A stretch of 64,000 nucleotides of DNA, from assembly GCA_965247115.1 (NCBI GenBank), contig CBDFGR010000003.1, forward strand, positions 1,632,001-1,696,000, given 5' to 3'. The notes beneath the pieces are model-generated. The model saw only the letters and a program-made list of their open reading frames with translations, was not told the origin of the DNA and did not search any database. Origin of the DNA: Myxococcota bacterium. Its GTDB lineage: Bacteria > Myxococcota_A > UBA9160 > SZUA-336. Shown piece by piece: positions 1 through 64,000 of the stretch (position 1 is its first letter; the number at the start of each line of letters is the position of its first letter). A program made the position numbers and the translations under genes.

Positions 1-780
1 GCCCGTTTCGAGCAGGGTACGTTGCCGGAGCTCGATGTGAACCAGGCCCAGATAGAGCTCGCCGTCGCAGAGGTGGCAGTTGCGAGCTTCGAGCGCCAGG
101 TCGTTCAGACCAATAACGCGCTGCGCACCCTGTTGGGACGCAATCCTGGCCCTGTCCCGCGCGGCCTCGCCCTGGCCCAGCAGGTGTTTCCGCCGGAGGT
201 CCCACCCGGACTTCCCTCGGAGCTGCTCCGACGACGACCCGACGTGGTCGCGGCAGAGGAGCAGCTCATCGCGGAAACCGCTCTCGTCGGTGTCGCCGAG
301 GCACTTCGCTATCCCTCCATCAGGTTGACCGGGAGTCTCGGTGCGATCAGCGACGAGCTGTCCGACCTGGACTCCGACAGAGCTGAGACCTGGAACATCG
401 GCGGCGACTTCCTCTCGCCGATCTTCAACTCCGGCCAGCTCAAGGCCCAGTCCGACGCGCAGCGCTCGCGGACCGAGCAGGCTCTCCGGGAGTACGAGGC
501 GACCCTGCAGCTGGCGTTTCAAGACGTCGAGGATGCGCTCGTGGCCCTCCGGACGTTGCGCCAGGAACACGCTGCTCGGCTGCGGCAGGTCGTGGCCGCT
601 CGCAACGCTGCCAGACTGTCGCGAGCCCGCTATGACGGTGGCGTTGTGGACTACCTGGAGGTGCTGGATTCCGAGAGGAGCCTGTTCGCATCGGAGCTCG
701 ACCAGTCCGCCACTCTCCAGCGGTCGCTCAACGCAGTGGTCCGGCTTTACAAGGCCCTGGGTGGTGGCTGGAGCAACTGA
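1..780 (+). CDS. RND efflux outer membrane protein (TolC/OprM/NodT family), 5' truncated by window edge
   Basis: PSELLRRRPDVVAAE, YEATLQLAFQDVEDAL, RYDGGVVDYLEVLD and terminal LYKALGGGW are typical of NodT/OprM; frame is open from base 1. Confidence 0.92.
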   Translation, partial: ARFEQGTLPELDVNQAQIELAVAEVAVASFERQVVQTNNALRTLLGRNPGPVPRGLALAQQVFPPEVPPGLPSELLRRRPDVVAAEEQLIAETALVGVAEALRYPSIRLTGSLGAISDELSDLDSDRAETWNIGGDFLSPIFNSGQLKAQSDAQRSRTEQALREYEATLQLAFQDVEDALVALRTLRQEHAARLRQVVAARNAARLSRARYDGGVVDYLEVLDSERSLFASELDQSATLQRSLNAVVRLYKALGGGWSN

Positions 781-799
781 TCGCGGAGGGATCGTCGCG

Positions 800-1444
800 A
801 TGACTCCAAGAAGGAACAACTTCTTCTACCTGTTGGTCGGATTGTTGGTCCTTCTGCTGCTCGCCCCGATCGCGTCGGGGCGCTTCGACAAGGCGGTCAA
901 TCTGGCCTACGTCGGAACGCTGATGCTCGGAGTCTGGAGCCTTGCCAGGAATCGATGGGCATACATTGGCGGCTGGGCTCTCGCGTTGCTGAACTTTGCT
1001 GTCTCGGGCGTGGCCTTCAGCGCGGACTCCTCCATGCTGTTCCTCATCGGGAGGATGATCGCCTTTGCCTTCTGTCTGCTCAGCCTGCTCATCGTCTTAG
1101 GTGAAGTGTTGTTCGGGGACTCCGTCGACGCCAACCGGGTTGCGGGCTCCGTGTGCGTCTATCTGCTTCTTGGCTTGAACTGGGCGTTCGTGTACTCCTT
1201 TCTGCATGCGATCGATCCCGCGTCGTTTGTCGGACTCCCTGAAAACCCGGGCCAGCTCTTCCTGAGCCTGCTCTACTACAGCTTCGTCACGCTGACGACG
1301 TTGGGCTACGGCGACATCTCGCCGGCGACGCACGTTGCGCGCGCCCTTGCCTATCTTCAGGCGGTCTCTGGCGTCATGTACGTCGCGATCCTCGTCGCGA
1401 GCCTGGTCGGTTCGTTCAGCCGCGGAGCGAGGCAGCAGGACTAG
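800..1444 (+). CDS. Potassium channel family protein
   Basis: Several TM helices; pore motif YYSFVTLTTLGYGDI with intact GYGD filter; ATG at 800 after GGAGG. Confidence 0.88.
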   Translation: MTPRRNNFFYLLVGLLVLLLLAPIASGRFDKAVNLAYVGTLMLGVWSLARNRWAYIGGWALALLNFAVSGVAFSADSSMLFLIGRMIAFAFCLLSLLIVLGEVLFGDSVDANRVAGSVCVYLLLGLNWAFVYSFLHAIDPASFVGLPENPGQLFLSLLYYSFVTLTTLGYGDISPATHVARALAYLQAVSGVMYVAILVASLVGSFSRGARQQD

Positions 1445-2019
1445 TCGGTGTCGAGTGTTCGCAGCGTTTGGGCGATGGTTCCGGCCAGCTCGCCGAGGAG
1501 CTCGATCTCCGTGTTCACCAGACCGGGATACCCGTCGCCCGCCTGACGCCTCGCCTGCGAGAAGCGTTGACTCTCGACGACGGAGTCCTGTTCAAGATCT
1601 CGAACCGACCAGCGGGCGACCAGGCGCGCCCGCCCGTCGAGCGTGCCGTGGAACTCGTTGATTCTAATGTCGACGCTATAGCGCACGGAGTTGCCCAGGT
1701 CGGGGCCGGGGTGGAGAGCGCGTCCCAACTCCGACGAGATCCGGTCGCGCAGGTAGAACCATGCGCCCTCATCGAGTGGCTCGGCCCACAGGTGGTAGCG
1801 TGCCTCGCGTACGCTGTGCTCGTCTGTCTGAACCACCAGTCCAGCGCGATCGAGGTAAGGGGGAAGGGAGATCCGCCCAAGACCGATCGGCAGTGGATCA
1901 GCCGAGCGCAGCTCCGGCGGTGGCTCCACCCGCAACAGGTAGTAGGCCTGCTCGGGGGGTGCACTTGCACAGCCTACGAGACTGAGCGCGAGTACCAGGC
2001 CGAGGCCCACTCGGGTCAC
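1441..2019 (-). CDS. pqiC: PqiC-family lipoprotein
   Basis: Lipobox SLVGC, LPPYLDR, HLWAEPL; lies downstream of pqiB. Confidence 0.85.
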   Translation of the reverse strand: MTRVGLGLVLALSLVGCASAPPEQAYYLLRVEPPPELRSADPLPIGLGRISLPPYLDRAGLVVQTDEHSVREARYHLWAEPLDEGAWFYLRDRISSELGRALHPGPDLGNSVRYSVDIRINEFHGTLDGRARLVARWSVRDLEQDSVVESQRFSQARRQAGDGYPGLVNTEIELLGELAGTIAQTLRTLDTD

Positions 2020-3611
2020 GGTCTGCCTCTCCGAGGCTCGGGATCGGGCTCGGCCGGTTTCGAGAAGATGATCGAGTTCGGCTTCTCGTCCAGCGTGCGC
2101 AGCAGTCCGTCGGCGCTCTGCAGCGTGCGGTTCAGCTCGGTGATCGTGCGGTACAGGCGATCGTAGGGTGGCGAATCGGGCGAGATCAGCTGCAGGTCTT
2201 GCTGCAGGTCCTCCAGCACAGCTGTAACGGCGGCCGGAAGTTCCTGGAATTCGTCGCTGCCGGTTACCTCGCGCAGATCGTCGAGAATCCGGTTGAGCTC
2301 CCGCACGGTTGCTTCGATCAGCATGTCGTTGAGCTTCTCCAGGAGCGCGGAAACCTGGCGCTCGATCCGTTCGAACCCGCCGGAGATTGTGGGGAGCGTC
2401 GGGTAGCCGGCGAAGGTGCCGATCTCGCCCACTTCTTCCTCGGGGTAGAAGTCGATTGCGACCAGGAGGGCTCCCGTGAGCAGGTTGGCTGATTCGAGGC
2501 TTGCCCGCATTCTCCCCCGGGCACCCCTGTCGATGATCTGTCGCATCTGCTCGGCCCCTTCGGCCGTATCGTCGAGCCCAAGGCGCCCGGGCTCGATGCT
2601 GATCAATACTGGGATCGGCTGCGCAGTACTACCCCGAAGATTCGCCTCTATGACAGGCGCGATCAGGACTGGGCCGACCGAGCCGACGCGAATCCCCCGG
2701 TACTCCACGGGCGCGCCCGGCACCAGGCCGCGGACCGACTGCGTGAACAAGACCACGAACTCCAGGGAGTGCTCGTACGACAGCTCGGTTGCGCTCTGCC
2801 GGTCCCGATGGAGCACGAACTCCGCGCCGGACTCGACGGGTCCCTTTGGGGACACTCCCTTTGGGACCCCAAACGCGACGCCACCGATGAGCAGAGCCTG
2901 GAGCGACTCGACGTCCACTAGCAAGCCGCCTGCCCCGGTGCGCACCACGATGCCGCCGGCGTCCCAGAACCGGGTCGCGCCGTTCACGAATGCGTCGTAG
3001 GGCGCCTCGATGAACACGCCGTGGCGCACGCTTCCAGTGTCCGTTTCGAACGTAGTGCTCTCGACTCTTCCCACGCGAAAGCCGTTGTAAAGCACGGGCT
3101 GGCCGGGGCTCACGACGCCGGCGCGTTTGCTGACCAGGACAAGGCCCAGTCCCGGTGTCCCGACGGCCGTTACGGGAACATCGTCGAGGCCGACGAAGTC
3201 GCGGCGGGTGCTCGGCGCTCCGGAGCCCGGCTCCAGCTCGATGTATGCGCCCGATAGGAGCGTGTTCAGGCCGGAGATGCCGCCCGCGCCGAAACGGGGA
3301 CGTACGACCCAGAAGCGCGTGTCGTCCCGCAGCAGCGACGTGTTCTCGCGCTCGAGCCTCGCGACGACGCTGACGCTGTCGAGATCCTCGTTGAGCGTCA
3401 CTTCCTCGACGAGCCCTACTTCGACGCTGCGGGAGCTAAGCTTGGTTCTGCCCGCCTCGATCCCCTGCGCAGTCGAGAAGGTGATCGTGATCGCGGGGCC
3501 CTCGTTCATGACGGTGTAGATCACCATATAGATGCCGAGCACAACGGCCACGGCCGGTACCAGCCAGATGACGGGAAGGCGGCGGCGGCTCGAGACTTCG
3601 GCCTCAGTCAT
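2016..3611 (-). CDS. pqiB: Intermembrane transport protein PqiB (MCE domains)
   Basis: IWLVP TM segment, TRFWVVRPR, TLLSGAYIEL, SVRGLVPGAPVEYRGIRVG, C-terminal KPNSIIF. Confidence 0.93.
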   Translation of the reverse strand: MTEAEVSSRRRLPVIWLVPAVAVVLGIYMVIYTVMNEGPAITITFSTAQGIEAGRTKLSSRSVEVGLVEEVTLNEDLDSVSVVARLERENTSLLRDDTRFWVVRPRFGAGGISGLNTLLSGAYIELEPGSGAPSTRRDFVGLDDVPVTAVGTPGLGLVLVSKRAGVVSPGQPVLYNGFRVGRVESTTFETDTGSVRHGVFIEAPYDAFVNGATRFWDAGGIVVRTGAGGLLVDVESLQALLIGGVAFGVPKGVSPKGPVESGAEFVLHRDRQSATELSYEHSLEFVVLFTQSVRGLVPGAPVEYRGIRVGSVGPVLIAPVIEANLRGSTAQPIPVLISIEPGRLGLDDTAEGAEQMRQIIDRGARGRMRASLESANLLTGALLVAIDFYPEEEVGEIGTFAGYPTLPTISGGFERIERQVSALLEKLNDMLIEATVRELNRILDDLREVTGSDEFQELPAAVTAVLEDLQQDLQLISPDSPPYDRLYRTITELNRTLQSADGLLRTLDEKPNSIIFSKPAEPDPEPRRGRP

Positions 3612-4227
3612 TCTCTACTCCAAGGCGATCCCAGATCAGGCGCGGGTCAAAGCTCTCCGCGGCGAGCATGGTGATGATTACCACTCCGGAGAACGCGAGC
3701 GCTGCAGCGCCTGGGAGGATGACCAGCAGGCCTCCGAGCTGGATCAACGCCACCAGGATCGCCACTACAAACACATCGATCATCGACCAGCGTCCCACGA
3801 ACTCCGTCGCGCGATAAAGGACGGCGCGCTCGCGTGGTTGTGCCTGGTGGCTCCTGTTCACGGACCAGCACAGCAGCCCCAACGCGAACATCTTGCTCAT
3901 AGGCACCATGACGCTAGCGATGAAGATCACCGCGGCGATCGGGTACGAGCCGTGGTGCCAGAGTAGGACGACGCCGCCCAGTATCGTGCTGTCGATCGCC
4001 CGACCCAGCTGCTCCGTCGTCATGATCGGGAGCACGTTCGCGGGGATGTAGAGAATCGCCGCCGTGACTCCCAGCGCGGCGGTACGCGCCAGGCTGTTGG
4101 TCATTCGGAGGTGGAGCGCGGCGCCGCAGCGAGGGCAACGTTTTGTCGCCGCGGGAGTGACCTTGCAGCAGGTGTGGCAGGTCGCCAGCCCGTGTGCCGC
4201 TGCCGTCTCGGGAGCGAAGCTGGTCAT
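3604..4227 (-). CDS. pqiA: Paraquat-inducible protein A (C-terminal-type half)
   Basis: CHTC...CPRCG, LYIPANVLPIM, GRWSMIDVFVVAILVAL, FDPRLIWD; ATG at 4227 overlaps the upstream stop. Confidence 0.9.
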   Translation of the reverse strand: MTSFAPETAAAHGLATCHTCCKVTPAATKRCPRCGAALHLRMTNSLARTAALGVTAAILYIPANVLPIMTTEQLGRAIDSTILGGVVLLWHHGSYPIAAVIFIASVMVPMSKMFALGLLCWSVNRSHQAQPRERAVLYRATEFVGRWSMIDVFVVAILVALIQLGGLLVILPGAAALAFSGVVIITMLAAESFDPRLIWDRLGVEND

Positions 4228-4838
4228 CTGGCGGACACCCGCTCGATCGAGTCCCAGACGTACATACGGTCCAGGCTCGAGCCCATCGCCGTGAAGCAGA
4301 GGGAAAAGGCGGCGTACGACCAGAAGGAGATGCCCAGCCCGATGTCTGCCATGGCCGCTAGCTTGACCAGGCTCACGATCACTCCGATGATGAACACCTC
4401 GACCATCGTCCACGGAGCGAGGGCGAAGGCGACTCTTCCGGCAGGTACGAGCCAGGGTACTGCGCGGCCGCGGATGAGCGGTACGAGCAACGCCACCACT
4501 GCACCCAACATTGCAGCTGGAAGCACGATGATGAACCCGAGGATGAGCAGCGCCACGAGCTCGCCTCCGTTGCGGTACACCTCGATCACGCTCATGGCCA
4601 AAGTGATGGAGTTCTCGAACCCGCCAGCCCTCATGGACATGAATGGGAACGCCAGCGCGACCGCGAGAAACAGGGCCGCGCTGACCGCGAAGGCCAGGGA
4701 GCGCAGAAGTCCGTCGTGTGGGTTGCTTGTCAGGGCGTGTCCACAGCGCGGGCAGGCAGCGCGCTCCCCCTCAGCGAGAGCTGGCGAAGGCAGCAGCAGG
4801 TCACACTCGAGACAGGCGATCCGGGGGGAGGCCACCAT
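4224..4838 (-). CDS. pqiA: Paraquat-inducible protein A (N-terminal-type half)
   Basis: ACLECDLL...CPRCG, PWTMVEVFIIGVIVSLVKL. Confidence 0.88.
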   Translation of the reverse strand: MVASPRIACLECDLLLPSPALAEGERAACPRCGHALTSNPHDGLLRSLAFAVSAALFLAVALAFPFMSMRAGGFENSITLAMSVIEVYRNGGELVALLILGFIIVLPAAMLGAVVALLVPLIRGRAVPWLVPAGRVAFALAPWTMVEVFIIGVIVSLVKLAAMADIGLGISFWSYAAFSLCFTAMGSSLDRMYVWDSIERVSAR

Positions 4839-4864
4839 GAATGCTCAAGTATACCTGCAACCGG

Positions 4865-5401
4865 CTAGAGTTGGTGGGTACGCAAAGCTCTGTCGATGGC
4901 CGCCTCGATGAAGTCCGTTTTGGCCTCGGTATAGGAGTCGATTTCGTCGAAGCGATGACGCTCCGCAAGCTCGCACTTCAGCTCGTAGTACTTCCTGGCG
5001 ACATCGGAGTGGAGGCGCAAGTAGTCTCGGAACAGCAAGTGGTGCTCCCAGAAATCGCTGGTCCGCTCGACCGTGTGCAGGTGGAAGCGTTGGGGTGGCG
5101 TCCGCGGCCTCCGAAAGTAGCGGCGCTCCGGCATGTGGTCCTCGTACTCGGGGACGTACCCGTAGCCCAGCTGCTCGATCTGGCGGATCCGGGCCTCGAC
5201 ATCTGTCAAGCGCTCCACTCCCAGCATCATGTCCACGATGGGCTTCGCGCCGAGTCCGGGAACGGCCGTACTGCCGACGTGCTCGATCACGACCGGCACG
5301 TCGCAGAAGACCCGCTCCAGCGAACGCCGCTCTTCTTCGAACTGGATCGGCCAGCGCGGATCGTAGCGGGCGATCTGGATGGAGTGACCGTGCGACGCCA
5401 C
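4865..5401 (-). CDS. GrpB family protein
   Basis: YDPRWP, IEHVGSTAVPGLGAKPIVD, HLLFRDYLR, YTEAKTDFI; GTG start at 5401 inferred. Confidence 0.88.
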   Translation of the reverse strand: MASHGHSIQIARYDPRWPIQFEEERRSLERVFCDVPVVIEHVGSTAVPGLGAKPIVDMMLGVERLTDVEARIRQIEQLGYGYVPEYEDHMPERRYFRRPRTPPQRFHLHTVERTSDFWEHHLLFRDYLRLHSDVARKYYELKCELAERHRFDEIDSYTEAKTDFIEAAIDRALRTHQL

Positions 5402-5441
5402 GCGCTCACCATAGCAGCCGCTGCACCGATACAATGTGCCG

Positions 5442-6029
5442 ATGGCGGACGCGGCGATTGTCCTGTGTGGCGGCCGCTCGAGGCGCATGGCCCGGGACAA
5501 GGCGAGCCTGCCCTTTGGGAGAGAAACGCTGCTCGAGCGCGTCGTCCGGATCGTCTCGGAGGTCGTGGACGAGGTGTGGGTGGTCGCGCGGGCTGGCCAG
5601 GAAATCCCGGGGGACTTCCGGATCGCGCGCGACCCGGAGGAGGGGCTCGGACCGCTGGCCGGCCTGGCTGCCGGCCTCGAGGCCATCGACGCAGAGCGCG
5701 CGTTCCTGACCTCGTGCGACGTGCCATTGCTCCGATCTGCATACGTCCGCCGGCTGCTCGAGCTCTCGGCCGGGTATGCGATCGCGGTTCCCCTCGTCGG
5801 GGGTCACCACATGGTGACCTCTGCCGTCTACTCGCGTGAGGTCTTACCCGTCGCGAGAGAGCTCCTCGCCGAGCGCCGACTGCGCCCTCTCTACCTGGTG
5901 GAGGCCTTCGACGCCAGGCTCGTGACCGAGGAGGAGCTGCGCGACGTGGACCCGGAGCTCGAGAGCCTTCGCGACTGCAACACGCCCGAGGCCTACCAGG
6001 AGGCGCTGCGAACGGCGGGCCTGGGCTGA
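5442..6029 (+). CDS. mobA: Molybdenum cofactor guanylyltransferase
   Basis: IVLCGGRSRRMARDKASL, GPLAGLAAGL, SCDVP, CNTPE. Confidence 0.9.
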   Translation: MADAAIVLCGGRSRRMARDKASLPFGRETLLERVVRIVSEVVDEVWVVARAGQEIPGDFRIARDPEEGLGPLAGLAAGLEAIDAERAFLTSCDVPLLRSAYVRRLLELSAGYAIAVPLVGGHHMVTSAVYSREVLPVARELLAERRLRPLYLVEAFDARLVTEEELRDVDPELESLRDCNTPEAYQEALRTAGLG

Positions 6030-6067
6030 GCGCTTATAATCATCCTGCGGGAGTATTGGGAGCGTTC

Positions 6068-7627
6068 ATGAATCCGATCGAGGAGCTCTACGCGCTGCAG
6101 GAGACCACGGGGTACCTCTCCGAGGAAGACCTGCGCGCGCTGAGCAAGAAGCTCGGAGTCCCGCTCTACGAGCTCGAGGGGATCTCGAGCTTCTATCCTC
6201 ACTTTCGCCGCACGCCGCCACCACCCTATCGGGTGAGCGCCTGCCGCGATCTGGCCTGTCACCTGCGCGACGGCGATCGGGTGCTCGCGAAGCTCGCGTC
6301 GCTGTGCGAGCGACGGGACGACGTCGAGTTCGAGGAGATCTCCTGCCCCGGGCTGTGCGACCGCGCACCCGCGTGTCTGCTCAATGACCTACCGATAGCA
6401 CCCGACGAGGTGGAGGAGCAGCTGGCGGCCCCGCCCATCTCGTTCGATGCCCAACCCGCTGGCCCGCAGCGGCGCTGGCAGAGCGACCCGTATGCGGTCC
6501 CCGAAGAGCACTACGGCGAGCTCAGGAAGCGGGTCGAGTCCCGCGACTTCGACGGCGTGATCGCACGGGTCAGCGAATCGGGTCTGCGGGGACTCGGGGG
6601 AGCCGGCTTTCCCACCGGACGCAAGTGGGAGATGGTTCGGAGCGCGTCGGCGGCGCCAAAGTACGTGATCGGAAACGCTGATGAGAGCGAGCCGGGAGCG
6701 TTCAAGGACCGCGTGATCCTCGAGGAGCTGCCACACCTCGTGATCGAGGGCATGGCGCTCGCAGGCCTGGCGGTGGGTGCGGAGCAGGGCTGGATCTACA
6801 TCCGCCACGAGTACCAGGGTCCCTGCGCCGCTCTTCGACGCGCGATCGACTCGGCCTACGAGCGAGGTGTGCTCGGGGAGAGCGTGTGCGGCTCGGAGCT
6901 CCGCTTCGACCTGCAAATCTTCGTCTCGCCGGGCGGCTACATCCTCGGTGACGAGACGGCCCTGCTCGAGGCGCTGGAGGGTCGGCGCGGCGAGCCGCGC
7001 AACAAGCCCCCGTTTCCCGGTGTTGCTGGGTTCCACGGCAAGCCCACGCTGATCAACAACGTGGAGACCCTTGCGCACGTGCCGAGGATCCTCCGCACGG
7101 GGAGGGCGGACCTCAAGTTCTTCAGCGTGAGTGGAGACGTGAACGAGCCGGGTGTCGTCGAGGCTCCGCTCGGAATCCGGCTACAAGAGCTCATCGAACG
7201 CTCGGGCGGAATGCGTGCCGGCAAGCAGCTTCTTGCCTTCCTGCCGGGGGGGGCCAGCACGGGCTTCCTCCCTGGCACTCGCGCCGATGTGTGTATGGAC
7301 TGGGAGCCGCTGCGGGAGGCTGGCTCTGCGCTCGGTGCCGGGGCGGTCGTGATCGTCGGAACCGGAGCCGATCTTCTCGAGCTCGGGCGCAACCTCACTG
7401 CCTTCTTTCGCAACGAGTCGTGTGGCAAGTGCGTACCGTGCCGAATCGGCACGGAGAAGGCAGTCGTGCTGATCGAGCAGCGACGCGAGGAGACGCTCGC
7501 GCTCCTGCCGGAGCTCGACCTCGCGCTGCGCGAGACCTCGCTCTGCGGGCTGGGTCAGGTGGCGCTGACACCCGTCCTGAGCATCTTGGAGCACTTCCCT
7601 GAGGCCGGGCGCGGGACGAGCGGATGA
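6068..7627 (+). CDS. NAD-dependent formate dehydrogenase beta subunit (NuoE-NuoF fusion)
   Basis: NuoE-like 2Fe-2S (SFYPHF, CRDLAC, CPGLCDRAP) fused to NuoF (GLRGLGGAGFPTG, NADESEPG, ESCGKCVPCRIG, SLCGLG). Confidence 0.88.
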   Translation: MNPIEELYALQETTGYLSEEDLRALSKKLGVPLYELEGISSFYPHFRRTPPPPYRVSACRDLACHLRDGDRVLAKLASLCERRDDVEFEEISCPGLCDRAPACLLNDLPIAPDEVEEQLAAPPISFDAQPAGPQRRWQSDPYAVPEEHYGELRKRVESRDFDGVIARVSESGLRGLGGAGFPTGRKWEMVRSASAAPKYVIGNADESEPGAFKDRVILEELPHLVIEGMALAGLAVGAEQGWIYIRHEYQGPCAALRRAIDSAYERGVLGESVCGSELRFDLQIFVSPGGYILGDETALLEALEGRRGEPRNKPPFPGVAGFHGKPTLINNVETLAHVPRILRTGRADLKFFSVSGDVNEPGVVEAPLGIRLQELIERSGGMRAGKQLLAFLPGGASTGFLPGTRADVCMDWEPLREAGSALGAGAVVIVGTGADLLELGRNLTAFFRNESCGKCVPCRIGTEKAVVLIEQRREETLALLPELDLALRETSLCGLGQVALTPVLSILEHFPEAGRGTSG

Positions 7628-10410
7628 GCGTCAGCCTGCAGATCGATGGGCGGGAAGTCACGGTCCCCGAGGGATCCACGATCTGGGAGGCGGCCCGGCA
7701 GGCCGACATCGAAATCCCCACCCTGTGCCACGACCCCGGTCTCCGGCCTGTCGGCGTGTGCAGGATGTGCGTCGTAGAAGTCGAGGGGTCGCGCGTGATG
7801 GCCGCCTCCTGTGTGCGCGAGGTCGAGCCGGAGATGGTCGTCAGGACCGCGAGTGAGAAGGTCGAGCGCTGCCGCGGCGTGCTGACCGAGCTCTTGATGT
7901 CCGAGCAGCCCGAGGAGTCTCCAAAGGAGAGCACCACGGCGGACGACCAGCTCTTTGCTCTCGCGCGACGGTACGGCGTGGGGCAACGGCTGCCGCGCGG
8001 GAACTCGCGACCGCTCGACGGCTCGTCCAAGGTAATCGACGTCGACCACCAGGCTTGCATTCTGTGCGATCGTTGCATACGCGCCTGTGACGAGGTCCAG
8101 CACAACGACGTGATCGGACGCACAGGCAAGGGCTACACCGCGCGCATCTCCTTCGACCTCGACCAGGAAATGGGCCAGTCCAGCTGCGTGAGCTGCGGGG
8201 AGTGCGTGGCTGCATGTCCCACGGGAGCGCTCACCAACAAGGCCGTCTCTGCCCCGCTCCGCCCTCGCACCGAGCTCGAGTCGGTCGACACGGTCTGCCC
8301 TTATTGTGGGGTGGGCTGCGCGCTGACGTATCACGTCGAGCGGGAGCAGAACCGGGTGGTCTTTGCCGAGGGGAGGGAGAGCCCTGGCAACCAGGGCCGT
8401 CTGTGCGTCAAGGGGCGCTACGGCTTCGACTACGTCTCACACCCGCACCGGCTGACCGTTCCGTTGATCCGCGTCGACTACCCCAAGCGCGCCCTCTCCT
8501 CTGAGGTCGAGAGCTCCGAGCGCCGCCGCAGGAAGCCGGGTGGAGTCGTCGACTACGACGAGGTGCTGCCGGCCTTCCGCGAAGCGAGCTGGGACGAGGC
8601 TCTCGATCTGGTGGCGACGCGCCTCCTCGAGATTCGGGAGCGTTCCGGGAGCGAGGTGCTCGCCGGTTTTGGCTCAGCCAAGTGCAGCAACGAGGAGGCC
8701 TACCTCTTCCAAAAGCTCGTGAGAGCGGTCTTCGGCACGAACAACGTCGATCACTGCACGCGACTGTGTCACGCCTCGTCTGTCGCCGCTCTTCTCCAGA
8801 TGATCGGCTCTGCCGCGGTGACCACCACGTACGGGGACATCCGCAATTCAGACGTCGCACTGATCACCGGTACGAACACCACAGAGAATCACCCCGTCGC
8901 AGCGACATTCTTCAAGGACGCTGCGCGCAAGGGAACCCGCCTCATCGTCGTCGATCCTCGCCGGAGCGGAATCTCGGATCACGCGTGGCGCTTCTGTCAG
9001 ATCCGCTCGGGCACCGATGTCGCCTTCTACAACGGACTGATGAACATCATCATCGAGGAAGGACTGACGGACGAGTCCTACATCGCCAATCGCACGACGG
9101 GCTTCGCAGAGCTCGCGCAAACGGTCAAGACGTACACGCCGGAGCGAGTGAGCGGCATCTGTGGCGTACCCGTGGAGCTGCTGCGCGAGGTGGCGATCAC
9201 CTACGGCAAGGCGAGGGCAGCGATCACGTTCTGGGGCATGGGGATGAGCCAGCACGTGCACGGCACCGACAACTGCCGCTGCCTGATCTCTCTCGCGCTG
9301 ATTACCGGCAACGTCGGCCGTTCCGGGGCGGGGCTCCACCCTCTGCGGGGTCAGAACAACGTACAGGGCGCCTCTGACGCTGGCCTGATCCCGATGAGCT
9401 ACCCGGGCTATCAGCCCGTCACATCCGAGCCGGTGCGCGCGAAGTTTGAGGCCGGATGGGGCACCCCGCTGGATCCCCGAACCGGTCTCACCTCGGTAGA
9501 GATCATCGAGGGAGCGCGGGACGGGATCATCAAGGGCATGTACATGCTCGGTGAGAATCCCTTCCTATCGGAGCCGAACACCAACGAGGTACGCAAGGGC
9601 CTCACGAACCTGGAGTTCCTGGCCGTTCAGGACATCTTCCTCACCGAGACGGCGGAGTTCGCGGACGTGGTGCTACCTGCGACCTCAGCGCTCGAGAAGA
9701 CGGGAACCTATACGAACACCGACCGGCGCGTGCAGATCGGCCGACCCGCCCTCGAACCTCCCGGCGAGGCCCGCCTCGACTGGGAGATCATCTGCGAGAT
9801 CTCCACCCGCATGGGCTACCCCATGCACTATGCAGATGCGTCCGAGATCTTCGACGAAATCGTCTCGGTGACCGACTCTCACCGCGGCCTCTCTTACGAG
9901 AAGCTCGGCAGCACGGGCAAGCTCTACCCTTGCCCGAATCCGGACGAGTCGGATGGAACGGTCGTGATGTTCGGCGATGGCTTCCCGACCGAGGATGGCC
10001 GCGCACGATTCGTCGCCGCGGAGCACTCCGGCGCAGACGAGCTGCCCGATACGGAGTACCCCTTCATCCTGGTGACCGGACGCGTTCTCGAACACTGGCA
10101 TACGGGTGTGATGACCCGTCGCTCGCGCGCGCTGTCTGCCATCCAGCCAGAATCCTTCGTCGAGGTCCACCCCGAGGACTGCGCGAAGCTCGGCTTGGAC
10201 GACGCCGACTTTGTACGCGTTCGCTCGCGCCGCGGCGAGGTATCCCTGCAGGTGCGCAGGGGAACCAGGACCCAGCCCGGCTCGGTCTTCATCCCCTTCC
10301 ACTACCGCGAGGCGGCCGCCAACGTGCTCACCACAGACAAGCTCGACCCCGACGGCAAGATCCCCGAGTTCAAGTTCTGCGCGGTGCAGCTCGAGCCGGC
10401 CGAGCTCTGA
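7624..10410 (+). CDS. fdhA: Formate dehydrogenase alpha subunit (Mo/W-bis-PGD, Cys ligand)
   Basis: N-terminal 2Fe-2S and two 4Fe-4S motifs, CPYCGVGC, NNVDHCTRLCH, PLRGQNNVQG, terminal IPEFKFCAV. Confidence 0.93.
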   Translation: MSVSLQIDGREVTVPEGSTIWEAARQADIEIPTLCHDPGLRPVGVCRMCVVEVEGSRVMAASCVREVEPEMVVRTASEKVERCRGVLTELLMSEQPEESPKESTTADDQLFALARRYGVGQRLPRGNSRPLDGSSKVIDVDHQACILCDRCIRACDEVQHNDVIGRTGKGYTARISFDLDQEMGQSSCVSCGECVAACPTGALTNKAVSAPLRPRTELESVDTVCPYCGVGCALTYHVEREQNRVVFAEGRESPGNQGRLCVKGRYGFDYVSHPHRLTVPLIRVDYPKRALSSEVESSERRRRKPGGVVDYDEVLPAFREASWDEALDLVATRLLEIRERSGSEVLAGFGSAKCSNEEAYLFQKLVRAVFGTNNVDHCTRLCHASSVAALLQMIGSAAVTTTYGDIRNSDVALITGTNTTENHPVAATFFKDAARKGTRLIVVDPRRSGISDHAWRFCQIRSGTDVAFYNGLMNIIIEEGLTDESYIANRTTGFAELAQTVKTYTPERVSGICGVPVELLREVAITYGKARAAITFWGMGMSQHVHGTDNCRCLISLALITGNVGRSGAGLHPLRGQNNVQGASDAGLIPMSYPGYQPVTSEPVRAKFEAGWGTPLDPRTGLTSVEIIEGARDGIIKGMYMLGENPFLSEPNTNEVRKGLTNLEFLAVQDIFLTETAEFADVVLPATSALEKTGTYTNTDRRVQIGRPALEPPGEARLDWEIICEISTRMGYPMHYADASEIFDEIVSVTDSHRGLSYEKLGSTGKLYPCPNPDESDGTVVMFGDGFPTEDGRARFVAAEHSGADELPDTEYPFILVTGRVLEHWHTGVMTRRSRALSAIQPESFVEVHPEDCAKLGLDDADFVRVRSRRGEVSLQVRRGTRTQPGSVFIPFHYREAAANVLTTDKLDPDGKIPEFKFCAVQLEPAEL

Positions 10411-11150
10411 GGCTCATCGAGGCACTCGGCCTCGGGACCCCGCCCGAGCTCGTTGCGATCGTTGGTGGCGGAGGCAAGAGCAGCCTCATGTTCGCGCTCG
10501 CCGAGCAGCTTCCCGGCCGCGTGGTGTTGACCACGACCACGCGCATCTTCGCGGCGCAGAGGCGCCAGGCCACCGAATCCTGCAGCATGGAGGACCAGAG
10601 CTGGGAAGACCGACTCGAAACGTTCGAGTCGAGCATGCTCGTGGTGGCGGGAGTCGAGGGAGACAGGGCCGTGGGGGTGCCTCCCGAGCTCCCATCCCAG
10701 CTGTTGGCCCGCCCGGGCGTGGATTGGGTCGTGGTCGAGGCCGACGGCTCCCGCATGCTCCCCGTCAAGGCCCCGGCCGCTCACGAACCGGTGGTCCCCG
10801 TCGAGACCACGCTGCTGATTCCGGTCGTCGGCATCGACGCTCTCTCTGGGCCGATTCGCGACGTTGCGCACCGCCCCGAGCTCGTGAGCGCGATCACCGG
10901 CCTGACTCTCGACCAGACGCTGACTCCGGACGCGCTTGCAGTGCTGCTCACGTCGCGGCGAGGCGGAATGAAGGACGCCCCACCCGACGCACGCGTCGTT
11001 GTGCTGATCAACAAGGTGGAGTCCGCAGCGCAGCTCGAGCTTGCAAACGCCGTCGCGGGCAGTGTCCTTCGCGACACCTGCGTACGGCGCGTCGTGATTG
11101 GAGCGCTCGCAGGCGCTCCTTCCGCGAACTGGCTCGTCTGCGCGCGCTGA
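10407..11150 (+). CDS. yqeC: YqeC-like selenium cofactor biosynthesis accessory protein
   Basis: AIVGGGGKSSLMFALA, LTTTTRI, VEADGSRMLPVKAPAAHEPVVP, VLINKVE; start uncertain, best candidate is CTG overlapping the fdhA TGA. Confidence 0.82.
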   Translation: MRLIEALGLGTPPELVAIVGGGGKSSLMFALAEQLPGRVVLTTTTRIFAAQRRQATESCSMEDQSWEDRLETFESSMLVVAGVEGDRAVGVPPELPSQLLARPGVDWVVVEADGSRMLPVKAPAAHEPVVPVETTLLIPVVGIDALSGPIRDVAHRPELVSAITGLTLDQTLTPDALAVLLTSRRGGMKDAPPDARVVVLINKVESAAQLELANAVAGSVLRDTCVRRVVIGALAGAPSANWLVCAR

Positions 11151-11169
11151 GGGACCAGAGACTCTCGGG

Positions 11170-12483
11170 TCAGATCTGGATCCGTTCCCAGCGGCCCGAG
11201 GAGAAACGCCATACCATCAGCGCGCTCAGCACTCCCGCATAGACAGCACCCGCGATCCACCCGCCCAGCACTCCCCCCTGGAGCGCGACTCCGAAGAGCC
11301 ACGTGAGCGGCACGAACAGGCCCCAGGCCAGCGAGGCGTGGATGAGGAACGGCCAGCGAGTGTCGCCCGCTCCGCGCAAGGAGCCTCCCGCAACAATGCC
11401 GAACGTGTCGAACAGCTGAAAGAGCGCCCCGGTTACGGCGAGACTCTGCCCGATCGTGACGACCGCAGGGTCGTTCGTGAACACCCGCAACAACCACTCG
11501 GGAATGGCGATGAAGAGCGCGCCCACCAGGATGCCGAGCCCCGCTGCGAGCTTCTGCGAGGACACGTAGCTCTTGCGCGCGGAGGGCAGATCGCGGGCGC
11601 CGATGTAACGCCCGACCAGGGTCGAGGCGGCCACCGAGATACCCATCGCCTGCATGAACGAGAGCGAGAGCAGCACGACGAAGGCCTGCGATGCTGCGGC
11701 GGAGGCATCACCCATGCGCGCGATCACGGTCGAGAACACCGCGAACGAGAGCTCCCCGAGCATCCACTCTCCGCCGATCGGCGCGCCGGTGCGGAGCAGG
11801 CGGCGCATCTGGCGCAGATCCGGAGCGACAGGAGCGGTGGCGTAGAGGCGCGCAATCCTCTGGCGCCGAAACGCCACCCACAAGACCACGCAGTAGACCC
11901 ACTGTCCGATGGCCGTGGCGACCCCTGCGCCGACGATCCCGAGCTCGGGAAGTCCGAGCTCGCCGAAGATCAGTCCGTAGTCGAGCACGGCGTTGATTGC
12001 GTTCGCGACCAGGGTTGCGTAGAGAGGCGTGCGCGTATCCCCGTGTCCACGGAAGAACGACGACAGCACGAACGCGATCGCAAGTCCCGGCGCCCCGAAG
12101 AGCACGGGCACGACGTAGAGCTCGGCAGCAGTCTGCATCTCGGCAGAGGGACCCGCCCATGCGAGCAGCGGTCCGATGGCCCAGCCGATCGCGATGGCGG
12201 CTACGAGGACCGGCAGGATCACCACGTAGAGTGCCTGCCAGGCCCAGGCGCCGCACTCCTCGTTCCGGCCCGCTCCCCAGGTCTGCGCAACGAAGGTCTG
12301 TGCGACGCTGGCGGTGCCGAAGAAGAAGTTGAATGCCGTCCATACCCAGACCGCGCCAAACCCCGTGGCGGCGAGCTCCGTGGCGCCGAGCCTCCCCACG
12401 AGAGCGGCGTCGATCACTCCCATCGCCGTGAACGAGAGCTGAGTGAGGATGGCCGGAATCGCGAGACCGATGACCTCGCGCAC
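11170..12483 (-). CDS. MATE family efflux transporter
   Basis: LAIPAIL, VGRLGATELAA, FFRGHGDTRTPL, LIFGELGLPELGIVGAG, GSLRGAGDTRWP. Confidence 0.9.
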   Translation of the reverse strand: MREVIGLAIPAILTQLSFTAMGVIDAALVGRLGATELAATGFGAVWVWTAFNFFFGTASVAQTFVAQTWGAGRNEECGAWAWQALYVVILPVLVAAIAIGWAIGPLLAWAGPSAEMQTAAELYVVPVLFGAPGLAIAFVLSSFFRGHGDTRTPLYATLVANAINAVLDYGLIFGELGLPELGIVGAGVATAIGQWVYCVVLWVAFRRQRIARLYATAPVAPDLRQMRRLLRTGAPIGGEWMLGELSFAVFSTVIARMGDASAAASQAFVVLLSLSFMQAMGISVAASTLVGRYIGARDLPSARKSYVSSQKLAAGLGILVGALFIAIPEWLLRVFTNDPAVVTIGQSLAVTGALFQLFDTFGIVAGGSLRGAGDTRWPFLIHASLAWGLFVPLTWLFGVALQGGVLGGWIAGAVYAGVLSALMVWRFSSGRWERIQI

Positions 12484-12676
12484 CCCGCCGCGTCTCTCGA
12501 CAGCGGCCTCCTCCGCTGTCGCGGTTACTTCCCTGCTTCTCAGAGCTCTGCCTCGCTACGCTCGCCTGGGCCGCAACCTGCCTGTGAGGGGCGACTTGCG
12601 CAAGCCCATTCCGCTCAGTCGTGGGCTCACCGGATGGTAGAGTGGCTCCTCCGCTTCTGGAGACCGACGAACTGAC

Positions 12677-13990
12677 GTGACGCGCTATCGGGGGATCCAC
12701 GAGCTCTACCGCGAGGACCCGGTCGGGGCCGACCGGAAGATCTGGGGTCGAAGGGCCGATCCGTTGACCCGTCGTGGCTTTCTCAACGGCGCAGGCTTGC
12801 TGGCCCTTGGCTCCTGCATCGGAGCCTCGATCCCGTTCTCGCACAGGCTGCCCGCTGGACTCATTCCCGCGGCTCTGGCTTCTTCGGACGAGCGCTTCGA
12901 AATTCCAGGGAAGGAGCCGGGCCTCGTCATCCTGAATGATCGTCCGCTCAACGCGGAGACGCCCGCTCACCTGCTGGACGATGACGTCACCCCCGCAGAG
13001 CGTCTGTTCGTCCGGAACAACGGCTTGCCGCCCCAGACCGTCGATCCGAGCGCCTGGCGCCTTATCGTAGAGGGCGAGTCGATCGAGACAAGGCGCACGT
13101 TCTCGCTCGGGGAGCTCGAGCGAGAGTTTGACCGGCACACCTATCGACTCCAGCTCGAGTGCGCGGGGAACGGACGGAGCGAGTTCTACCCGCCAGCAAG
13201 CGGGAATCAATGGACTACAGGAGCGGTGGGCTGCGTCGAGTGGACCGGCATTCGGGTGCGCGACGTGATCCGTTCGTGCGGCCTCCGCCCCGACGCGGTG
13301 TACGTGGCGTATTACGGTGCGGACCGACACCTGAGTGGAGACCCGGACGCCGTGCCGATCTCGCGCGGGGTGCCCCTTGAGAAGGCGCTGCAGGACGAGA
13401 CGCTGCTCGCGTGGTCGATGAACGGGCTGGTGATCCCTCCGTTGCACGGTCCTCCACTCAGGCTCGTGTGTGGAGGCTGGCCCGGCTCGAGCTCGGGCAA
13501 GTGGCTCACGAAGATCGCGGTTCGGGACCGCGTTCACGACGGGCCAAAGATGGGAGGCAAGAGCTACCGCCTCCCCTGCGGTCCCGTCGCAGCCGGCGTC
13601 GACGTGACCGACGACCAGATGTGCATCATCGAGTCGATGCCAGTGAAGTCGCTACTCACCTTCCCCAGGTCTGGGAGCGTACATGCGCTCGCGAAACCGC
13701 TGGCTCTGCGCGGTCACGCCTGGGCGGGAGAGCGCTCCACCGCACGCGTCGACGTCTCGATGGACTTCGGCCAGACCTGGCTGCCCTGTCAGCTCGATGC
13801 TGCGCCCAACCGTCTGGCGTGGCAGCGCTTCAGTACCGCGCTCCGCTTCCCGAGGCCCGGCTACTACGAGCTGTGGGCACGGGCGACGGACGATAGAGGC
13901 CGCGCTCAACCGATGGTCGTCCCGGGTTGGAACCCAAGGGGGTACCTGAACAACGCCACCCACCGGATCGCGGTCCAGGTCACAGCGTGA
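12677..13990 (+). CDS. Tat-exported sulfite oxidase family molybdoenzyme (SorA-like sulfite dehydrogenase)
   Basis: Tat motif TRRGFL, FVRNNG, LECAGNGR (Mo-ligand Cys), HGPPLRLVCGGWPG, WNPRGYLNNA. Confidence 0.9.
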   Translation: MTRYRGIHELYREDPVGADRKIWGRRADPLTRRGFLNGAGLLALGSCIGASIPFSHRLPAGLIPAALASSDERFEIPGKEPGLVILNDRPLNAETPAHLLDDDVTPAERLFVRNNGLPPQTVDPSAWRLIVEGESIETRRTFSLGELEREFDRHTYRLQLECAGNGRSEFYPPASGNQWTTGAVGCVEWTGIRVRDVIRSCGLRPDAVYVAYYGADRHLSGDPDAVPISRGVPLEKALQDETLLAWSMNGLVIPPLHGPPLRLVCGGWPGSSSGKWLTKIAVRDRVHDGPKMGGKSYRLPCGPVAAGVDVTDDQMCIIESMPVKSLLTFPRSGSVHALAKPLALRGHAWAGERSTARVDVSMDFGQTWLPCQLDAAPNRLAWQRFSTALRFPRPGYYELWARATDDRGRAQPMVVPGWNPRGYLNNATHRIAVQVTA

Positions 13991-14346
13991 GCTGTAGGAC
14001 CGGACTCGTACTGACACTCCTGGTTGCGATCGTCACGCCACAGCTCGGTAGAGCAACGGAACTCGAGGTCGATGCAGAGACGGGATTCGTGGTCGCACCG
14101 GGGTCGGAGCTCGTCCAGGCCAGTTGCACGGCGTGTCACTCGTCGAGGCTGACATTGCAGATGCGTGCGGACCGCGACGGCTGGCTCGAGCTGATTCGCT
14201 GGATGCAGCGTACCCAGAACCTGTGGCAGTTCCCGCCCGCGACCGAGGCCGAGATTGTCGACTACCTTGCCACCCACTACGCTCCGACACTCGCGCGCTT
14301 TCGCCGCCCGCCCCTCGCGCCGTCGCTCCTCCCCCCACCCGAGTGA
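13987..14346 (+). CDS. Monoheme cytochrome c, probable electron acceptor of the adjacent enzyme
   Basis: Signal peptide, CTACH, IRWMQRTQNLW; GTGA overlap with the upstream stop. Confidence 0.85.
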   Translation: MSCRTGLVLTLLVAIVTPQLGRATELEVDAETGFVVAPGSELVQASCTACHSSRLTLQMRADRDGWLELIRWMQRTQNLWQFPPATEAEIVDYLATHYAPTLARFRRPPLAPSLLPPPE

Positions 14347-14387
14347 TCCTGAGAGCCTGTCTCTGCGGAGCTCGTGCTCCGGATTCG

Positions 14388-15134
14388 CTAGCGGGGCGAG
14401 TCGAGGAAGTTGTTCAGGACCTTCGCGCCCTGCTCCGGGTCTTCGCACATCCACCAATGCCCGAGGCCCGAGAGGACGGCGACGCTGGCACCCGCGCGCT
14501 CGGCGGAGCGCTGCGCGAGTACCTGGCCACCGGTGTAGGAGTCTTCTGTGGGAATGATCACGAGGCCCGGTCGTGCCGACGCCTTCGGGAACTGCTCGCC
14601 CCAGCGACCCATGGCCGGCTGCGCAGCAGAGCGGTAGAGCGCGAGGATGCACCGGCCCATGTCTTCGTTGACGGCCTTGGCTACGCGCCGCGCCACATCC
14701 TCGCTCATGCCGAGGTCCCGGAACCCCGTCGCCCGTTCGGCCGTCGGCAGCGCGACCATCTGCGCCACCGCCTCCTCGCCGACCTGCGGCGTCTGCCATG
14801 CCTGCGCATAGTCGTGCCAGACGTACTCGGGGTTGAAGCAGCCGGCGATGTCGATCGTCCACGAGCGCAGCAGATCGGGCCGGGAGCAGGCGAGACGTGC
14901 GGCGTGCCCGCCACCCCAGTCGTGGCCGACCAGGTCGACCGGCTCCCCGACTAGCTCGAGCTCGGCCACGAGCCAGCGCACATAGTCGTCGCTCGTCGCA
15001 CCGAAGCCGTCGGGGACCGGCGCGCCAAAGCCGGGCGGTGACAACGAGACCACGTCGCTCCTGCCGAGCCGCGCGCGAAGCTCGTCCCAGATCGCATCGG
15101 TCTCGGGATTGCCGTGCACGAGTACGACCGTCAC
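14388..15134 (-). CDS. Alpha/beta hydrolase (epoxide hydrolase/dehalogenase-like)
   Basis: VLVHGNPE, VGHDWGG nucleophile elbow, GHWW. Confidence 0.88.
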   Translation of the reverse strand: MTVVLVHGNPETDAIWDELRARLGRSDVVSLSPPGFGAPVPDGFGATSDDYVRWLVAELELVGEPVDLVGHDWGGGHAARLACSRPDLLRSWTIDIAGCFNPEYVWHDYAQAWQTPQVGEEAVAQMVALPTAERATGFRDLGMSEDVARRVAKAVNEDMGRCILALYRSAAQPAMGRWGEQFPKASARPGLVIIPTEDSYTGGQVLAQRSAERAGASVAVLSGLGHWWMCEDPEQGAKVLNNFLDSPR

Positions 15135-15170
15135 GAGCTCATTCCACCACAGCGGGAGCCAGGATGTCGA

Positions 15171-16250
15171 TCACTCTTGCGGAGTCTCGAGCCAGGCTTG
15201 GAAGAGCTCGTACGCGAGAACCAGGATGACGGCACCTGAGAAGAGACCGATGATGCCGGATGCAATGAACCCCCCGATGGCCCCGATGAAGATAACCAGC
15301 ATGGGAGCCTCGACCCCCCGCCCCATGAGCATCGGCTTGAGGAAGTTGTCCAGAAGCATGACCGGCACGCTCCACAGCGTGAGCAGGATGGAGGTCCCCG
15401 TACTGTCCGTGAACCAGACATAGACGATGATGGGAACCATCACGATTCCGATCGGGAGCTGCACGACGCCGAGCAACAGACAGAGCAGCGCCCAGAAGGC
15501 TGTGCCCGGAACACCTGCCGCGAGGAATCCGGCGGCCGCCAGCGCCGACTGGATCACGGCCACGCCGATGACGCCCGATGCGACGCCGCGCACCGTCTGC
15601 CCGGCGAGCTGGGCGAAACCCACTCCGCGTTCGGGTGCGAGCCGGACAAAGAGCTGTCGCGCGAGGCGCTCGCCTGCTTCGGCGTTGGCCAGCAAGACGC
15701 CTGAGATGATGATCGACAGCGTGAAGTGGACGACGCCGATCCCCGCCGACGCGACGGCGCTCACGATCCATTTGCCTACCACCTTGAGCTGGGCGTCCAG
15801 CGAGCGGAGCGCTTCTCTCAGGTTCGAGTGAGCCAGCGACCAGTACTCGTGCACAGTCTCACCGATAACGGGCCAATCGGCGACGCTCCCGGGCGGTGCC
15901 GGAACGTAGATGTTGCCACTATTGATCTGATTCGCTGCGCTGCCGCCCCACTCGATGAGCGCTCTCGTGAGCGGGATAGTGGGTGTGATCACTAGCAGCA
16001 GCGCCAGAATTGTGAATACGCTTGCCGCGAGCACGTGTCGTCCTCCGAGCCAGCCCTGCAGGCGACGGAAGACGGGGTAGACAGCGATCGCGATGATGGT
16101 CCCCCAGAGGACCGGGGAGATGAAGGGCGCGATGATCTCGAACACCCAGAAGGCGAGGATCGCGATCGCACCGATTCGAATCGCGGCCTCGATGCTCCGA
16201 CCGACTACGACGTCGGATCCCGCTCGGGTCTCTACTTCAGAGCTACTCAT
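15171..16250 (-). CDS. AI-2E family transporter
   Basis: PFISPVLWGTIIAIAVYP, DNFLKPMLMGRG, IGLFSGAVILVL. Confidence 0.88.
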   Translation of the reverse strand: MSSSEVETRAGSDVVVGRSIEAAIRIGAIAILAFWVFEIIAPFISPVLWGTIIAIAVYPVFRRLQGWLGGRHVLAASVFTILALLLVITPTIPLTRALIEWGGSAANQINSGNIYVPAPPGSVADWPVIGETVHEYWSLAHSNLREALRSLDAQLKVVGKWIVSAVASAGIGVVHFTLSIIISGVLLANAEAGERLARQLFVRLAPERGVGFAQLAGQTVRGVASGVIGVAVIQSALAAAGFLAAGVPGTAFWALLCLLLGVVQLPIGIVMVPIIVYVWFTDSTGTSILLTLWSVPVMLLDNFLKPMLMGRGVEAPMLVIFIGAIGGFIASGIIGLFSGAVILVLAYELFQAWLETPQE

Positions 16251-16984
16251 TAGACGGCGTCTGCGAAGACCCTTCCTCGCTCGAGGAGACCGATCGTGCT
16301 CGCCTTGAACGAGTCGAGGATTGAAGCGAACGGTTCGGCGTCGCCACGAGACAGTAGATCGCGGCAGAATACCACGGCAACGAGCATGTGGTCGCCAAAG
16401 TACGCGCCGCCGAGACCGAACACACTCTTCACGCCGTACTTTGTGACGAACTCCTGAGCGGCGATGATCTTGCGCCCCTCCTGGTCGGTCGTCTCCGCCG
16501 CGTTCTCGACGAAGAACAGGCCCGCCGAGCTTCCCAGCTTCTCAACGATGTCGCTATCTCGCGTGTCCACCCATGTGAGCGGCACGCCGAGCTCCTTCAA
16601 GAGTCGCGAGATCATGGGGATCGCATCGACGAAGGTCGACGAGATCAGGGGGATGCCGACGTGACCCTCCGAGTTGCGCCGATCGTTCCACTGACTCTCC
16701 TGACCGGACGACCCGATCAGCGACAAGACCGCCGTTCGATCCTCCAGCTCGGAGGCGCCCTCGCCGGCAAGGGTCCGGACGAATCCCTGGTTCGATGTGG
16801 GCAGTGTCGACAGCGGGACGGTGAGGAAGGCCCGTGCGAGAACGATCGAGTCGGCGTACTCCGTATGGAGCGCTGTGATCAATGACTGCGCGGCTCCCTC
16901 CAGCGTCGGTGATCGCTTGACCTCCGGCTCGATGCGGTCCCAGAGATCGCGAAGCGTCGACGAGGTTGCCTGGCCAATCTTCAT
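16250..16984 (-). CDS. Conserved hypothetical protein (possibly GAF-like)
   Basis: Coding-like 244-aa ORF coupled to the AI-2E gene; WNDRRNSEGHVGIPL and FVTKYGVKSVFGLGG look like conserved blocks. Confidence 0.6.
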   Translation of the reverse strand: MKIGQATSSTLRDLWDRIEPEVKRSPTLEGAAQSLITALHTEYADSIVLARAFLTVPLSTLPTSNQGFVRTLAGEGASELEDRTAVLSLIGSSGQESQWNDRRNSEGHVGIPLISSTFVDAIPMISRLLKELGVPLTWVDTRDSDIVEKLGSSAGLFFVENAAETTDQEGRKIIAAQEFVTKYGVKSVFGLGGAYFGDHMLVAVVFCRDLLSRGDAEPFASILDSFKASTIGLLERGRVFADAV

Positions 16985-17029
16985 TGCGAGCTCCTCTGCG
17001 TCCCTGCGACCCCGCTATTCTACTCGCAC

Positions 17030-17687
17030 GTCATCCCTGCGGGATTTCGCACTCCCCGCGGAGTACGCGCTCCACGGAGTCACCCTTGGCGTGTTCGAAT
17101 CCGTGGCGGTGGAGGCGGAGGCCGAGGTCCGGAAGGCGTTCCTCGAGGCTCGGCGTGTACTCGAGCAACTGGGCGCGAGCGTGTTGGACCTCGGCGACTG
17201 TGGTCTCGACCTCCTCGAGCTCGTTCGCGACGCTGTGGTTCTCTGCGCCGCGGATCTGGCGGACGCGCTGGCCGAGGAGCCGGCCTCGAGCTCCGAGGAC
17301 CTGTCGCCGGCCATGCGGCAGGTGGTCGACTGGGGCACGAGCCTGAGCGCGGTGGACCTCGCGGCTGCCCGGCGGAGGCTTGGCGATGCGCAGGTCCGCG
17401 TGAGGGAACTGTTCCGCCACGCGCAGGCTCTGATCCTGCCGACGGCGCCGCTCAGCGCCCTGCCTTTCGAGAAGGCGGATGAGATCGATCCCGACTCTAC
17501 GCTCTTCGTCGGCTGGGTGAACGTGGCCCGAGCGGCTGCAACGAGCGTTCCCATGGGAATGACGGCGTAGGGACTTCCGCTCGGGCTTCAGGTCGTGGCG
17601 CCCGAATTCCAGGACCCGCTCACGCTGCGCATCGCCCAGGCCTATGAGAGCATGGCCAACCACCAGATTCGGCCTCGCGGCTTCTAA
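17030..17687 (+). pseudogene. Amidase (GatA-like) remnant: 5' portion missing and in-frame TAG at 17568-17570
   Basis: ARRVLEQLGA, ALILPTAP, SVPMGMTA*GLPLGLQVVA...TLRIAQAYE match the amidase-signature-family C terminus; no catalytic N-terminal region; left boundary approximate. Confidence 0.8.
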
Positions 17688-17702
17688 GTCAAGGAGAACA
17701 CC

Positions 17703-18650
17703 ATGACGGAATCGTATCCCCAGGAACCGGGCACGTCGTTCAGCGGGCGCAGCTTGTTAAACGCAGCACGGAAGTCGCTCGACGATGGAGTGGACGTGGC
17801 GCTGTTCGGCATCCCCTTTCACGGCGGCACGTTCGGCCGAGAGGGCTCCCGTCACGGGCCCGAGCAAATGCGTCAGATGTCGCACAACATCAGAGCACTG
17901 AACCTCGCGACAAGGGTGGCGCCCTTCGAGCTCTGTCGCGTCGCCGACATCGGCGACGTCTCCGTGACGGCGGTCGATCCCCCGGGATCCCTCGAGAGTA
18001 TTACCGCCTTCTGCAAGGAGGTCTGCGCCGCCGGAGCGCTGCCCCTGGCCGCGGGAGGGGACCACACGATTGCCCTTCCCATGCTGCGAGGCGTCGCCAG
18101 CGTGAATGGGCCGGTTGGTGTCGTTCACTTCGATGCGCATCCGGACACGATGGATCTCGGAGACGATTTCGGCTCCCGTTACAACTACGCGACACCGTTC
18201 CGGAGGGCGGTCGAGGAGGGTCTGGAGGACCCCACCAGGCACGTCATGATCGGCATCCGAGGGACCATGGTGAACGACCTGGAGGCCTACGAGTGGGCCG
18301 AGAAGCAGGGCATGACGATCCTGTGGATGGACGAGTGCTTCGAGCTGGGCGCAAAAGGCATCGTCGCGAAGATCCGCAGTGTGATCGGCGATCACCCCAC
18401 TCATATCACCGTGGACATTGACGGCATCGATCCGACCGACATGCCAGGAACCGGCTCGCCCGAGCCAGGTGGACTGCGCATGATCGACATGCAGATGATC
18501 TTCCGCGGGATGCGCGGGATGAACCTCGTGGGCGCCGACATCAACGAGATCTGCCCACCTCTGGATCCTTCGGGTCAGACCGCACTGAATGCCGCCCACC
18601 TCATGTTCGAGATGCTCTGCCTCCTGGCGGAACGACGAGCGAACGGCTGA
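17703..18650 (+). CDS. Agmatinase/ureohydrolase family protein
   Basis: GGDHT, HFDAHPD, TVDIDGIDP, GTGSPEPGG; AGGAG RBS. Confidence 0.9.
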   Translation: MTESYPQEPGTSFSGRSLLNAARKSLDDGVDVALFGIPFHGGTFGREGSRHGPEQMRQMSHNIRALNLATRVAPFELCRVADIGDVSVTAVDPPGSLESITAFCKEVCAAGALPLAAGGDHTIALPMLRGVASVNGPVGVVHFDAHPDTMDLGDDFGSRYNYATPFRRAVEEGLEDPTRHVMIGIRGTMVNDLEAYEWAEKQGMTILWMDECFELGAKGIVAKIRSVIGDHPTHITVDIDGIDPTDMPGTGSPEPGGLRMIDMQMIFRGMRGMNLVGADINEICPPLDPSGQTALNAAHLMFEMLCLLAERRANG

Positions 18651-18666
18651 GGGGAGAGGAGACAAC

Positions 18667-19605
18667 ATGCCGGAAGCGAAGTCCCGAGAGTTCACGTATT
18701 ACCTCGACGGGAAGTACGTGCCCACGAGCGAGGCGAGGGTCTTTGTCCTCGATCCCGTCTGCCACGGCGATAGCGTCTTCGATACGGCCCGGACCGTCGG
18801 GAGGGACCGCATCTTCCGGGTCGATGACCACCTGGAAAGGCTCTACGCCTCCTGCCGGGCTGCCGAGCTCGAGCCCCGCGAGAGCCCGGCCGAGCTGAAG
18901 GACGTCTTCCTGGAGCTGGTGGAACGAAACCGGGACCTGCTTGCCGAGAACGACGACGCGTGGATCCTGCCCCGCGTCTCGGCGAAGGGCCTGGAGGAAA
19001 CCTCGACGCTGGTGGCGTTCATCCCGCTGCCCTTCCGACGCTACGCGCCTTTCTTCAAGCTCGGCACGCACCTGGTGGTTCCCACGGTCCGGCACGTACC
19101 GCCGCAGTGCATGGATCCCAAGATCAAGTACGACGCGCGCCTCTTCATGCACATTGGCGACCGGGAGGCGCGGCGGATCGACCCGGACTCGCGGACGCTC
19201 CTGCTCGACATCGACGGCAACGTGGCCGAGCTGACCGACGCGAACCTCTTCATCGTCAAGAACGGTGAGGTCGTGACGCCGCCGCCGCGGAACACACTCC
19301 CCGGCGTGAGCAAGGCCGTCGTGCTGGAGCTGTGTGAGAGCCTCGGCATTCCGGCGGCCGAGCGGGACTTCCAGCTCTTCGACGTGTACAACGCCGACGA
19401 GGTGTTCCAGACCGGGACGAGCTACCGAATGCTCCCTGTTTCCCGCGTGAACCAGCGCCACCTCTGGACGTCGGTGCCCGGCCCGATCACGGGCCAGCTC
19501 CTCGAGGCCTACAGCAAAGAGCTCGGCCTGGATATCGCGGAGCAGTACATGAGCCATCTCGCTTCTGGGGAGAGGGTGGCCCTGCAAGCGAAGATCGCTG
19601 GCTAG
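18667..19605 (+). CDS. Class IV aminotransferase (branched-chain/D-amino-acid type)
   Basis: GDSVFDTART, DHLERLYAS, DPKIK, ELTDANLFIVKNG, LPGVS, ADEVF. Confidence 0.88.
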   Translation: MPEAKSREFTYYLDGKYVPTSEARVFVLDPVCHGDSVFDTARTVGRDRIFRVDDHLERLYASCRAAELEPRESPAELKDVFLELVERNRDLLAENDDAWILPRVSAKGLEETSTLVAFIPLPFRRYAPFFKLGTHLVVPTVRHVPPQCMDPKIKYDARLFMHIGDREARRIDPDSRTLLLDIDGNVAELTDANLFIVKNGEVVTPPPRNTLPGVSKAVVLELCESLGIPAAERDFQLFDVYNADEVFQTGTSYRMLPVSRVNQRHLWTSVPGPITGQLLEAYSKELGLDIAEQYMSHLASGERVALQAKIAG

Positions 19606-20823
19606 ATGTCCGTGACCGCTCCTGGACCGTTCGGAGATCAGCCGTACAGCACTCGCAGCGTGGTTGGAGCGGCCGCCTACCTGAGTGGCATTGGGAGCCT
19701 GTTCGGAAACGTAGCGCCCATCGTGTTTGGAGCGATGGCCGAGCATCTGGCCATCGGGAATCGGCGAGTCGGCTATCTGGCGTCGGCGCTGATCGTCTCG
19801 GGCGCTGTCAGGGTCACTGCCCCGATCTGGATTCGTCGGGTCAACTGGCGGAAGCTGAGCGCAGGCGCCACGCTGATCGGTGCAGTCATCCTCGCGGCCG
19901 CGGGGTTTACGCACTCCTACTGGTACGCCTTGCTGGCCGTTGGGCTCTATGGCCTCATGGACGCTTTGTACAGCTCCGTCGCCTACGCCGCCCTGGGCGA
20001 CTCGTCGAATCCGGAACGAGCCTACGCCATCTCGATCGTGGCCTCGATGGTGCTGGCGGCGCTGACAGCGCTCGCCCTCACGAATCTGGCAGCACCGCGC
20101 TTTGGCTACGCGGGGATCATGCTGGTATTCGCATGCATCGTCTTGACCGGTGCGCTCGTCGTCCCGTTCCTGCCGGGACGCGGAGAGGCGGTGGATGGGG
20201 GGGGTCCCGTTTCGAGCTCCTCGGCCATCACCTGGGCCGGGATCGGCCGCCTCCTGGTGGCGATGCTGGCAGCGGTCGTGTTCCTGAGCGGAATCTTTGC
20301 GGTGTGGGTGTTCTCCGAACGCTACGGCTCGAGCGTCGGTATCGAGCTGGAGTTCATCGGGCTCAGTCTCATGATCGCCTCACTGGTGACCGCAGGTTCA
20401 GCACTTCTCGCCGCGTTCATGGGTGGCAGAGGGCACACGGTGCTGGTGACTGCCACCGGGGTTGCGATCGTGGTCAGCAGCCTCGTCCTGCTGGAGCGCG
20501 GGACGGCGGCGAGCTTCCTCGTGGGCTTGAGCCTCTTCAGCTTTGGTTGGGGCCTCGCTCAGCCCTTCTATCCGGCCGTTGTCAGGCTGGTGGACTCCTC
20601 GGGACGCCTGTTCACGGCTTCACCGGCAGTGGTGAGCATCGGTGCAGCAGCCGGCCTTGCATTGGGCGGGAGCATCGTCGAGTGGTACGGGTTCCGGGCG
20701 CTGCTCGTTGCGAGCGCGACCGCGCTCATAGCGAGCGTAGGGTTGATGGCGATCTCTCTCCGGTGGTCCCAGGTAGCCGCGGCAGACAGGGAGACGATCA
20801 CAGAGATGGAGAGATCGGCATGA
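19606..20823 (+). CDS. MFS transporter
   Basis: About 12 hydrophobic helices over 405 aa; abuts the aminotransferase stop. Confidence 0.8.
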   Translation: MSVTAPGPFGDQPYSTRSVVGAAAYLSGIGSLFGNVAPIVFGAMAEHLAIGNRRVGYLASALIVSGAVRVTAPIWIRRVNWRKLSAGATLIGAVILAAAGFTHSYWYALLAVGLYGLMDALYSSVAYAALGDSSNPERAYAISIVASMVLAALTALALTNLAAPRFGYAGIMLVFACIVLTGALVVPFLPGRGEAVDGGGPVSSSSAITWAGIGRLLVAMLAAVVFLSGIFAVWVFSERYGSSVGIELEFIGLSLMIASLVTAGSALLAAFMGGRGHTVLVTATGVAIVVSSLVLLERGTAASFLVGLSLFSFGWGLAQPFYPAVVRLVDSSGRLFTASPAVVSIGAAAGLALGGSIVEWYGFRALLVASATALIASVGLMAISLRWSQVAAADRETITEMERSA

Positions 20824-21445
20824 GTCGAGGATCCGCGAGGCCAAGCGCGGCCGTCTCCAAGAAGACCAGCCCTCGACCCTATCGTGGCCGCCCCCGCCGC
20901 GACGGCCGCCTGCCCCTGTCCGCACAGGACATCCTCCGCGTGGCCCTGCGAAGGTTCGCAGCGAGCGGGTATGCGACGACCAGTGTGCGACAGATTGCCG
21001 AGGAGCTCGGCGTCTTCCCGGCCTCCATCTACAATCACTTCGGCAGCAAAGAGGCGATGCTGGATGCGTGCTTCTCGGCGGGGGTTCTTCGCGCCGAGGC
21101 GGACTATAGCGTTTCTTCTTGCTGCCGGAGATCAGAGAGAAGCCCTTGCCCGGGGTCACTGCGCTCTGGGATGAGATTTGCGGGACATACGAGGAAGTCA
21201 TCAAAGCTGGCATCGAGGAGGGCGCGTTCGTCGACGTCCCGTCACGGGTCACTGCCGAGCACTTCTTCTCACTGACGCTCACCGTCCTGGCATCGTTCAG
21301 GCCAGAGGGTTTGGGCGCAGCACGTGAGCAAGCGACCGCAGCTGCGGACCTCGCGCTCCGGTCCCTCCTGGTGCGCCCCAGTCGATTGAACGCCATCCGA
21401 CGGAGAGCGGCAAAGCTGGAGCTGACTCCAAGGAAGCAAGCTTGA
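20820..21445 (+). pseudogene. TetR-family regulator, frameshifted near 21110
   Basis: HTH (FAASGYATTSVRQIAEELGVFPASIYNHFGSKE) in one frame; ligand domain (YEEVIKAGIEEGAF) in another. Confidence 0.75.
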
Positions 21446-21505
21446 CGACTCGCTGAAAGGAGGCGGACGTGGACACGATCGAGAGCACGTACCCGGTACG
21501 CCACA

Positions 21506-21751
21506 GTGGGCGTGGCGATCGCGCTCGCCTCCCTGGTAGCAAGTGCGACGCTCGCCTACTGGAGCGTCGGCGCTGCCAGCGAGAAGCCCGGACTGCTGAC
21601 GGTGACCTGGATCGTCGCCGCGGGCTTCTCCGTGACGGCAGTCGTCTTTCAAGCCCTCAAGCTGTCACCTGCCCGGCAGCTCGTACAGCAACCCGTCGCC
21701 GCGGACGCGCTGCGCACGCATCTACGCGAGCTCAGGGCAGCTCGTGACTGA
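21506..21751 (+). CDS. Small membrane protein or gene fragment
   Basis: Two hydrophobic segments; no recognisable family. Confidence 0.3.
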   Translation: MGVAIALASLVASATLAYWSVGAASEKPGLLTVTWIVAAGFSVTAVVFQALKLSPARQLVQQPVAADALRTHLRELRAARD

Positions 21752-21797
21752 GAAGAAGGAACCGGCGTCAACGACAAGTAAGACGCCAGCTCACTCG

Positions 21798-22088
21798 TCA
21801 CGCGTCGAACGGCTCGGAAAACCGAAAGCTGGGGGCGCCCTCGAGCAGTGCTCCGAAATTCGCAAGAGCTCCGGTCTCCTCTCTCCAGGCCAGGTACTTG
21901 TCGTAGTGAGGCTTGGAGTCCCAGAGCTCGACGAGGACCACGGTCTGGCCGTCGTCGTTGAGGTAGGGCGTGACGGATTGACAGCCCTCGTAGGCACGCG
22001 TCTCAGGCAGGAGCTTGGCAAGAAGCCCTTTTAGCTCCTCGACAGCACCCGCCTTCGCCTTCGCTTCCAGAATCACCAACGTAGGCAT
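21798..22088 (-). CDS. Antibiotic biosynthesis monooxygenase (ABM) family protein
   Basis: LPETRAYEGC, LVELWDS, YLAWREETG; ATG at 22088 with AGGAG RBS. Confidence 0.85.
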   Translation of the reverse strand: MPTLVILEAKAKAGAVEELKGLLAKLLPETRAYEGCQSVTPYLNDDGQTVVLVELWDSKPHYDKYLAWREETGALANFGALLEGAPSFRFSEPFDA

Positions 22089-22191
22089 CTTCTCTCTCCT
22101 CTTTGATGGATTCCCAGTACTTACCGGTCGTCTCTGGGCCATGATATCCTACTACACAGATGGACTAGTTTGGTACTCGGAGGCGGGAATT

Positions 22192-22725
22192 ATGGGCACC
22201 AGACCCGTAAGACGATTGGTGACCGGGCATGATGAAAACGGCAAGTCCAAGTTCCTCATGGATGGGGATGCGCCCTGTGTTCTGGCGATGGACAAGATGG
22301 GCAATCTGACGGTGACGGATTTGTGGGAGACGACCGATAGCCCCGCAGATAATACCGGCGAGAAAGACAACACCGATCGGCCAGTACACTTGGAGCCCGA
22401 AAAGAGAGGCACTGTCTTCCGCGTCGTGGACTTTCCGCCGGATTCAGCGTGGAAGGACGGCGCCGACGGCGGGGACGCGTTCGACCAGCTTCAGGCCCGT
22501 CACGTCGCCGACGGGGACCACAGTGATCCGGCGATGCACAAGACGGATTCGGTGGACTACGCGCTGGTGCTGGACGGCGAGATCTGGGCGGTGATGGATA
22601 CCGAGGAACGCCTCATGCGGGCGGGTGATGCGATCATTCAACGGGGAACAACTCACGCCTGGGCAAACAAGACCGATCGATTCTGCCGCATGATGTTCGT
22701 GCTGTGCGGCGCCGATCCGGTATGA
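22192..22725 (+). CDS. Cupin domain protein
   Basis: RRLVTGHDENGKS, MHKTDSVDY, IQRGTTHAWAN. Confidence 0.88.
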   Translation: MGTRPVRRLVTGHDENGKSKFLMDGDAPCVLAMDKMGNLTVTDLWETTDSPADNTGEKDNTDRPVHLEPEKRGTVFRVVDFPPDSAWKDGADGGDAFDQLQARHVADGDHSDPAMHKTDSVDYALVLDGEIWAVMDTEERLMRAGDAIIQRGTTHAWANKTDRFCRMMFVLCGADPV

Positions 22726-22746
22726 CGCGGATGGTGGTCCTCTCCT

Positions 22747-23592
22747 TCACAGTTTAAAGAGCCGGGCGGCGTTGCCGCCGAGCAGCTTCTCGCGTACGGC
22801 TTGTTTGAGCTCCATTTCCTGCCACTCGGCGACCGCGCGCCCGATGTCGAAGGCCGGCCAGTCGGTGCCGAAGAGGATCTGGTCCTGAAGCACGCTGTTC
22901 ATGAAGCGGTACATGACTTCCCAGCCACTGCCCGGTGCGGCGATGTACTTGGGCGAGAGGCCGCCGAACTCGAGGTAAACGTTTCTGTGCTTGCGCGCCA
23001 CGGCAACCATCTCTGCAGTCCATGGCCAGCCGGCGTGGCAGGCGACCAGATCGAGCTCAGGAAACGCGCATGCAATCTCGTCCAAGAGCATCGGGTGGTC
23101 ATTTCCAAACGGGAGGGTCGTGCCATAGTTGATGCCGGTATGAACAAAGACAACAAGACCCAGCTCTGCCGCCTTGGCGTAAACCGGATAAAAGCGGCTG
23201 TCGTTGATCCCCAGATGGAAGAATGCCGGTTGAATATTGACGCCGAGAAATCCCCGCTGGGCGCATTCCGCGACCTGAGCAACGGTGCGCATGATATGCG
23301 CAGACTGCTGCTGCGACACCGTCCCGACGCCCCGATAGCGCGGTTCATCGGCGACCATGTCGCTCACGGCCAGATTCATCTGATCGGCGTACTCGCCGAA
23401 TTCGAATTCGGCGTGGACCAGCGCGATGTCCACTTTGTATTCGTCTAACGCAGCCTCGAGTTCCGCGCGACCTGCGTCATCGCGATCGAATACGTCGAGC
23501 ACAGCACCATAGCCCTCCACCAGCTCGGGCGGCCGATCGTGCGTGTCATCGCGAAGATCGACCGGGAGGCGCACTCGGGCATCGACAAGCAT
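22747..23592 (-). CDS. Amidohydrolase_2 family protein
   Basis: PVYAKAAELGLVVFVHTG, ACHAGWPW, ILFGTDWP, LLGGNAARL. Confidence 0.88.
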   Translation of the reverse strand: MLVDARVRLPVDLRDDTHDRPPELVEGYGAVLDVFDRDDAGRAELEAALDEYKVDIALVHAEFEFGEYADQMNLAVSDMVADEPRYRGVGTVSQQQSAHIMRTVAQVAECAQRGFLGVNIQPAFFHLGINDSRFYPVYAKAAELGLVVFVHTGINYGTTLPFGNDHPMLLDEIACAFPELDLVACHAGWPWTAEMVAVARKHRNVYLEFGGLSPKYIAAPGSGWEVMYRFMNSVLQDQILFGTDWPAFDIGRAVAEWQEMELKQAVREKLLGGNAARLFKL

Positions 23593-23675
23593 GTGTTCCT
23601 GCAGGATAGGGGGAACGGGTCTCTGTCGCCGACCATGGTACCTCATAACAGCGCCCATCCGGGCAAGATATCTCC

Positions 23676-25300
23676 ATGGCCGAAGCTGACACGAAAACGG
23701 CTACACTGTCCCCGAAAGCGCCCGGTACCACAACGCTACCGGCTGCCTCTGACAAACGACTGGCACTCGACGTTTTCGAGGAGCAGCTTCGCGCGTCTCC
23801 GCGCAGAGACTTCTTCGCTTTCGCGAAGGCAAGTACACCTATTCGGAATTCGCCGAGGCCTACCTCAGGCTCGCTGGCCGCATGGCGGCGTATGGCATAT
23901 CGCGCCACGACATAGTGCCGACCTTCTTTCCAAACAGCGGACCGGCTGTCGAGGTCTGGTTTGCGCTGATGCACCTTGGCGCGGTGTGGGCGCCGGTGAA
24001 TACGGAGTTTCGCGGGGAGCAGCTCATCCGCGCGCTTAATCTGATGGAATCGGACACACTGATCGTCGATGCGCCCTATCTCGGCCAGATCATCGACGTG
24101 CTGCCGCTTTTGACGCACGTCAAGAGGATCGTCGTGCACGGCTCCGATAAAGTGCTGACAGACGATAAGGTCGAGTTCGCAGGCTACGAGCAGTTACCCG
24201 ACGGAGAGGCACCAGCCCGTACGGACATCGAGCGTGCCGAAGTGGCGGTGATTCAATTCACCTCGGGCTCGACGGGCGTTTCCAAGGCCGTGCAACTCTC
24301 TCACGGCTATCTGATTGGGCAGGGGAGGATGGTCGCCCAGGTCTTCGGGCTCAACCAAGATGACGTGCTGTTCTGCCCGTTCCCGTTGTACCATTGGGAT
24401 GCCACCGTCGGCACGGTAGTGGCCGCGCTCAGTAGTGGCTGCACGGCGGCCCTCGCACCAAAGTTCAGCGTATCGCGCTTCTGGGAGGACATTCGCTATT
24501 TCGGTGCCACGGTGTTCGACTTCATGGGTGCGACGCTGACGTTCCTCTACCGCTTGCACGAGCGTCCGGACGACGGCGACAATCCCGTACGTCTCGCCTG
24601 GGGCGTGCCGATGCCCGAATTCAAGGCCGCCTTCGAGCGCCGTTTCGACCTCACGCTGATCGAAGGCTACGGCAGCACCGAGGGTGGCATCGCCGTATTC
24701 CAGTCCCCGGACAAGCGCTATCCCGAGAGCAGCTGTGGAGAGGTCTTGCCAGGTTGGAATCTCAAGATCCTCGATGACGTTGGCAACGAAGTGCCAGCGG
24801 GTGAAGTAGGCGAGATAGTCAGCAAGCCGGACGATCCGACCCAGATGATGAACGGCTATTTGAAGTTGACCGACGTGAACGCCGAGCTCATCCGCGACGG
24901 TTGGTATCTCACAGGTGATCTTGGCCGGGTCGATGAGGCGGGCTGTCTGTACTTCGCTGGACGCAAGAAGGATGTCATTCGCCGCCGTGGCGAGAACATG
25001 TCGGCGCTCGAGATCGAAACCGCAGTCGGCAGCCACTCGGCCGTCATGGAGGTCGCAGCCTATGGCGTGCCCAGCGAGTTCTCGGAGGAGGAAGTCGCTG
25101 TCGCGATCGTCATTCGAGAAGGTTCGGCGCTCACAAAGCAAGAGGTGCTGGACCACTGCGAAGGCAAGATGGCACGTTACATGATCCCCGAGCACATCCT
25201 GTTTCTCGACAAGCTGCCGAAGACGCCGACACAGAAGGTCGCCAAGGCCGATCTCAAGAGACTACACGCGGACATCATCCAGGAGGGCAAATCCGCATGA
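23676..25300 (+). pseudogene. CaiC-like acyl-CoA synthetase (AMP-binding) with a 1-nt frameshift near 23813, or a sequencing error
   Basis: FTSGSTGVSK, YGSTE, TGDLG, RRRGEN, LPKTPTQK; the N terminus (..SPRRDF) joins ..RFREGKYTYSEF only if one base is added. Confidence 0.75.
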
Positions 25301-27174
25301 CGCAACGAGAGTTCAAGCCGAAGGTATTGGCTCTAACAAGCCGGTTGGTGCGAAGTGTGTCCGCGGTCGTCATAGCGCTTGGCAGCCTTTCCTGCGCTGA
25401 TTCGCAGGAAGATGTGCAGGAGCCTCAATCCGACCAGTCTTATTACATATCCATGCGAGATGGAGTTCGGCTTGCTGTGAGCATCTACTTTCCAGAACGC
25501 AAGATGCCGACGAGAAAGTTGCCCACGATCTTGATCCAGACACGATACGGACGGGAATGGGTATTCGAGATCGGCGAGCGGCAGGGTGGCTACGAGTACT
25601 TTCGGGATTCGGGAGCTGTGATCGCGATCGTCGACGACCGCGGATCGACCGCCTCAACGGGGTCGCGCACTCTTGAAATGGGTCCTGAGCTGATTCGGGA
25701 CATGGATGAAGTCATTGATCATTTTGCTGAACGACCCTGGTCGAATGGTCAGGTCTTTACCACCGGCGTCTCCTATATGGCGGATACCGCCGATCTATCG
25801 ACCGGCAGTCAGCATCCGGCGTTGAAGGGCGCGATCGTCCGCGAGGCGGATTTCGACTTCTACCGGCATCTGTTCAATCCAGGGGGTGTGGCCAATGATC
25901 TGTTCATTCATTCCTGGGGCACGTGGATACTGACCATCGACACGGGCCAAACGGAGCAGGACGGGGTCTCGATCGACTGCGTCAAGCGGGTGGCCGACTG
26001 CGCCCACTTTCGGCCGAATGTGATGCCGGTCAAGGACGACCAGGACATGAGCCAAATGCGCTCATCGTTGAGGGATCGCGTGCGTTGGCCCCCCGATGCC
26101 TACGACAGCGCAGCGTTCCGCGATGACAAGGGAGCGAACGGGTTCACGATCTTTCAGTCCAGCCCTTCTGCCTATCTGGACTCCATCTCGGCAAGAGCGC
26201 TACCGGTACAGTACTGGGGGAGCTGGATCGATGCTGGGACGGCGGCCGGAGCATTGGACCGTTACCGGTCGCTTCCGCACGTCCCGATGGAGGTGTGGAT
26301 AACGGGGAATGATCATCTCAACGAGCAGAATGCCGATCCATTCTTTCCGGAGCGAGAGTCGCCTTTTCCACCAATAGATGAGCAGCGCGAGCTGATGCGC
26401 TCATTCTTCGATCGGCTCGGAGCTGGCGAAGAGATCCAGCGAACGATCCACTACTACGTGCTGGGGACTGGCACATACAGGCAAGCCTCGACCTGGCCGC
26501 CGGCGGACCTGAGCGAGACGTTTCTTTTCTTTGCCGACGGAAGTCAGTTGACGACGAATCGCCCGGAACATGGTGAGGCCGACTTTTACGAAGTCGATTT
26601 CACGGCCACGACAGGCGATTACAACCGCTGGACAACGCAGTTCGGAGCTCCACCGGACTACCGCGATCGACGAGAGGAAGACAAGAAGTTGTTCGTCTAT
26701 ACCGGGGATCCCGTGGAGCAGGACATGGAAGTCGCCGGTACTCCGTACGTTACGTTGCATGTCAAGACGAGAACGACCGACCCGGCGTTCTACGTGTATC
26801 TGGAAGATGTCGCGCCGGATGGTTATGTCACGTACCTGACGGAAGGCCAGTTTCGCGCGGTCAATCGCAAGATCGCGGAGCCTGAATCGCTACCGTATGA
26901 CCAAGGGCCGGATGTGCATACCTATGCCCGCGAAGATGCGCAACCGATGAGGCCTGATCGTATTGAGCAGGTACGGTTCTCGCTGTTTCCACTGGCCGCC
27001 AGGATCAAGAAGGGTCACCGCTTACGCGTTGCGATCGGCGGCGCGGATGGTGACCGGTTTCGCCGATATTCTCATGGGCAGCCGGAGTCGTTTCAGATCC
27101 ATACCGGCGGAGCAACTCCAAGTGGTATTACGGTCCCGCTAGGCCCATGGCACGAGGGAGGCGGAGAAACGTAG
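25297..27174 (+). CDS. CocE/NonD family serine hydrolase, probable lipoprotein
   Basis: MRDGVRLA, QTRYGR, PWSNGQV, GVSY nucleophile, KKGHRLRVAI; lipobox-like SLSC. Confidence 0.88.
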   Translation: MTQREFKPKVLALTSRLVRSVSAVVIALGSLSCADSQEDVQEPQSDQSYYISMRDGVRLAVSIYFPERKMPTRKLPTILIQTRYGREWVFEIGERQGGYEYFRDSGAVIAIVDDRGSTASTGSRTLEMGPELIRDMDEVIDHFAERPWSNGQVFTTGVSYMADTADLSTGSQHPALKGAIVREADFDFYRHLFNPGGVANDLFIHSWGTWILTIDTGQTEQDGVSIDCVKRVADCAHFRPNVMPVKDDQDMSQMRSSLRDRVRWPPDAYDSAAFRDDKGANGFTIFQSSPSAYLDSISARALPVQYWGSWIDAGTAAGALDRYRSLPHVPMEVWITGNDHLNEQNADPFFPERESPFPPIDEQRELMRSFFDRLGAGEEIQRTIHYYVLGTGTYRQASTWPPADLSETFLFFADGSQLTTNRPEHGEADFYEVDFTATTGDYNRWTTQFGAPPDYRDRREEDKKLFVYTGDPVEQDMEVAGTPYVTLHVKTRTTDPAFYVYLEDVAPDGYVTYLTEGQFRAVNRKIAEPESLPYDQGPDVHTYAREDAQPMRPDRIEQVRFSLFPLAARIKKGHRLRVAIGGADGDRFRRYSHGQPESFQIHTGGATPSGITVPLGPWHEGGGET

Positions 27175-27176
27175 TG

Positions 27177-27632
27177 TCACAAATGACCGAGTCCCGGGTC
27201 AGTCGCCCAGCCTTTGGCTAGCGGTACTAAATAGAACATCTCGACCCGGCGAGACGTGAACTTCCACTCGCCGTCGATCTTCTCGTACTCGTCGTGAAGC
27301 CGGCCGGCCCCGATCATGGAGTCGTCACCGCGGGTCCCACGATTCTCCAGCGAGCACCATCCCTTGGCGCGCTTGCCGTCGAGGTGTATGACGTGGTTCG
27401 TGAAGAAGGGCTTCACTTTGAGCGGCCAGGTCGTTGTGTAGAATTCCTTCATGGCTTCGTGGCCCTCGATCAGGCCGCGACCCAGCGAGCTGAAATCTAC
27501 AGAGCCGTCTTCCGTAAACAGGTTCACAAGCCGATCGGCGTCCTGAGCCTCGATGGCCAGGCCGTACTCATAGGTGAGCTCGCGGATCTTTTCACGGTCC
27601 CAGAGTTCCTGGACCATCTCTTCGTGGGTCAT
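27177..27632 (-). CDS. NTF2/SnoaL-like domain protein
   Basis: LWDREKIRELTYEYG, LFTEDG, YEKIDGEWKFTSR. Confidence 0.85.
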   Translation of the reverse strand: MTHEEMVQELWDREKIRELTYEYGLAIEAQDADRLVNLFTEDGSVDFSSLGRGLIEGHEAMKEFYTTTWPLKVKPFFTNHVIHLDGKRAKGWCSLENRGTRGDDSMIGAGRLHDEYEKIDGEWKFTSRRVEMFYLVPLAKGWATDPGLGHL

Positions 27633-28951
27633 GGGCCTAGTTCTCCTAGTGCGGATACCGGCAAGCGTACAGCAGCCGGTGGACTGTGGGTGACCGCCAA
27701 GCTGCTCCGGTCCCTCACAATGCTTGCCAGCTCGAGCAGAATTTCTACCGTCGGCGGGCCCAGCGTCGGTCCGACGTTGCTGTTGAACTGGATCGCCACG
27801 GCAAATCGGTGATCAGGGAAGTACATCATTTCCGACCGGTAGCCGGGGAAGAATCCTCCGTGTCCGTAAGCGAGGCCGAACGGAGTCTGCCGAATGAAGA
27901 CACCGAGTCCGTATCTCACCCCATCGTCGGCATCGACCCCGTCGAGCATCTCGGGCAGGAGCGAGGCGGGGAAGACATCTCCTTCGTAGACGAGCTTCGC
28001 CCAGCGCGCGAGGGCCACCGCGGTCGTGGCGAGACCGCCCCCGGTCCATTCGAACTGAGGATTGATGACGAACACGCCGTCTCTGAGCGCTTCCGTTGCC
28101 GCCCCGGCCCCGCTCGTGGGGACCTGCGCCGTGTCGTCACCATAGCCGTGCAGCGCCGCTTCCATCGACGTTCCCGGGTATCCCTGCGCCAGCCGCTCGA
28201 TGCGTCGCGAGTCCGAGGGGATGATGTCAGCGAGGTCGAAGGGCTCCAACACTCGGCGGTGGAGCTCGCTGTAGTATCCGGAACCAGTACTTCGTTCGAA
28301 GACCATGCCCAGAAGGATGTAGTTCGTATCGGTGTAGTAGAAGTCCGTTCCGGCGGGAAACAGAGCCTCGGCGCCGACCTCGTACTGCACGAGCTCTTCT
28401 GGCCGCCAGACGCGCTCTGGAGCCTGGAAGAGATCATGGATGAACTCAGGATCCACAACGTAGTCGGGAATCCCGGTCGTGTGGTTCATGAGCATCCGGA
28501 CGGTGAGGTCGTCTGCGTTGGGCAGCCCCGCGTACCAAGCATGGTCTCCGAGCCACTTCCCGACGGGATCGTCCAGGCCGAGCCGCCCTTCTCCGACAGC
28601 GCCTAGCGCCAGGGCCGAAACGAAGGTCTTTCCTATGCTCCCGGCAAGCAGCCGATGGTCGGGCCGCATCGCCGTGCCTCTGCTCTGGTCCGCCAGACCC
28701 ACCGCCAATCCGTAGGAGCTGCCGTCGGCAAGGGCGACACCGAAGGTGGCTCCTGGAAACGAGCCGGCGCTATGAAGCTCTTCGAGCTTGGCTTGGAGCG
28801 CTACCCGAAGCCGGTCTGCGTCCGTCTCGTGCCCGCAGGATGCGCCGACAACCAAAAGCGCGGTCACGAGGACGAAAGATCTGAACACTCGAGGGAGCAC
28901 TCCTCTGGAACGTCTTTCGTGCAGTGTGGACGTCCGACTCGATGGGCTCAC
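27629..28951 (-). CDS. Serine hydrolase (beta-lactamase/D-aminopeptidase family)
   Basis: SxxK (GSIGK), LMNHTTG, YTDTNYILLG, YGHGGFFPGY. Confidence 0.88.
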   Translation of the reverse strand: MSPSSRTSTLHERRSRGVLPRVFRSFVLVTALLVVGASCGHETDADRLRVALQAKLEELHSAGSFPGATFGVALADGSSYGLAVGLADQSRGTAMRPDHRLLAGSIGKTFVSALALGAVGEGRLGLDDPVGKWLGDHAWYAGLPNADDLTVRMLMNHTTGIPDYVVDPEFIHDLFQAPERVWRPEELVQYEVGAEALFPAGTDFYYTDTNYILLGMVFERSTGSGYYSELHRRVLEPFDLADIIPSDSRRIERLAQGYPGTSMEAALHGYGDDTAQVPTSGAGAATEALRDGVFVINPQFEWTGGGLATTAVALARWAKLVYEGDVFPASLLPEMLDGVDADDGVRYGLGVFIRQTPFGLAYGHGGFFPGYRSEMMYFPDHRFAVAIQFNSNVGPTLGPPTVEILLELASIVRDRSSLAVTHSPPAAVRLPVSALGELGP

Positions 28952-28981
28952 GATCGGATTCGAGCGGCGCTTCTGAACGAC

Positions 28982-29305
28982 CTACGGCGACAGGCCACAC
29001 TCTTGCTTGATCTCTGCGATCTTAGCGTCGATGTCGTCGTTGTACTTTCCGCTCGCGACGCTGGCCCGATTGCCATAGTCCCCGCCAAGAATCCCCGCTA
29101 CGGCCGCAACCGGAAGGATCATTCGTACGCCAGAAGCCACTTGTTTCCCAGTAGAGGCTTTCTCGCCCTCGAGCTCTGCGATGTCCGCAGCAGCCGTTTC
29201 GCAATCGACGGGTTCAGCGAGATCCGCCTTCGCCTCATCTGAGATGGTGCGACACCCTGCAACAACTCCAATACAGAGCACAAGCAAGAACACTGTCTTT
29301 GCCAC
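28982..29305 (-). CDS. Hypothetical lipoprotein
   Basis: Lipobox VVAGC after AAGGAG RBS; two further Cys residues (VDC, QECG). Confidence 0.7.
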   Translation of the reverse strand: MAKTVFLLVLCIGVVAGCRTISDEAKADLAEPVDCETAAADIAELEGEKASTGKQVASGVRMILPVAAVAGILGGDYGNRASVASGKYNDDIDAKIAEIKQECGLSP

Positions 29306-29441
29306 GATCAACTCCTTTATCTGAGACGTGCCCGGAAGCCGGTCAGCGCTCCCGCGCAATATACCAGGATGAGAGTGTGCATGGCAGCTAACCAATCTGC
29401 GTCGTTTTTCGCTGCAGGCGGTATAGTCGAATCGCCTCAGC

Positions 29442-30821
29442 ATGAAACACAGAGTCGTCGCGCTAGCAGTGCTGCTGTGGACTCTGGACGCGTCGGCCAA
29501 GAGCATCCTGCTGACTGACGTCAACGTCCTCCCCATGGATACGCCCCGGGTGCTCGAGCGGCACACGATCCTCATCGCCGATGGCCTCATCCAGGCTATC
29601 GGGCCCGTCGGCAGCCTCCGCGTTCCGCCACAGACCATCCGCGTCGACTGCCAGGGCGGCTTCGTCCTGCCCGGCCTCTCCGATATGCACGCGCACATCG
29701 GGGGAGCCGTCGCCGACGAGACCAGCGACGTCGCCGCGAACCAGTTCCTCCTGTATCTGGCCACGGGAGTGACACTTCTGCGCGACCCCGGCGGAAGCGA
29801 CGCGCACTTCGACTACCGCCGCAGGATCCGAGCGGGCGAGCTGCTGGGCCCGGATCTCCACTTCACGTCCCCGATTCTGGAGGGTGAGGACGCCGTGTGG
29901 GACTTCGCCGTCCAGGTGGTCGACCCCGCGGACGTCGAACCGCTGATCGAGGGCTTCGCGGAGCAGGGCTACTGGGGCGTGAAGACCTACCACACCCTCT
30001 CGGCGCCGGTGTTCGACGCGGTGGTCGAAGCGGCACGGCGGCACGGGCTCCCGGTGATTGGTCACGTGCCCTTCGAGGTGGGCATCGAGCGCGCCCTCGC
30101 GAAGCGCATGTTCTCGATCGAGCACCTGCGCGGCTACGACTTCGACGGCTTGAGCGCGATTGAGCTCGAGAAGGACGGGGGTCGGTCGGCGCGCCGGTTC
30201 TCGTCGATCGCGCGAATGACGGACGCCCGTAGGACCGAACTCGTCGAGAGGACTTTTCAGGCGGGGACCTGGAACGTGCCGACCCTCGTCATCGCGCGCT
30301 TTCTGTGGGACGCCGAGGGACGCGAGGCGCTCGCCAGGCAGCCGCGCTTCGGGCTGGTCCATCCGGCCATGCAAGACGCGGTGAAGAACGCGAGCGCGCT
30401 CGACGCCCTGTTCTCGCCGGAATCGCGCAGGGCTCTGCAGGAGGTACTCCCTCACCAGCAAGCGCTGGTGAGGGAGCTGCACTCGCGCGGTGCCGGGATT
30501 CTCATCGGTACCGATTCCGTGCTGCCCGCCTACGTCCCCGGTTTCACGCCGATCGACGAGATGCAGGCGATCGCCGCGGGCGGAATCGAGAATTTCGCAG
30601 TCCTGCAGGCCGCCACCCTCAAGGCCGCCCAGGCGCTGGGCGTTGCCGGTGAACGCGGCACCGTGGCAGTGGGAAAACGGGCGAGCTTGATCGTCCTGGC
30701 GGAGAACCCGGTCGAGGACCTCGCCGCGCTTTGGTCTCTCAAGGGCGTCCTGCATCACGGACGCTGGTTGCCCCTGGCTAGTCTGGAGCGCCACCTTCGC
30801 GACCAGCTCGAACGGGACTGA
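29442..30821 (+). CDS. Secreted amidohydrolase family protein
   Basis: Signal peptide, PGLSDMHAH, IGHVP, SIEHL, IGTD, GTVAVGKRA. Confidence 0.88.
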   Translation: MKHRVVALAVLLWTLDASAKSILLTDVNVLPMDTPRVLERHTILIADGLIQAIGPVGSLRVPPQTIRVDCQGGFVLPGLSDMHAHIGGAVADETSDVAANQFLLYLATGVTLLRDPGGSDAHFDYRRRIRAGELLGPDLHFTSPILEGEDAVWDFAVQVVDPADVEPLIEGFAEQGYWGVKTYHTLSAPVFDAVVEAARRHGLPVIGHVPFEVGIERALAKRMFSIEHLRGYDFDGLSAIELEKDGGRSARRFSSIARMTDARRTELVERTFQAGTWNVPTLVIARFLWDAEGREALARQPRFGLVHPAMQDAVKNASALDALFSPESRRALQEVLPHQQALVRELHSRGAGILIGTDSVLPAYVPGFTPIDEMQAIAAGGIENFAVLQAATLKAAQALGVAGERGTVAVGKRASLIVLAENPVEDLAALWSLKGVLHHGRWLPLASLERHLRDQLERD

Positions 30822-30908
30822 GCTGCGCGACTCCCGGTCTCGTCTCCTATAGACTGGAGGCGAACGTAGCACGCGAGCCCGCACGAAGGGGTCGCGTTGG
30901 GAGTAGCC

Positions 30909-31397
30909 ATGGCGGACGATTATCTCGATCGTGTCATTAGGTCGTACCAGGGGGAAGTCTTTGGGGAGGCGATCTTCCACGATATGGCCGCGAAGAGCGC
31001 CGATGCCGAGACGACCTACAAATGGCGGGTGCTCGAGCAGCTCGAACGCGAGACCAAGCAGCGCCTCAAGCCCCTGGTGGCCGAGCTCGGCGGGGACGTC
31101 AAGGAAGACCCCTCGAGTTTCTCGGAGGGCCTGCACCTGGCAGAGAAGTGGGCGCAGCAGTCCTGGGACGAGCTCATGGTATGGTTCCGCGACGAGCTCC
31201 CCCCGTACGTGCGCTTCTTCGAAAAGCTCGAGGCCGACGCGCGCAGCGAGGACCGTGAGCTCCTCGCCGCGGTGACCGCCCACGAGAAGGCGCTGCTGGC
31301 CTTTGCCGAGCACGAGATCGCCGGTAGAACCGATCGTTCGGTCGAGCCTGTACTGGCGCTGCTCGATAGTCCCCCGCAGCGACATGGGGCAGCCTAG
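30909..31397 (+). CDS. Hypothetical protein, ferritin-like four-helix pattern
   Basis: YQGEVFGE, LEQLERET, TAHEKAL. Confidence 0.6.
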   Translation: MADDYLDRVIRSYQGEVFGEAIFHDMAAKSADAETTYKWRVLEQLERETKQRLKPLVAELGGDVKEDPSSFSEGLHLAEKWAQQSWDELMVWFRDELPPYVRFFEKLEADARSEDRELLAAVTAHEKALLAFAEHEIAGRTDRSVEPVLALLDSPPQRHGAA

Positions 31398-31429
31398 CAC
31401 CGCTTGACACGGGCGAAGGAGGGTACGCA

Positions 31430-31828
31430 ATGAGCGACTGTTCCCGGAGCGATCTCGAGCGTTGGACCCGAGACTTCACTCAGGCTTTCAACGACAACGA
31501 TCTCGATCGGGTAATGTCCTACTTTGCGACGGACGGCGTATACGACCAGTTCAACGACGAGCCGGCAGAGGGCCTTGAGGCGATCCGCGCGGCGTTCGAG
31601 CCGCAGTTCAAGGGCGCTTTTGGCGAGATGCGCTTCGAAGAAGAGGACTTCTTTGTGGATGCGGAGACGCGCAAGAGCCTGATCTCGTGGGTGTGCAGCC
31701 TCGACACCGTGGACGGTCGCGCCAGTTGGCGCGGCCTCGACATCCTCGTGTTCGACGCAGATGGAAGAATCGCCCGCAAGGCGACCTACGGTAAGGCCAA
31801 GACGCTCCTACTTCGGCCCTGCAGGTGA
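31430..31828 (+). CDS. SnoaL/NTF2-like protein
   Basis: FTQAFNDNDLDRVMSYF, RGLDILVF, RIARKATY. Confidence 0.85.
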   Translation: MSDCSRSDLERWTRDFTQAFNDNDLDRVMSYFATDGVYDQFNDEPAEGLEAIRAAFEPQFKGAFGEMRFEEEDFFVDAETRKSLISWVCSLDTVDGRASWRGLDILVFDADGRIARKATYGKAKTLLLRPCR

Positions 31829-31876
31829 TCGCCCAGGAGGGATCGAGGAGACGGCGCGGATAGCTGCGCGAGCTGG

Positions 31877-33529
31877 CTAAAAGAGTGAGCGCTTCGATTC
31901 CATGTTGGAGTGGACATCGATCAGCACTGTCGTGCCGTCGGCGTTCAGGCGCCGCGCTTCTGCCAGGGCCGGCGCCATCTCCGAGGTCTTCTCGACGGTG
32001 ATGCCCGTCGCGCCCATCCCTTCCGCGATCTTCGCGTAGCTCCCCGTCATGTGGGAGACGCCATAGACCTCGCGCGCGGTCGGAAACCCGCCGGGATAAG
32101 TCGCCATGCCCCCGTTGTTGAGCACGACGGTGGTTATCGGAGCTCCCGCTCTCACGGAGGTCTCGATGTCGAGACCGGACATTCCGAAAGCGCCGTCGCC
32201 CATCAGATTCAGACAGAACTTGTCGGGATGGGCGAGCTTTGCCCCGATCATCAGAGGGATGCCGAAGCCCAGATGAGTCGTCTTCCCCCAGCCGACATAG
32301 CTGTGGGGAGTTGTCGCCGTGTAGAACGGCACGTTGGAATCGCGGGGTGCGCCCGCGTCGTGGGTCACGATGCTGTTCTCGCGATCGAGCCCCTGGTCGA
32401 TCTCGTGGATCACGCGGTACGTGTTGAGCGGCTCCTCGTCGGATTCGAGCAGGGGCCTCCATTCTTCTAGCCACCTGGATCGGAGCGAGGCGATCTCGGC
32501 CTTAACCTCGGCCGCATCCCCGACTCCCTGCTCGCCGATCTCTGCCTTGATCGCGTCGAGCAGGGCCAGAATCGTCAGCTTCGTGTCGCCCACCAGGCCG
32601 ATGTCGATCGACTGGTCCTTGTTGATCTCGTCGACGTTGTGCGTGTTCTGAATCAGGGTTTTCCCTGGCCGGACGCGCTGGGCGTAGAACGTTCGCGTCA
32701 GGCTCGAGCCGAGGCACAGCATCAGATCGCACTGCTCCAGCCACTGTCCGGCGGGCAGGGTCGTCATCATGCTGCCGGCCCCGAGCGCCAGCGGATGGGT
32801 TTCGTTGATTGCGGACTTTCCACCCATCGTGCAAAAGACGGGCGTGCCGGTCAGCTCGGCCAGCTCGCGCAGCTCGTCGGTCGCGCCGCCAAACAGAACG
32901 CCCGCGCCCGCCCAGATTACCGGCTTCTTCGCCGCGAGAAACGCCCTTGCCGCATCCTGGATGTCGCTCCGCGAGGGCTGCTGGCGAAAAGACTTGGGCG
33001 ACCGGTAGTTCTGACCGGCCTCGGGCACCTCCTCGGTGCAGACGTCCGCCGTCAGCTCCACCACGACGGGCCCCGGCGCTCCGTTCCGGAGCGCGTGAAA
33101 CGCGCGCCGCATGACGTCGCCGATCTGGCCCGGCTCGTAGATGGCCTCGACCCGCTTGACGATCCCCTGGTAGTTGCGCGTCGCCACGAAGTTGGGCCGC
33201 ACATCGATCTGATTGCGGAACACTCCCCCGGGAAGCACGAGAATCGGGATGTTGTCGGCATAGGCCTGCGCGATTCCCCCCATGGCATTCTCGGCCCCCG
33301 CCTGGGATTGCAACGTCACCACACCGAAGCGCTCGCGGTCGCTGGTGCGGCTGAAGCCGTCGGCTGCCATCACCGCGCCGCGCTCGTGGCGGAACATGAT
33401 GGGTCGGATGCCCTGCTTCGCGGCCGCCTCGATCAGGGGGTTGCTGGGGAAGCAGGTCAGGGTCTCGACGCCCTCTTGCTTGAGGATGCTCGCGACGTAG
33501 TCATTCCCATTCACGATCTGTCCTTTCAC
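31877..33529 (-). CDS. Thiamine pyrophosphate-requiring enzyme (acetolactate synthase-like)
   Basis: RHERGAVMAADG, GPVVVE, GDGAFGM...LNNG TPP motif. Confidence 0.9.
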   Translation of the reverse strand: MKGQIVNGNDYVASILKQEGVETLTCFPSNPLIEAAAKQGIRPIMFRHERGAVMAADGFSRTSDRERFGVVTLQSQAGAENAMGGIAQAYADNIPILVLPGGVFRNQIDVRPNFVATRNYQGIVKRVEAIYEPGQIGDVMRRAFHALRNGAPGPVVVELTADVCTEEVPEAGQNYRSPKSFRQQPSRSDIQDAARAFLAAKKPVIWAGAGVLFGGATDELRELAELTGTPVFCTMGGKSAINETHPLALGAGSMMTTLPAGQWLEQCDLMLCLGSSLTRTFYAQRVRPGKTLIQNTHNVDEINKDQSIDIGLVGDTKLTILALLDAIKAEIGEQGVGDAAEVKAEIASLRSRWLEEWRPLLESDEEPLNTYRVIHEIDQGLDRENSIVTHDAGAPRDSNVPFYTATTPHSYVGWGKTTHLGFGIPLMIGAKLAHPDKFCLNLMGDGAFGMSGLDIETSVRAGAPITTVVLNNGGMATYPGGFPTAREVYGVSHMTGSYAKIAEGMGATGITVEKTSEMAPALAEARRLNADGTTVLIDVHSNMESKRSLF

Positions 33530-33602
33530 CGGGTTCTGTGCCCACAGTCTACACGTGGCTCGAACCCGGGAACGAATCCACCGTCGCGCCCTGAGTCGTT
33601 GT

Positions 33603-33644
33603 CTCCCCGGGAGGGACCCGAATCCCCGACATGGTGGCTAACAG
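33603..33644 (-). repeat. Degenerate copy of the tRNA-Asn 3' half (att-site relic)
   Basis: ctccccgggagggacccgaatccccgacatggtggctaacag matches 40799-40840 at 37 of 42 positions in direct orientation and ends at the anticodon loop. Confidence 0.85.
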
Positions 33645-33686
33645 TTTGCGCCGCGCGTTCTTCTCGGCGGCCAAACGCGGCGAGAA

Positions 33687-33919
33687 TTAGAGGTGCTCTG
33701 GGTTCGTAACGGTGCGGGCCTCGCGGACCTCGCCCGTGTTCACGGTGGAGGCGGGCTCGAATAGCAAGACGTGAGCCTCGTGTGTAGCGACTGGTGCCAG
33801 ACAAACTCTCCCTCGAGCTTGCAGATCTTGACGTGCTGCCCGTTCAGCTCTGCGACGATTCTCGGGTTCCAGTGATCTTCGAAGCGCGAAAGCTTGTCAG
33901 CGAGATTGACCTTCTCCAT
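33687..33919 (-). pseudogene. Cupin (mannose-6-phosphate isomerase-like) with internal deletion
   Basis: MEKVNLADKLSRFEDHWNPRIVAELNGQHVKICKLEGEFVWH jumps out of frame to PVATHEAHVLLFEPASTVNTG; the central metal-binding segment is missing. Not in the ORF track. Confidence 0.8.
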
Positions 33920-34551
33920 CGCGGTCAGAGCTCCTGGCGTCGCTCCTCCAGGCTCGCATCGATCCCGCCTCCGAGTTCCATGAAGGCGAGATCTGTACCG
34001 GCTCGTTCAGAAAACGGGGTGACGGATAAGACGCCTTGAGCTCGAGCGGTTGCGGAGGCTAGAGAGAGACTGAGTAAAACGGGGGCCGTCAGCCACATCG
34101 GTGTAGAGAGGTTATTGGAGCGCACCGCGGACTCCCTCCCGAGATATGGACGGGCCGATAGATAGTGAACGCTTCAGTATATACGGACGGAGTCAGCTCA
34201 GGCTCGGCCCCGGCGAAGCTAGCGGCCAGTCTCAGGGGCGGTTAACAGATCGTTCCGCCGAGATTCCGGCCGTATCTTTCAGGCGTCTCAACGTGCTGAT
34301 TCCTAGGGCTTTTCATGAGTGGCCGGGTTCCAGGGATCTCCAGGCTTGTCGCCCGATTTCCACCGGCTAGCCACGATGAGGCGACTGAACGCGGCACCAG
34401 CACAGCTGGTAGCGCTCTCGCCGCTGGCGTATGATGCAAGACGTATTTCGCGACGAACCCGTCAATGCGTGAGTGACGCCGCGCCGCGCCGGTCCGCGTT
34501 TTTGATGGGCCCAGCCGAGGCTGGAACCATCATTCGCACGAGGGGAGAGCA

Positions 34552-35781
34552 GTGCCAAGAGCGATCAGAGATCTCATGCCATCGGATCTCGAGTTCCAGA
34601 TGTTCGTTCTCGATGAGCTAGCCGATGAATTGATCAAGCAGGGCGCAGACGTTCTAAAGCTCACGATCGGCGTCACAGAACAGCCCATGCCCCAGAACGT
34701 GCTCGCGCGCATGGTCGACAAGCTCAACGATCCCGGATTCGTGCGCCGGGTGTATCCGGAGGGGCTTCCCGAGCTTCGCGAGGCGATCGCGAAATTCTAC
34801 GATCGTCGCCACGGGACAGATGTCTCGGCTGAAAATGTCATCGTCAATACCGGTAGTTCTCCCATCTTCCGCAACATCTTCCAGCTCCTGTCAGGGCCCG
34901 AATTCGAGATCATGATTCCGCGGCCCTATTACGCTTTGTACTTGTACTGCGCGACGTTGGCTGGCGCCAAAGTCAAGTTCTATGACATCGACGTCAACAC
35001 AAAGCGCGTCGACATGGATTCTTTCCGCCGGAACTTTTCACCGAAACGCACATCCCTCGTGGTGATCAATTCACCAGGCAACCCGGTAGGAAACATCGTG
35101 ACGCTCGACGAGATGCGAGATATCTATGAGATCGTCGATCACAACGCCTACGTCTTGAACGACGAGATCTACAACAACATGATGTTCTACGACGAGTTTC
35201 GCACGCCCCTGACGGCGTTGCCCCAGCACGAGGACATCACGATCGTAGCCAACAGTTTCTCGAAGGGTTACCGGATGTACACCAAGCGTGTTGGGTTCGC
35301 GATTCTGCCCGAAGAGCTGCAGAAACATCTGCGAGTCATTCAGCAGCACACGCTGCTGTGTACCGATCCGTGCTACCAGTACGGAATGATCGCCGCGCTC
35401 GAGGACGAGGAAAGCCCGGAGCAGCTCACCCGCCTCTATCGGTCCCGCGCGGAGTACACGACTCAACGCCTTACTGGTACGGGCTGTGAGCCGATTGCCG
35501 CCGAAGGTGGTTTCTACGCCATGCTGAGGTGCAAAGACTGGAATGCTATGCACGGGTTCGAGTCGTCAAAGGAGCTCGCGCGCGACATCCTGGAGAAGGT
35601 CCACGTTGCTGTGGTTCCTGGAACGGATTTCGGCGTACCAGATGATCTGCGTCTGGCCTTCTGCAATGCCCGCTACAGCGAGGGTATCGATCGGCTGCGG
35701 GAGTACTTCACCTCCTCTGCTGCGAGTGGGCGAACCGCCGGGACTCAGCGCAAGGCGGCAACCGCGAGTGCCTACGCGTGA
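34552..35781 (+). CDS. PLP-dependent aminotransferase class I/II
   Basis: GLPELREAIA, VINSPGNPVG, DEIY, NSFSKGY..RVGF, VAVVPGTDFG. Confidence 0.9.
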   Translation: MPRAIRDLMPSDLEFQMFVLDELADELIKQGADVLKLTIGVTEQPMPQNVLARMVDKLNDPGFVRRVYPEGLPELREAIAKFYDRRHGTDVSAENVIVNTGSSPIFRNIFQLLSGPEFEIMIPRPYYALYLYCATLAGAKVKFYDIDVNTKRVDMDSFRRNFSPKRTSLVVINSPGNPVGNIVTLDEMRDIYEIVDHNAYVLNDEIYNNMMFYDEFRTPLTALPQHEDITIVANSFSKGYRMYTKRVGFAILPEELQKHLRVIQQHTLLCTDPCYQYGMIAALEDEESPEQLTRLYRSRAEYTTQRLTGTGCEPIAAEGGFYAMLRCKDWNAMHGFESSKELARDILEKVHVAVVPGTDFGVPDDLRLAFCNARYSEGIDRLREYFTSSAASGRTAGTQRKAATASAYA

Positions 35782-37667
35782 CCAGCGATCTCGCAGAGCC
35801 AGTGGAGGCGTTTATCAGTGACGAAGCGCCCACTACGCCGAACGAACCGCTTAGCGTTCAACGCGCGATAGTCCTTGCTGCGGGTCGAGGCAGTCGCCTC
35901 CATGCATTGACGGGCGATGCCCCCAAGTGTCTGACCGAAATCGGCGGCGAGCCACTGCTCGAGCGCGCGTTACACGCGCTTGGCTCCCAAGGCATTACCG
36001 AGGCGGTGATAGTCATCGGCTACATGGGTGAGATGGTTCGCGATCGCATCGGCTCGCGTATCGCCGGAGTCGACATTCGCTATGTCGAGGCGCCCGACTA
36101 TGCAACGAGCAACAACATCCGCTCGTTGTGGGACGCACGGGACTACCTCGATCAGGACCTGGTTCTGCTCGAGGCCGATGTCGCTTTTGATCCGTCGGTC
36201 ATCGGTGCCTTACTCGCGCACTCCGGTAGCAGCGCCGCTGTCGCCCCGTATGACCTGGCACTATCCGGAACCGTGGTGCGACGTGACCGCAACGGTCAAG
36301 TCACGAGCTTCATCCTCGGCGCCGACCAGGGGCCGCAGTTCGATACCACTGATACCTTCAAGACCGTCAACATCTACGTGCTACGCGAGCAGTTGTTGCG
36401 CGAGCACGTGGTCCCACGACTCTGCAATGTGATCGATGCTGGCGACGTGAATGAGTACTACGAGAGCATTCTCCGCGATTGTGTGGCCGACCGATCCTGC
36501 GGCATCGACATGGCTGCAGTCGACGTCTCGTCGAGTCGTTGGGCCGAAATCGATGACGATCACGATCTCGACGCTGCCGAGTTTCTCTTCCTGGACCGCG
36601 ACGCGCAGTTCGATCGCGTCCAGAAGCTGCACGGGGCGTACTGGCGCTACGGCTTTGTTGACCACTCGTATCTGTACAACATGCACTTCCCTCCCGCCGA
36701 AATGCTCGATGTGTTCCACTCCCATCTTCGGGAGATCGTGACGAACTATCCCGTCGCGCAGACCGAGCTAGCGCGCCTCGTTGCCAACTGGACCGGTGCC
36801 AATCCGGATCACCTGGCGGTGGCCAACGGTGCCGCAGAGCTAATCAAAATCCTCGGCAGGCAGTTCGAACGCCGGCTCACGATCCCGACGCCTTCATTCA
36901 ACGAGTATGAGGAGGTCATTGATCCGCACGAACTCAATCGCTTCGCACTCGATCCGAAAACCTTCGAATTGGATGTCGACGCTTTCGCAGATTCGGCCAT
37001 ACGCTGGAAATCCGACACCGCGATCATCGTCACTCCGAATAATCCTACTGCCTTGTCGGTGCCGCGCGACGATGTGCTCAAGCTGGCGCGCTGCCTCGAA
37101 GTTAATGACTGCCGATTGATCGTCGACGAGTCATTCATCGAGTTTTCCCGTACCGGGGTTGCCGGCAGCGTCCAAGAAATGGTCGGAAATTGCGCCAACC
37201 TCGTCGTCATCAAGAGTATGAGCAAGGTGTTTGGGGTCGCTGGTGTCCGACTTGGCTATCTGCTGAGCGCCGACCATGCGTTCATTGCGGCCGTCCGCTC
37301 CAGCTTGCCTATCTGGAATATCAATGGACTGGCTGAGGAGTTTCTACGCACTGTTGGTCGCTATAGACGTGAGTTCTCTGAGAGCTGTGACCTGACTCGA
37401 GTCAGCAGCCAGGGGTTCTACGCCGACCTGCGGGGACTGCCAGGCATCGAGCCGATTGAGCCAGACGCGAACTTTATCCTCTGTAAACTGACGAACCCTT
37501 CCACCTACGGCCCGGAAATCGCACGCCGTCTGTACGTCGAGCACAACATTCTCGTGAAGGATTGCGCGGCCAAGAGTATGCCGGATGCCGATCGCTACCT
37601 GCGGATAGCATCGCGCACGCCAGCGGAGAATCACCACCTCGTTCAGGTGCTCGCAGCTCTGTTGTAG
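35778..37667 (+). CDS. Fusion: LicC-like phosphocholine cytidylyltransferase domain + HisC/CobD-like PLP enzyme
   Basis: IVLAAGRGSRL...PKCL, TSNNIRSLW, LLEADV, WAEIDDDHDL; then VANGAAELI, TPNNPT, VDESFIEF, IKSMSKVFGVAGVRLGY. Confidence 0.88.
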   Translation: MTSDLAEPVEAFISDEAPTTPNEPLSVQRAIVLAAGRGSRLHALTGDAPKCLTEIGGEPLLERALHALGSQGITEAVIVIGYMGEMVRDRIGSRIAGVDIRYVEAPDYATSNNIRSLWDARDYLDQDLVLLEADVAFDPSVIGALLAHSGSSAAVAPYDLALSGTVVRRDRNGQVTSFILGADQGPQFDTTDTFKTVNIYVLREQLLREHVVPRLCNVIDAGDVNEYYESILRDCVADRSCGIDMAAVDVSSSRWAEIDDDHDLDAAEFLFLDRDAQFDRVQKLHGAYWRYGFVDHSYLYNMHFPPAEMLDVFHSHLREIVTNYPVAQTELARLVANWTGANPDHLAVANGAAELIKILGRQFERRLTIPTPSFNEYEEVIDPHELNRFALDPKTFELDVDAFADSAIRWKSDTAIIVTPNNPTALSVPRDDVLKLARCLEVNDCRLIVDESFIEFSRTGVAGSVQEMVGNCANLVVIKSMSKVFGVAGVRLGYLLSADHAFIAAVRSSLPIWNINGLAEEFLRTVGRYRREFSESCDLTRVSSQGFYADLRGLPGIEPIEPDANFILCKLTNPSTYGPEIARRLYVEHNILVKDCAAKSMPDADRYLRIASRTPAENHHLVQVLAALL

Positions 37668-37701
37668 CGCCCCTGAAAGGGCGCGGCCTAGGGAGAGGAC
37701 G

Positions 37702-38607
37702 ATGGAACGCGACGCCGAGAACGCCGCTCTCATGCAACACATAGAGCGGACGATTCCGCCGATGAACATCGCAGATGCCGAGCGACTGTTACGCGAGGCG
37801 AAGGGGATCTTCGATGACCACGGCGTGGTCTTCTTTCTCCGACAGGGCACCTGTCTCGGTGCGGTGAGAGATCAAGCGCTGATTCCGTGGGACGATGACC
37901 TGGACCTTGGCTCGATCATGGGCTTGCACGGCTTCACCGAGGAAGCGATCGAGCCCACGGTCGAGGCGTTTCGAGGCAATGGATGTTACGTCGAGGTTCT
38001 CCCCGAAGGCCTCTACACCTCGGTCAAGATCATGAAGTACCGGATCAGGATCGACTGGCAGTGCTACCGGGTGGTTAAAGGTACGATCGCTCATTACCCC
38101 GGCGTGCCATTTCCTGTCAGCCTATTCACCGAATTGAAGGAGGTCGACTTCATCGGCGGAGAATATCGCGTTCCCAGTCCGCCCGAGGAGTACCTCCGCT
38201 ACAAATACGGACCCGACTGGGTCACGCCCAAGCAAGCCGGCTACGAGAAAGATGTCCTCGACAACATGCCCGAGGGAACCGTTCCCGGCCGAGCCGGCTG
38301 GCTCAAGCAGTTTCTGGCTGTTCACCTTTCTCCACGCCGGACCGCGGTTCTGTTGGTGCTCGACGGCGACGGAATCCCAGTCCCGAATGCGAAGGTCCTG
38401 GTCGCGGGCATGTGTCGAACCAGGGCAAATCGAAAAGGCTACGCAAGGTTCTATCTGCCCGGACCAGACGAATACGCCCTGGCAATAACGGCGAACGGCC
38501 GCGAGGAGGTGCTCTATGAAGAGACACTGGCTCCGGGGAAGAAATATGTCTATCGACCTGACGCCAGCCAGTCTGCGGGGAGATATTTCGTGCTCGCCGA
38601 GGAATAG
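37702..38607 (+). CDS. LicD/fukutin family phosphotransferase with a C-terminal beta-rich domain
   Basis: GTCLGAVRDQALIPWDDDLDLG, PEEYLRYKYGPDWVTP. Confidence 0.85.
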   Translation: MERDAENAALMQHIERTIPPMNIADAERLLREAKGIFDDHGVVFFLRQGTCLGAVRDQALIPWDDDLDLGSIMGLHGFTEEAIEPTVEAFRGNGCYVEVLPEGLYTSVKIMKYRIRIDWQCYRVVKGTIAHYPGVPFPVSLFTELKEVDFIGGEYRVPSPPEEYLRYKYGPDWVTPKQAGYEKDVLDNMPEGTVPGRAGWLKQFLAVHLSPRRTAVLLVLDGDGIPVPNAKVLVAGMCRTRANRKGYARFYLPGPDEYALAITANGREEVLYEETLAPGKKYVYRPDASQSAGRYFVLAEE

Positions 38608-38647
38608 AGCTGCGTAGTTGACCGACCTCTGGACCTTCTCGTTCTGG

Positions 38648-39233
38648 TCAAGCCGATTGCGCGGCCTTGGTGATCGTCGCGAACTCAGAGGCCACGCTGG
38701 GCCTTGCACTCATCGTCGTCATCCAGCGCTGTAGGTGCGTCCCCTGCGAGGGCGCGCAACCCAGGAATGAGGAAAAACTCACCATCATGAGCGTACCTAT
38801 GTCGGCGACACGCTCCTCGAATACCCTCCTCGGCATACGAGACGGCGTCGGAATCCCTATCCGATGTATTGGGCTTTCGAAACACCTCGCGGATCAGAAC
38901 CGTGACAAACTCCGTCAACTCGAAGTCCGCCTGGTCTTCGAGGACGCGACATCGCGCTCGTCCCTCTGGATCGGACGGCATGAGCGGAACGTCTGGGTAG
39001 CGCTCTTCCAGATAGTCGCAGATGACGGTTGAATCAGGGATCACCAGTTCGCCATCGATCAGCACAGGGACCTGTCCGCGTGGACTCAGGGCGAGAAAAT
39101 CATCGGGCTTCTCGCCCCACAGACTCGACCGAGTCCAGGCCACATCGTGGAGTTCGTAGGGGAGTCCCTTCTCCGCGAGCACGATGCGGACCTTCGCGCT
39201 GAATGGGCTGAGTGTTCCGGACCAGAGCTGCAT
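38648..39233 (-). pseudogene. Glutathione S-transferase with internal deletion and frameshift near 38815
   Basis: SPFSAKVRIVLAEKG, PRGQVPVL, DSTVICDYLEE; C terminus VADIG...RWMTTMSARPSV is in another frame. Confidence 0.8.
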
Positions 39234-39243
39234 GGTGTTCTCC

Positions 39244-39849
39244 TTATCCGCGATCAGCCGCGGTGGACAACAGCTGATCGAGTGCACGCCGCGCATGGGC
39301 GAACGCGTCGCCCTCATCGAGAAGCTCGCGGCGAAGATTGGCTTCCTGCGCAAGGGCGTGAATCTGAAATGCAAGTGTCTCCGGAGCGACATTTGCGCCG
39401 AACTCACCCAGTCGCTTCGCAAGTCGCGCCTGTTCGTTCAGCTCCTGAAGAAACCTTCGGGTATGACCAGCCACAGCGTCGCGGACAGGACCGGGTCGTC
39501 CTGCGAACGCTTGCCCTGCCGCAGCGAAAAAGCAGCCGCCGCGGTAGTCGATCGATTCGAGATGCTCGAGCCATGCGGCACAGAGGGCAGCCAGTCGAGG
39601 CAGGCCCGGTTCGGCCGCGGCGCCCGCGGCGACAAGGCTGATCGCATACGAGGACGCCGCGGCATCGACCACTTCGAGTTGGAGCGCCTCCTTGGATTCA
39701 AAGTGTGCGGCAACGCCAGCCTTCGTCAGACCTACCTCGCTGGCTATTCGGCTGAAGGAAAGGCTCTCGAGCCCTTCCGCCGTACTCAGATCCGTCGCTG
39801 CGGCGACGATCTCTCGCCGGCGACGCGCACCGTGCGTCTCTTCTTTCAT
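39244..39849 (-). CDS. TetR/AcrR family regulator
   Basis: EGLESLSFSRIASEVGLTKAGVAAHFESKEALQ, GGCFFAAA. Confidence 0.9.
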   Translation of the reverse strand: MKEETHGARRRREIVAAATDLSTAEGLESLSFSRIASEVGLTKAGVAAHFESKEALQLEVVDAAASSYAISLVAAGAAAEPGLPRLAALCAAWLEHLESIDYRGGCFFAAAGQAFAGRPGPVRDAVAGHTRRFLQELNEQARLAKRLGEFGANVAPETLAFQIHALAQEANLRRELLDEGDAFAHARRALDQLLSTAADRG

Positions 39850-39856
39850 TGACACC

Positions 39857-39878
39857 AAAGTACACGATCGTATAGTTT
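39857..39878. promoter_or_regulatory. Probable TetR operator
   Basis: Imperfect 22-bp palindrome AAAgTAcA-CGATCG-TaTAgTTT just upstream of the tetR start, in an AT-rich divergent region. Confidence 0.55.
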
Positions 39879-39928
39879 TTACAATACCTTCGTATCACTC
39901 GACGTGCCCCTCTCGAAAGGGTCATTCC

Positions 39929-40057
39929 ATGCGACTCCATACCCGGGGCCAACACACGCTGGCGACCGCTTTGATGCTCACCGCGATCGCAGGCGCGACT
40001 GCCTGCGACGCCAATAGGATCGTCCTCCGCCAGGCGATGGGAGGGTTCGTTGACTGA
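39929..40057 (+). pseudogene. Truncated lipoprotein remnant divergent from tetR
   Basis: Signal peptide and lipobox ATAC, then a stop 16 residues after the Cys. Confidence 0.35.
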
Positions 40058-40138
40058 CTGGGCGAGGGTTCGCTCGGGTTTCTCGGACACTGCGGTTTCC
40101 CGAGGCATGAGAGAGGGCCTAACGAGAGGACGAGATCT

Positions 40139-40489
40139 ATGAACCTGAAGAACGTCTACCTGTTGCTCACGATTGTCGGAGCACTCATTCCCTACGTCTT
40201 TTTCGTGCAGTTTTTCGCGGCCGAAGGCTCGTCGCTAGGCACCTTCATCCCAGCACTATTCGCAAACGGGGCCGCAGGCGGGTTCAGTGCGGATCTGCTG
40301 ATCACATCCATAACCTTCTGGATCTTCCTGTTCGCCCAGCGGACCCCACGGATCTGGGCGTACATTGCGGTGAACCTGGTGATCGGCCTTTCGTGTGCAG
40401 TGCCTGCGTATCTCTACGTGCAAGAGCGGTCACGGGAGGAGCAGCGAAGCCCTGATGTCTCCGCGCACGCGAGGGCAGGTGAACGGTGA
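40139..40489 (+). CDS. DUF2834-like membrane protein
   Basis: YLLLTIVGALIPY, LFANGAAGGFSADLLI, IGLSCAVPAYLY. Confidence 0.75.
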   Translation: MNLKNVYLLLTIVGALIPYVFFVQFFAAEGSSLGTFIPALFANGAAGGFSADLLITSITFWIFLFAQRTPRIWAYIAVNLVIGLSCAVPAYLYVQERSREEQRSPDVSAHARAGER

Positions 40490-40795
40490 GCGACAGCCGA
40501 GTCACAGTGGCGAGCAGCGAAGCTCCCATAACCTTCGGCGATAGGCTTCGGGCGTGGCGCAAGCAACGCACGCTGCGTCCCGCAGAAGAGCTCGGAGCTG
40601 GAAGGCGCCAAAGGCCCGAAGGCGGTTGTTGAAGAAATCAGGGTGGCGATGGGAGACAGAGCTTCCGGCTCTTCAAGACACCTAAGGAGCTCGGGGTCTG
40701 AAGCTGATGTGGATCGGACTAACCGCTCGTGAGGCGCTTCGCACACTGAACGCGGTTACAGCGATGGCAAGAATCCGCCACGTGACTGGATTCTT

Positions 40796-40871
40796 TGGCT
40801 CCCCGGGAGGGACTCGAACCCCCGACCTAGTGGTTAACAGCCACCCGCTCTACCAACTGAGCTACCGAGGA
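40796..40871 (-). tRNA. tRNA-Asn (GTT)
   Basis: TCCTCGGTAGCTCAGTTGGTAGAGCGGGTGGCTGTTAACCACTAGGTCGGGGGTTCGAGTCCCTCCCGGGGAGCCA: 76-nt cloverleaf with CCA end. Confidence 0.97.
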
Positions 40872-41018
40872 AGGCGGGATCAGAGTAGGGACGTGGCAGC
40901 AGGATTCAAGTGCACTGCGACGGACTGGGTCCGCCCCTGGGGGTGGGCGGGGAAGGGCAGGACGATCCAAGGGAGTGGAGTTCCGGGAGGAGTGAGCCAC
41001 TTCTGATAGGCTCGGGCC

Positions 41019-42092
41019 ATGGCCTCCGAAACTCCCCGACAGGCCGAACCTCCGGAGCTGGCTCCGGTCCGAGCCGGCGAGGAATTCGACGGCAAGGTCA
41101 TCGAGGCTCACCTGCGCGAGCGGATTCCGGACCTGGAGGGCCCCCTGCAGGTGCTCCAGTTCCCCGGCGGGCATGCGAACCTCACCTACCTGCTGCGCTT
41201 CGGCGAGCGGGAGCTCGTCTTGCGCCGACCACCGCTTGGCCCTGTGGCCCCGCGTTCGCACGATATGGCGCGCGAGTACAAGGTGCTCTCCCGACTGGCG
41301 GAGCACTTTGGACCGGCGCCCCACGCCTACCTGCTCTGTGAGGACCAGAGCGTGATCGGGGCGACCTTCTTCATCATGGAGCGCAGGCGGGGCACCGTCG
41401 TGCGGCATCGAGTTCCAGAGGACCTGGACGTCGAGCCGGCTGCGCGCCGTCGCATGAGCATGACACTGATCAATGTTATGGCGCAGTTCCACAGCATCGA
41501 CTACAAGGCGATCGGTCTCGAGGATCTGGGCAAGCCCGAGGGCTTTGCCGAGCGCCAGGTCCACGGCTGGAAGGGCCGCTGGGAAGGCGCCAAGAACGTG
41601 GAGATCCCGCTCTTCGACCAGGTCTACGAGCGCCTTGTTGCCACGCTGCCACAGTCCCAGCGCTCGAGCCTTGTCCACAACGACCTGAAATTCGACAACG
41701 TGATGTTCCAGCCTCGCAACCCGGACAAGATCGACGCGATCCTCGACTGGGACATGACCACCCTGGGCGACCCCCTGATCGACCTCGGGACGTTGCTCGG
41801 GTACTGGGCCCAGGCCGACGACGCGAAGGATCGCGGAGCCACTACCGCCCTCACGGCACAGCCCGGGTTCCCGACCCGCGCCGAGCTCGCGGAGCACTAC
41901 GCCGAGCTTCGAGGCGTCGGCCTCGAGACCATCAGCTGGTACGAGGCCTTCGCTCTCTGGAAGAGCGCCGTGGTGCTCCAACAGATCTACATTCGCTGGG
42001 TCCGCGGACAGACAGAAGACGAGCGCTTCAAGAGCATCGGCGGCCGAGTCCCCACCCTGATCGAGCTCGCTGCCGAAGTCGTCGGACTCTGA
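41019..42092 (+). CDS. Phosphotransferase family protein (APH/ACAD10-kinase-like)
   Basis: QFPGGHANLTY, VLRRPP, HDMAREY, VHNDLKFDN, ILDWDM..GDPL. Confidence 0.9.
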   Translation: MASETPRQAEPPELAPVRAGEEFDGKVIEAHLRERIPDLEGPLQVLQFPGGHANLTYLLRFGERELVLRRPPLGPVAPRSHDMAREYKVLSRLAEHFGPAPHAYLLCEDQSVIGATFFIMERRRGTVVRHRVPEDLDVEPAARRRMSMTLINVMAQFHSIDYKAIGLEDLGKPEGFAERQVHGWKGRWEGAKNVEIPLFDQVYERLVATLPQSQRSSLVHNDLKFDNVMFQPRNPDKIDAILDWDMTTLGDPLIDLGTLLGYWAQADDAKDRGATTALTAQPGFPTRAELAEHYAELRGVGLETISWYEAFALWKSAVVLQQIYIRWVRGQTEDERFKSIGGRVPTLIELAAEVVGL

Positions 42093-42098
42093 AAGATC

Positions 42099-42170
42099 GG
42101 GGACGGTCCTTAATCTTGACTTTTCGAGATCCGCCTCGGCGCCAAAAAGTCAAGATTAAGGACCGTCCCC
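42099..42170. repeat. Perfect 26-bp inverted repeat (REP/MITE-like; possible bidirectional terminator)
   Basis: ggggacggtccttaatcttgactttt-N20-aaaagtcaagattaaggaccgtcccc between convergent genes. Confidence 0.85.
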
Positions 42171-43157
42171 AAGTTCAGGTTGTTGCTGGGTGAGGCAGTG
42201 GACGGAGCCCAGGCCGCGGACCAGGGTTCTCGACGGGATCGGGAGCGCCTTGCGGGTGGGGAAGAGGTGGGCCAGGAGGTCTAGGGCGTCCGCGTCCGAC
42301 GCTTCGCCGAAGGTCGGGACCAGGACGGCGCCGTTGGTGAGGTAGAAGTTGGCGTAGCTCGCGGGGAGGCGCTGACCATCCGCCTCGATCGGCGGCGGCA
42401 GGGGGAGGTCGACGACCTCGAGGTCGGGCTCTTCGAGCAGGCGGGCGCGGCAACGTTCGAGCGGCTCGTGGTTCGGGTCGCTCGGATCCGGGGCGCGGGC
42501 GCATACGATGCGGCCCGGAGCCGCGAAGCGGGCGATCTCGTCCACGTGCCCGTCCGTGTCGTCGCCTTCGATGCAGCCGTCGAGCCAGAGGAAGCGCGTG
42601 ACTCCGAGCAGGGCTTGGAGCGTACCTTCAATTTCGGTGAGTTCCCGGCCAGGGTTCCGTTGCTCGTCCACCAGCGTTGCCACGCTGGCGATCACGGTTC
42701 CCGTACCGTCGACCTCGAGGGATCCGCCCTCGGCAACGAGATCGGCTCGCACCCGCGGCACTCCCGCGAGGCAGGCGACGTGTTTCGCGACCGCGTCATC
42801 GCGACTCCATGGCGGGTACTTTTGCCCCCAGGAATTGAACTCCCAGTCGATTGCAAGCGCACCCCTCGTTGTGTCCTCGACGAAGGTCGGGCCGATGTCG
42901 CGCATCCAGGCATCGTCGGTCGCGACGTGGTGAAGCTGCGCGCTCGTCTCGACGCTGCGGAGTCGAGCGGCGACGTCCCGCGCCAGCTCGTCGTCCTGCA
43001 CCAGGATGTGTACCTGCTCGGACTCAGCCAGCGCGCGGACCAGCGTCTCGAACTCCGCCTGCGCCTCCGCGAGGCAGCCCGGCCAGGTGTCGGAGCTGTG
43101 GGGCCACACGACCCATGTCGCCGCGTGGCGTTCCCACTCGGCGGGCATCCGGCGCAT
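42156..43157 (-). CDS. aguA: Agmatine deiminase
   Basis: MPAEWE, DAWMRDIGP, EGGSLEVDG, DTDGHVD, SYANFY, GSVHCLTQQQP. Confidence 0.93.
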   Translation of the reverse strand: MRRMPAEWERHAATWVVWPHSSDTWPGCLAEAQAEFETLVRALAESEQVHILVQDDELARDVAARLRSVETSAQLHHVATDDAWMRDIGPTFVEDTTRGALAIDWEFNSWGQKYPPWSRDDAVAKHVACLAGVPRVRADLVAEGGSLEVDGTGTVIASVATLVDEQRNPGRELTEIEGTLQALLGVTRFLWLDGCIEGDDTDGHVDEIARFAAPGRIVCARAPDPSDPNHEPLERCRARLLEEPDLEVVDLPLPPPIEADGQRLPASYANFYLTNGAVLVPTFGEASDADALDLLAHLFPTRKALPIPSRTLVRGLGSVHCLTQQQPELGDGP

Positions 43158-44024
43158 CTAGCGGCGGAAGCGTTCGACGAGCTCTCCGTAGGCGTCTACG
43201 CGTCGGTCGCGGAGAAACGGCCAATCGCGACGCTTCTGCTCGATCAGATCGAGGGCGCAGTCGACGACGAGCAGGTCCTCCCCGTCATTCGGCGACATGC
43301 CGAGGATGCGCCCGTACGGATCGCACGCAAAGGAGCTACCCCAGAAGTTCACCTCACTCTCTTGACCGACGCGGTTCACGGCTGCTACGAAAACGCCGTT
43401 CGCGATCGCGTGCGCTTTCTGAACGGTGAGCCAGGCTTCCCGTTGCGTTGCGCGGTCCGCTACGGTCTCACTCCGGAGCCATCCGATTGCGGTCGGATAG
43501 AGGAGGATCTCTGCGCCGTCGAGTGCGAGCAGGCGCGCTGCCTCGGGAAACCACTGGTCCCAGCAGATCAGGACCCCGATCCGCCCGACTGCGGTGTCGA
43601 AGCTGTCGAACCCCGTATCTCCCGGGGAGAAGTAGAACTTCTCGTAGAAGAACGGATCGTCCGGGATGTGCATCTTCCGGTAGCGTCCGCACAGGCTGCC
43701 GTCGGCGTCGATCACGCAAGCCGTGTTGTGATAGAGACCGGCGGCCCGCCGCTCAAAGACGGGCGCGACCACCACTACGCGCAGGTCCCCCGCGAGCTTC
43801 TGCATGGCCTCCGTCGTCGGTCCCGGGATCGGCTCTGCGAGATCGAACTTGGAGGAGTCCTCGCTCTGGGGAAAGTATGGAGTGCGGAAAAGCTCTGGCA
43901 GGCAGACGAGCTCTGCCCCTCGGTCCGCGGCCGAGCGAATCGCGTCTTCGGCCCTACGCAGGCTGAGGTCAGGATCCTCCGATACGCGCTGCTGGGCGAG
44001 CGCGATCCGCCGTGTCGCGCTCAC
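43158..44024 (-). CDS. aguB: N-carbamoylputrescine amidase (carbon-nitrogen hydrolase)
   Basis: LPELF, YRKMHIPDDP.FYEKFYF, ICWDQWFPEAAR, WPFLRDRR. Confidence 0.9.
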   Translation of the reverse strand: MSATRRIALAQQRVSEDPDLSLRRAEDAIRSAADRGAELVCLPELFRTPYFPQSEDSSKFDLAEPIPGPTTEAMQKLAGDLRVVVVAPVFERRAAGLYHNTACVIDADGSLCGRYRKMHIPDDPFFYEKFYFSPGDTGFDSFDTAVGRIGVLICWDQWFPEAARLLALDGAEILLYPTAIGWLRSETVADRATQREAWLTVQKAHAIANGVFVAAVNRVGQESEVNFWGSSFACDPYGRILGMSPNDGEDLLVVDCALDLIEQKRRDWPFLRDRRVDAYGELVERFRR

Positions 44025-44046
44025 GACCTTATCCGGGAGAAAGACC

Positions 44047-46860
44047 TCACGAGTTGCCGGCGGACTCTTTCGCCGCTCGCTTTCGAGTGGACTTCTTGCG
44101 GACGCTCTTGGCACGCGATGCCTTCTTGCCAGCTGTCTTTTTCCTGCTAGAAGCCTTGCGGCTCGTCTTCTTGCGAGCCGGCTTCTTTGTAGTCGTCTTC
44201 TTGGAAGACGCGCGCCCGCCCGTCCGCTTGCGAGTTGTCTTCTTGCCGGTGCCGCGCTTGGTACCGGCCTTGCGCTGGCCCCGGCCCGATGGATTCAAGA
44301 ACTCAAAGCCGTGGCGCCCGTTCTCCTTGAGTACAAGCTTTGCGCCGAACGGCCGACCAAAGCGCGAGGTGAAGTCGTCGAGAGTGTCCGTCTCACGGGC
44401 ACTGATGAACTTCAGACAGTCTTCGCGGGTCATCTCGCGCTTGCACACCGTACGCGGCAGGATGAACGGACAGGGCTGGTCTTCTGTGGGGATCTTGTAC
44501 TTCCGCAGCGGCTGGCCCGCGGCCTTCCGCTCCTCGGCCCACGTTCGCGCCTTCTCCAGATTGCCGGCCTCTCTCTCGAGCCCGGCGGCGCAGCGGTACT
44601 GGATTGGTGTCTCGACGACGTCGCTGCCGCATCCCATGGGGCAAGGCCCGAGGGGTTGCTCGTTGACGTCGTACTCCGGCACGTCGGAGATACGCTCGCC
44701 CGCGCTGCCCTGCACGGCGTGTAGCTGGACCTCTCCTTCCTCCAGACTGAGCCGAGCGTTATAGGTACGCCCGTCCCGATACGTAAAGCCCTCGAGCTCG
44801 CCCGTCTCGCCCTTCTCGAGCAGCGTCTCTGCTGTGCGCCGATCGACGTAGCGGCCGGACTTGTCCTTCCAGATGCGGAAAGGGCAGTCCTCTTCGCGTG
44901 AGACGTCCGGCACCTCTTCGCAGCGATAGAACCAGGAGCGTTCGTACACGGGACGATCGCAGAGCGGACACTTCCCCAGCAAGGGGTCGTCCTTGTACAG
45001 GTCCTCGTAGTCGAAGCTCACCGTTACGTCGACGACTTCTTTCGTGTAGTCGACGATCTCTCTCATGAACTCGTCGACGGTGCGAACTCCCCGCTCGACC
45101 TCACTCAGGCGGAACTCCAGCTCCCCGGTGAGCTCTGGTGTGGCCAGCCGATCCGCGTGAATGCGATTGAGCACGTCTACGAGCCGGATCCCCTTGACGG
45201 TGGGTCGAAGCGCCTTGCCGATCCGCACGAGATAGCCTTTGGCGATCAGGTTCTCGATGATGTCGGCTCGGGTGGCCGGAGTGCCGATCCCCTTATCGCG
45301 CATCGCTTCTGCCAGCTCTTCGTCCTCTACCTGACGTCCGGCGCTCTCCATCAAGGACAGGAGCCGCGCCTCGCTGACGCGCGGTGCCGGCTTCGTCGTC
45401 TCTGCCTGGAGCTCCACGTCGACGGTCTCGACCTCGACGCCGGCACTTTCCGTCTGTCCAGGGATCAGCGGAGGAAGAGCCTGGTCCTCCTGCTCGACTT
45501 GACCCATGACGGCCCGCCAGCCCGGCTCGTCGAGTGTGCGCGAGCGCGAGCGGAACGAGTTCTCTCCTACCTCGGTAACCCGCTCGACGCGGGTCCAGCC
45601 CGCAGGCGGGAAGAAGGTCGCCAGGAAGCGCCGAGTCACCAGATCGAAGAGCTTCCCGTCGTCCCCGGACAGCTCTCCGCCCGGAAGCTTCCCGGTCGGG
45701 ATGACCGCGAAGTGGTCCGAGACCTTCGAGTCGTCGAACGTACGCCTGGTATTCTGCATCCCGTTCTCGACCAGGTTGCCTGCCTCACTCTGATAGGGGC
45801 CGTCTCCCGCGAACGTCTGCAGAATCTGGTCCACCGTCTCTCGATAGTCCGCGGGGAGCGCACGCGAATCCGTGCGCGGATAGGTCAGCAGCTTGTGCAT
45901 CTCGTAGCAACGCTGCGCCGCGTTCAAGGTGCGGCGGGCCGACCAGCCGAAGCGACGGTTGCCCTCTCGCTGCAGGCTTGTCAGGTCGAACAGCGGCGGG
46001 GCGGTCTCCCGGCTGGGCTTGCGAGTTTCGCGCGCCGCGCCCGCCTTCGTCGCGATGGCGTCGATGATGGCGTTCGCGCGCATCTCGTCGAAGATGCGGT
46101 TGTCACGCGCCTCTGGTTGTGTGTCGTCGGCACGGAAGGATGAATCGAACCACACGCCGAGATACTCGTGGCTTCCGGCCGAGAACCTCGCGTGCAGCTG
46201 CCAGTAGGGCAGGGGAACGTGTGAGAGGATCTCGAGCTCGCGCCCCACCAGGATAGCCAGGGTGGGTGTCTGCACTCGTCCTGCCGACCAGGCCGTCTTC
46301 TCCTTGCGGCCCTTGAGGCGCCGCGTCAGCGCGCGAGTAGCATTCAGCCCGATCAGCCAGTCGGATCGCGAGCGGCAGGCTGCTGCAGCACCTAGACCGT
46401 CGTAGTCTTCGCCGGGAGCCAGCGACTCGAAGCCTTCGAGGATGGCTCGACGGGTCATGGACTGCAGCCACAACCGCCGAGTCGGCTTCTGGTTGCCGAG
46501 AAAGTCGACGATTTCGCGGAAGATGAGCTCTCCCTCGCGTCCGGCATCGCAGGCGTTCACAACCTCGAGGACGTCATCGCGCGCCAGCAGCTTCTTGATG
46601 GTGCGGATCCGCTCGCTGGCGCCCGCTTTCTGCTTCAGCTCGAAGCGCTCCGGCAAGATCGGGAGGGTGTCGAGGGTCCAGCGCTTGTACTTCGGGTCGA
46701 CTTCCTCCGGCGAGAGCAGCTCCACGATGTGGCCGACGGAGAAGGTGACGATCAGCTCGTCACTCTCCCAGAAGCCGTCGTGCTCGTGAAATCCCCCCAG
46801 CGCCGCGACGATGTCCCGCGCGACGCTAGGCTTCTCGGTGATGACCAGCGATTTGCTCAA
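44047..46860 (-). CDS. topB: DNA topoisomerase III (type IA) with C-terminal repeats and a Lys-rich tail
   Basis: ITEKPSVA, ACDAGREGE, SAGRVQTPTL, TYPRTDS, GIGTPATRA, GFTYRDGR/FTSRFGRPF repeats; TTG start at 46860. Confidence 0.88.
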   Translation of the reverse strand: MSKSLVITEKPSVARDIVAALGGFHEHDGFWESDELIVTFSVGHIVELLSPEEVDPKYKRWTLDTLPILPERFELKQKAGASERIRTIKKLLARDDVLEVVNACDAGREGELIFREIVDFLGNQKPTRRLWLQSMTRRAILEGFESLAPGEDYDGLGAAAACRSRSDWLIGLNATRALTRRLKGRKEKTAWSAGRVQTPTLAILVGRELEILSHVPLPYWQLHARFSAGSHEYLGVWFDSSFRADDTQPEARDNRIFDEMRANAIIDAIATKAGAARETRKPSRETAPPLFDLTSLQREGNRRFGWSARRTLNAAQRCYEMHKLLTYPRTDSRALPADYRETVDQILQTFAGDGPYQSEAGNLVENGMQNTRRTFDDSKVSDHFAVIPTGKLPGGELSGDDGKLFDLVTRRFLATFFPPAGWTRVERVTEVGENSFRSRSRTLDEPGWRAVMGQVEQEDQALPPLIPGQTESAGVEVETVDVELQAETTKPAPRVSEARLLSLMESAGRQVEDEELAEAMRDKGIGTPATRADIIENLIAKGYLVRIGKALRPTVKGIRLVDVLNRIHADRLATPELTGELEFRLSEVERGVRTVDEFMREIVDYTKEVVDVTVSFDYEDLYKDDPLLGKCPLCDRPVYERSWFYRCEEVPDVSREEDCPFRIWKDKSGRYVDRRTAETLLEKGETGELEGFTYRDGRTYNARLSLEEGEVQLHAVQGSAGERISDVPEYDVNEQPLGPCPMGCGSDVVETPIQYRCAAGLEREAGNLEKARTWAEERKAAGQPLRKYKIPTEDQPCPFILPRTVCKREMTREDCLKFISARETDTLDDFTSRFGRPFGAKLVLKENGRHGFEFLNPSGRGQRKAGTKRGTGKKTTRKRTGGRASSKKTTTKKPARKKTSRKASSRKKTAGKKASRAKSVRKKSTRKRAAKESAGNS

Positions 46861-47170
46861 CGTTGCTCCCGACCCTGCGGAGTGGTCCCCTTTAGCCCCC
46901 CTGTGGCGCGGAGGCAAGTCGCGAGGCCATCATCGGGGATCTGCACGGGCAACCTGAGGGCGCCTCTTTGAGGGATAATAGCCCCGTATCACGGCCCTTG
47001 ATCACCTATCGCAACTGGCTGTTTATTCAACGGAAACGATATATTCGAGACCGATTCGCGGGGTTGATCCCACATTCCGAAAAAAGCGAGATCCGGGTCT
47101 CCCGGAGCTGGCTTTTCGCCCGTTGCTCGCTGCGGCTAAGATGGTCCAACACTCTGCGGAGGAGTCAGGA

Positions 47171-47746
47171 ATGTCGGACTTGGCACTGCAGCGCATCGAG
47201 AGCGCAATCGCCCGGCTGAGCGAGCAACAGGCGCAGATCTGCGCGAGGATCTCCGCCCTGGAGGGGGGAGTCGGGCGTCTGGCTGGTCAGAAGAAGCTCG
47301 ACAAGCAAGAGGTTCTCACCTTTCTCGACTCCTTCCGCGCCGGCGAAGCGCTTGGCGAGGCCTCGCTCGGGGCCTGGCTCGCGGTGAGCGACACGGCCTG
47401 TGTTCGCGGCGGACTCCGGACGGCCCAGCAGCGCGAGGGGATGCACGCCCGCCTGCTCGAGGAGCGTCTGCGCGAGCTCGGAGCGGCGCCCAGCTTCGAG
47501 ATTCCGCCGGAGGAGCGCGAGAAGGCAATGAAGAGCTCCGCCTCGACCGAGAAGACCGACGCCCAGAAGCTGCTCGAATTCGTACAGCGCTTCCCTGACA
47601 TCGATGCCGCGCTCAAGCCGATTCACGACATCGCGGACCAGCTCGACGACGATCCGGAGACACAGTTCCTGTTGCGCACCATTGCGCAGGACGAGCGCTC
47701 AACGCTCCAGTTCTTCGCCGATGCCTGCGCGCTGCTGAACGGCTAG
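47171..47746 (+). CDS. Ferritin-like domain protein with an N-terminal coiled coil
   Basis: RAGEALGE, REGMH, QDERST; GGAG RBS. Confidence 0.65.
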   Translation: MSDLALQRIESAIARLSEQQAQICARISALEGGVGRLAGQKKLDKQEVLTFLDSFRAGEALGEASLGAWLAVSDTACVRGGLRTAQQREGMHARLLEERLRELGAAPSFEIPPEEREKAMKSSASTEKTDAQKLLEFVQRFPDIDAALKPIHDIADQLDDDPETQFLLRTIAQDERSTLQFFADACALLNG

Positions 47747-47845
47747 ACCCCTCCGCCGCAAGTCGGCCACCACCCCTCAAGGAAATTTGCCCGGCTGCCG
47801 TTGAGCTTGTCGGGACGGCTGCGTGCGCGAGGGGGTGCAGGTCTA

Positions 47846-49669
47846 GTGTCCAAGTCACGAATCGAGCTTCATGCGCGGGAGGTCACCGACTTCGCAACGC
47901 TGCGAGCCTTGCGCGGTGCGTTGGAGCGACAAGGCGAGCGGGCAGAGCTGACCACCGCCCCGGGGCTCCGCTCGGAACCTGACGGCGGGCCGGAGCCAGG
48001 CTGCGCGGTGGGTCCCCTCCCATGTTTGCTCCGGGTCATGGTGGCCGGTCCCCTCGCCCTGGGCGACCAGAACCCACCTCCCTGCGCGATCATCGTCGAT
48101 GAGATCGACCCGCCCTGGCGCGTGGTGCCCACCGAGCTGGCGACCGCGGACCTGATCTTCGTTCCCGGCCCCTTCACAGCCGAGCTGGCGCCCTTGCGCG
48201 AGCGCGGCGCGAACAAGGTCAGCGTGTGTGGGATCGCCCGACTCGACGAGCTGGTCGAGGATCCCACAGGTTCCAGGACGAAGGCGCGCGCCGAGCTGTA
48301 CCTGCCTCCCGAGGCCGAAGTCGTCCTCTACCTTCCCTCGAGCGACAGCCAAGGTGCATTCGCGAGCCTGGTGAGCGACGAGATCGCTCGGCTTCCCGCC
48401 TCGGGACTGACGGTGCTCGCTGTCTCGGATGACACTGCTGGAGTCGGAGGCATCAAGCTGCGGGAGCTGGCCGCCCACACGCCCGGCCTTGCGCTGCTCG
48501 AGCGTCTCGACCCGCGGCGCGCCCTCGCGGCCAGCGATGTGGTCGTATCCGATCGTGCGAGCGTGCTCTACGAGGCAGCGGCCCTCGGCAGGGGTACCGT
48601 GCTCCTCGAGGGTGCCGCCGACGGGACGCAGGCGGCGGGCATTCTCGATCCCAAGCTCGAGGTCGGACCACGCGTGCACAAACCCGAATCGCTGGCGGCC
48701 GCGGTGCGCTCCGCCCTCCCTGGCTCGTCGTGGTCACGCCAGTACTCTGACGCTCGCACCCGCTGTCGCACCGAGCTGCTCTGCACGGAAGGCTCGGCAG
48801 CGGACCGCATGGCCACCGCGCTCCGTGCGCACCTGGGGGAGATCGAGAGCCGTGTGCGTGAGGCAGAGCCTCGCTTCGCTCCGCTCCCGCGCCAGGAGGC
48901 GGGGCTCGAGCTCAATCCTGGCGAGTCGCTGCTGGAGGGCATCGAGGCCCAGGTGGCCTTCGGTGACGTAGAGGGGGCGCGGGAGCGGCTGATCGCCCTG
49001 CTCGAGCAGCAGCCGAGCCCCCTTGGGTATCGACGGCTCGCCTCGATACATCGGAAGGCCGGCGACACGAGCGCAGCCCTCGTTGCCCTCGCCTCGGCGG
49101 AGGAGATCTCGAAGCGCGAGACTGCCGAGCTGCTCTGTGAGCGCGGACGCGTCCTCGTCGACTCGAACCAGATCGGGGGTGCGCGACAGGCCTTTGAGGA
49201 GGCGCTGCGACTCGCGCCCGAGCTCGTCGATCCGCTGGTGGGTCTCGGCTCCCTGGCCGTGCACCAGGTCGACGCGCCGGCTGCGGAGGAGTATTTCCGG
49301 CGCGCCATCGCCGGAGAGAAGTCGCCTCGCACTATGACCGGGTTGGGCCTCGCGCTGCTACAGGCCGGACGGGCGCGCGAAGCTCTCCTCCATCTCGAAG
49401 AGGCGCTCGACATGCAAGCCGACTGCGTCTCTGCGGTCTATGGAGTGGTGCAGGCGGGCTTTCAAACCGGGGAGCTCGCACTTGCGGAGCGGCGCGTGCG
49501 CGCGTTCGTGGAGCTGCACAGCGGCAACCTCGATCTGATCTTCACGCTAGCAGGACTGCGTTTTCAGCTCGGCGATCGCGCAGGATCCCTCGAGATGATC
49601 GAACGCATCGAGCTGTTCGAGCCGCACTACCCCGGCCTCGAGGAGCTCAGGAGCAAGCTGCATTCCTAG
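47846..49669 (+). CDS. CDP-glycerol glycerophosphotransferase-like (GT-B) domain fused to TPR repeats
   Basis: GIARLDEL, VVLYLPS, ASDVVVSDRASVLYEAAALG; TPR helices in the C-terminal half; start uncertain. Confidence 0.6.
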   Translation: MSKSRIELHAREVTDFATLRALRGALERQGERAELTTAPGLRSEPDGGPEPGCAVGPLPCLLRVMVAGPLALGDQNPPPCAIIVDEIDPPWRVVPTELATADLIFVPGPFTAELAPLRERGANKVSVCGIARLDELVEDPTGSRTKARAELYLPPEAEVVLYLPSSDSQGAFASLVSDEIARLPASGLTVLAVSDDTAGVGGIKLRELAAHTPGLALLERLDPRRALAASDVVVSDRASVLYEAAALGRGTVLLEGAADGTQAAGILDPKLEVGPRVHKPESLAAAVRSALPGSSWSRQYSDARTRCRTELLCTEGSAADRMATALRAHLGEIESRVREAEPRFAPLPRQEAGLELNPGESLLEGIEAQVAFGDVEGARERLIALLEQQPSPLGYRRLASIHRKAGDTSAALVALASAEEISKRETAELLCERGRVLVDSNQIGGARQAFEEALRLAPELVDPLVGLGSLAVHQVDAPAAEEYFRRAIAGEKSPRTMTGLGLALLQAGRAREALLHLEEALDMQADCVSAVYGVVQAGFQTGELALAERRVRAFVELHSGNLDLIFTLAGLRFQLGDRAGSLEMIERIELFEPHYPGLEELRSKLHS

Positions 49670-49681
49670 TGTTCGCAGTCA

Positions 49682-49837
49682 GGCAAAGCCGAGGGCAGAG
49701 CGAGTGCCCATCAGCAGCCCGCGGGAGGACCGCTTGCGCGCCGCGACCCCCAACGCAAGCCGCGTAGCGGCGCGCAGTGAGGCGAAGCCGAACGTAGAGC
49801 GGGTGGCGCGCGACCGCTCGCGCGCCGGGACCCGCAA
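49682..49837. repeat. REP-like cluster of GNRA mini-hairpins with a 26-bp direct repeat
   Basis: 49728-49753 vs 49812-49837 match at 23 of 26 positions and flank ccgcgtagcgg and ggcgaagcc hairpins; ggcaaagcc at 49682. Confidence 0.5.
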
Positions 49838-49872
49838 GACACGTGGCGGGGCGGCTTGCCTATGATGGCGCT

Positions 49873-50232
49873 ATGGAGAGCGTGCGGGTTGATCGGTGGC
49901 TCTACGCGTCGCGGATTTTCAAGTCTCGGACGTTGGCTACGGCCGCATGCGCCGGCGGCCGGGTCAAGGTCAACCTGACCAACGCCAAGGCTCACCATCC
50001 GGTCGTGGTTGGAGACGAGATCAGGGCAGGGACGCCGGCTGCGAAGCGCATCCTGATCGTCGCGAAGCTTGCGGAGAAGCGGCTCAGCGCCCCGCTGGCG
50101 CGCGAGCTGTACGAGGATCGCTCGCCAGCTCCGCTCGACACCCGACTGGGCTCGGTGCAGCGCGACCGCGGCGCAGGTCGGCCGACAAAGCGCGACAAGC
50201 GGGCGCTGCAGAGGCTGAAACGCGGCGATTAG
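49873..50232 (+). CDS. hslR: Ribosome-associated heat shock protein Hsp15 (S4 domain)
   Basis: RVDRWLYASRIFKSRTLA, ARELYED, GRPTKRDKR. Confidence 0.9.
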   Translation: MESVRVDRWLYASRIFKSRTLATAACAGGRVKVNLTNAKAHHPVVVGDEIRAGTPAAKRILIVAKLAEKRLSAPLARELYEDRSPAPLDTRLGSVQRDRGAGRPTKRDKRALQRLKRGD

Positions 50233-50263
50233 CTGCTAGCGCGCAGCGTCAGCGGCGCGCGCC

Positions 50264-50521
50264 TCAGGCAGCTCGGTCCTCCAGGTACCTCACGATATCG
50301 GCGGACTCGTGCATCCAGACGCTGTCGCCGGAGTCAGGGTCGATGCGCAGACACGGAACGGTGGCGCGGCCCGTGGCCTCGATGAGTGCGTAGAAGTGAG
50401 TGGGGTCGGTCTGGATGTCGCGGAGATCCACGGTGACTCCCAGTCGCGCGACGGCGAGGCGAACGAGCTCGCAGAAGGGACAGCTATCGAAGTGGTAGAG
50501 GGAGAGCGTCGCGGCGTCCAT
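50264..50521 (-). CDS. Glutaredoxin-like protein
   Basis: CPFC, TVPCLRI, ESADIVRYL. Confidence 0.88.
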   Translation of the reverse strand: MDAATLSLYHFDSCPFCELVRLAVARLGVTVDLRDIQTDPTHFYALIEATGRATVPCLRIDPDSGDSVWMHESADIVRYLEDRAA

Positions 50522-50605
50522 GTCGTTTCCTGGTTTCTCCCGGCCTCAGATGTGTTCGCGCAACGGTCGTTTTGCGAGTCGTCTGTTAAACTCACGGGGA
50601 ACCGC

Positions 50606-53600
50606 ATGCGTTTCCCCACCGAGCTGATTGCGCTCTTGATAGTAGCTTGCGGGCCTCACCAGAGTCCCGTCGCGCACCAGCTCCCTGACGACTGGCAACG
50701 CGGAGCCGGTCGACAGCATCGGATCCTCGAGGTTCGAGAGGGTCGCGATCTCCTCATCGAGACGCGGGAGGGCCCACTGCGTGTGGACTGGGCCGTGGGG
50801 GTGCAGGGCGAGACCGAGCCGCTCCGGGATCTCGATCGCATGCTCGCGCACGTCGGCGATTCGGAGCTAGAGCTGGACGGGCTTACGCTGTACCGGACCG
50901 CGCTCGCCGGGTCCTACCTCTACTCGCGAGAGCTGGTCGTGTTGCCTGAGGGTGTGCTCGTTGCGTCGGACCCCAAGATGCTGCGAGAGCGTGCCAGCGA
51001 GCGGCACGAGCGTGCACGGGCTGCCCTCAAAGCTGCGATGGAGCGCTTCTCTGCATCTCTGGAACGGAGGGAGAGCGATCACTCGAGCCGCGCCGCGCTG
51101 GTCGAGGTCCTGCTTCAGCTCGATCAGAAGGACGACAACAGTGCGAGCTTCGACGTCCTGCCGCCGAGCTTTGCGCGGCGGCTGGTGCGACACGGCTGGC
51201 TCGAGCAGCTAGAAGCGGATGAGACAGCGCGCGTCGCGCTGGAGGTGGCAGTACTGGAGTCGGAGGCCCTCGTTCCACTGACCCAGTACGCCTCGGCCAG
51301 CTCCCGTCTGGTGTACTCGGAAGATGCGTTTGGAAGCGGAGCCTGGTTGCTCTCGACACCGGAGCGCTCGGGCTACTCGAGGCTTGCAACGCGCCCCGCC
51401 TACTATCCCGACGCGCCAAGCGTGATCTCCGTGGTGCACCTGCCTCCCGGCACCGACCCGGCCGTGGGTTCCGACGCCTGGCTCGGGGCAGACCTGTATC
51501 GCGGCGACGTGCGCCTGGCGGCCTGGGATCGCGAGCAGGGCTTCCAGGCGAACGTGCCCGCGTGGAAGAAGGCGTTCGAGGACGCCGCGGCGGAGCAGGA
51601 GTTTGCGCTCACCCAGGGCCTGCCTCCGCACCTTCTCGTCACGGGACTCGACGGCGATGTCCTCTCGCTGATCACCGCGCATGGACGCCTGGAGCCGGCT
51701 CGGGACGGTAGCGCCGAGCGTGCTGAACGCTTTTTCGCGCAAGCGGCAGTCGCCCTGCCGGACGCAGCACATCTCGATCTGATCGGCGAGTACCTGCTGG
51801 TCTACGTATACGACAGCCCGGACACGCGCCGGCCCTGGCTGGTCGGTACGTTGCAGTGGAGTGGGGACGTTCATCAGACCGCGCTCGAGACGCTCGCTAC
51901 ACACACCGGTGGCATGTACCGCGGAGATTGTGACGATCTCTCCGAGCTCTACCAGGAGATCGCGGTCCGGCAAGGCAAGAACTCCCACCTGATCGGGCTA
52001 CCCGCGCACGCTGCCCTGGCATGGTCCGAGCGCGACGACGAGGAGATCTGGCACACCTACCTGCTCCAGACCGGACCTCCGCTCGAGTTCGACGGAGCTA
52101 CGCTCGATGCGAGCCTGGACCGGCTGTACACGCTCTTTGGCTCGGGAGAGGTGCTCGATCACACCCGACTCGAAATCCTGCTGCGCTTCTCCGGCGAGAA
52201 CACGCGCTCCAGCTGGTTTCTGAGCTCGCGAATTTTCTCCGACCCGGACTACGCGCAGACGATGATCGACGTTCAGCGTGATTGGCACTTTCAGACCTAC
52301 CACCGCGCGATCAAGAAGATGAAGCTGCTGATCGAGTCGGGCGACCGCGACCCGGCAAACCTTGCAGAGCTCGGAAGTCTCTACCGCTACACAGGCCAGT
52401 ACGATGAGTCGGCGGATACCCTTCTGCGCGCGCTGGAGCTGCTCGTGTCCGAGGAGAGTCGACTCACGTTGAGTCTCGACCGGTTGGAGGTGTTCTACGC
52501 GGCCGATCGCGACGAGGAGGCGCGAGCGCTCGCACGTGAGATCCTCGATGTGCGCCTACCCGAGCTCGAAGGGCTCGGGCAGGGGCCATTGCTCGATCCG
52601 CTGCTAGGTCTCGTCGACGTCCTGCTGGTCGATGCGAACGACATCGAGCTCGGTCTGGAAGTACTCGCGCGTCGGATTGCGCCAAGAGTCGGAGACGCGA
52701 TGCGGGTCCTCATGGATCGGATCGCGAGCGAGGACTTCGACCCGAAGTACTGGCGAGATGGGGGTGACGAGCAGCTGCGCCACCAGCTGCGTCGCTACGC
52801 AGGAAGCTCCATTGCGGTGCTGCGCGCGACCAAGGGAACGCCCCTTTTCGAGGGGGCGGACTGGACGCGTGTGAGCGAGGCTGTCGGGCTCTGGTTCGAG
52901 AGAATCGCGTTCCACGACGTGGAAGGTCCGGAGACCGTTCTTGGACGGTACTCGCTGCTCGCGCGCTACTACGAGGCGCGTCACGGCATCGCGTCGTTGC
53001 GGGAGCGGGTGGCGGCAGCGCCGCTTCCGGAGTCGGGAGTGCGAGCGCACATGGATCGATCATCCGCGTCCCTGGATGACGATCTCTCCTGGGCGTCCAT
53101 CTCCCCGTCGTACTGGGCCGGCGCACAGCGCGATCTCTTCGGGCCGGATCGCAGCAGCGTCGATGGGAAGCACGTGGCCGCGCTGGCGGAGCGCGTCGCG
53201 CGCGCTCGCGACGAGGCCAGGGCGGTCGGACTGGACCATCCGAGCTTCGAGGGGCGCGTTCGGACGACGGCGCTGGTCGCGGCGATCTTCGCTGAGGACC
53301 CCGCGAGTCTCCGCACCTTGCTGCGCGGGATCAAGGTCACGAACGATCGCCAGCAGCTGTGGGAGACGGCTAGCTGGCTCGCGGCCGTCGCTCGTTTCCT
53401 GTCACTCGAGCAGTACGCGGAGGTGCTCGAGATCTGGCGCGCCGAGCTCAACTACAAACCGATGTACTTCTGGATCGCCTGGAACGCGGCTCTAGAGGGC
53501 GCCGCGGCGCACGCGCTACTCGTGGCCGAGCTCGCAGCCACCGAGTTCGACGAGGACGCTGCCTTCGTCGAGGAGTACGAGTTCATGCGCAGCCTGCACA

Positions 53601-53725
53601 GCGCTGAGCCCCACACCGGCCCCACGCTGAGCTCGACCTGTTCTCAGCTTGGGCTGACCGGAAGAGGGTTGGCGTCGGTCCACGGCGCCGAAGCTTCGGG
53701 CAGGCTCGGAACCATCTGCCGGTAG
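50606..53725 (+). CDS. Large hypothetical lipoprotein with a transglutaminase-like motif and TPR region
   Basis: Lipobox-like LIVAC; GDCDDLS...PAHAALAW; TPR-like ELGSLYRYTGQYDES. Confidence 0.6.
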   Translation: MRFPTELIALLIVACGPHQSPVAHQLPDDWQRGAGRQHRILEVREGRDLLIETREGPLRVDWAVGVQGETEPLRDLDRMLAHVGDSELELDGLTLYRTALAGSYLYSRELVVLPEGVLVASDPKMLRERASERHERARAALKAAMERFSASLERRESDHSSRAALVEVLLQLDQKDDNSASFDVLPPSFARRLVRHGWLEQLEADETARVALEVAVLESEALVPLTQYASASSRLVYSEDAFGSGAWLLSTPERSGYSRLATRPAYYPDAPSVISVVHLPPGTDPAVGSDAWLGADLYRGDVRLAAWDREQGFQANVPAWKKAFEDAAAEQEFALTQGLPPHLLVTGLDGDVLSLITAHGRLEPARDGSAERAERFFAQAAVALPDAAHLDLIGEYLLVYVYDSPDTRRPWLVGTLQWSGDVHQTALETLATHTGGMYRGDCDDLSELYQEIAVRQGKNSHLIGLPAHAALAWSERDDEEIWHTYLLQTGPPLEFDGATLDASLDRLYTLFGSGEVLDHTRLEILLRFSGENTRSSWFLSSRIFSDPDYAQTMIDVQRDWHFQTYHRAIKKMKLLIESGDRDPANLAELGSLYRYTGQYDESADTLLRALELLVSEESRLTLSLDRLEVFYAADRDEEARALAREILDVRLPELEGLGQGPLLDPLLGLVDVLLVDANDIELGLEVLARRIAPRVGDAMRVLMDRIASEDFDPKYWRDGGDEQLRHQLRRYAGSSIAVLRATKGTPLFEGADWTRVSEAVGLWFERIAFHDVEGPETVLGRYSLLARYYEARHGIASLRERVAAAPLPESGVRAHMDRSSASLDDDLSWASISPSYWAGAQRDLFGPDRSSVDGKHVAALAERVARARDEARAVGLDHPSFEGRVRTTALVAAIFAEDPASLRTLLRGIKVTNDRQQLWETASWLAAVARFLSLEQYAEVLEIWRAELNYKPMYFWIAWNAALEGAAAHALLVAELAATEFDEDAAFVEEYEFMRSLHSAEPHTGPTLSSTCSQLGLTGRGLASVHGAEASGRLGTICR

Positions 53726-54404
53726 CCCGAAGCCCACATCAGGAAGAACATGTTCATGCTGACCACTACACCGACGAGCAGCGCGAACAGACCCAGCATG
53801 CCGACCAGCGACGAGACCACGAATAGCCCCGCGGTGCGCAGCTTCTGTCGCTTGGTTGCCTCCCACGAGGCCTCCAGGGCCTCGACGGGTCCCATTCCCT
53901 GATCCACGATGAAGAACGGTCCGAAGTAGAGCCGAGACACGACCGCGACCGTCCAGAGCAGGTTCACGATCACGCCCAGCCCGACTAGCTCAAGGGAGCC
54001 GATCAGTGAGCCTGTGATCTGGACGCTCTGTCCGATAAAGCCGATCAGTGCGGTGGCCGCGTACCAGCCGACCATCGAGAGCAGCGCGGACCCGAAAGTC
54101 GAGAAACCCCTGAAGAGGTCGCCGAAGCGCTCCTGACCATCGACCACGTTGAGATAGAAGAGTGCGTCGTTCCCCAGACGAGCACCGGCACTACAAAGAG
54201 GAGTGGTACGACGAGGAGCGCCGATGCCAACACAAGCAGGCTGCCGACGAACCCGATCGCCAGCCAGGTGGGGAAGCTGGCCCAGGTCAGGCTCCACGCG
54301 TCGGACAGACACTCGCCGATGTCGAACTCGCCGAGCTCTCCGAGACCTCGCTGCGAATGGTCGGCGAGTCGTGCCTTTGGTGGCTCGTAGGGGTTCTGTG
54401 TCAT
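53644..54404 (-). pseudogene. Integral membrane protein (NPY-PP N terminus, DUF975-like), frameshifted near 54165
   Basis: MTQNPYEPP... in one frame; LFYLNVVDGQERFGDLFRGF...IVDQGMGPVEALEASWEAT in another; may be a sequencing error. Confidence 0.65.
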
Positions 54405-54573
54405 CGCTTGCGGAGCCCAGGCGCACGTGGCGTCGCCTGACCCATCACTCGGTCTGCACGCCTTCCAACTTGAGGCGCAGTCCGAGGATTCTAGACGACT
54501 CGACCGTCGTCGCCGACAGCGGAGCGGGGCTACCCGTTGACCCGGGACCTCCGGCGGTGGATCCTTGCACGTG

Positions 54574-55275
54574 ATGGGCGCCAGCAGAGAGAGCTTGTTC
54601 GAGCTCGGAACGTGCGAAGAGGCCGTCGTGGAGCTGGAGCAGCTGAAGGCCCGCTTGCCCCATCAGATCGCGGAAGCGGAGGCCAAGGCCCAGGCCGCGA
54701 GGGATGCTGTGGCCGCCGCACACGAGCAGCTCGCGGAGTTCGAGAAGGCCCAACGTGCCCGCGAGGGCGAACTCCAGGAGGCAGAATCCCAGCGCACGAA
54801 GTTCCAGGGGCAGACCGCTCTGGTCAAGACGAACGAGGAGTACACGGCCCTTTTGCGGGAGATCGAGCTCACGGACGAGCGGGTCTCCCAGCTCGAGGAA
54901 GGGATCCTGCTGGGGATGGAAGCGATCGACGGAGCCAGGGGCCGTGTCGAGAGCGTCGGGAAGGAGCAAGAGCTCCTCGAACGGGGCCACCTTGCCGACG
55001 CCGACGGGTTGCGCAGGCAACTCGCTCTGGTGGAGAAGAGTCTTGCCGCGCGCGTCACCGAGCGAGCCGAGCGTCTGGCCGATCTGGGTCCCGAGGTCGA
55101 ATCCCTCTACCGGAGGGTCGCGAAGGCTCACGGCAGTGGCGTGGCCACCGTCAGGGACGATCGCTGCAGTGGCTGTCATCGAGCGATCCCACCCCAGATG
55201 GTGAACCTGATGCTCTCCGGCGAGCTCCACACGTGCTCGAACTGCCAACGCATCCTGGTTCCCGGCGAGGTCTGA
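54574..55275 (+). CDS. Coiled-coil C4-type zinc-ribbon protein (DUF164/HP0958-like)
   Basis: VKTNEEYTALLREIE, CSGCH...CSNCQRIL. Confidence 0.88.
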   Translation: MGASRESLFELGTCEEAVVELEQLKARLPHQIAEAEAKAQAARDAVAAAHEQLAEFEKAQRAREGELQEAESQRTKFQGQTALVKTNEEYTALLREIELTDERVSQLEEGILLGMEAIDGARGRVESVGKEQELLERGHLADADGLRRQLALVEKSLAARVTERAERLADLGPEVESLYRRVAKAHGSGVATVRDDRCSGCHRAIPPQMVNLMLSGELHTCSNCQRILVPGEV

Positions 55276-55510
55276 CTGCGAGACCCGGCGTGTGAGCTCT
55301 CTGGAGAGCTCGGAACGCGCCCGCGTCAGCGGTGAAGTTGCGTGTTGCTGGACCCTCTACCGACGCTGCGCGCAGCTGCGATACGGCTCCGAAAACTTGG
55401 ATTTCATTCGTTAATTCGGATGTTTACGAGAGTTGCTCGTCGGTGGTGCGCGCTGCAGTCGGGGGTGCTGGTTTGCTAGAATCGGCACCCGATGGGGGCG
55501 GAAGGAAGGG

Positions 55511-56575
55511 ATGGTCGATCCAGAACGGTACTGGGACTGCATGGATCAAGCATTCGAGTGCTCCTCTTCGGGCAGGTTCGAGGAAGCGCTGCGCTGGCTC
55601 GATGAGGCGCTCCGCGCGAACCCCGTAGGAGCTGAGGCACACAACGGGCGCGGCGAGATCCTATGGGACCACGTCGACCGCTCTCCTCAACAGCGGCAGA
55701 AGCAGCGCGACAATGCCCTGGGGGATTTCGCCCGCGCAGCCGAGGTCGATCCGGAGTACTTCCCCGCCCACCTGAATCGCATAGAGATCCTGGTCGAGGA
55801 ATTCCAGCAGTTCGAGAATGCTCTGGAGCTCGCAGACAGCCTGCTGAGCCGATCGCTCGATTCCGGTACCGAGGCGGAGGTCTACTACCTCAAGGCCAAG
55901 GCGCTCTTTTACCTGGACGACCTCGAGGGGGCGCTCTTCCTGCTGCGGCGAGCCATCAAGGCCCACGCCGAGGTGGGCATCTACCGCGGCTTCGAGGGCC
56001 AGATCCTGTTCGAGCTCGGGCAGTTCGGTGCTAGCCGGCGCAGCCTCGAGCGCGCGCTCGGGCTGGAGCCCGAGTGCGCCCACAGCATCTATCACATGGC
56101 ACTGGTCTCGGAGCACCTGGGGCTTCGTGAGGAGTCTGAACGGCTCTTTGCTGAGGCTGCTAACCTAGTCCCGGAGATGTACCCCTTGCCTGTGCGCATG
56201 GACGCGGAGGATTTCGAGACGGCAGCGGCCGCTGCCTTGGAGAAGCTGCCCGCGGAGATCCGCACGTACACGGCGAACTGCCCGCTGATTATCGAGGATC
56301 TGCCGGATGCGAGCCTCATCCGCGAGCACAACTTGTCGCCGCAGATCCTGGGCCTCTTCCTTGGCGTTCCGATCACGGCGAGCGGCTCGAACCCCCTTCA
56401 GGCGACCGCGCTCGAGCTGGACGTCGACCGCATCCTGCTCTTCAAGCGGAATCTGGAAAAGGTCTCCGGCACCCGCGAGGAGCTCGTCGAGCAGATCGAG
56501 ATCACCGTGAAGCACGAGATCGGGCACTGTCTGGGTCTGGACGAGGACGAGATCGAGCGGCTCGGCCTTGGCTGA
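55511..56575 (+). CDS. TPR repeat protein with a C-terminal minimal zincin (Zincin_1)
   Basis: TPR helices; ILGLFLG, RILLFKRNL, TVKHEIGHCLGLDE. Confidence 0.85.
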   Translation: MVDPERYWDCMDQAFECSSSGRFEEALRWLDEALRANPVGAEAHNGRGEILWDHVDRSPQQRQKQRDNALGDFARAAEVDPEYFPAHLNRIEILVEEFQQFENALELADSLLSRSLDSGTEAEVYYLKAKALFYLDDLEGALFLLRRAIKAHAEVGIYRGFEGQILFELGQFGASRRSLERALGLEPECAHSIYHMALVSEHLGLREESERLFAEAANLVPEMYPLPVRMDAEDFETAAAAALEKLPAEIRTYTANCPLIIEDLPDASLIREHNLSPQILGLFLGVPITASGSNPLQATALELDVDRILLFKRNLEKVSGTREELVEQIEITVKHEIGHCLGLDEDEIERLGLG

Positions 56576-58022
56576 GTCGGGGACTCGAAGCAGACAGCTG
56601 ATCCGCCGCTTGCGCCGGATATCCGGTGTGGCGGAGGTCCTGGACCAGCCGGTCGAGCTGTTCCCCTATGAATCGGATGGGCTCAGCCTTCTTCAGGGGC
56701 GGGCTGTGGCCGTGGTCTTTCCCCTGACGGCCCCCGCGGTGCGCGAGATCGTCCGTGTGTGCAACGACGCGGGAACGAGCTACGTGGCTCGGGGCGCAGG
56801 CACCGGCCTCTCGGGGGGCGCGACCCCTGTCGACGGCTGCGTCTTGATCGAGTGCTCGCGCATGAATCGGTTGCTCGACGTGGACATGGTGAATCGGACC
56901 GCGACGGTTCAGCCCGGTGTGATCAACGCCGCGCTCTCCGAAGCCGTGGCTCCGCTCGGACTCCACTACGCTCCGGATCCCTCGAGCCAGACGGCATGCA
57001 CGATTGGCGGCAACATCGCGGAGAACAGCGGTGGCCCCCATACCCTGAAGTACGGTACGACCAGCCCGCACGTGCTCGAGATCGAGGTGGTGCTCCCGGA
57101 CGCCAGTCTGGTCAAGCTGGGTCGGCGTGACGGCCACAGCGCGGGCTACGACCTGCGCGGACTCTTCGTGGGATCCGAGGGGACGCTCGGGATCGTGACC
57201 TCCGCGACCGTTCGCCTCGTGCCAAATCCGGAGACCGTGTGCACGCTCCTCGCGGCGTTCTCTTCGCTCGTCGGTGCGTGCGAGGCTGTCGCGGGGATCG
57301 TAGCCAGCGGGATTGTGCCCGCCGCGCTCGAGCTGCTCGACGACCGGACGATCGAAGCCGTCGAGGCATCCGTCTTTGCCGCGGGCTACCCCCGCGATGC
57401 CCGTGCCGTGCTGCTCGTCGAGCTCGACGGTGCTGCCTGCTCGGTCGCCGAGGAGCGCGAGCAGGTCGAACGGGTCTGCAGGGAGCAGCAGACCATCGAG
57501 CTTCGCGTCGCTAAGGATGAGGCCGAGCGGCTCGCGTTCTGGCGCGGTCGCAAGGGAGCCTTTGGGGCAATGGGCCGGCTCGCGCCGGATCTGTACGTGC
57601 ACGACGCGGTTGTGCCGCGGACGCGGCTGCCTGAGGTGGTGGCACAGATCAACGAGGCCGCAGCGAAGCGAGACATTACGCTGGCCAACATCCTGCACGC
57701 GGGCGATGGCAACCTGCACCCGAACATCTCCTTCGACCGGCGTGCTGAGGGGGAGATGCAGCGGGTGCGGGAGATGGGGGTGGAGATCCTGCACATCTGC
57801 CTGGCAGCCGGCGGCGTGCTCTCGGGCGAGCACGGCATTGGCCTCGAGAAGCGCGACTACATGCGACTGCTCTTCCGCGAGTGCGACCTCGAGCCCATGC
57901 GCTGGGTGCACGACGCGTTCGATCCACTGGATCGTTGCAATCCGGGCAAGCTCATTCCGACGCCGCGTGCTTGCACGGAGAGCAACCCGCGACACCGAGG
58001 CTACGCGCAAGTAGAGTTCTGA
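56568..58022 (+). CDS. glcD: Glycolate oxidase subunit GlcD
   Basis: RGAGTGLSGGA, YAPDPSSQ, GSEGTLG, HAGDGNLHP, GEHGIGLEK. Confidence 0.9.
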   Translation: MAESGTRSRQLIRRLRRISGVAEVLDQPVELFPYESDGLSLLQGRAVAVVFPLTAPAVREIVRVCNDAGTSYVARGAGTGLSGGATPVDGCVLIECSRMNRLLDVDMVNRTATVQPGVINAALSEAVAPLGLHYAPDPSSQTACTIGGNIAENSGGPHTLKYGTTSPHVLEIEVVLPDASLVKLGRRDGHSAGYDLRGLFVGSEGTLGIVTSATVRLVPNPETVCTLLAAFSSLVGACEAVAGIVASGIVPAALELLDDRTIEAVEASVFAAGYPRDARAVLLVELDGAACSVAEEREQVERVCREQQTIELRVAKDEAERLAFWRGRKGAFGAMGRLAPDLYVHDAVVPRTRLPEVVAQINEAAAKRDITLANILHAGDGNLHPNISFDRRAEGEMQRVREMGVEILHICLAAGGVLSGEHGIGLEKRDYMRLLFRECDLEPMRWVHDAFDPLDRCNPGKLIPTPRACTESNPRHRGYAQVEF

Positions 58023-58023
58023 C

Positions 58024-59217
58024 GTGAAGTCTTTTGCTCCGATCGTCGGTGCCGAGCATGTCCACCCATCCGGCCGCTCGAAGCTCGCCGAGGCCGCGAT
58101 CGATGCCGTCGTGAAGCCGGGAACTGCGGACGAGGTGGCGGCCTGTCTCGCTGCTGCCCGGAGCGAGGGCGTGCCGGTGGTTGCGACGGGCGGCGGGTCG
58201 AAGCTCCACTGGGGAAACCCGCCAGACAAGAGCCCCGTCGTGCTCCTGGACCTCAGCAGGCTGAACGCGGTTCCCGTGCTCGACCCCGAGGAGGGGATCG
58301 TGAGCGCCGGGGGCGGCGTCAGGGTCGAAGAGCTGGCGCGGATCGCCGCAGCTAAGGAAACACGCACGTCGCTCCCGGGCATCTTCGCGGAAGCCAGCGT
58401 GGGCGGAACCATCGCCGCGGATCCTGTGAGCCCGAGAGACTCTCCGGAGCGCCGTGCGCGCAATGACCTGCTGGGCCTCGAGGTGGCGCTGCCGAACGGT
58501 GAGCTCACGCGCGCGGGCGGCAAGGTCGTCAAGAACGTGACAGGCTTCGACCTGGTCCGGCTCTACTGCGGATCGTTCGGGACGCTCGGTGTGATCACCG
58601 AGGCGACGTTGCGCTTGCGCGGACTGCCACAGGCTCGGCGCGTGCTACGGCGCGACTTCGAAGAGCTCGAGACCGCACTCAGCGTGTCTGCTGAGCTGGT
58701 GCGGGCGCCGCTCGAGCTCGCGGGCGCGGGCCTCTTGCGAAGCGGCGGGCGAGCGGAGCTCGTGTGGCTGCTGGAGGGCAGCGACGCGAGCGTGGCGGAG
58801 TTCGCCTCGCGCTTCGAGGGTGAGGAGGCGGCGCCCAGCGCATGGGAGGCACTCGTCCGGGAGATCGGAGCTCCGGTGCGCGGGCCGGGAACCGTTCGCG
58901 CGCGCTTGAGCGCGCGGCCGAGTGACATCCTGGCGATCTGCCGCCGGCTGGAGCAGCGGGCCGGCGCGAGCGCGCTGCGTCTCGTGCTGCCCTGGGTGGG
59001 GGTCGTTCTCGCCGAGCTTCCGGAGGAAGCTCTTCCGGAGCTGTGGGAGGACGTGAAGACGCAGGGCTGGCTGCTCTTTCTCGAGCATCTCCCGTCCAGT
59101 CCGAGCTACGACGCCTTTGGCCCGGAGCCGGAGGGACTGCCGCTCATGCGCGCGCTCAAAGCGCGCTTCGATCCAGATCGCGTGCTTGCCCCGGGACGCT
59201 ACGTGGGAGGAATCTGA
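58024..59217 (+). CDS. glcE: Glycolate oxidase FAD-binding subunit GlcE
   Basis: GGKVVKNVTGFDL, GSFGTLGVI, LKARFDP..LAPG. Confidence 0.87.
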   Translation: MKSFAPIVGAEHVHPSGRSKLAEAAIDAVVKPGTADEVAACLAAARSEGVPVVATGGGSKLHWGNPPDKSPVVLLDLSRLNAVPVLDPEEGIVSAGGGVRVEELARIAAAKETRTSLPGIFAEASVGGTIAADPVSPRDSPERRARNDLLGLEVALPNGELTRAGGKVVKNVTGFDLVRLYCGSFGTLGVITEATLRLRGLPQARRVLRRDFEELETALSVSAELVRAPLELAGAGLLRSGGRAELVWLLEGSDASVAEFASRFEGEEAAPSAWEALVREIGAPVRGPGTVRARLSARPSDILAICRRLEQRAGASALRLVLPWVGVVLAELPEEALPELWEDVKTQGWLLFLEHLPSSPSYDAFGPEPEGLPLMRALKARFDPDRVLAPGRYVGGI

Positions 59218-59218
59218 G

Positions 59219-60454
59219 CTGATCGACTACGAATCAACACTGGACTGTGTACACTGTGGCCTGTGCCTGCCCAGCTGTCCGACGTACCAGGAGACAGGGC
59301 GCGAGACGAGTTCGCCGCGCGGGCGTATCTACTTGATGCGCGGCGTGGCCGAGCAGCGCATACCGCTTGCCGGCATCGCTACGGAGGAGATGTATCTGTG
59401 TCTCGGCTGTCGCGCCTGCGAGTCCGCGTGCCCGGCCGGCGTCCGCTACGGTCACCTCCTGGAGGGCACTCGCGCCGAGATCGACGCCCGCTCCGCTCGC
59501 TCGCGCCTGCGCCGTTTCGTCGAGCGCTTCGTACTGCGCCGAGTGGTCGGTACACAGAGAAGTCTGCGGGCGCTCATGCGCGGGCTCCGCGTGTACCAGC
59601 GCAGTGGGCTCCAGTCCCTGGTGCGCAAGAGCCGGGTGCTGCGCGTCTTGCCCGGGCTGGCGCGCGCAGAGGCAATGCTGCCAGAGCTGCCCGACCCCCA
59701 CCGGCCCGCTGCCGTTGTCCCCGCCCTTGGACGCAAGCGCGGGCGTGTCGCGTTCTTCTCCGGCTGCATCATGCCCGAGGTTTTTGGTCCGGTGAACGAG
59801 GCCACAGTCCAAGTGCTGGTGCGGAACGGCTTCGAGGTCGTCGTTCCCGAGCAGCAGGTCTGCTGTGGCGCGCTCCAGATCCACTGCGGTGACCCCCGGT
59901 TCGCGGAGCGGCTGCACGAGTCCAACCAGCGCGCCTTCGCAGGTCACGATGTAGACGCGATCATCACGAACTCTGCAGGGTGCGGCGCGGCGCTCCGGGA
60001 GATGGGCGACGCCATGGCGAGCTCGGTGCGGGACATCGCCGAGTTCCTTGCCGACGTGGGGATCGAGCCCCCGGAGCGACGTCTCGAGCTGCGCGTCGCC
60101 TACGACGATCCCTGTCATCTGTTACACGCCCAGCGGATCGAGGCGGCACCGCGGGTGCTCTTGCGAGCGATTCCCGGCCTCGAGCTCTTCGACCTGCCCG
60201 GGCACCGCGACTGCTGTGGCGCGGCCGGGATCTACAACGTGACGCACGCGGAGATGGCCGGCCGGCTCCAGTCGCGCAAAGTCGAGGCACTCAGACAGAC
60301 CAGGCCAGACGTACTGGCCACCGGCAACCCCGGCTGCCTGCTGCAGATCGCCGCGGGCGTGCGTCAGGCCGGACTGCCTGTCGACGTCCGCCACCCGATC
60401 GAGCTTCTGGCCCGCGCCTACGCTCCCGAAGCTGCCGATCCAGGTGCAACCTAG
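59219..60454 (+). CDS. glcF: Glycolate oxidase Fe-S subunit GlcF
   Basis: CVHCGLCLPSCPTY, CLGCRACESACP, CCG domains; start uncertain, best candidate is CTG at 59219 after GGAGG. Confidence 0.88.
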   Translation: MIDYESTLDCVHCGLCLPSCPTYQETGRETSSPRGRIYLMRGVAEQRIPLAGIATEEMYLCLGCRACESACPAGVRYGHLLEGTRAEIDARSARSRLRRFVERFVLRRVVGTQRSLRALMRGLRVYQRSGLQSLVRKSRVLRVLPGLARAEAMLPELPDPHRPAAVVPALGRKRGRVAFFSGCIMPEVFGPVNEATVQVLVRNGFEVVVPEQQVCCGALQIHCGDPRFAERLHESNQRAFAGHDVDAIITNSAGCGAALREMGDAMASSVRDIAEFLADVGIEPPERRLELRVAYDDPCHLLHAQRIEAAPRVLLRAIPGLELFDLPGHRDCCGAAGIYNVTHAEMAGRLQSRKVEALRQTRPDVLATGNPGCLLQIAAGVRQAGLPVDVRHPIELLARAYAPEAADPGAT

Positions 60455-60495
60455 GCCGAAGCGCGGGCTCCGCCAGGCACGTCCCGTCGCTGGGT

Positions 60496-62751
60496 CTACT
60501 TGTAGAGGAATGCATCTGGCTCTTCTCTCGGCAGCCGGATGCGGGGGAAGGCGGCCAGGCCCAGGTTGTCGAGATCTCCGCGCAATACGAGCTCGACGGG
60601 GAGAATGCTGCGGCGCTGCCTGACGTTTCCGTACTTCTCCTGTGTACTCAGGAACTCGGCCTGGGAGCGCGCCGTTGGGCGCAGATCGGCAACGTCGAGC
60701 AGTCCGAGGCGCGCCCGCTCGAAAAACAGGTCGCGCTGCGGGTCGGGTTGGGGCTGCTCGCGTGCATCGGTCGCCTGCTGGTGATGGCTGGCCTCCTCGA
60801 GCAGCGCGACGAAGTGTGCGAACTGTTGCGGTGGGATCATGCGGACGAGCGGGTCGCGCCCTTCGAGCGAGATCTCCACGTACGTGCGGCCCAGCAGGAA
60901 GATTCCGTCCTCGCCGATTTCCCCGTTGTCGTGCTCGCCGTCGAACAGCTCCGGTCGCAGGCCGAGGGCAGCCGACCCCCACAGCTCGGGAAACTCGAGC
61001 AAGAAGTCGCGCGAGACGCGGATCCGCTGTGCGGACGCCCGGCTCATCGACTCACGTAGCGTGTCGCGCGCCTCTTCCGCCGCGTCGGTCTCGGGATACT
61101 CGATGATGATTGCGCGCAGCAACGCGACCTTGAGGTCGATGCGTTGCTGTGCTTCCGCCGCCATCAGCGTGCGCTCTGCGATCCTGTCGCGGTACTTCTC
61201 GACGCGGTCAGAATCGATCCGCTCTCTCGCCTGATGGCGCTCGAGCGCGCTGAGCCAACGACCGCGCTGCGCGTAGAGAGTTTCCAGCTTCCGGTTCACC
61301 TCTTCCGCGTGGGGGCCTTGGGGAAAGCGCTTGAGGTAGCGCTCGCCCGTGGTGATCACCCCGTCGCCGAAGCGGCTTCGTGTCCTCGGGTAGCGGATCA
61401 TGCGGATCGGGAAGACGGCGATGGAGACGATCCGTCCTGGAAGCTCGAGCAGGGCCTCGACGGGCATGGGGAACGTATCTCGGGACGGCCTCCAGCTGCT
61501 CCGGCCCAACATGACCCAGTTTGTACGCTGGCTTCGGTCGGCGCGGACTGCGCTCTTGTAGTACCCGTACGGGTTCTGGTCCAGGGAGGCGAGGACCGCG
61601 CTCGCGTGCCGGGCCATGTTCGAGTCCCTGGCACGCGCGACGTGCAGCATTCCCTGCGTGAACTCGTCCTCTTCGCCTGCGAGGCGCGCTGCGAGGCTCT
61701 CGATGAAGGCCAGCTCGTCGGCGAGCGGTCCCGGATCCAGCTCCGTTTTCGAGGCGCGAGCGAGCTCGGCGATCCGCGCGGGGGGCTCGCTCAGCACGGC
61801 TGTGGCCAGGCTTTCAACAGCTCGGCGCGCCTCCGAGCCGACAGCTGTGGGGACCAGTGCGGCGGCCCTCCAGCTGTCGTGCCACGCCCGCTGCTCCGCC
61901 TCGCTCCGCTGGCTGGCGAGGGCGCGCAGCTCGGCGGAGCGGGGGGTGGCGGGGATGAGTCGGTCCGCTCGGTCGAGGTGTGCCAGAGTCGCGGCAGCGG
62001 AGCCGGCCTCGTGCGCTCGCTCCGCGGCGTCCATGGCCTTGCCGTGCAGGAAGCCCGTGCGCTTCGCCTGGTAGCGCTCGATGCGTTTGCCGAGCTTCTC
62101 CGCCTCGGGCGCATCGGGGTACTCGCTGAGGTACTCCTCCCACTCGTGGAGCGCCTTCCGCTCCCATGGGGTGACGTCGGGGAACGAGGTGAGCACTCGG
62201 ATCGACGCCACGGTAGAGCGTACAGTCTCAACCGGATTGAGCGCGACACCGACGCTGAGGCGGGAGAGTGGGGCGACGGCGCGGTTGAAGATCGAGCCGG
62301 CCTTGTAGCGTCGGTAGTCCGCCAGCGAGTCCGCGGCGCTCTCCAGCGGCTGGTCCTCGAGGTAGCGCTCGAGCCGCAGGCGAAGCGCTGGGTCGAGGTC
62401 GTTGCGCTTCAGCATCTGCTCCGAGAGCTCCACGTAGGCGCGCTCGCCGCGTGCGGCGTTCAGCACGTCCTCCGCGTTGTCCGCGAGGCCCGTGTGCGGT
62501 CCGAGACGCAGTCGCTCGAGCTCGGCTCCCGCCGACACCAGGTCGTCCGCAAGCGCCAGTGCAGCCAGCTCGGAGGCGCTCTGCTCAGCCTCGTCGGCGA
62601 GCACGGGACGCGGGGGCCGCTGCCGGGTCAGGGGGTCAAGCTCGCTCGGCGCTGGGCCCCGCCCGCTGCTGCATGCCGCCAGCATGACGGCCACCACAAG
62701 GCACGCGCTCGTGATGCCGCAACGCGGTGAGTCAGTGCTGCAGCTTCTCAT
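60496..62751 (-). CDS. Large hypothetical helical-repeat lipoprotein
   Basis: Lipobox MLAAC; repeats YPDAPEA, FPQGPHA, YPETDAA resemble BamD/YfiO-type TPRs; start approximate. Confidence 0.6.
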   Translation of the reverse strand: MRSCSTDSPRCGITSACLVVAVMLAACSSGRGPAPSELDPLTRQRPPRPVLADEAEQSASELAALALADDLVSAGAELERLRLGPHTGLADNAEDVLNAARGERAYVELSEQMLKRNDLDPALRLRLERYLEDQPLESAADSLADYRRYKAGSIFNRAVAPLSRLSVGVALNPVETVRSTVASIRVLTSFPDVTPWERKALHEWEEYLSEYPDAPEAEKLGKRIERYQAKRTGFLHGKAMDAAERAHEAGSAAATLAHLDRADRLIPATPRSAELRALASQRSEAEQRAWHDSWRAAALVPTAVGSEARRAVESLATAVLSEPPARIAELARASKTELDPGPLADELAFIESLAARLAGEEDEFTQGMLHVARARDSNMARHASAVLASLDQNPYGYYKSAVRADRSQRTNWVMLGRSSWRPSRDTFPMPVEALLELPGRIVSIAVFPIRMIRYPRTRSRFGDGVITTGERYLKRFPQGPHAEEVNRKLETLYAQRGRWLSALERHQARERIDSDRVEKYRDRIAERTLMAAEAQQRIDLKVALLRAIIIEYPETDAAEEARDTLRESMSRASAQRIRVSRDFLLEFPELWGSAALGLRPELFDGEHDNGEIGEDGIFLLGRTYVEISLEGRDPLVRMIPPQQFAHFVALLEEASHHQQATDAREQPQPDPQRDLFFERARLGLLDVADLRPTARSQAEFLSTQEKYGNVRQRRSILPVELVLRGDLDNLGLAAFPRIRLPREEPDAFLYK

Positions 62752-63661
62752 CGTGAACCTGGAGCTGGAACGCGAGGAAGGCCTCGAGCTTGCGCGTCGC
62801 CTCCACCTTCTCCACGCCACCGTCCTGCTGTGACACGGTCTCGTACAGGCGCGTGGCGTTGTAGGCGTAATCGTCGAAGGTGGCGGGATCGAAGCGCAGA
62901 GATGCGGGCGTGGCCTCGCGAACGTAGCGGCGCGAGAGGGCTGAGTAGAAATCCGCGAGATCGAGCAGATGGCGGTAGCGATTGCGGCTGTCGGGATGGT
63001 TTGCGACGAGCGCGCGGAATTCGTCGAGGGCCAGCTGATCAAGCCGTGGGTTTGCCCTTGCTCGGACCGCGAAGCTCGAAGCGCGCGCGGCATCGGTCCG
63101 CTCGAGCTCCTCCATCCCGACGTAGGCGTAGTGCGTGCCGGCGACGTCGACGAGCAGCCCTTCGAGTGCGGCGCGGCGCTCGTCGAAGACCCGCAACGCC
63201 TGCTCCGGAGTGCTCTCGGCGCTCGGTGCGAGTGTGCTTGCGGCGAGCAAGCGAGTACAGATCTCGTTTCCAAGCGTGGCAGGCCCGACCAGGGCGGAGT
63301 CCATCGCGCTCACCCGCTGGTAGTGTTTGGCCGCGAGCTCGTACTCGCGGATGCGTTCCAGGGCGCGTCCCTTCGCGAAGAGCACCACGTCGAGCAGGTA
63401 CCCCGAGGCGAGCTTCTGCGCGTAGGCCTCTTCCATGCTCTCGAGGCGGTTGAGGGAGGCGCGGTAGACGTTCTTCCCGGTGAAGTCGCGCGCGGGCGGG
63501 AAGCGATACGTGTCGTCCTCGATGTGAAGCCGGAGGACCGAGACGACTTCGAGGATGCTCTCCGTGGCTTCGTAACGCGGCGCGGTCTCGGGAGCTTTCC
63601 CGCAAGAGGTGAGCCCCCCGGCGATCAGACAGGGCAGCAGGAGGAGGGGCCTCAATCTCAT
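62732..63661 (-). CDS. Hypothetical helical lipoprotein
   Basis: Lipobox GLTSC; TPR-like FAKGRALERIREYELA and NHPDSR. Confidence 0.7.
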   Translation of the reverse strand: MRLRPLLLLPCLIAGGLTSCGKAPETAPRYEATESILEVVSVLRLHIEDDTYRFPPARDFTGKNVYRASLNRLESMEEAYAQKLASGYLLDVVLFAKGRALERIREYELAAKHYQRVSAMDSALVGPATLGNEICTRLLAASTLAPSAESTPEQALRVFDERRAALEGLLVDVAGTHYAYVGMEELERTDAARASSFAVRARANPRLDQLALDEFRALVANHPDSRNRYRHLLDLADFYSALSRRYVREATPASLRFDPATFDDYAYNATRLYETVSQQDGGVEKVEATRKLEAFLAFQLQVHDEKLQH

Positions 63662-63671
63662 GTCACATCCC

Positions 63672-64000
63672 TCAGGAGTGTGACGGCGACTGCACGATGA
63701 GATTCAGCATCTTCTCGGTGGCGATCACGGCTGCCCCGAGCTGGTCGGAGTCGACTCCGAGCGTTGTAAACGGGTCGGAGCGGGAGCTTCTCTGCCAGGT
63801 GATCAGCGTCTCCACGAGCGCCCCGGTCTTGCCACCCGGCGGAATGCGCACCTGGTAGTCGGCGAGCTGCGGCAGCTTGAGCTCGAAGCTGCGAGCGGCC
63901 TTTGCGAGGGCCTTCATGAAGGCGTCGTAGCCGCCGTCCCCGCTGGACTTGCCACGCGCCACCTTGCCCTGGAAGGAGAGCGACACGGCTGCGACGGGGA
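63672..64000 (-). CDS. cimA: Citramalate/isopropylmalate synthase C-terminal regulatory domain (5' outside window)
   Basis: GDGGYDAFMKAL, LADYQVRIPPGGKTGALVETLITW, TLGVDSDQ. Confidence 0.8.
   Translation of the reverse strand, partial: PVAAVSLSFQGKVARGKSSGDGGYDAFMKALAKAARSFELKLPQLADYQVRIPPGGKTGALVETLITWQRSSRSDPFTTLGVDSDQLGAAVIATEKMLNLIVQSPSHS

Follow-up and report, generated by a model that had tools for sequence, protein, structure and literature searches.

Three adjacent aminotransferase, cytidylyltransferase-PLP and LicD genes on a Myxococcota genomic island: a possible kinase-free phosphoethanolamine pathway

Which head group is activated, and onto which acceptor is it transferred, by three adjacent genes of a Myxococcota bacterium that recall part of a lic operon? 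The genes occupy positions 34552-38607 of the window, i.e. the whole stretch of 64,000 nucleotides that was analysed, and all three open reading frames are intact on the + strand. Gene A (34552-35781) encodes an aminotransferase of 409 amino acids from a GTG codon (401 from an alternative ATG start), gene B (35778-37667) a fusion of cytidylyltransferase and PLP domains of 629 amino acids, whose start overlaps the stop of A in GTGA, and gene C (37702-38607) a LicD protein of 301 amino acids, which follows B after 34 nt and is preceded by a GGAGAGG ribosome site. The lic1 systems of H. influenzae and S. pneumoniae (LicA-D) likewise combine a LicC-type cytidylyltransferase with a LicD-family transferase, whereas the LicA kinase and the LicB transporter are missing from the cassette, both at the locus and among its recurrent neighbours, and its donor is likely made de novo. 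Further additions relative to lic1, and to the Mf1 enzyme discussed below, are the class I aminotransferase and a transthyretin-like domain on C.

The original prediction described an intact three-gene unit on an island, and both points are borne out. The GC content of A-C is 57-59%, compared to 65.6% for the contig, and the genes lie beside a tRNA-Asn(GTT) gene (40796-40871, - strand), the likely integration site, of whose 3' end a degenerate copy (42 nt, 88% identity) forms an att-like scar at 33603-33644; this copy is missing from the contigs of two other strains. In the runs X7 and X9, the stop of C leads to the tRNA-Asn 3' end over 36 different bases, and the GST, TetR and DUF2834 genes (38685-40489) are absent from their contigs; these genes are passengers outside the cassette. 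No integrase was seen within 33550-40800. The Pfam-checked neighbours comprise a TPP enzyme, GST, TetR, DUF2834, an APH-type phosphotransferase, an amidohydrolase, SnoaL and beta-lactamase-fold proteins, and among them there is, as had been anticipated, no licA, licB, glycosyltransferase or export gene. Short RNA contigs fall on A, B and the A/B junction in two runs of one study (on C there is none among the pieces listed), but since one of these runs also covers the non-coding positions 34049-34211, they do not establish transcription.

A survey of gene order in other genomes, which had been proposed along with the prediction, likewise agrees with a self-contained, portable unit. The order A-B-C recurs in tandem at 41 of the 79 genome loci collected via A and at 31 of 80 loci collected via C as a separate anchor, and homologous triplets occur outside capsule loci. 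B and C are found without A at 14 of the 80 C-anchored loci, so that A is an accessory to the cassette. Otherwise the loci have no conserved neighbour. The cassette proteins share 53-88% identity across uncultured bacteria from five phyla. Viral contigs yielded 32 loci, all with distant LicD and no long match above 28% identity to C; a plasmid collection held no close A (59 records, all below 60%, with the listed rows at ~30%), and B-type genes reached only 30-39% among 15 listed of 70. All parts of the cassette have known relatives, and it is their combination that is uncharacterised; we found no account of it in the literature, with most subscription papers lying outside our coverage.

The activating enzyme is B, which matches PF12804/PF00483 at 30-178 and PF00155 at 328-625. 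Its N-terminal domain carries K50, E132, D134, E229, E257 and D259, and a profile of this domain and 27 relatives retrieved PntC of T. denticola first (E 4e-46), followed by LicC (3e-31), IPCT (6e-22) and, lower, NDP-sugar enzymes, a ranking that is biased by a few PntC-like rows in the profile; motifs of LicC and PntC are also found in B itself. Synthesis of an NDP-sugar, the contrary case named in the original prediction, would fit the single-sequence NCBIfam and PDB matches of this domain, which include the sugar-phosphate enzymes AglF and MurU, and the presence of A without B at 25 of the 79 A-anchored loci could mean that A, B and C are unrelated passengers. Given the grouping with PntC and LicC and the tandem order obtained from two anchors, we regard both versions as very improbable. 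According to an excerpt of PMC6697681, PntC holds the primary amine of AEP by E104 and E196, while the choline-specific LicC has D105 and D192. Both glutamates are kept in B, and Glu occupies the two positions in 77 of 79 and 79 of 79 distinct B orthologue domains, so that the pocket as read from the alignment matches a small primary amine. The Pnt protein of T. denticola (Tde1415, PntC-AEPT) is a cytidylyltransferase-PLP fusion too and contains the closest structural relative of the N-terminal domain of B, but its PLP domain is a class V AEPT and that of B has the class I/II CobD fold.

This C-terminal domain (H286-G287, K483, R609) is most similar to PDB 6OUX (E 3e-33), which we take to be the Sulfurospirillum serine-phosphate decarboxylase SMUL_1544, ahead of CobD (2e-22) by 35 bits and of HisC (2e-16) by 55 bits. 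Relative to 6OUX, its closest solved relative, B keeps the PLP lysine K483 and the C-terminal arginine R609; its best NCBIfam family is CobD (TIGR01140, above hisC), whose cut-off of 290.55 is not reached by the 174.6 bits of B. Ethanolamine phosphate has been proposed as the product of SMUL_1544 (in an excerpt of PMC4585668), and Cj1436 decarboxylates serine phosphate (PMC12409886). These proteins and CobD share fold and motifs with the B domain and decarboxylate O-phospho amino acids, as is predicted for it, yet they stand alone, feed cobamide linkers or capsule amides and are only about one third identical to it. FrbH of FR-900098 biosynthesis also has a fused PLP decarboxylase domain. B is likened to FrbH, by description and not by sequence, in its combination of PF12804 with a class I/II PLP domain, and we predict from its domains and residues that it is a phosphoserine decarboxylase / phosphoethanolamine cytidylyltransferase of FrbH-like architecture. 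FrbH, however, is a nucleotidyltransferase that activates an amino-acid phosphonate, with cytidylylation first (PMC6697681), which counts against the reaction order and substrate proposed for B. Its substrate is 2-amino-4-phosphonobutyrate, for which the context of B gives no support: frbA-E and pepM are missing, and a LicD gene comes next. Serine phosphate and threonine phosphate cannot be told apart as substrates of B from sequence alone.

The donor is probably CDP-ethanolamine, as indicated by the PntC-like glutamates of B together with the distribution of two other enzymes. Choline kinase (PF01633) has no match in this genome (98% complete), and PEP mutase exceeds its cut-off in none of the 40 other triplet genomes, which points to a phosphate ester and not a phosphonate. 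The earlier claim that PEP mutase is absent holds for the locus, where there is no pepM or ppd as known from the Pnt pathway, but fails for the genome, which carries an unlinked pepM cluster on contig C2, and this counts against the phosphate-ester donor. Another head group would be aminopropanol phosphate (from threonine phosphate), serinol phosphate (made from DHAP) or else a phosphonate, for instance AEP, the latter formed from phosphonoalanine by A and B in the order of FrbH. CobD and HisC folds catalyse reactions of these kinds. Serinol phosphate is produced by Cj1437 (PMC12409886), class I aminotransferases have been linked to phosphonoalanine (in an excerpt of PMC8942020), PEP mutase is present in 16 of 28 genomes having A but no B, and on rhizobial plasmids, B-type genes of distant kinship are found close to pepM. 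Nevertheless, the link between A and pepM comes from two or three lineages only and is modest within one order (five of seven genomes with A versus five of 26 without), and the lead of 6OUX over CobD and HisC and the 40 triplet genomes speak against this reading, which we consider improbable. The more unusual head group that had been read from the second PLP enzyme is less favoured as well, given the accessory nature of A and the pocket of B.

A itself matches PF00155 only and is, by its sequence, a distinct and conserved family of class I PLP aminotransferases, with the PLP lysine K238, the carboxylate arginine R367 and an invariant T244-K245-R246. An equally invariant S103 occupies the position of a lysine in Thermus AspAT (K101, presumably the distal-carboxylate lysine), which, together with 195.8 bits against a cut-off of 550, sets A apart from the aspartate aminotransferases of subgroup Ib. 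A is no canonical SerC either, which has a class V fold, so that any SerC-like role would be non-homologous. No serC model scores above cut-off in this genome, but a class V aminotransferase adjoins serA and probably compensates for it, so that A is probably not needed as a substitute. As a working assignment, which we hold with some reserve, A may be an accessory transaminase that replenishes the phospho-amino acid precursor. Against this count the serA neighbour, an inferred pocket that looks hydrophobic in alignments (F15, M17, F18, L268, L269), and the phosphonate genomes, in which A adjoins LicD, methyltransferase or cytidylyltransferase genes rather than pepM. A homologue of A is encoded by Lyngbya sp. 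PCC 8106 (WP_009784216.1). In cyanobacteria, the relatives of A are accompanied by methyltransferases similar to sarcosine/dimethylglycine N-methyltransferase and, in one case, by a sodium/solute symporter, neighbours that suggest a DMSP methionine aminotransferase; DsyG-like proteins without activity are reported in an excerpt of PMC11306096. A predicted structure of A (pLDDT 55.6, shallow alignment) was set aside, and a query of the ESM Atlas with an A homologue returned generic aminotransferase clusters only.

C is the sole LicD match in the genome (PF04991, 50.2 bits, cut-off 22.6) and likely a phosphotransferase of LicD/FKRP type that would transfer a phospho-alcohol from a CDP donor. In its predicted model (pLDDT 93.9), FKRP is the top structural match (Z 16.1, rmsd 3.0 over 164 residues), and the catalytic D64, D66 and D68 (DxDxD) and the downstream D118 align to it and are at least 90% conserved in 112 rows. 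FKRP/fukutin shares this fold and the acidic residues, but FKRP works in the lumen with CDP-ribitol and carries a stem domain, whereas C is a cytoplasmic protein. The original prediction of a soluble-looking protein with an extra beta-rich C-terminus holds: there is no signal or transmembrane segment (highest 19-residue hydropathy 1.27), and residues 213-290 are modelled as a transthyretin-like beta-sandwich (PF13620 at 219-281, below cut-off). A linker helix (196-214), basic within an acidic protein and with a charge of at least +2 in 91 of 99 rows, suggests membrane contact. The C family appears to swap donor modules, to judge from relatives (~44-52% identity) within pepM-ppd-aepT-pntC operons at L258 and L259 and from others paired with IPCT-like (inositol-phosphate-type) cytidylyltransferases at L284 (best matches 4JD0, 2XME, 4MND), with similar genes at L264, L285, L288 and L290. 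The pepM-ppd-aepT-pntC operons make CMP-AEP, an isosteric donor.

Taken as a whole, the cassette may constitute a kinase-free phosphoethanolamine pathway, a reading that we put forward tentatively and whose reactions we infer. The C-terminal domain of B would decarboxylate O-phospho-L-serine, its N-terminal domain would convert the product with CTP to CDP-ethanolamine, and C, working on the cytoplasmic side, would move phosphoethanolamine onto the hydroxyl of an acceptor, for which a membrane lipid or glycolipid is the likeliest candidate. Such a lipid acceptor, to which we give a nearly even chance, is indicated by the basic helix, by B-type genes that adjoin a membrane CDP-alcohol transferase in place of C (L156, L278, L289), and by the only NCBIfam match of C, Mf1 of Mycoplasma fermentans (NF045866, E 6e-14, 52.7 bits, below the cut-off of 225), which, in an excerpt of PMC11982090, transfers phosphoethanolamine from CDP-ethanolamine to the glycolipid glucosyl-diacylglycerol. 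Against it count the weak amphipathicity of the helix in C (moment 0.27), which is moreover absent in seven of 106 rows (among them L080, next to A), and the fact that most characterised LicD enzymes are glycan-directed.

Modification of glycans is indeed the usual role of LicD enzymes, and lic operons may do without glycosyltransferases. A glycan acceptor has a rather low probability in our view, and its particular form, in which C would act as in Lic systems and decorate a precursor glycan (LOS, capsule or lipid-linked repeat unit) that is yet to be exported, a lower one still. FKRP as top structural match and the LicD-like genes in PntC neighbourhoods tied to cell-wall glycans (PMC6697681) argue for it. 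Yet the surroundings of 159 loci show no recurrent glycosyltransferase or export family, and C at 66-81% identity spans Chloroflexota, Actinomycetota, Pseudomonadota, Acidobacteriota and Verrucomicrobiota, for which we know of no common envelope glycan; LPS in particular is argued against by hosts from monoderm as well as diderm phyla. The idea of surface modification or phage evasion finds no support: C lacks a signal and a membrane anchor, it is not accompanied by glycan genes, and its viral matches are distant.

A soluble acceptor, giving a phosphodiester osmolyte such as serine-phosphoethanolamine, is about as unlikely as a glycan. C would here join phosphoethanolamine to a small alcohol, e.g. 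L-serine, with A supplying the amino alcohol, a compatible-solute version to which we assign a slightly smaller chance. The solubility of C, the lack of co-travelling glycan or lipid genes and the solute-related neighbours of cyanobacterial A would suit it, and the membrane transferase paired with B is nearest to serine-accepting PssA or archaetidylserine synthase models, albeit below cut-off. The IPCT-like partners of C relatives do so too, as IPCT is the donor-forming step for the solute di-myo-inositol phosphate. That pathway also couples a cytidylyltransferase to CDP-alcohol transfer, but its DIPPS is a membrane PF01066 enzyme and its donor carries inositol, while that of the cassette is a predicted amine. 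However, CDP-inositol and PssA-like enzymes also form lipids, we know of no LicD enzyme that acts on a free small molecule, the helix hints at the membrane, and the triplet has neither a transporter nor an osmotic regulator as a conserved neighbour. A precedent comes from fish, in which serine-phosphoethanolamine is an abundant osmolyte (excerpt of PMC7555489).

If the phosphoethanolamine pathway is correct, it would represent a bacterial CDP-ethanolamine route that needs neither kinase nor uptake and moves as one unit among uncultured bacteria, and groups such as the SAR202-type Chloroflexota would have gained a Kennedy-like head-group pathway. As the three proteins are small and soluble, the question of the acceptor lends itself to direct testing. 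Should the product be a soluble osmolyte, which we think unlikely, the cassette would encode a novel route to a bacterial osmolyte, and C would be a LicD enzyme that works on a free small molecule. CDP-ethanolamine:serine phosphotransferase activity (EC 2.7.8.4) is known from animals, and to our knowledge no sequence is assigned to it; C would then supply this orphan activity with a first sequence and stand at the centre of a plug-in family, in which marine bacteria exchange one donor module (phosphoethanolamine, AEP or inositol phosphate) for another. Depending on the host, the C family seems to draw on either a phosphate ester donor or the isosteric phosphonate, and this choice bears on the allocation of phosphorus by ocean bacteria.

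The tightly packed three-gene unit of the original prediction consists of three intact open reading frames on the forward strand. These are A (34552-35781; Pfam class I/II aminotransferase), B (35778-37667; Pfam NTP-transferase and class I/II PLP domains), which overlaps A by 4 nt, and C (37702-38607; Pfam LicD with a weak PF13620 match). Their GC content is 57-59% (contig 65.6%), and they are bracketed by tRNA-Asn (40796-40871, reverse strand) and a 42-nt copy of its 3' end (33603-33644, 88% identical); no integrase was seen in a search of the cassette region. At least part of the stretch is present in 20 public runs from 10 studies, one of which may be where the window comes from. In contigs from two other runs the att-like copy is missing and the stop of C meets the tRNA end across 36 bases, which marks the intervening GST, TetR and DUF2834 genes as separable passengers. 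The longest GST frame (38685-39858) overlaps TetR; its true start is probably near 39234 and its C-terminal half looks truncated. A short cupin-like fragment (33740-33930, reverse strand; family judged by eye) lies between the att-like copy and A. Contigs from both RNA runs (one study) start at 34454, 98 bases upstream of A, with TATGAT about 20 bases further upstream; these contig ends hint weakly at a putative transcript start. A second low-GC stretch (about 22000-28000, 58-60%), with amidohydrolase, CoA ligase, CocE-like and SnoaL-like genes, is possibly another acquired block.

C is the sole LicD member in the host genome (98% complete), where the choline kinase family has zero matches. 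The noted lack of PEP mutase holds at the locus but not elsewhere in the host genome, where a cluster invisible from the window lies on the contig C2 (L021:8124-16724, about 1.126-1.135 Mb). It comprises a CDP-glycerol-type phosphotransferase, a fusion of pepM with an NTP transferase, ppd, an NTP transferase, a cupin/HTH protein, an iron alcohol dehydrogenase and MFS. The cupin/HTH protein, without a model match, is one that we take from its motifs to resemble methylphosphonate synthase or HEP dioxygenase. Among pepM loci of other genomes, a Dehalococcoidia region (L238:6136-14070) has the appearance of an island for an osmolyte or a methylated phosphonate; its genes are an O-methyltransferase, pepM, ppd, an AEP transaminase and a methyltransferase, followed by a panD-like gene and two further methyltransferases. 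Read from sequence, pepM-ppd-AEP transaminase genes also occur inside three hopanoid-like biosynthesis loci (L233, L234, L268), and a similar arrangement is mentioned in PMC8942020.

B was also searched for in 60 relatives, of which 31 belong to the same family; it had a single B-type match, at 47%, and no close one. The best 120 homologues listed are 77-100% identical for A and 75-100% for C. Scanning genomes with A yielded 91 relatives, of which 80 were kept, giving 79 loci; the A-B-C tandem is present in 41 (in one of them B is damaged, and another breaks off within C), while 25 have A without B, seven reach a contig end after A-B and five after A, and one has A with a truncated B. Tandem-locus hosts are, by record title, uncultured Chloroflexota, Pseudomonadota, Actinomycetota, Acidobacteriota and Verrucomicrobiota. 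In a metagenome scan with C (111 relatives found, 80 kept), 31 loci carry A-B-C, 25 B-C at a contig end and 14 B-C without A upstream (two of them with under 700 bases upstream); five lack B upstream and five lie at ends. When all ORFs in the 159 loci were clustered, no neighbour recurred apart from the three genes themselves and the shadow frames of these; the next-commonest families were general enzymes in at most 10 loci each. Of 260 genomes sampled evenly across the class of one host, three contain A, each time as part of the full triplet. In a quickly computed tree of 75 A sequences (four truncated or broken loci left out, the window and one cyanobacterial locus added), eight phylum labels require 11 changes and the label 'with B' only two, a pattern that fits transfer between phyla, although foreign contigs can sit in bins.

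A profile of the B N-domain and 27 relatives, itself containing a few PntC-like rows, has PntC as its top hit, ahead of LicC and IPCT, and places NDP-sugar enzymes further down; B itself has both the LicC-type YA.SNN..SL and the PntC-type LLE.D motif. According to PMC6697681, E104 and E196 of PntC hold the primary amine of AEP, while LicC has Asp there, fitting choline. Their counterparts in B, E132 and E229, are kept in 77/79 and 79/79 distinct full-length orthologue domains. In the C-domain, K483 and R609 are kept, as is, in 75/79, an N-terminal His-Gly of the kind that has a role in CobD. Its best match, well above CobD and HisC, is 6OUX, which we take to be the serine-phosphate decarboxylase SMUL_1544. 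Ethanolamine phosphate is the product proposed for SMUL_1544 in PMC4585668, and Cj1436 converts serine phosphate to ethanolamine phosphate (PMC12409886). In 40 genomes with the triplet, representing 40 of the 41 tandem loci, no PEP mutase exceeds the cut-off; the window's own genome, which does have one, is an exception. B would thus convert phosphoserine to CDP-ethanolamine, a reading we hold with good confidence; possibly it acts instead on threonine phosphate, or follows the order of steps of FrbH.

The predicted structure of C (pLDDT 93.9) matches FKRP over residues 12-182 (Z 16.1, rmsd 3.0, 164 residues) and, near background level, a transthyretin-like sandwich over residues 213-290 (Z 8.3, rmsd 2.8, 77 residues). 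No membrane anchor was found in its sequence. The linker helix is basic in 91/99 rows, mostly without acidic residues in 84/99, absent in 7/106, and weakly amphipathic in C itself. The family is compact (53 representatives at E 1e-30) and its context varied: a relative ends a pepM-ppd-aepT-pntC operon in two Chloroflexota genomes (L258, L259; methyltransferase added in one), and others adjoin PF01467 cytidylyltransferases (L080, L265), B in split form (L278, L279) or IPCT-like enzymes (L284 being the tested case). These contexts suggest that C is a soluble CDP-alcohol transferase whose donors can be swapped, a picture that lipid head groups and soluble phosphodiesters fit equally. What favours a lipid acceptor is Mf1 of Mycoplasma fermentans, the sole NCBIfam match for C, which uses CDP-ethanolamine on a glycolipid (PMC11982090); this analogy tips the reading towards a lipid, and a soluble osmolyte as product appears improbable. 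The suggested role in surface modification or phage evasion drew no support. In L156, L278 and L289 a B-type gene has two partners, a CDP-alcohol transferase resembling PssA and a methyltransferase (no LicD within the 14 kb read in L289), a candidate kinase-free PE/PC or serine-phosphodiester pathway.

B-C does not require A, and of 13 genomes in the class sample with a C-family gene, 10 are without it. A keeps the PLP lysine and the carboxylate arginine; the lysine that gives aspartate specificity is missing, and an unusual T-K-R is invariant. PEP mutase occurs in 16/28 genomes with A but without B, against 3/260 in the class sample, but in one alphaproteobacterial order the link is modest, at 5/7 with A versus 5/26 without. 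A C relative is present in 8/10 Chloroflexota genomes with A but without B. In a gammaproteobacterium (L072) A adjoins a membrane-anchored LicD (11547-12839), a member of a family of proteins of about 430 aa that also lies beside alphaproteobacterial pepM clusters (L232, L266, L270). Genomic context thereby appears to tie A to a LicD pathway, with support limited to two or three lineages. Cyanobacterial relatives (55% identity, 3/251 genomes) have methyltransferases as neighbours, with no B or C in the neighbourhoods examined. A phosphoglycerate-dehydrogenase-like gene in two of these loci favours A as phosphoserine supplier, whereas the host's own serA, which has a class V aminotransferase beside it, and the hydrophobic look of the pocket of A speak against it, leaving this role tentative; making the acceptor and tailoring are both rather unlikely. 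The cyanobacterial operon (L230:6053-13395; L101:4601-13819; L231:8953-11547) comprises a double methyltransferase, the A homologue and a methyltransferase, with a 2-hydroxyacid dehydrogenase and a CmcI-like gene in two of the three. It adjoins sodium/solute symporter or sphingolipid-like genes, is broken in L101 and L231, and is a candidate betaine- or DMSP-type pathway.

The cassette works similarly to the lic pathway but has no kinase, transporter or choline pocket, and similarly to the pnt pathway but has no linked pepM; it is a member of neither. Our literature search, with subscription literature mostly outside its reach, found no study of A-B-C; each part has a characterised relative, while the combination is uncharacterised. 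The cassette is real, intact and widespread, and represents CDP-activated head-group transfer in a new form, with CDP-ethanolamine as its likely donor.
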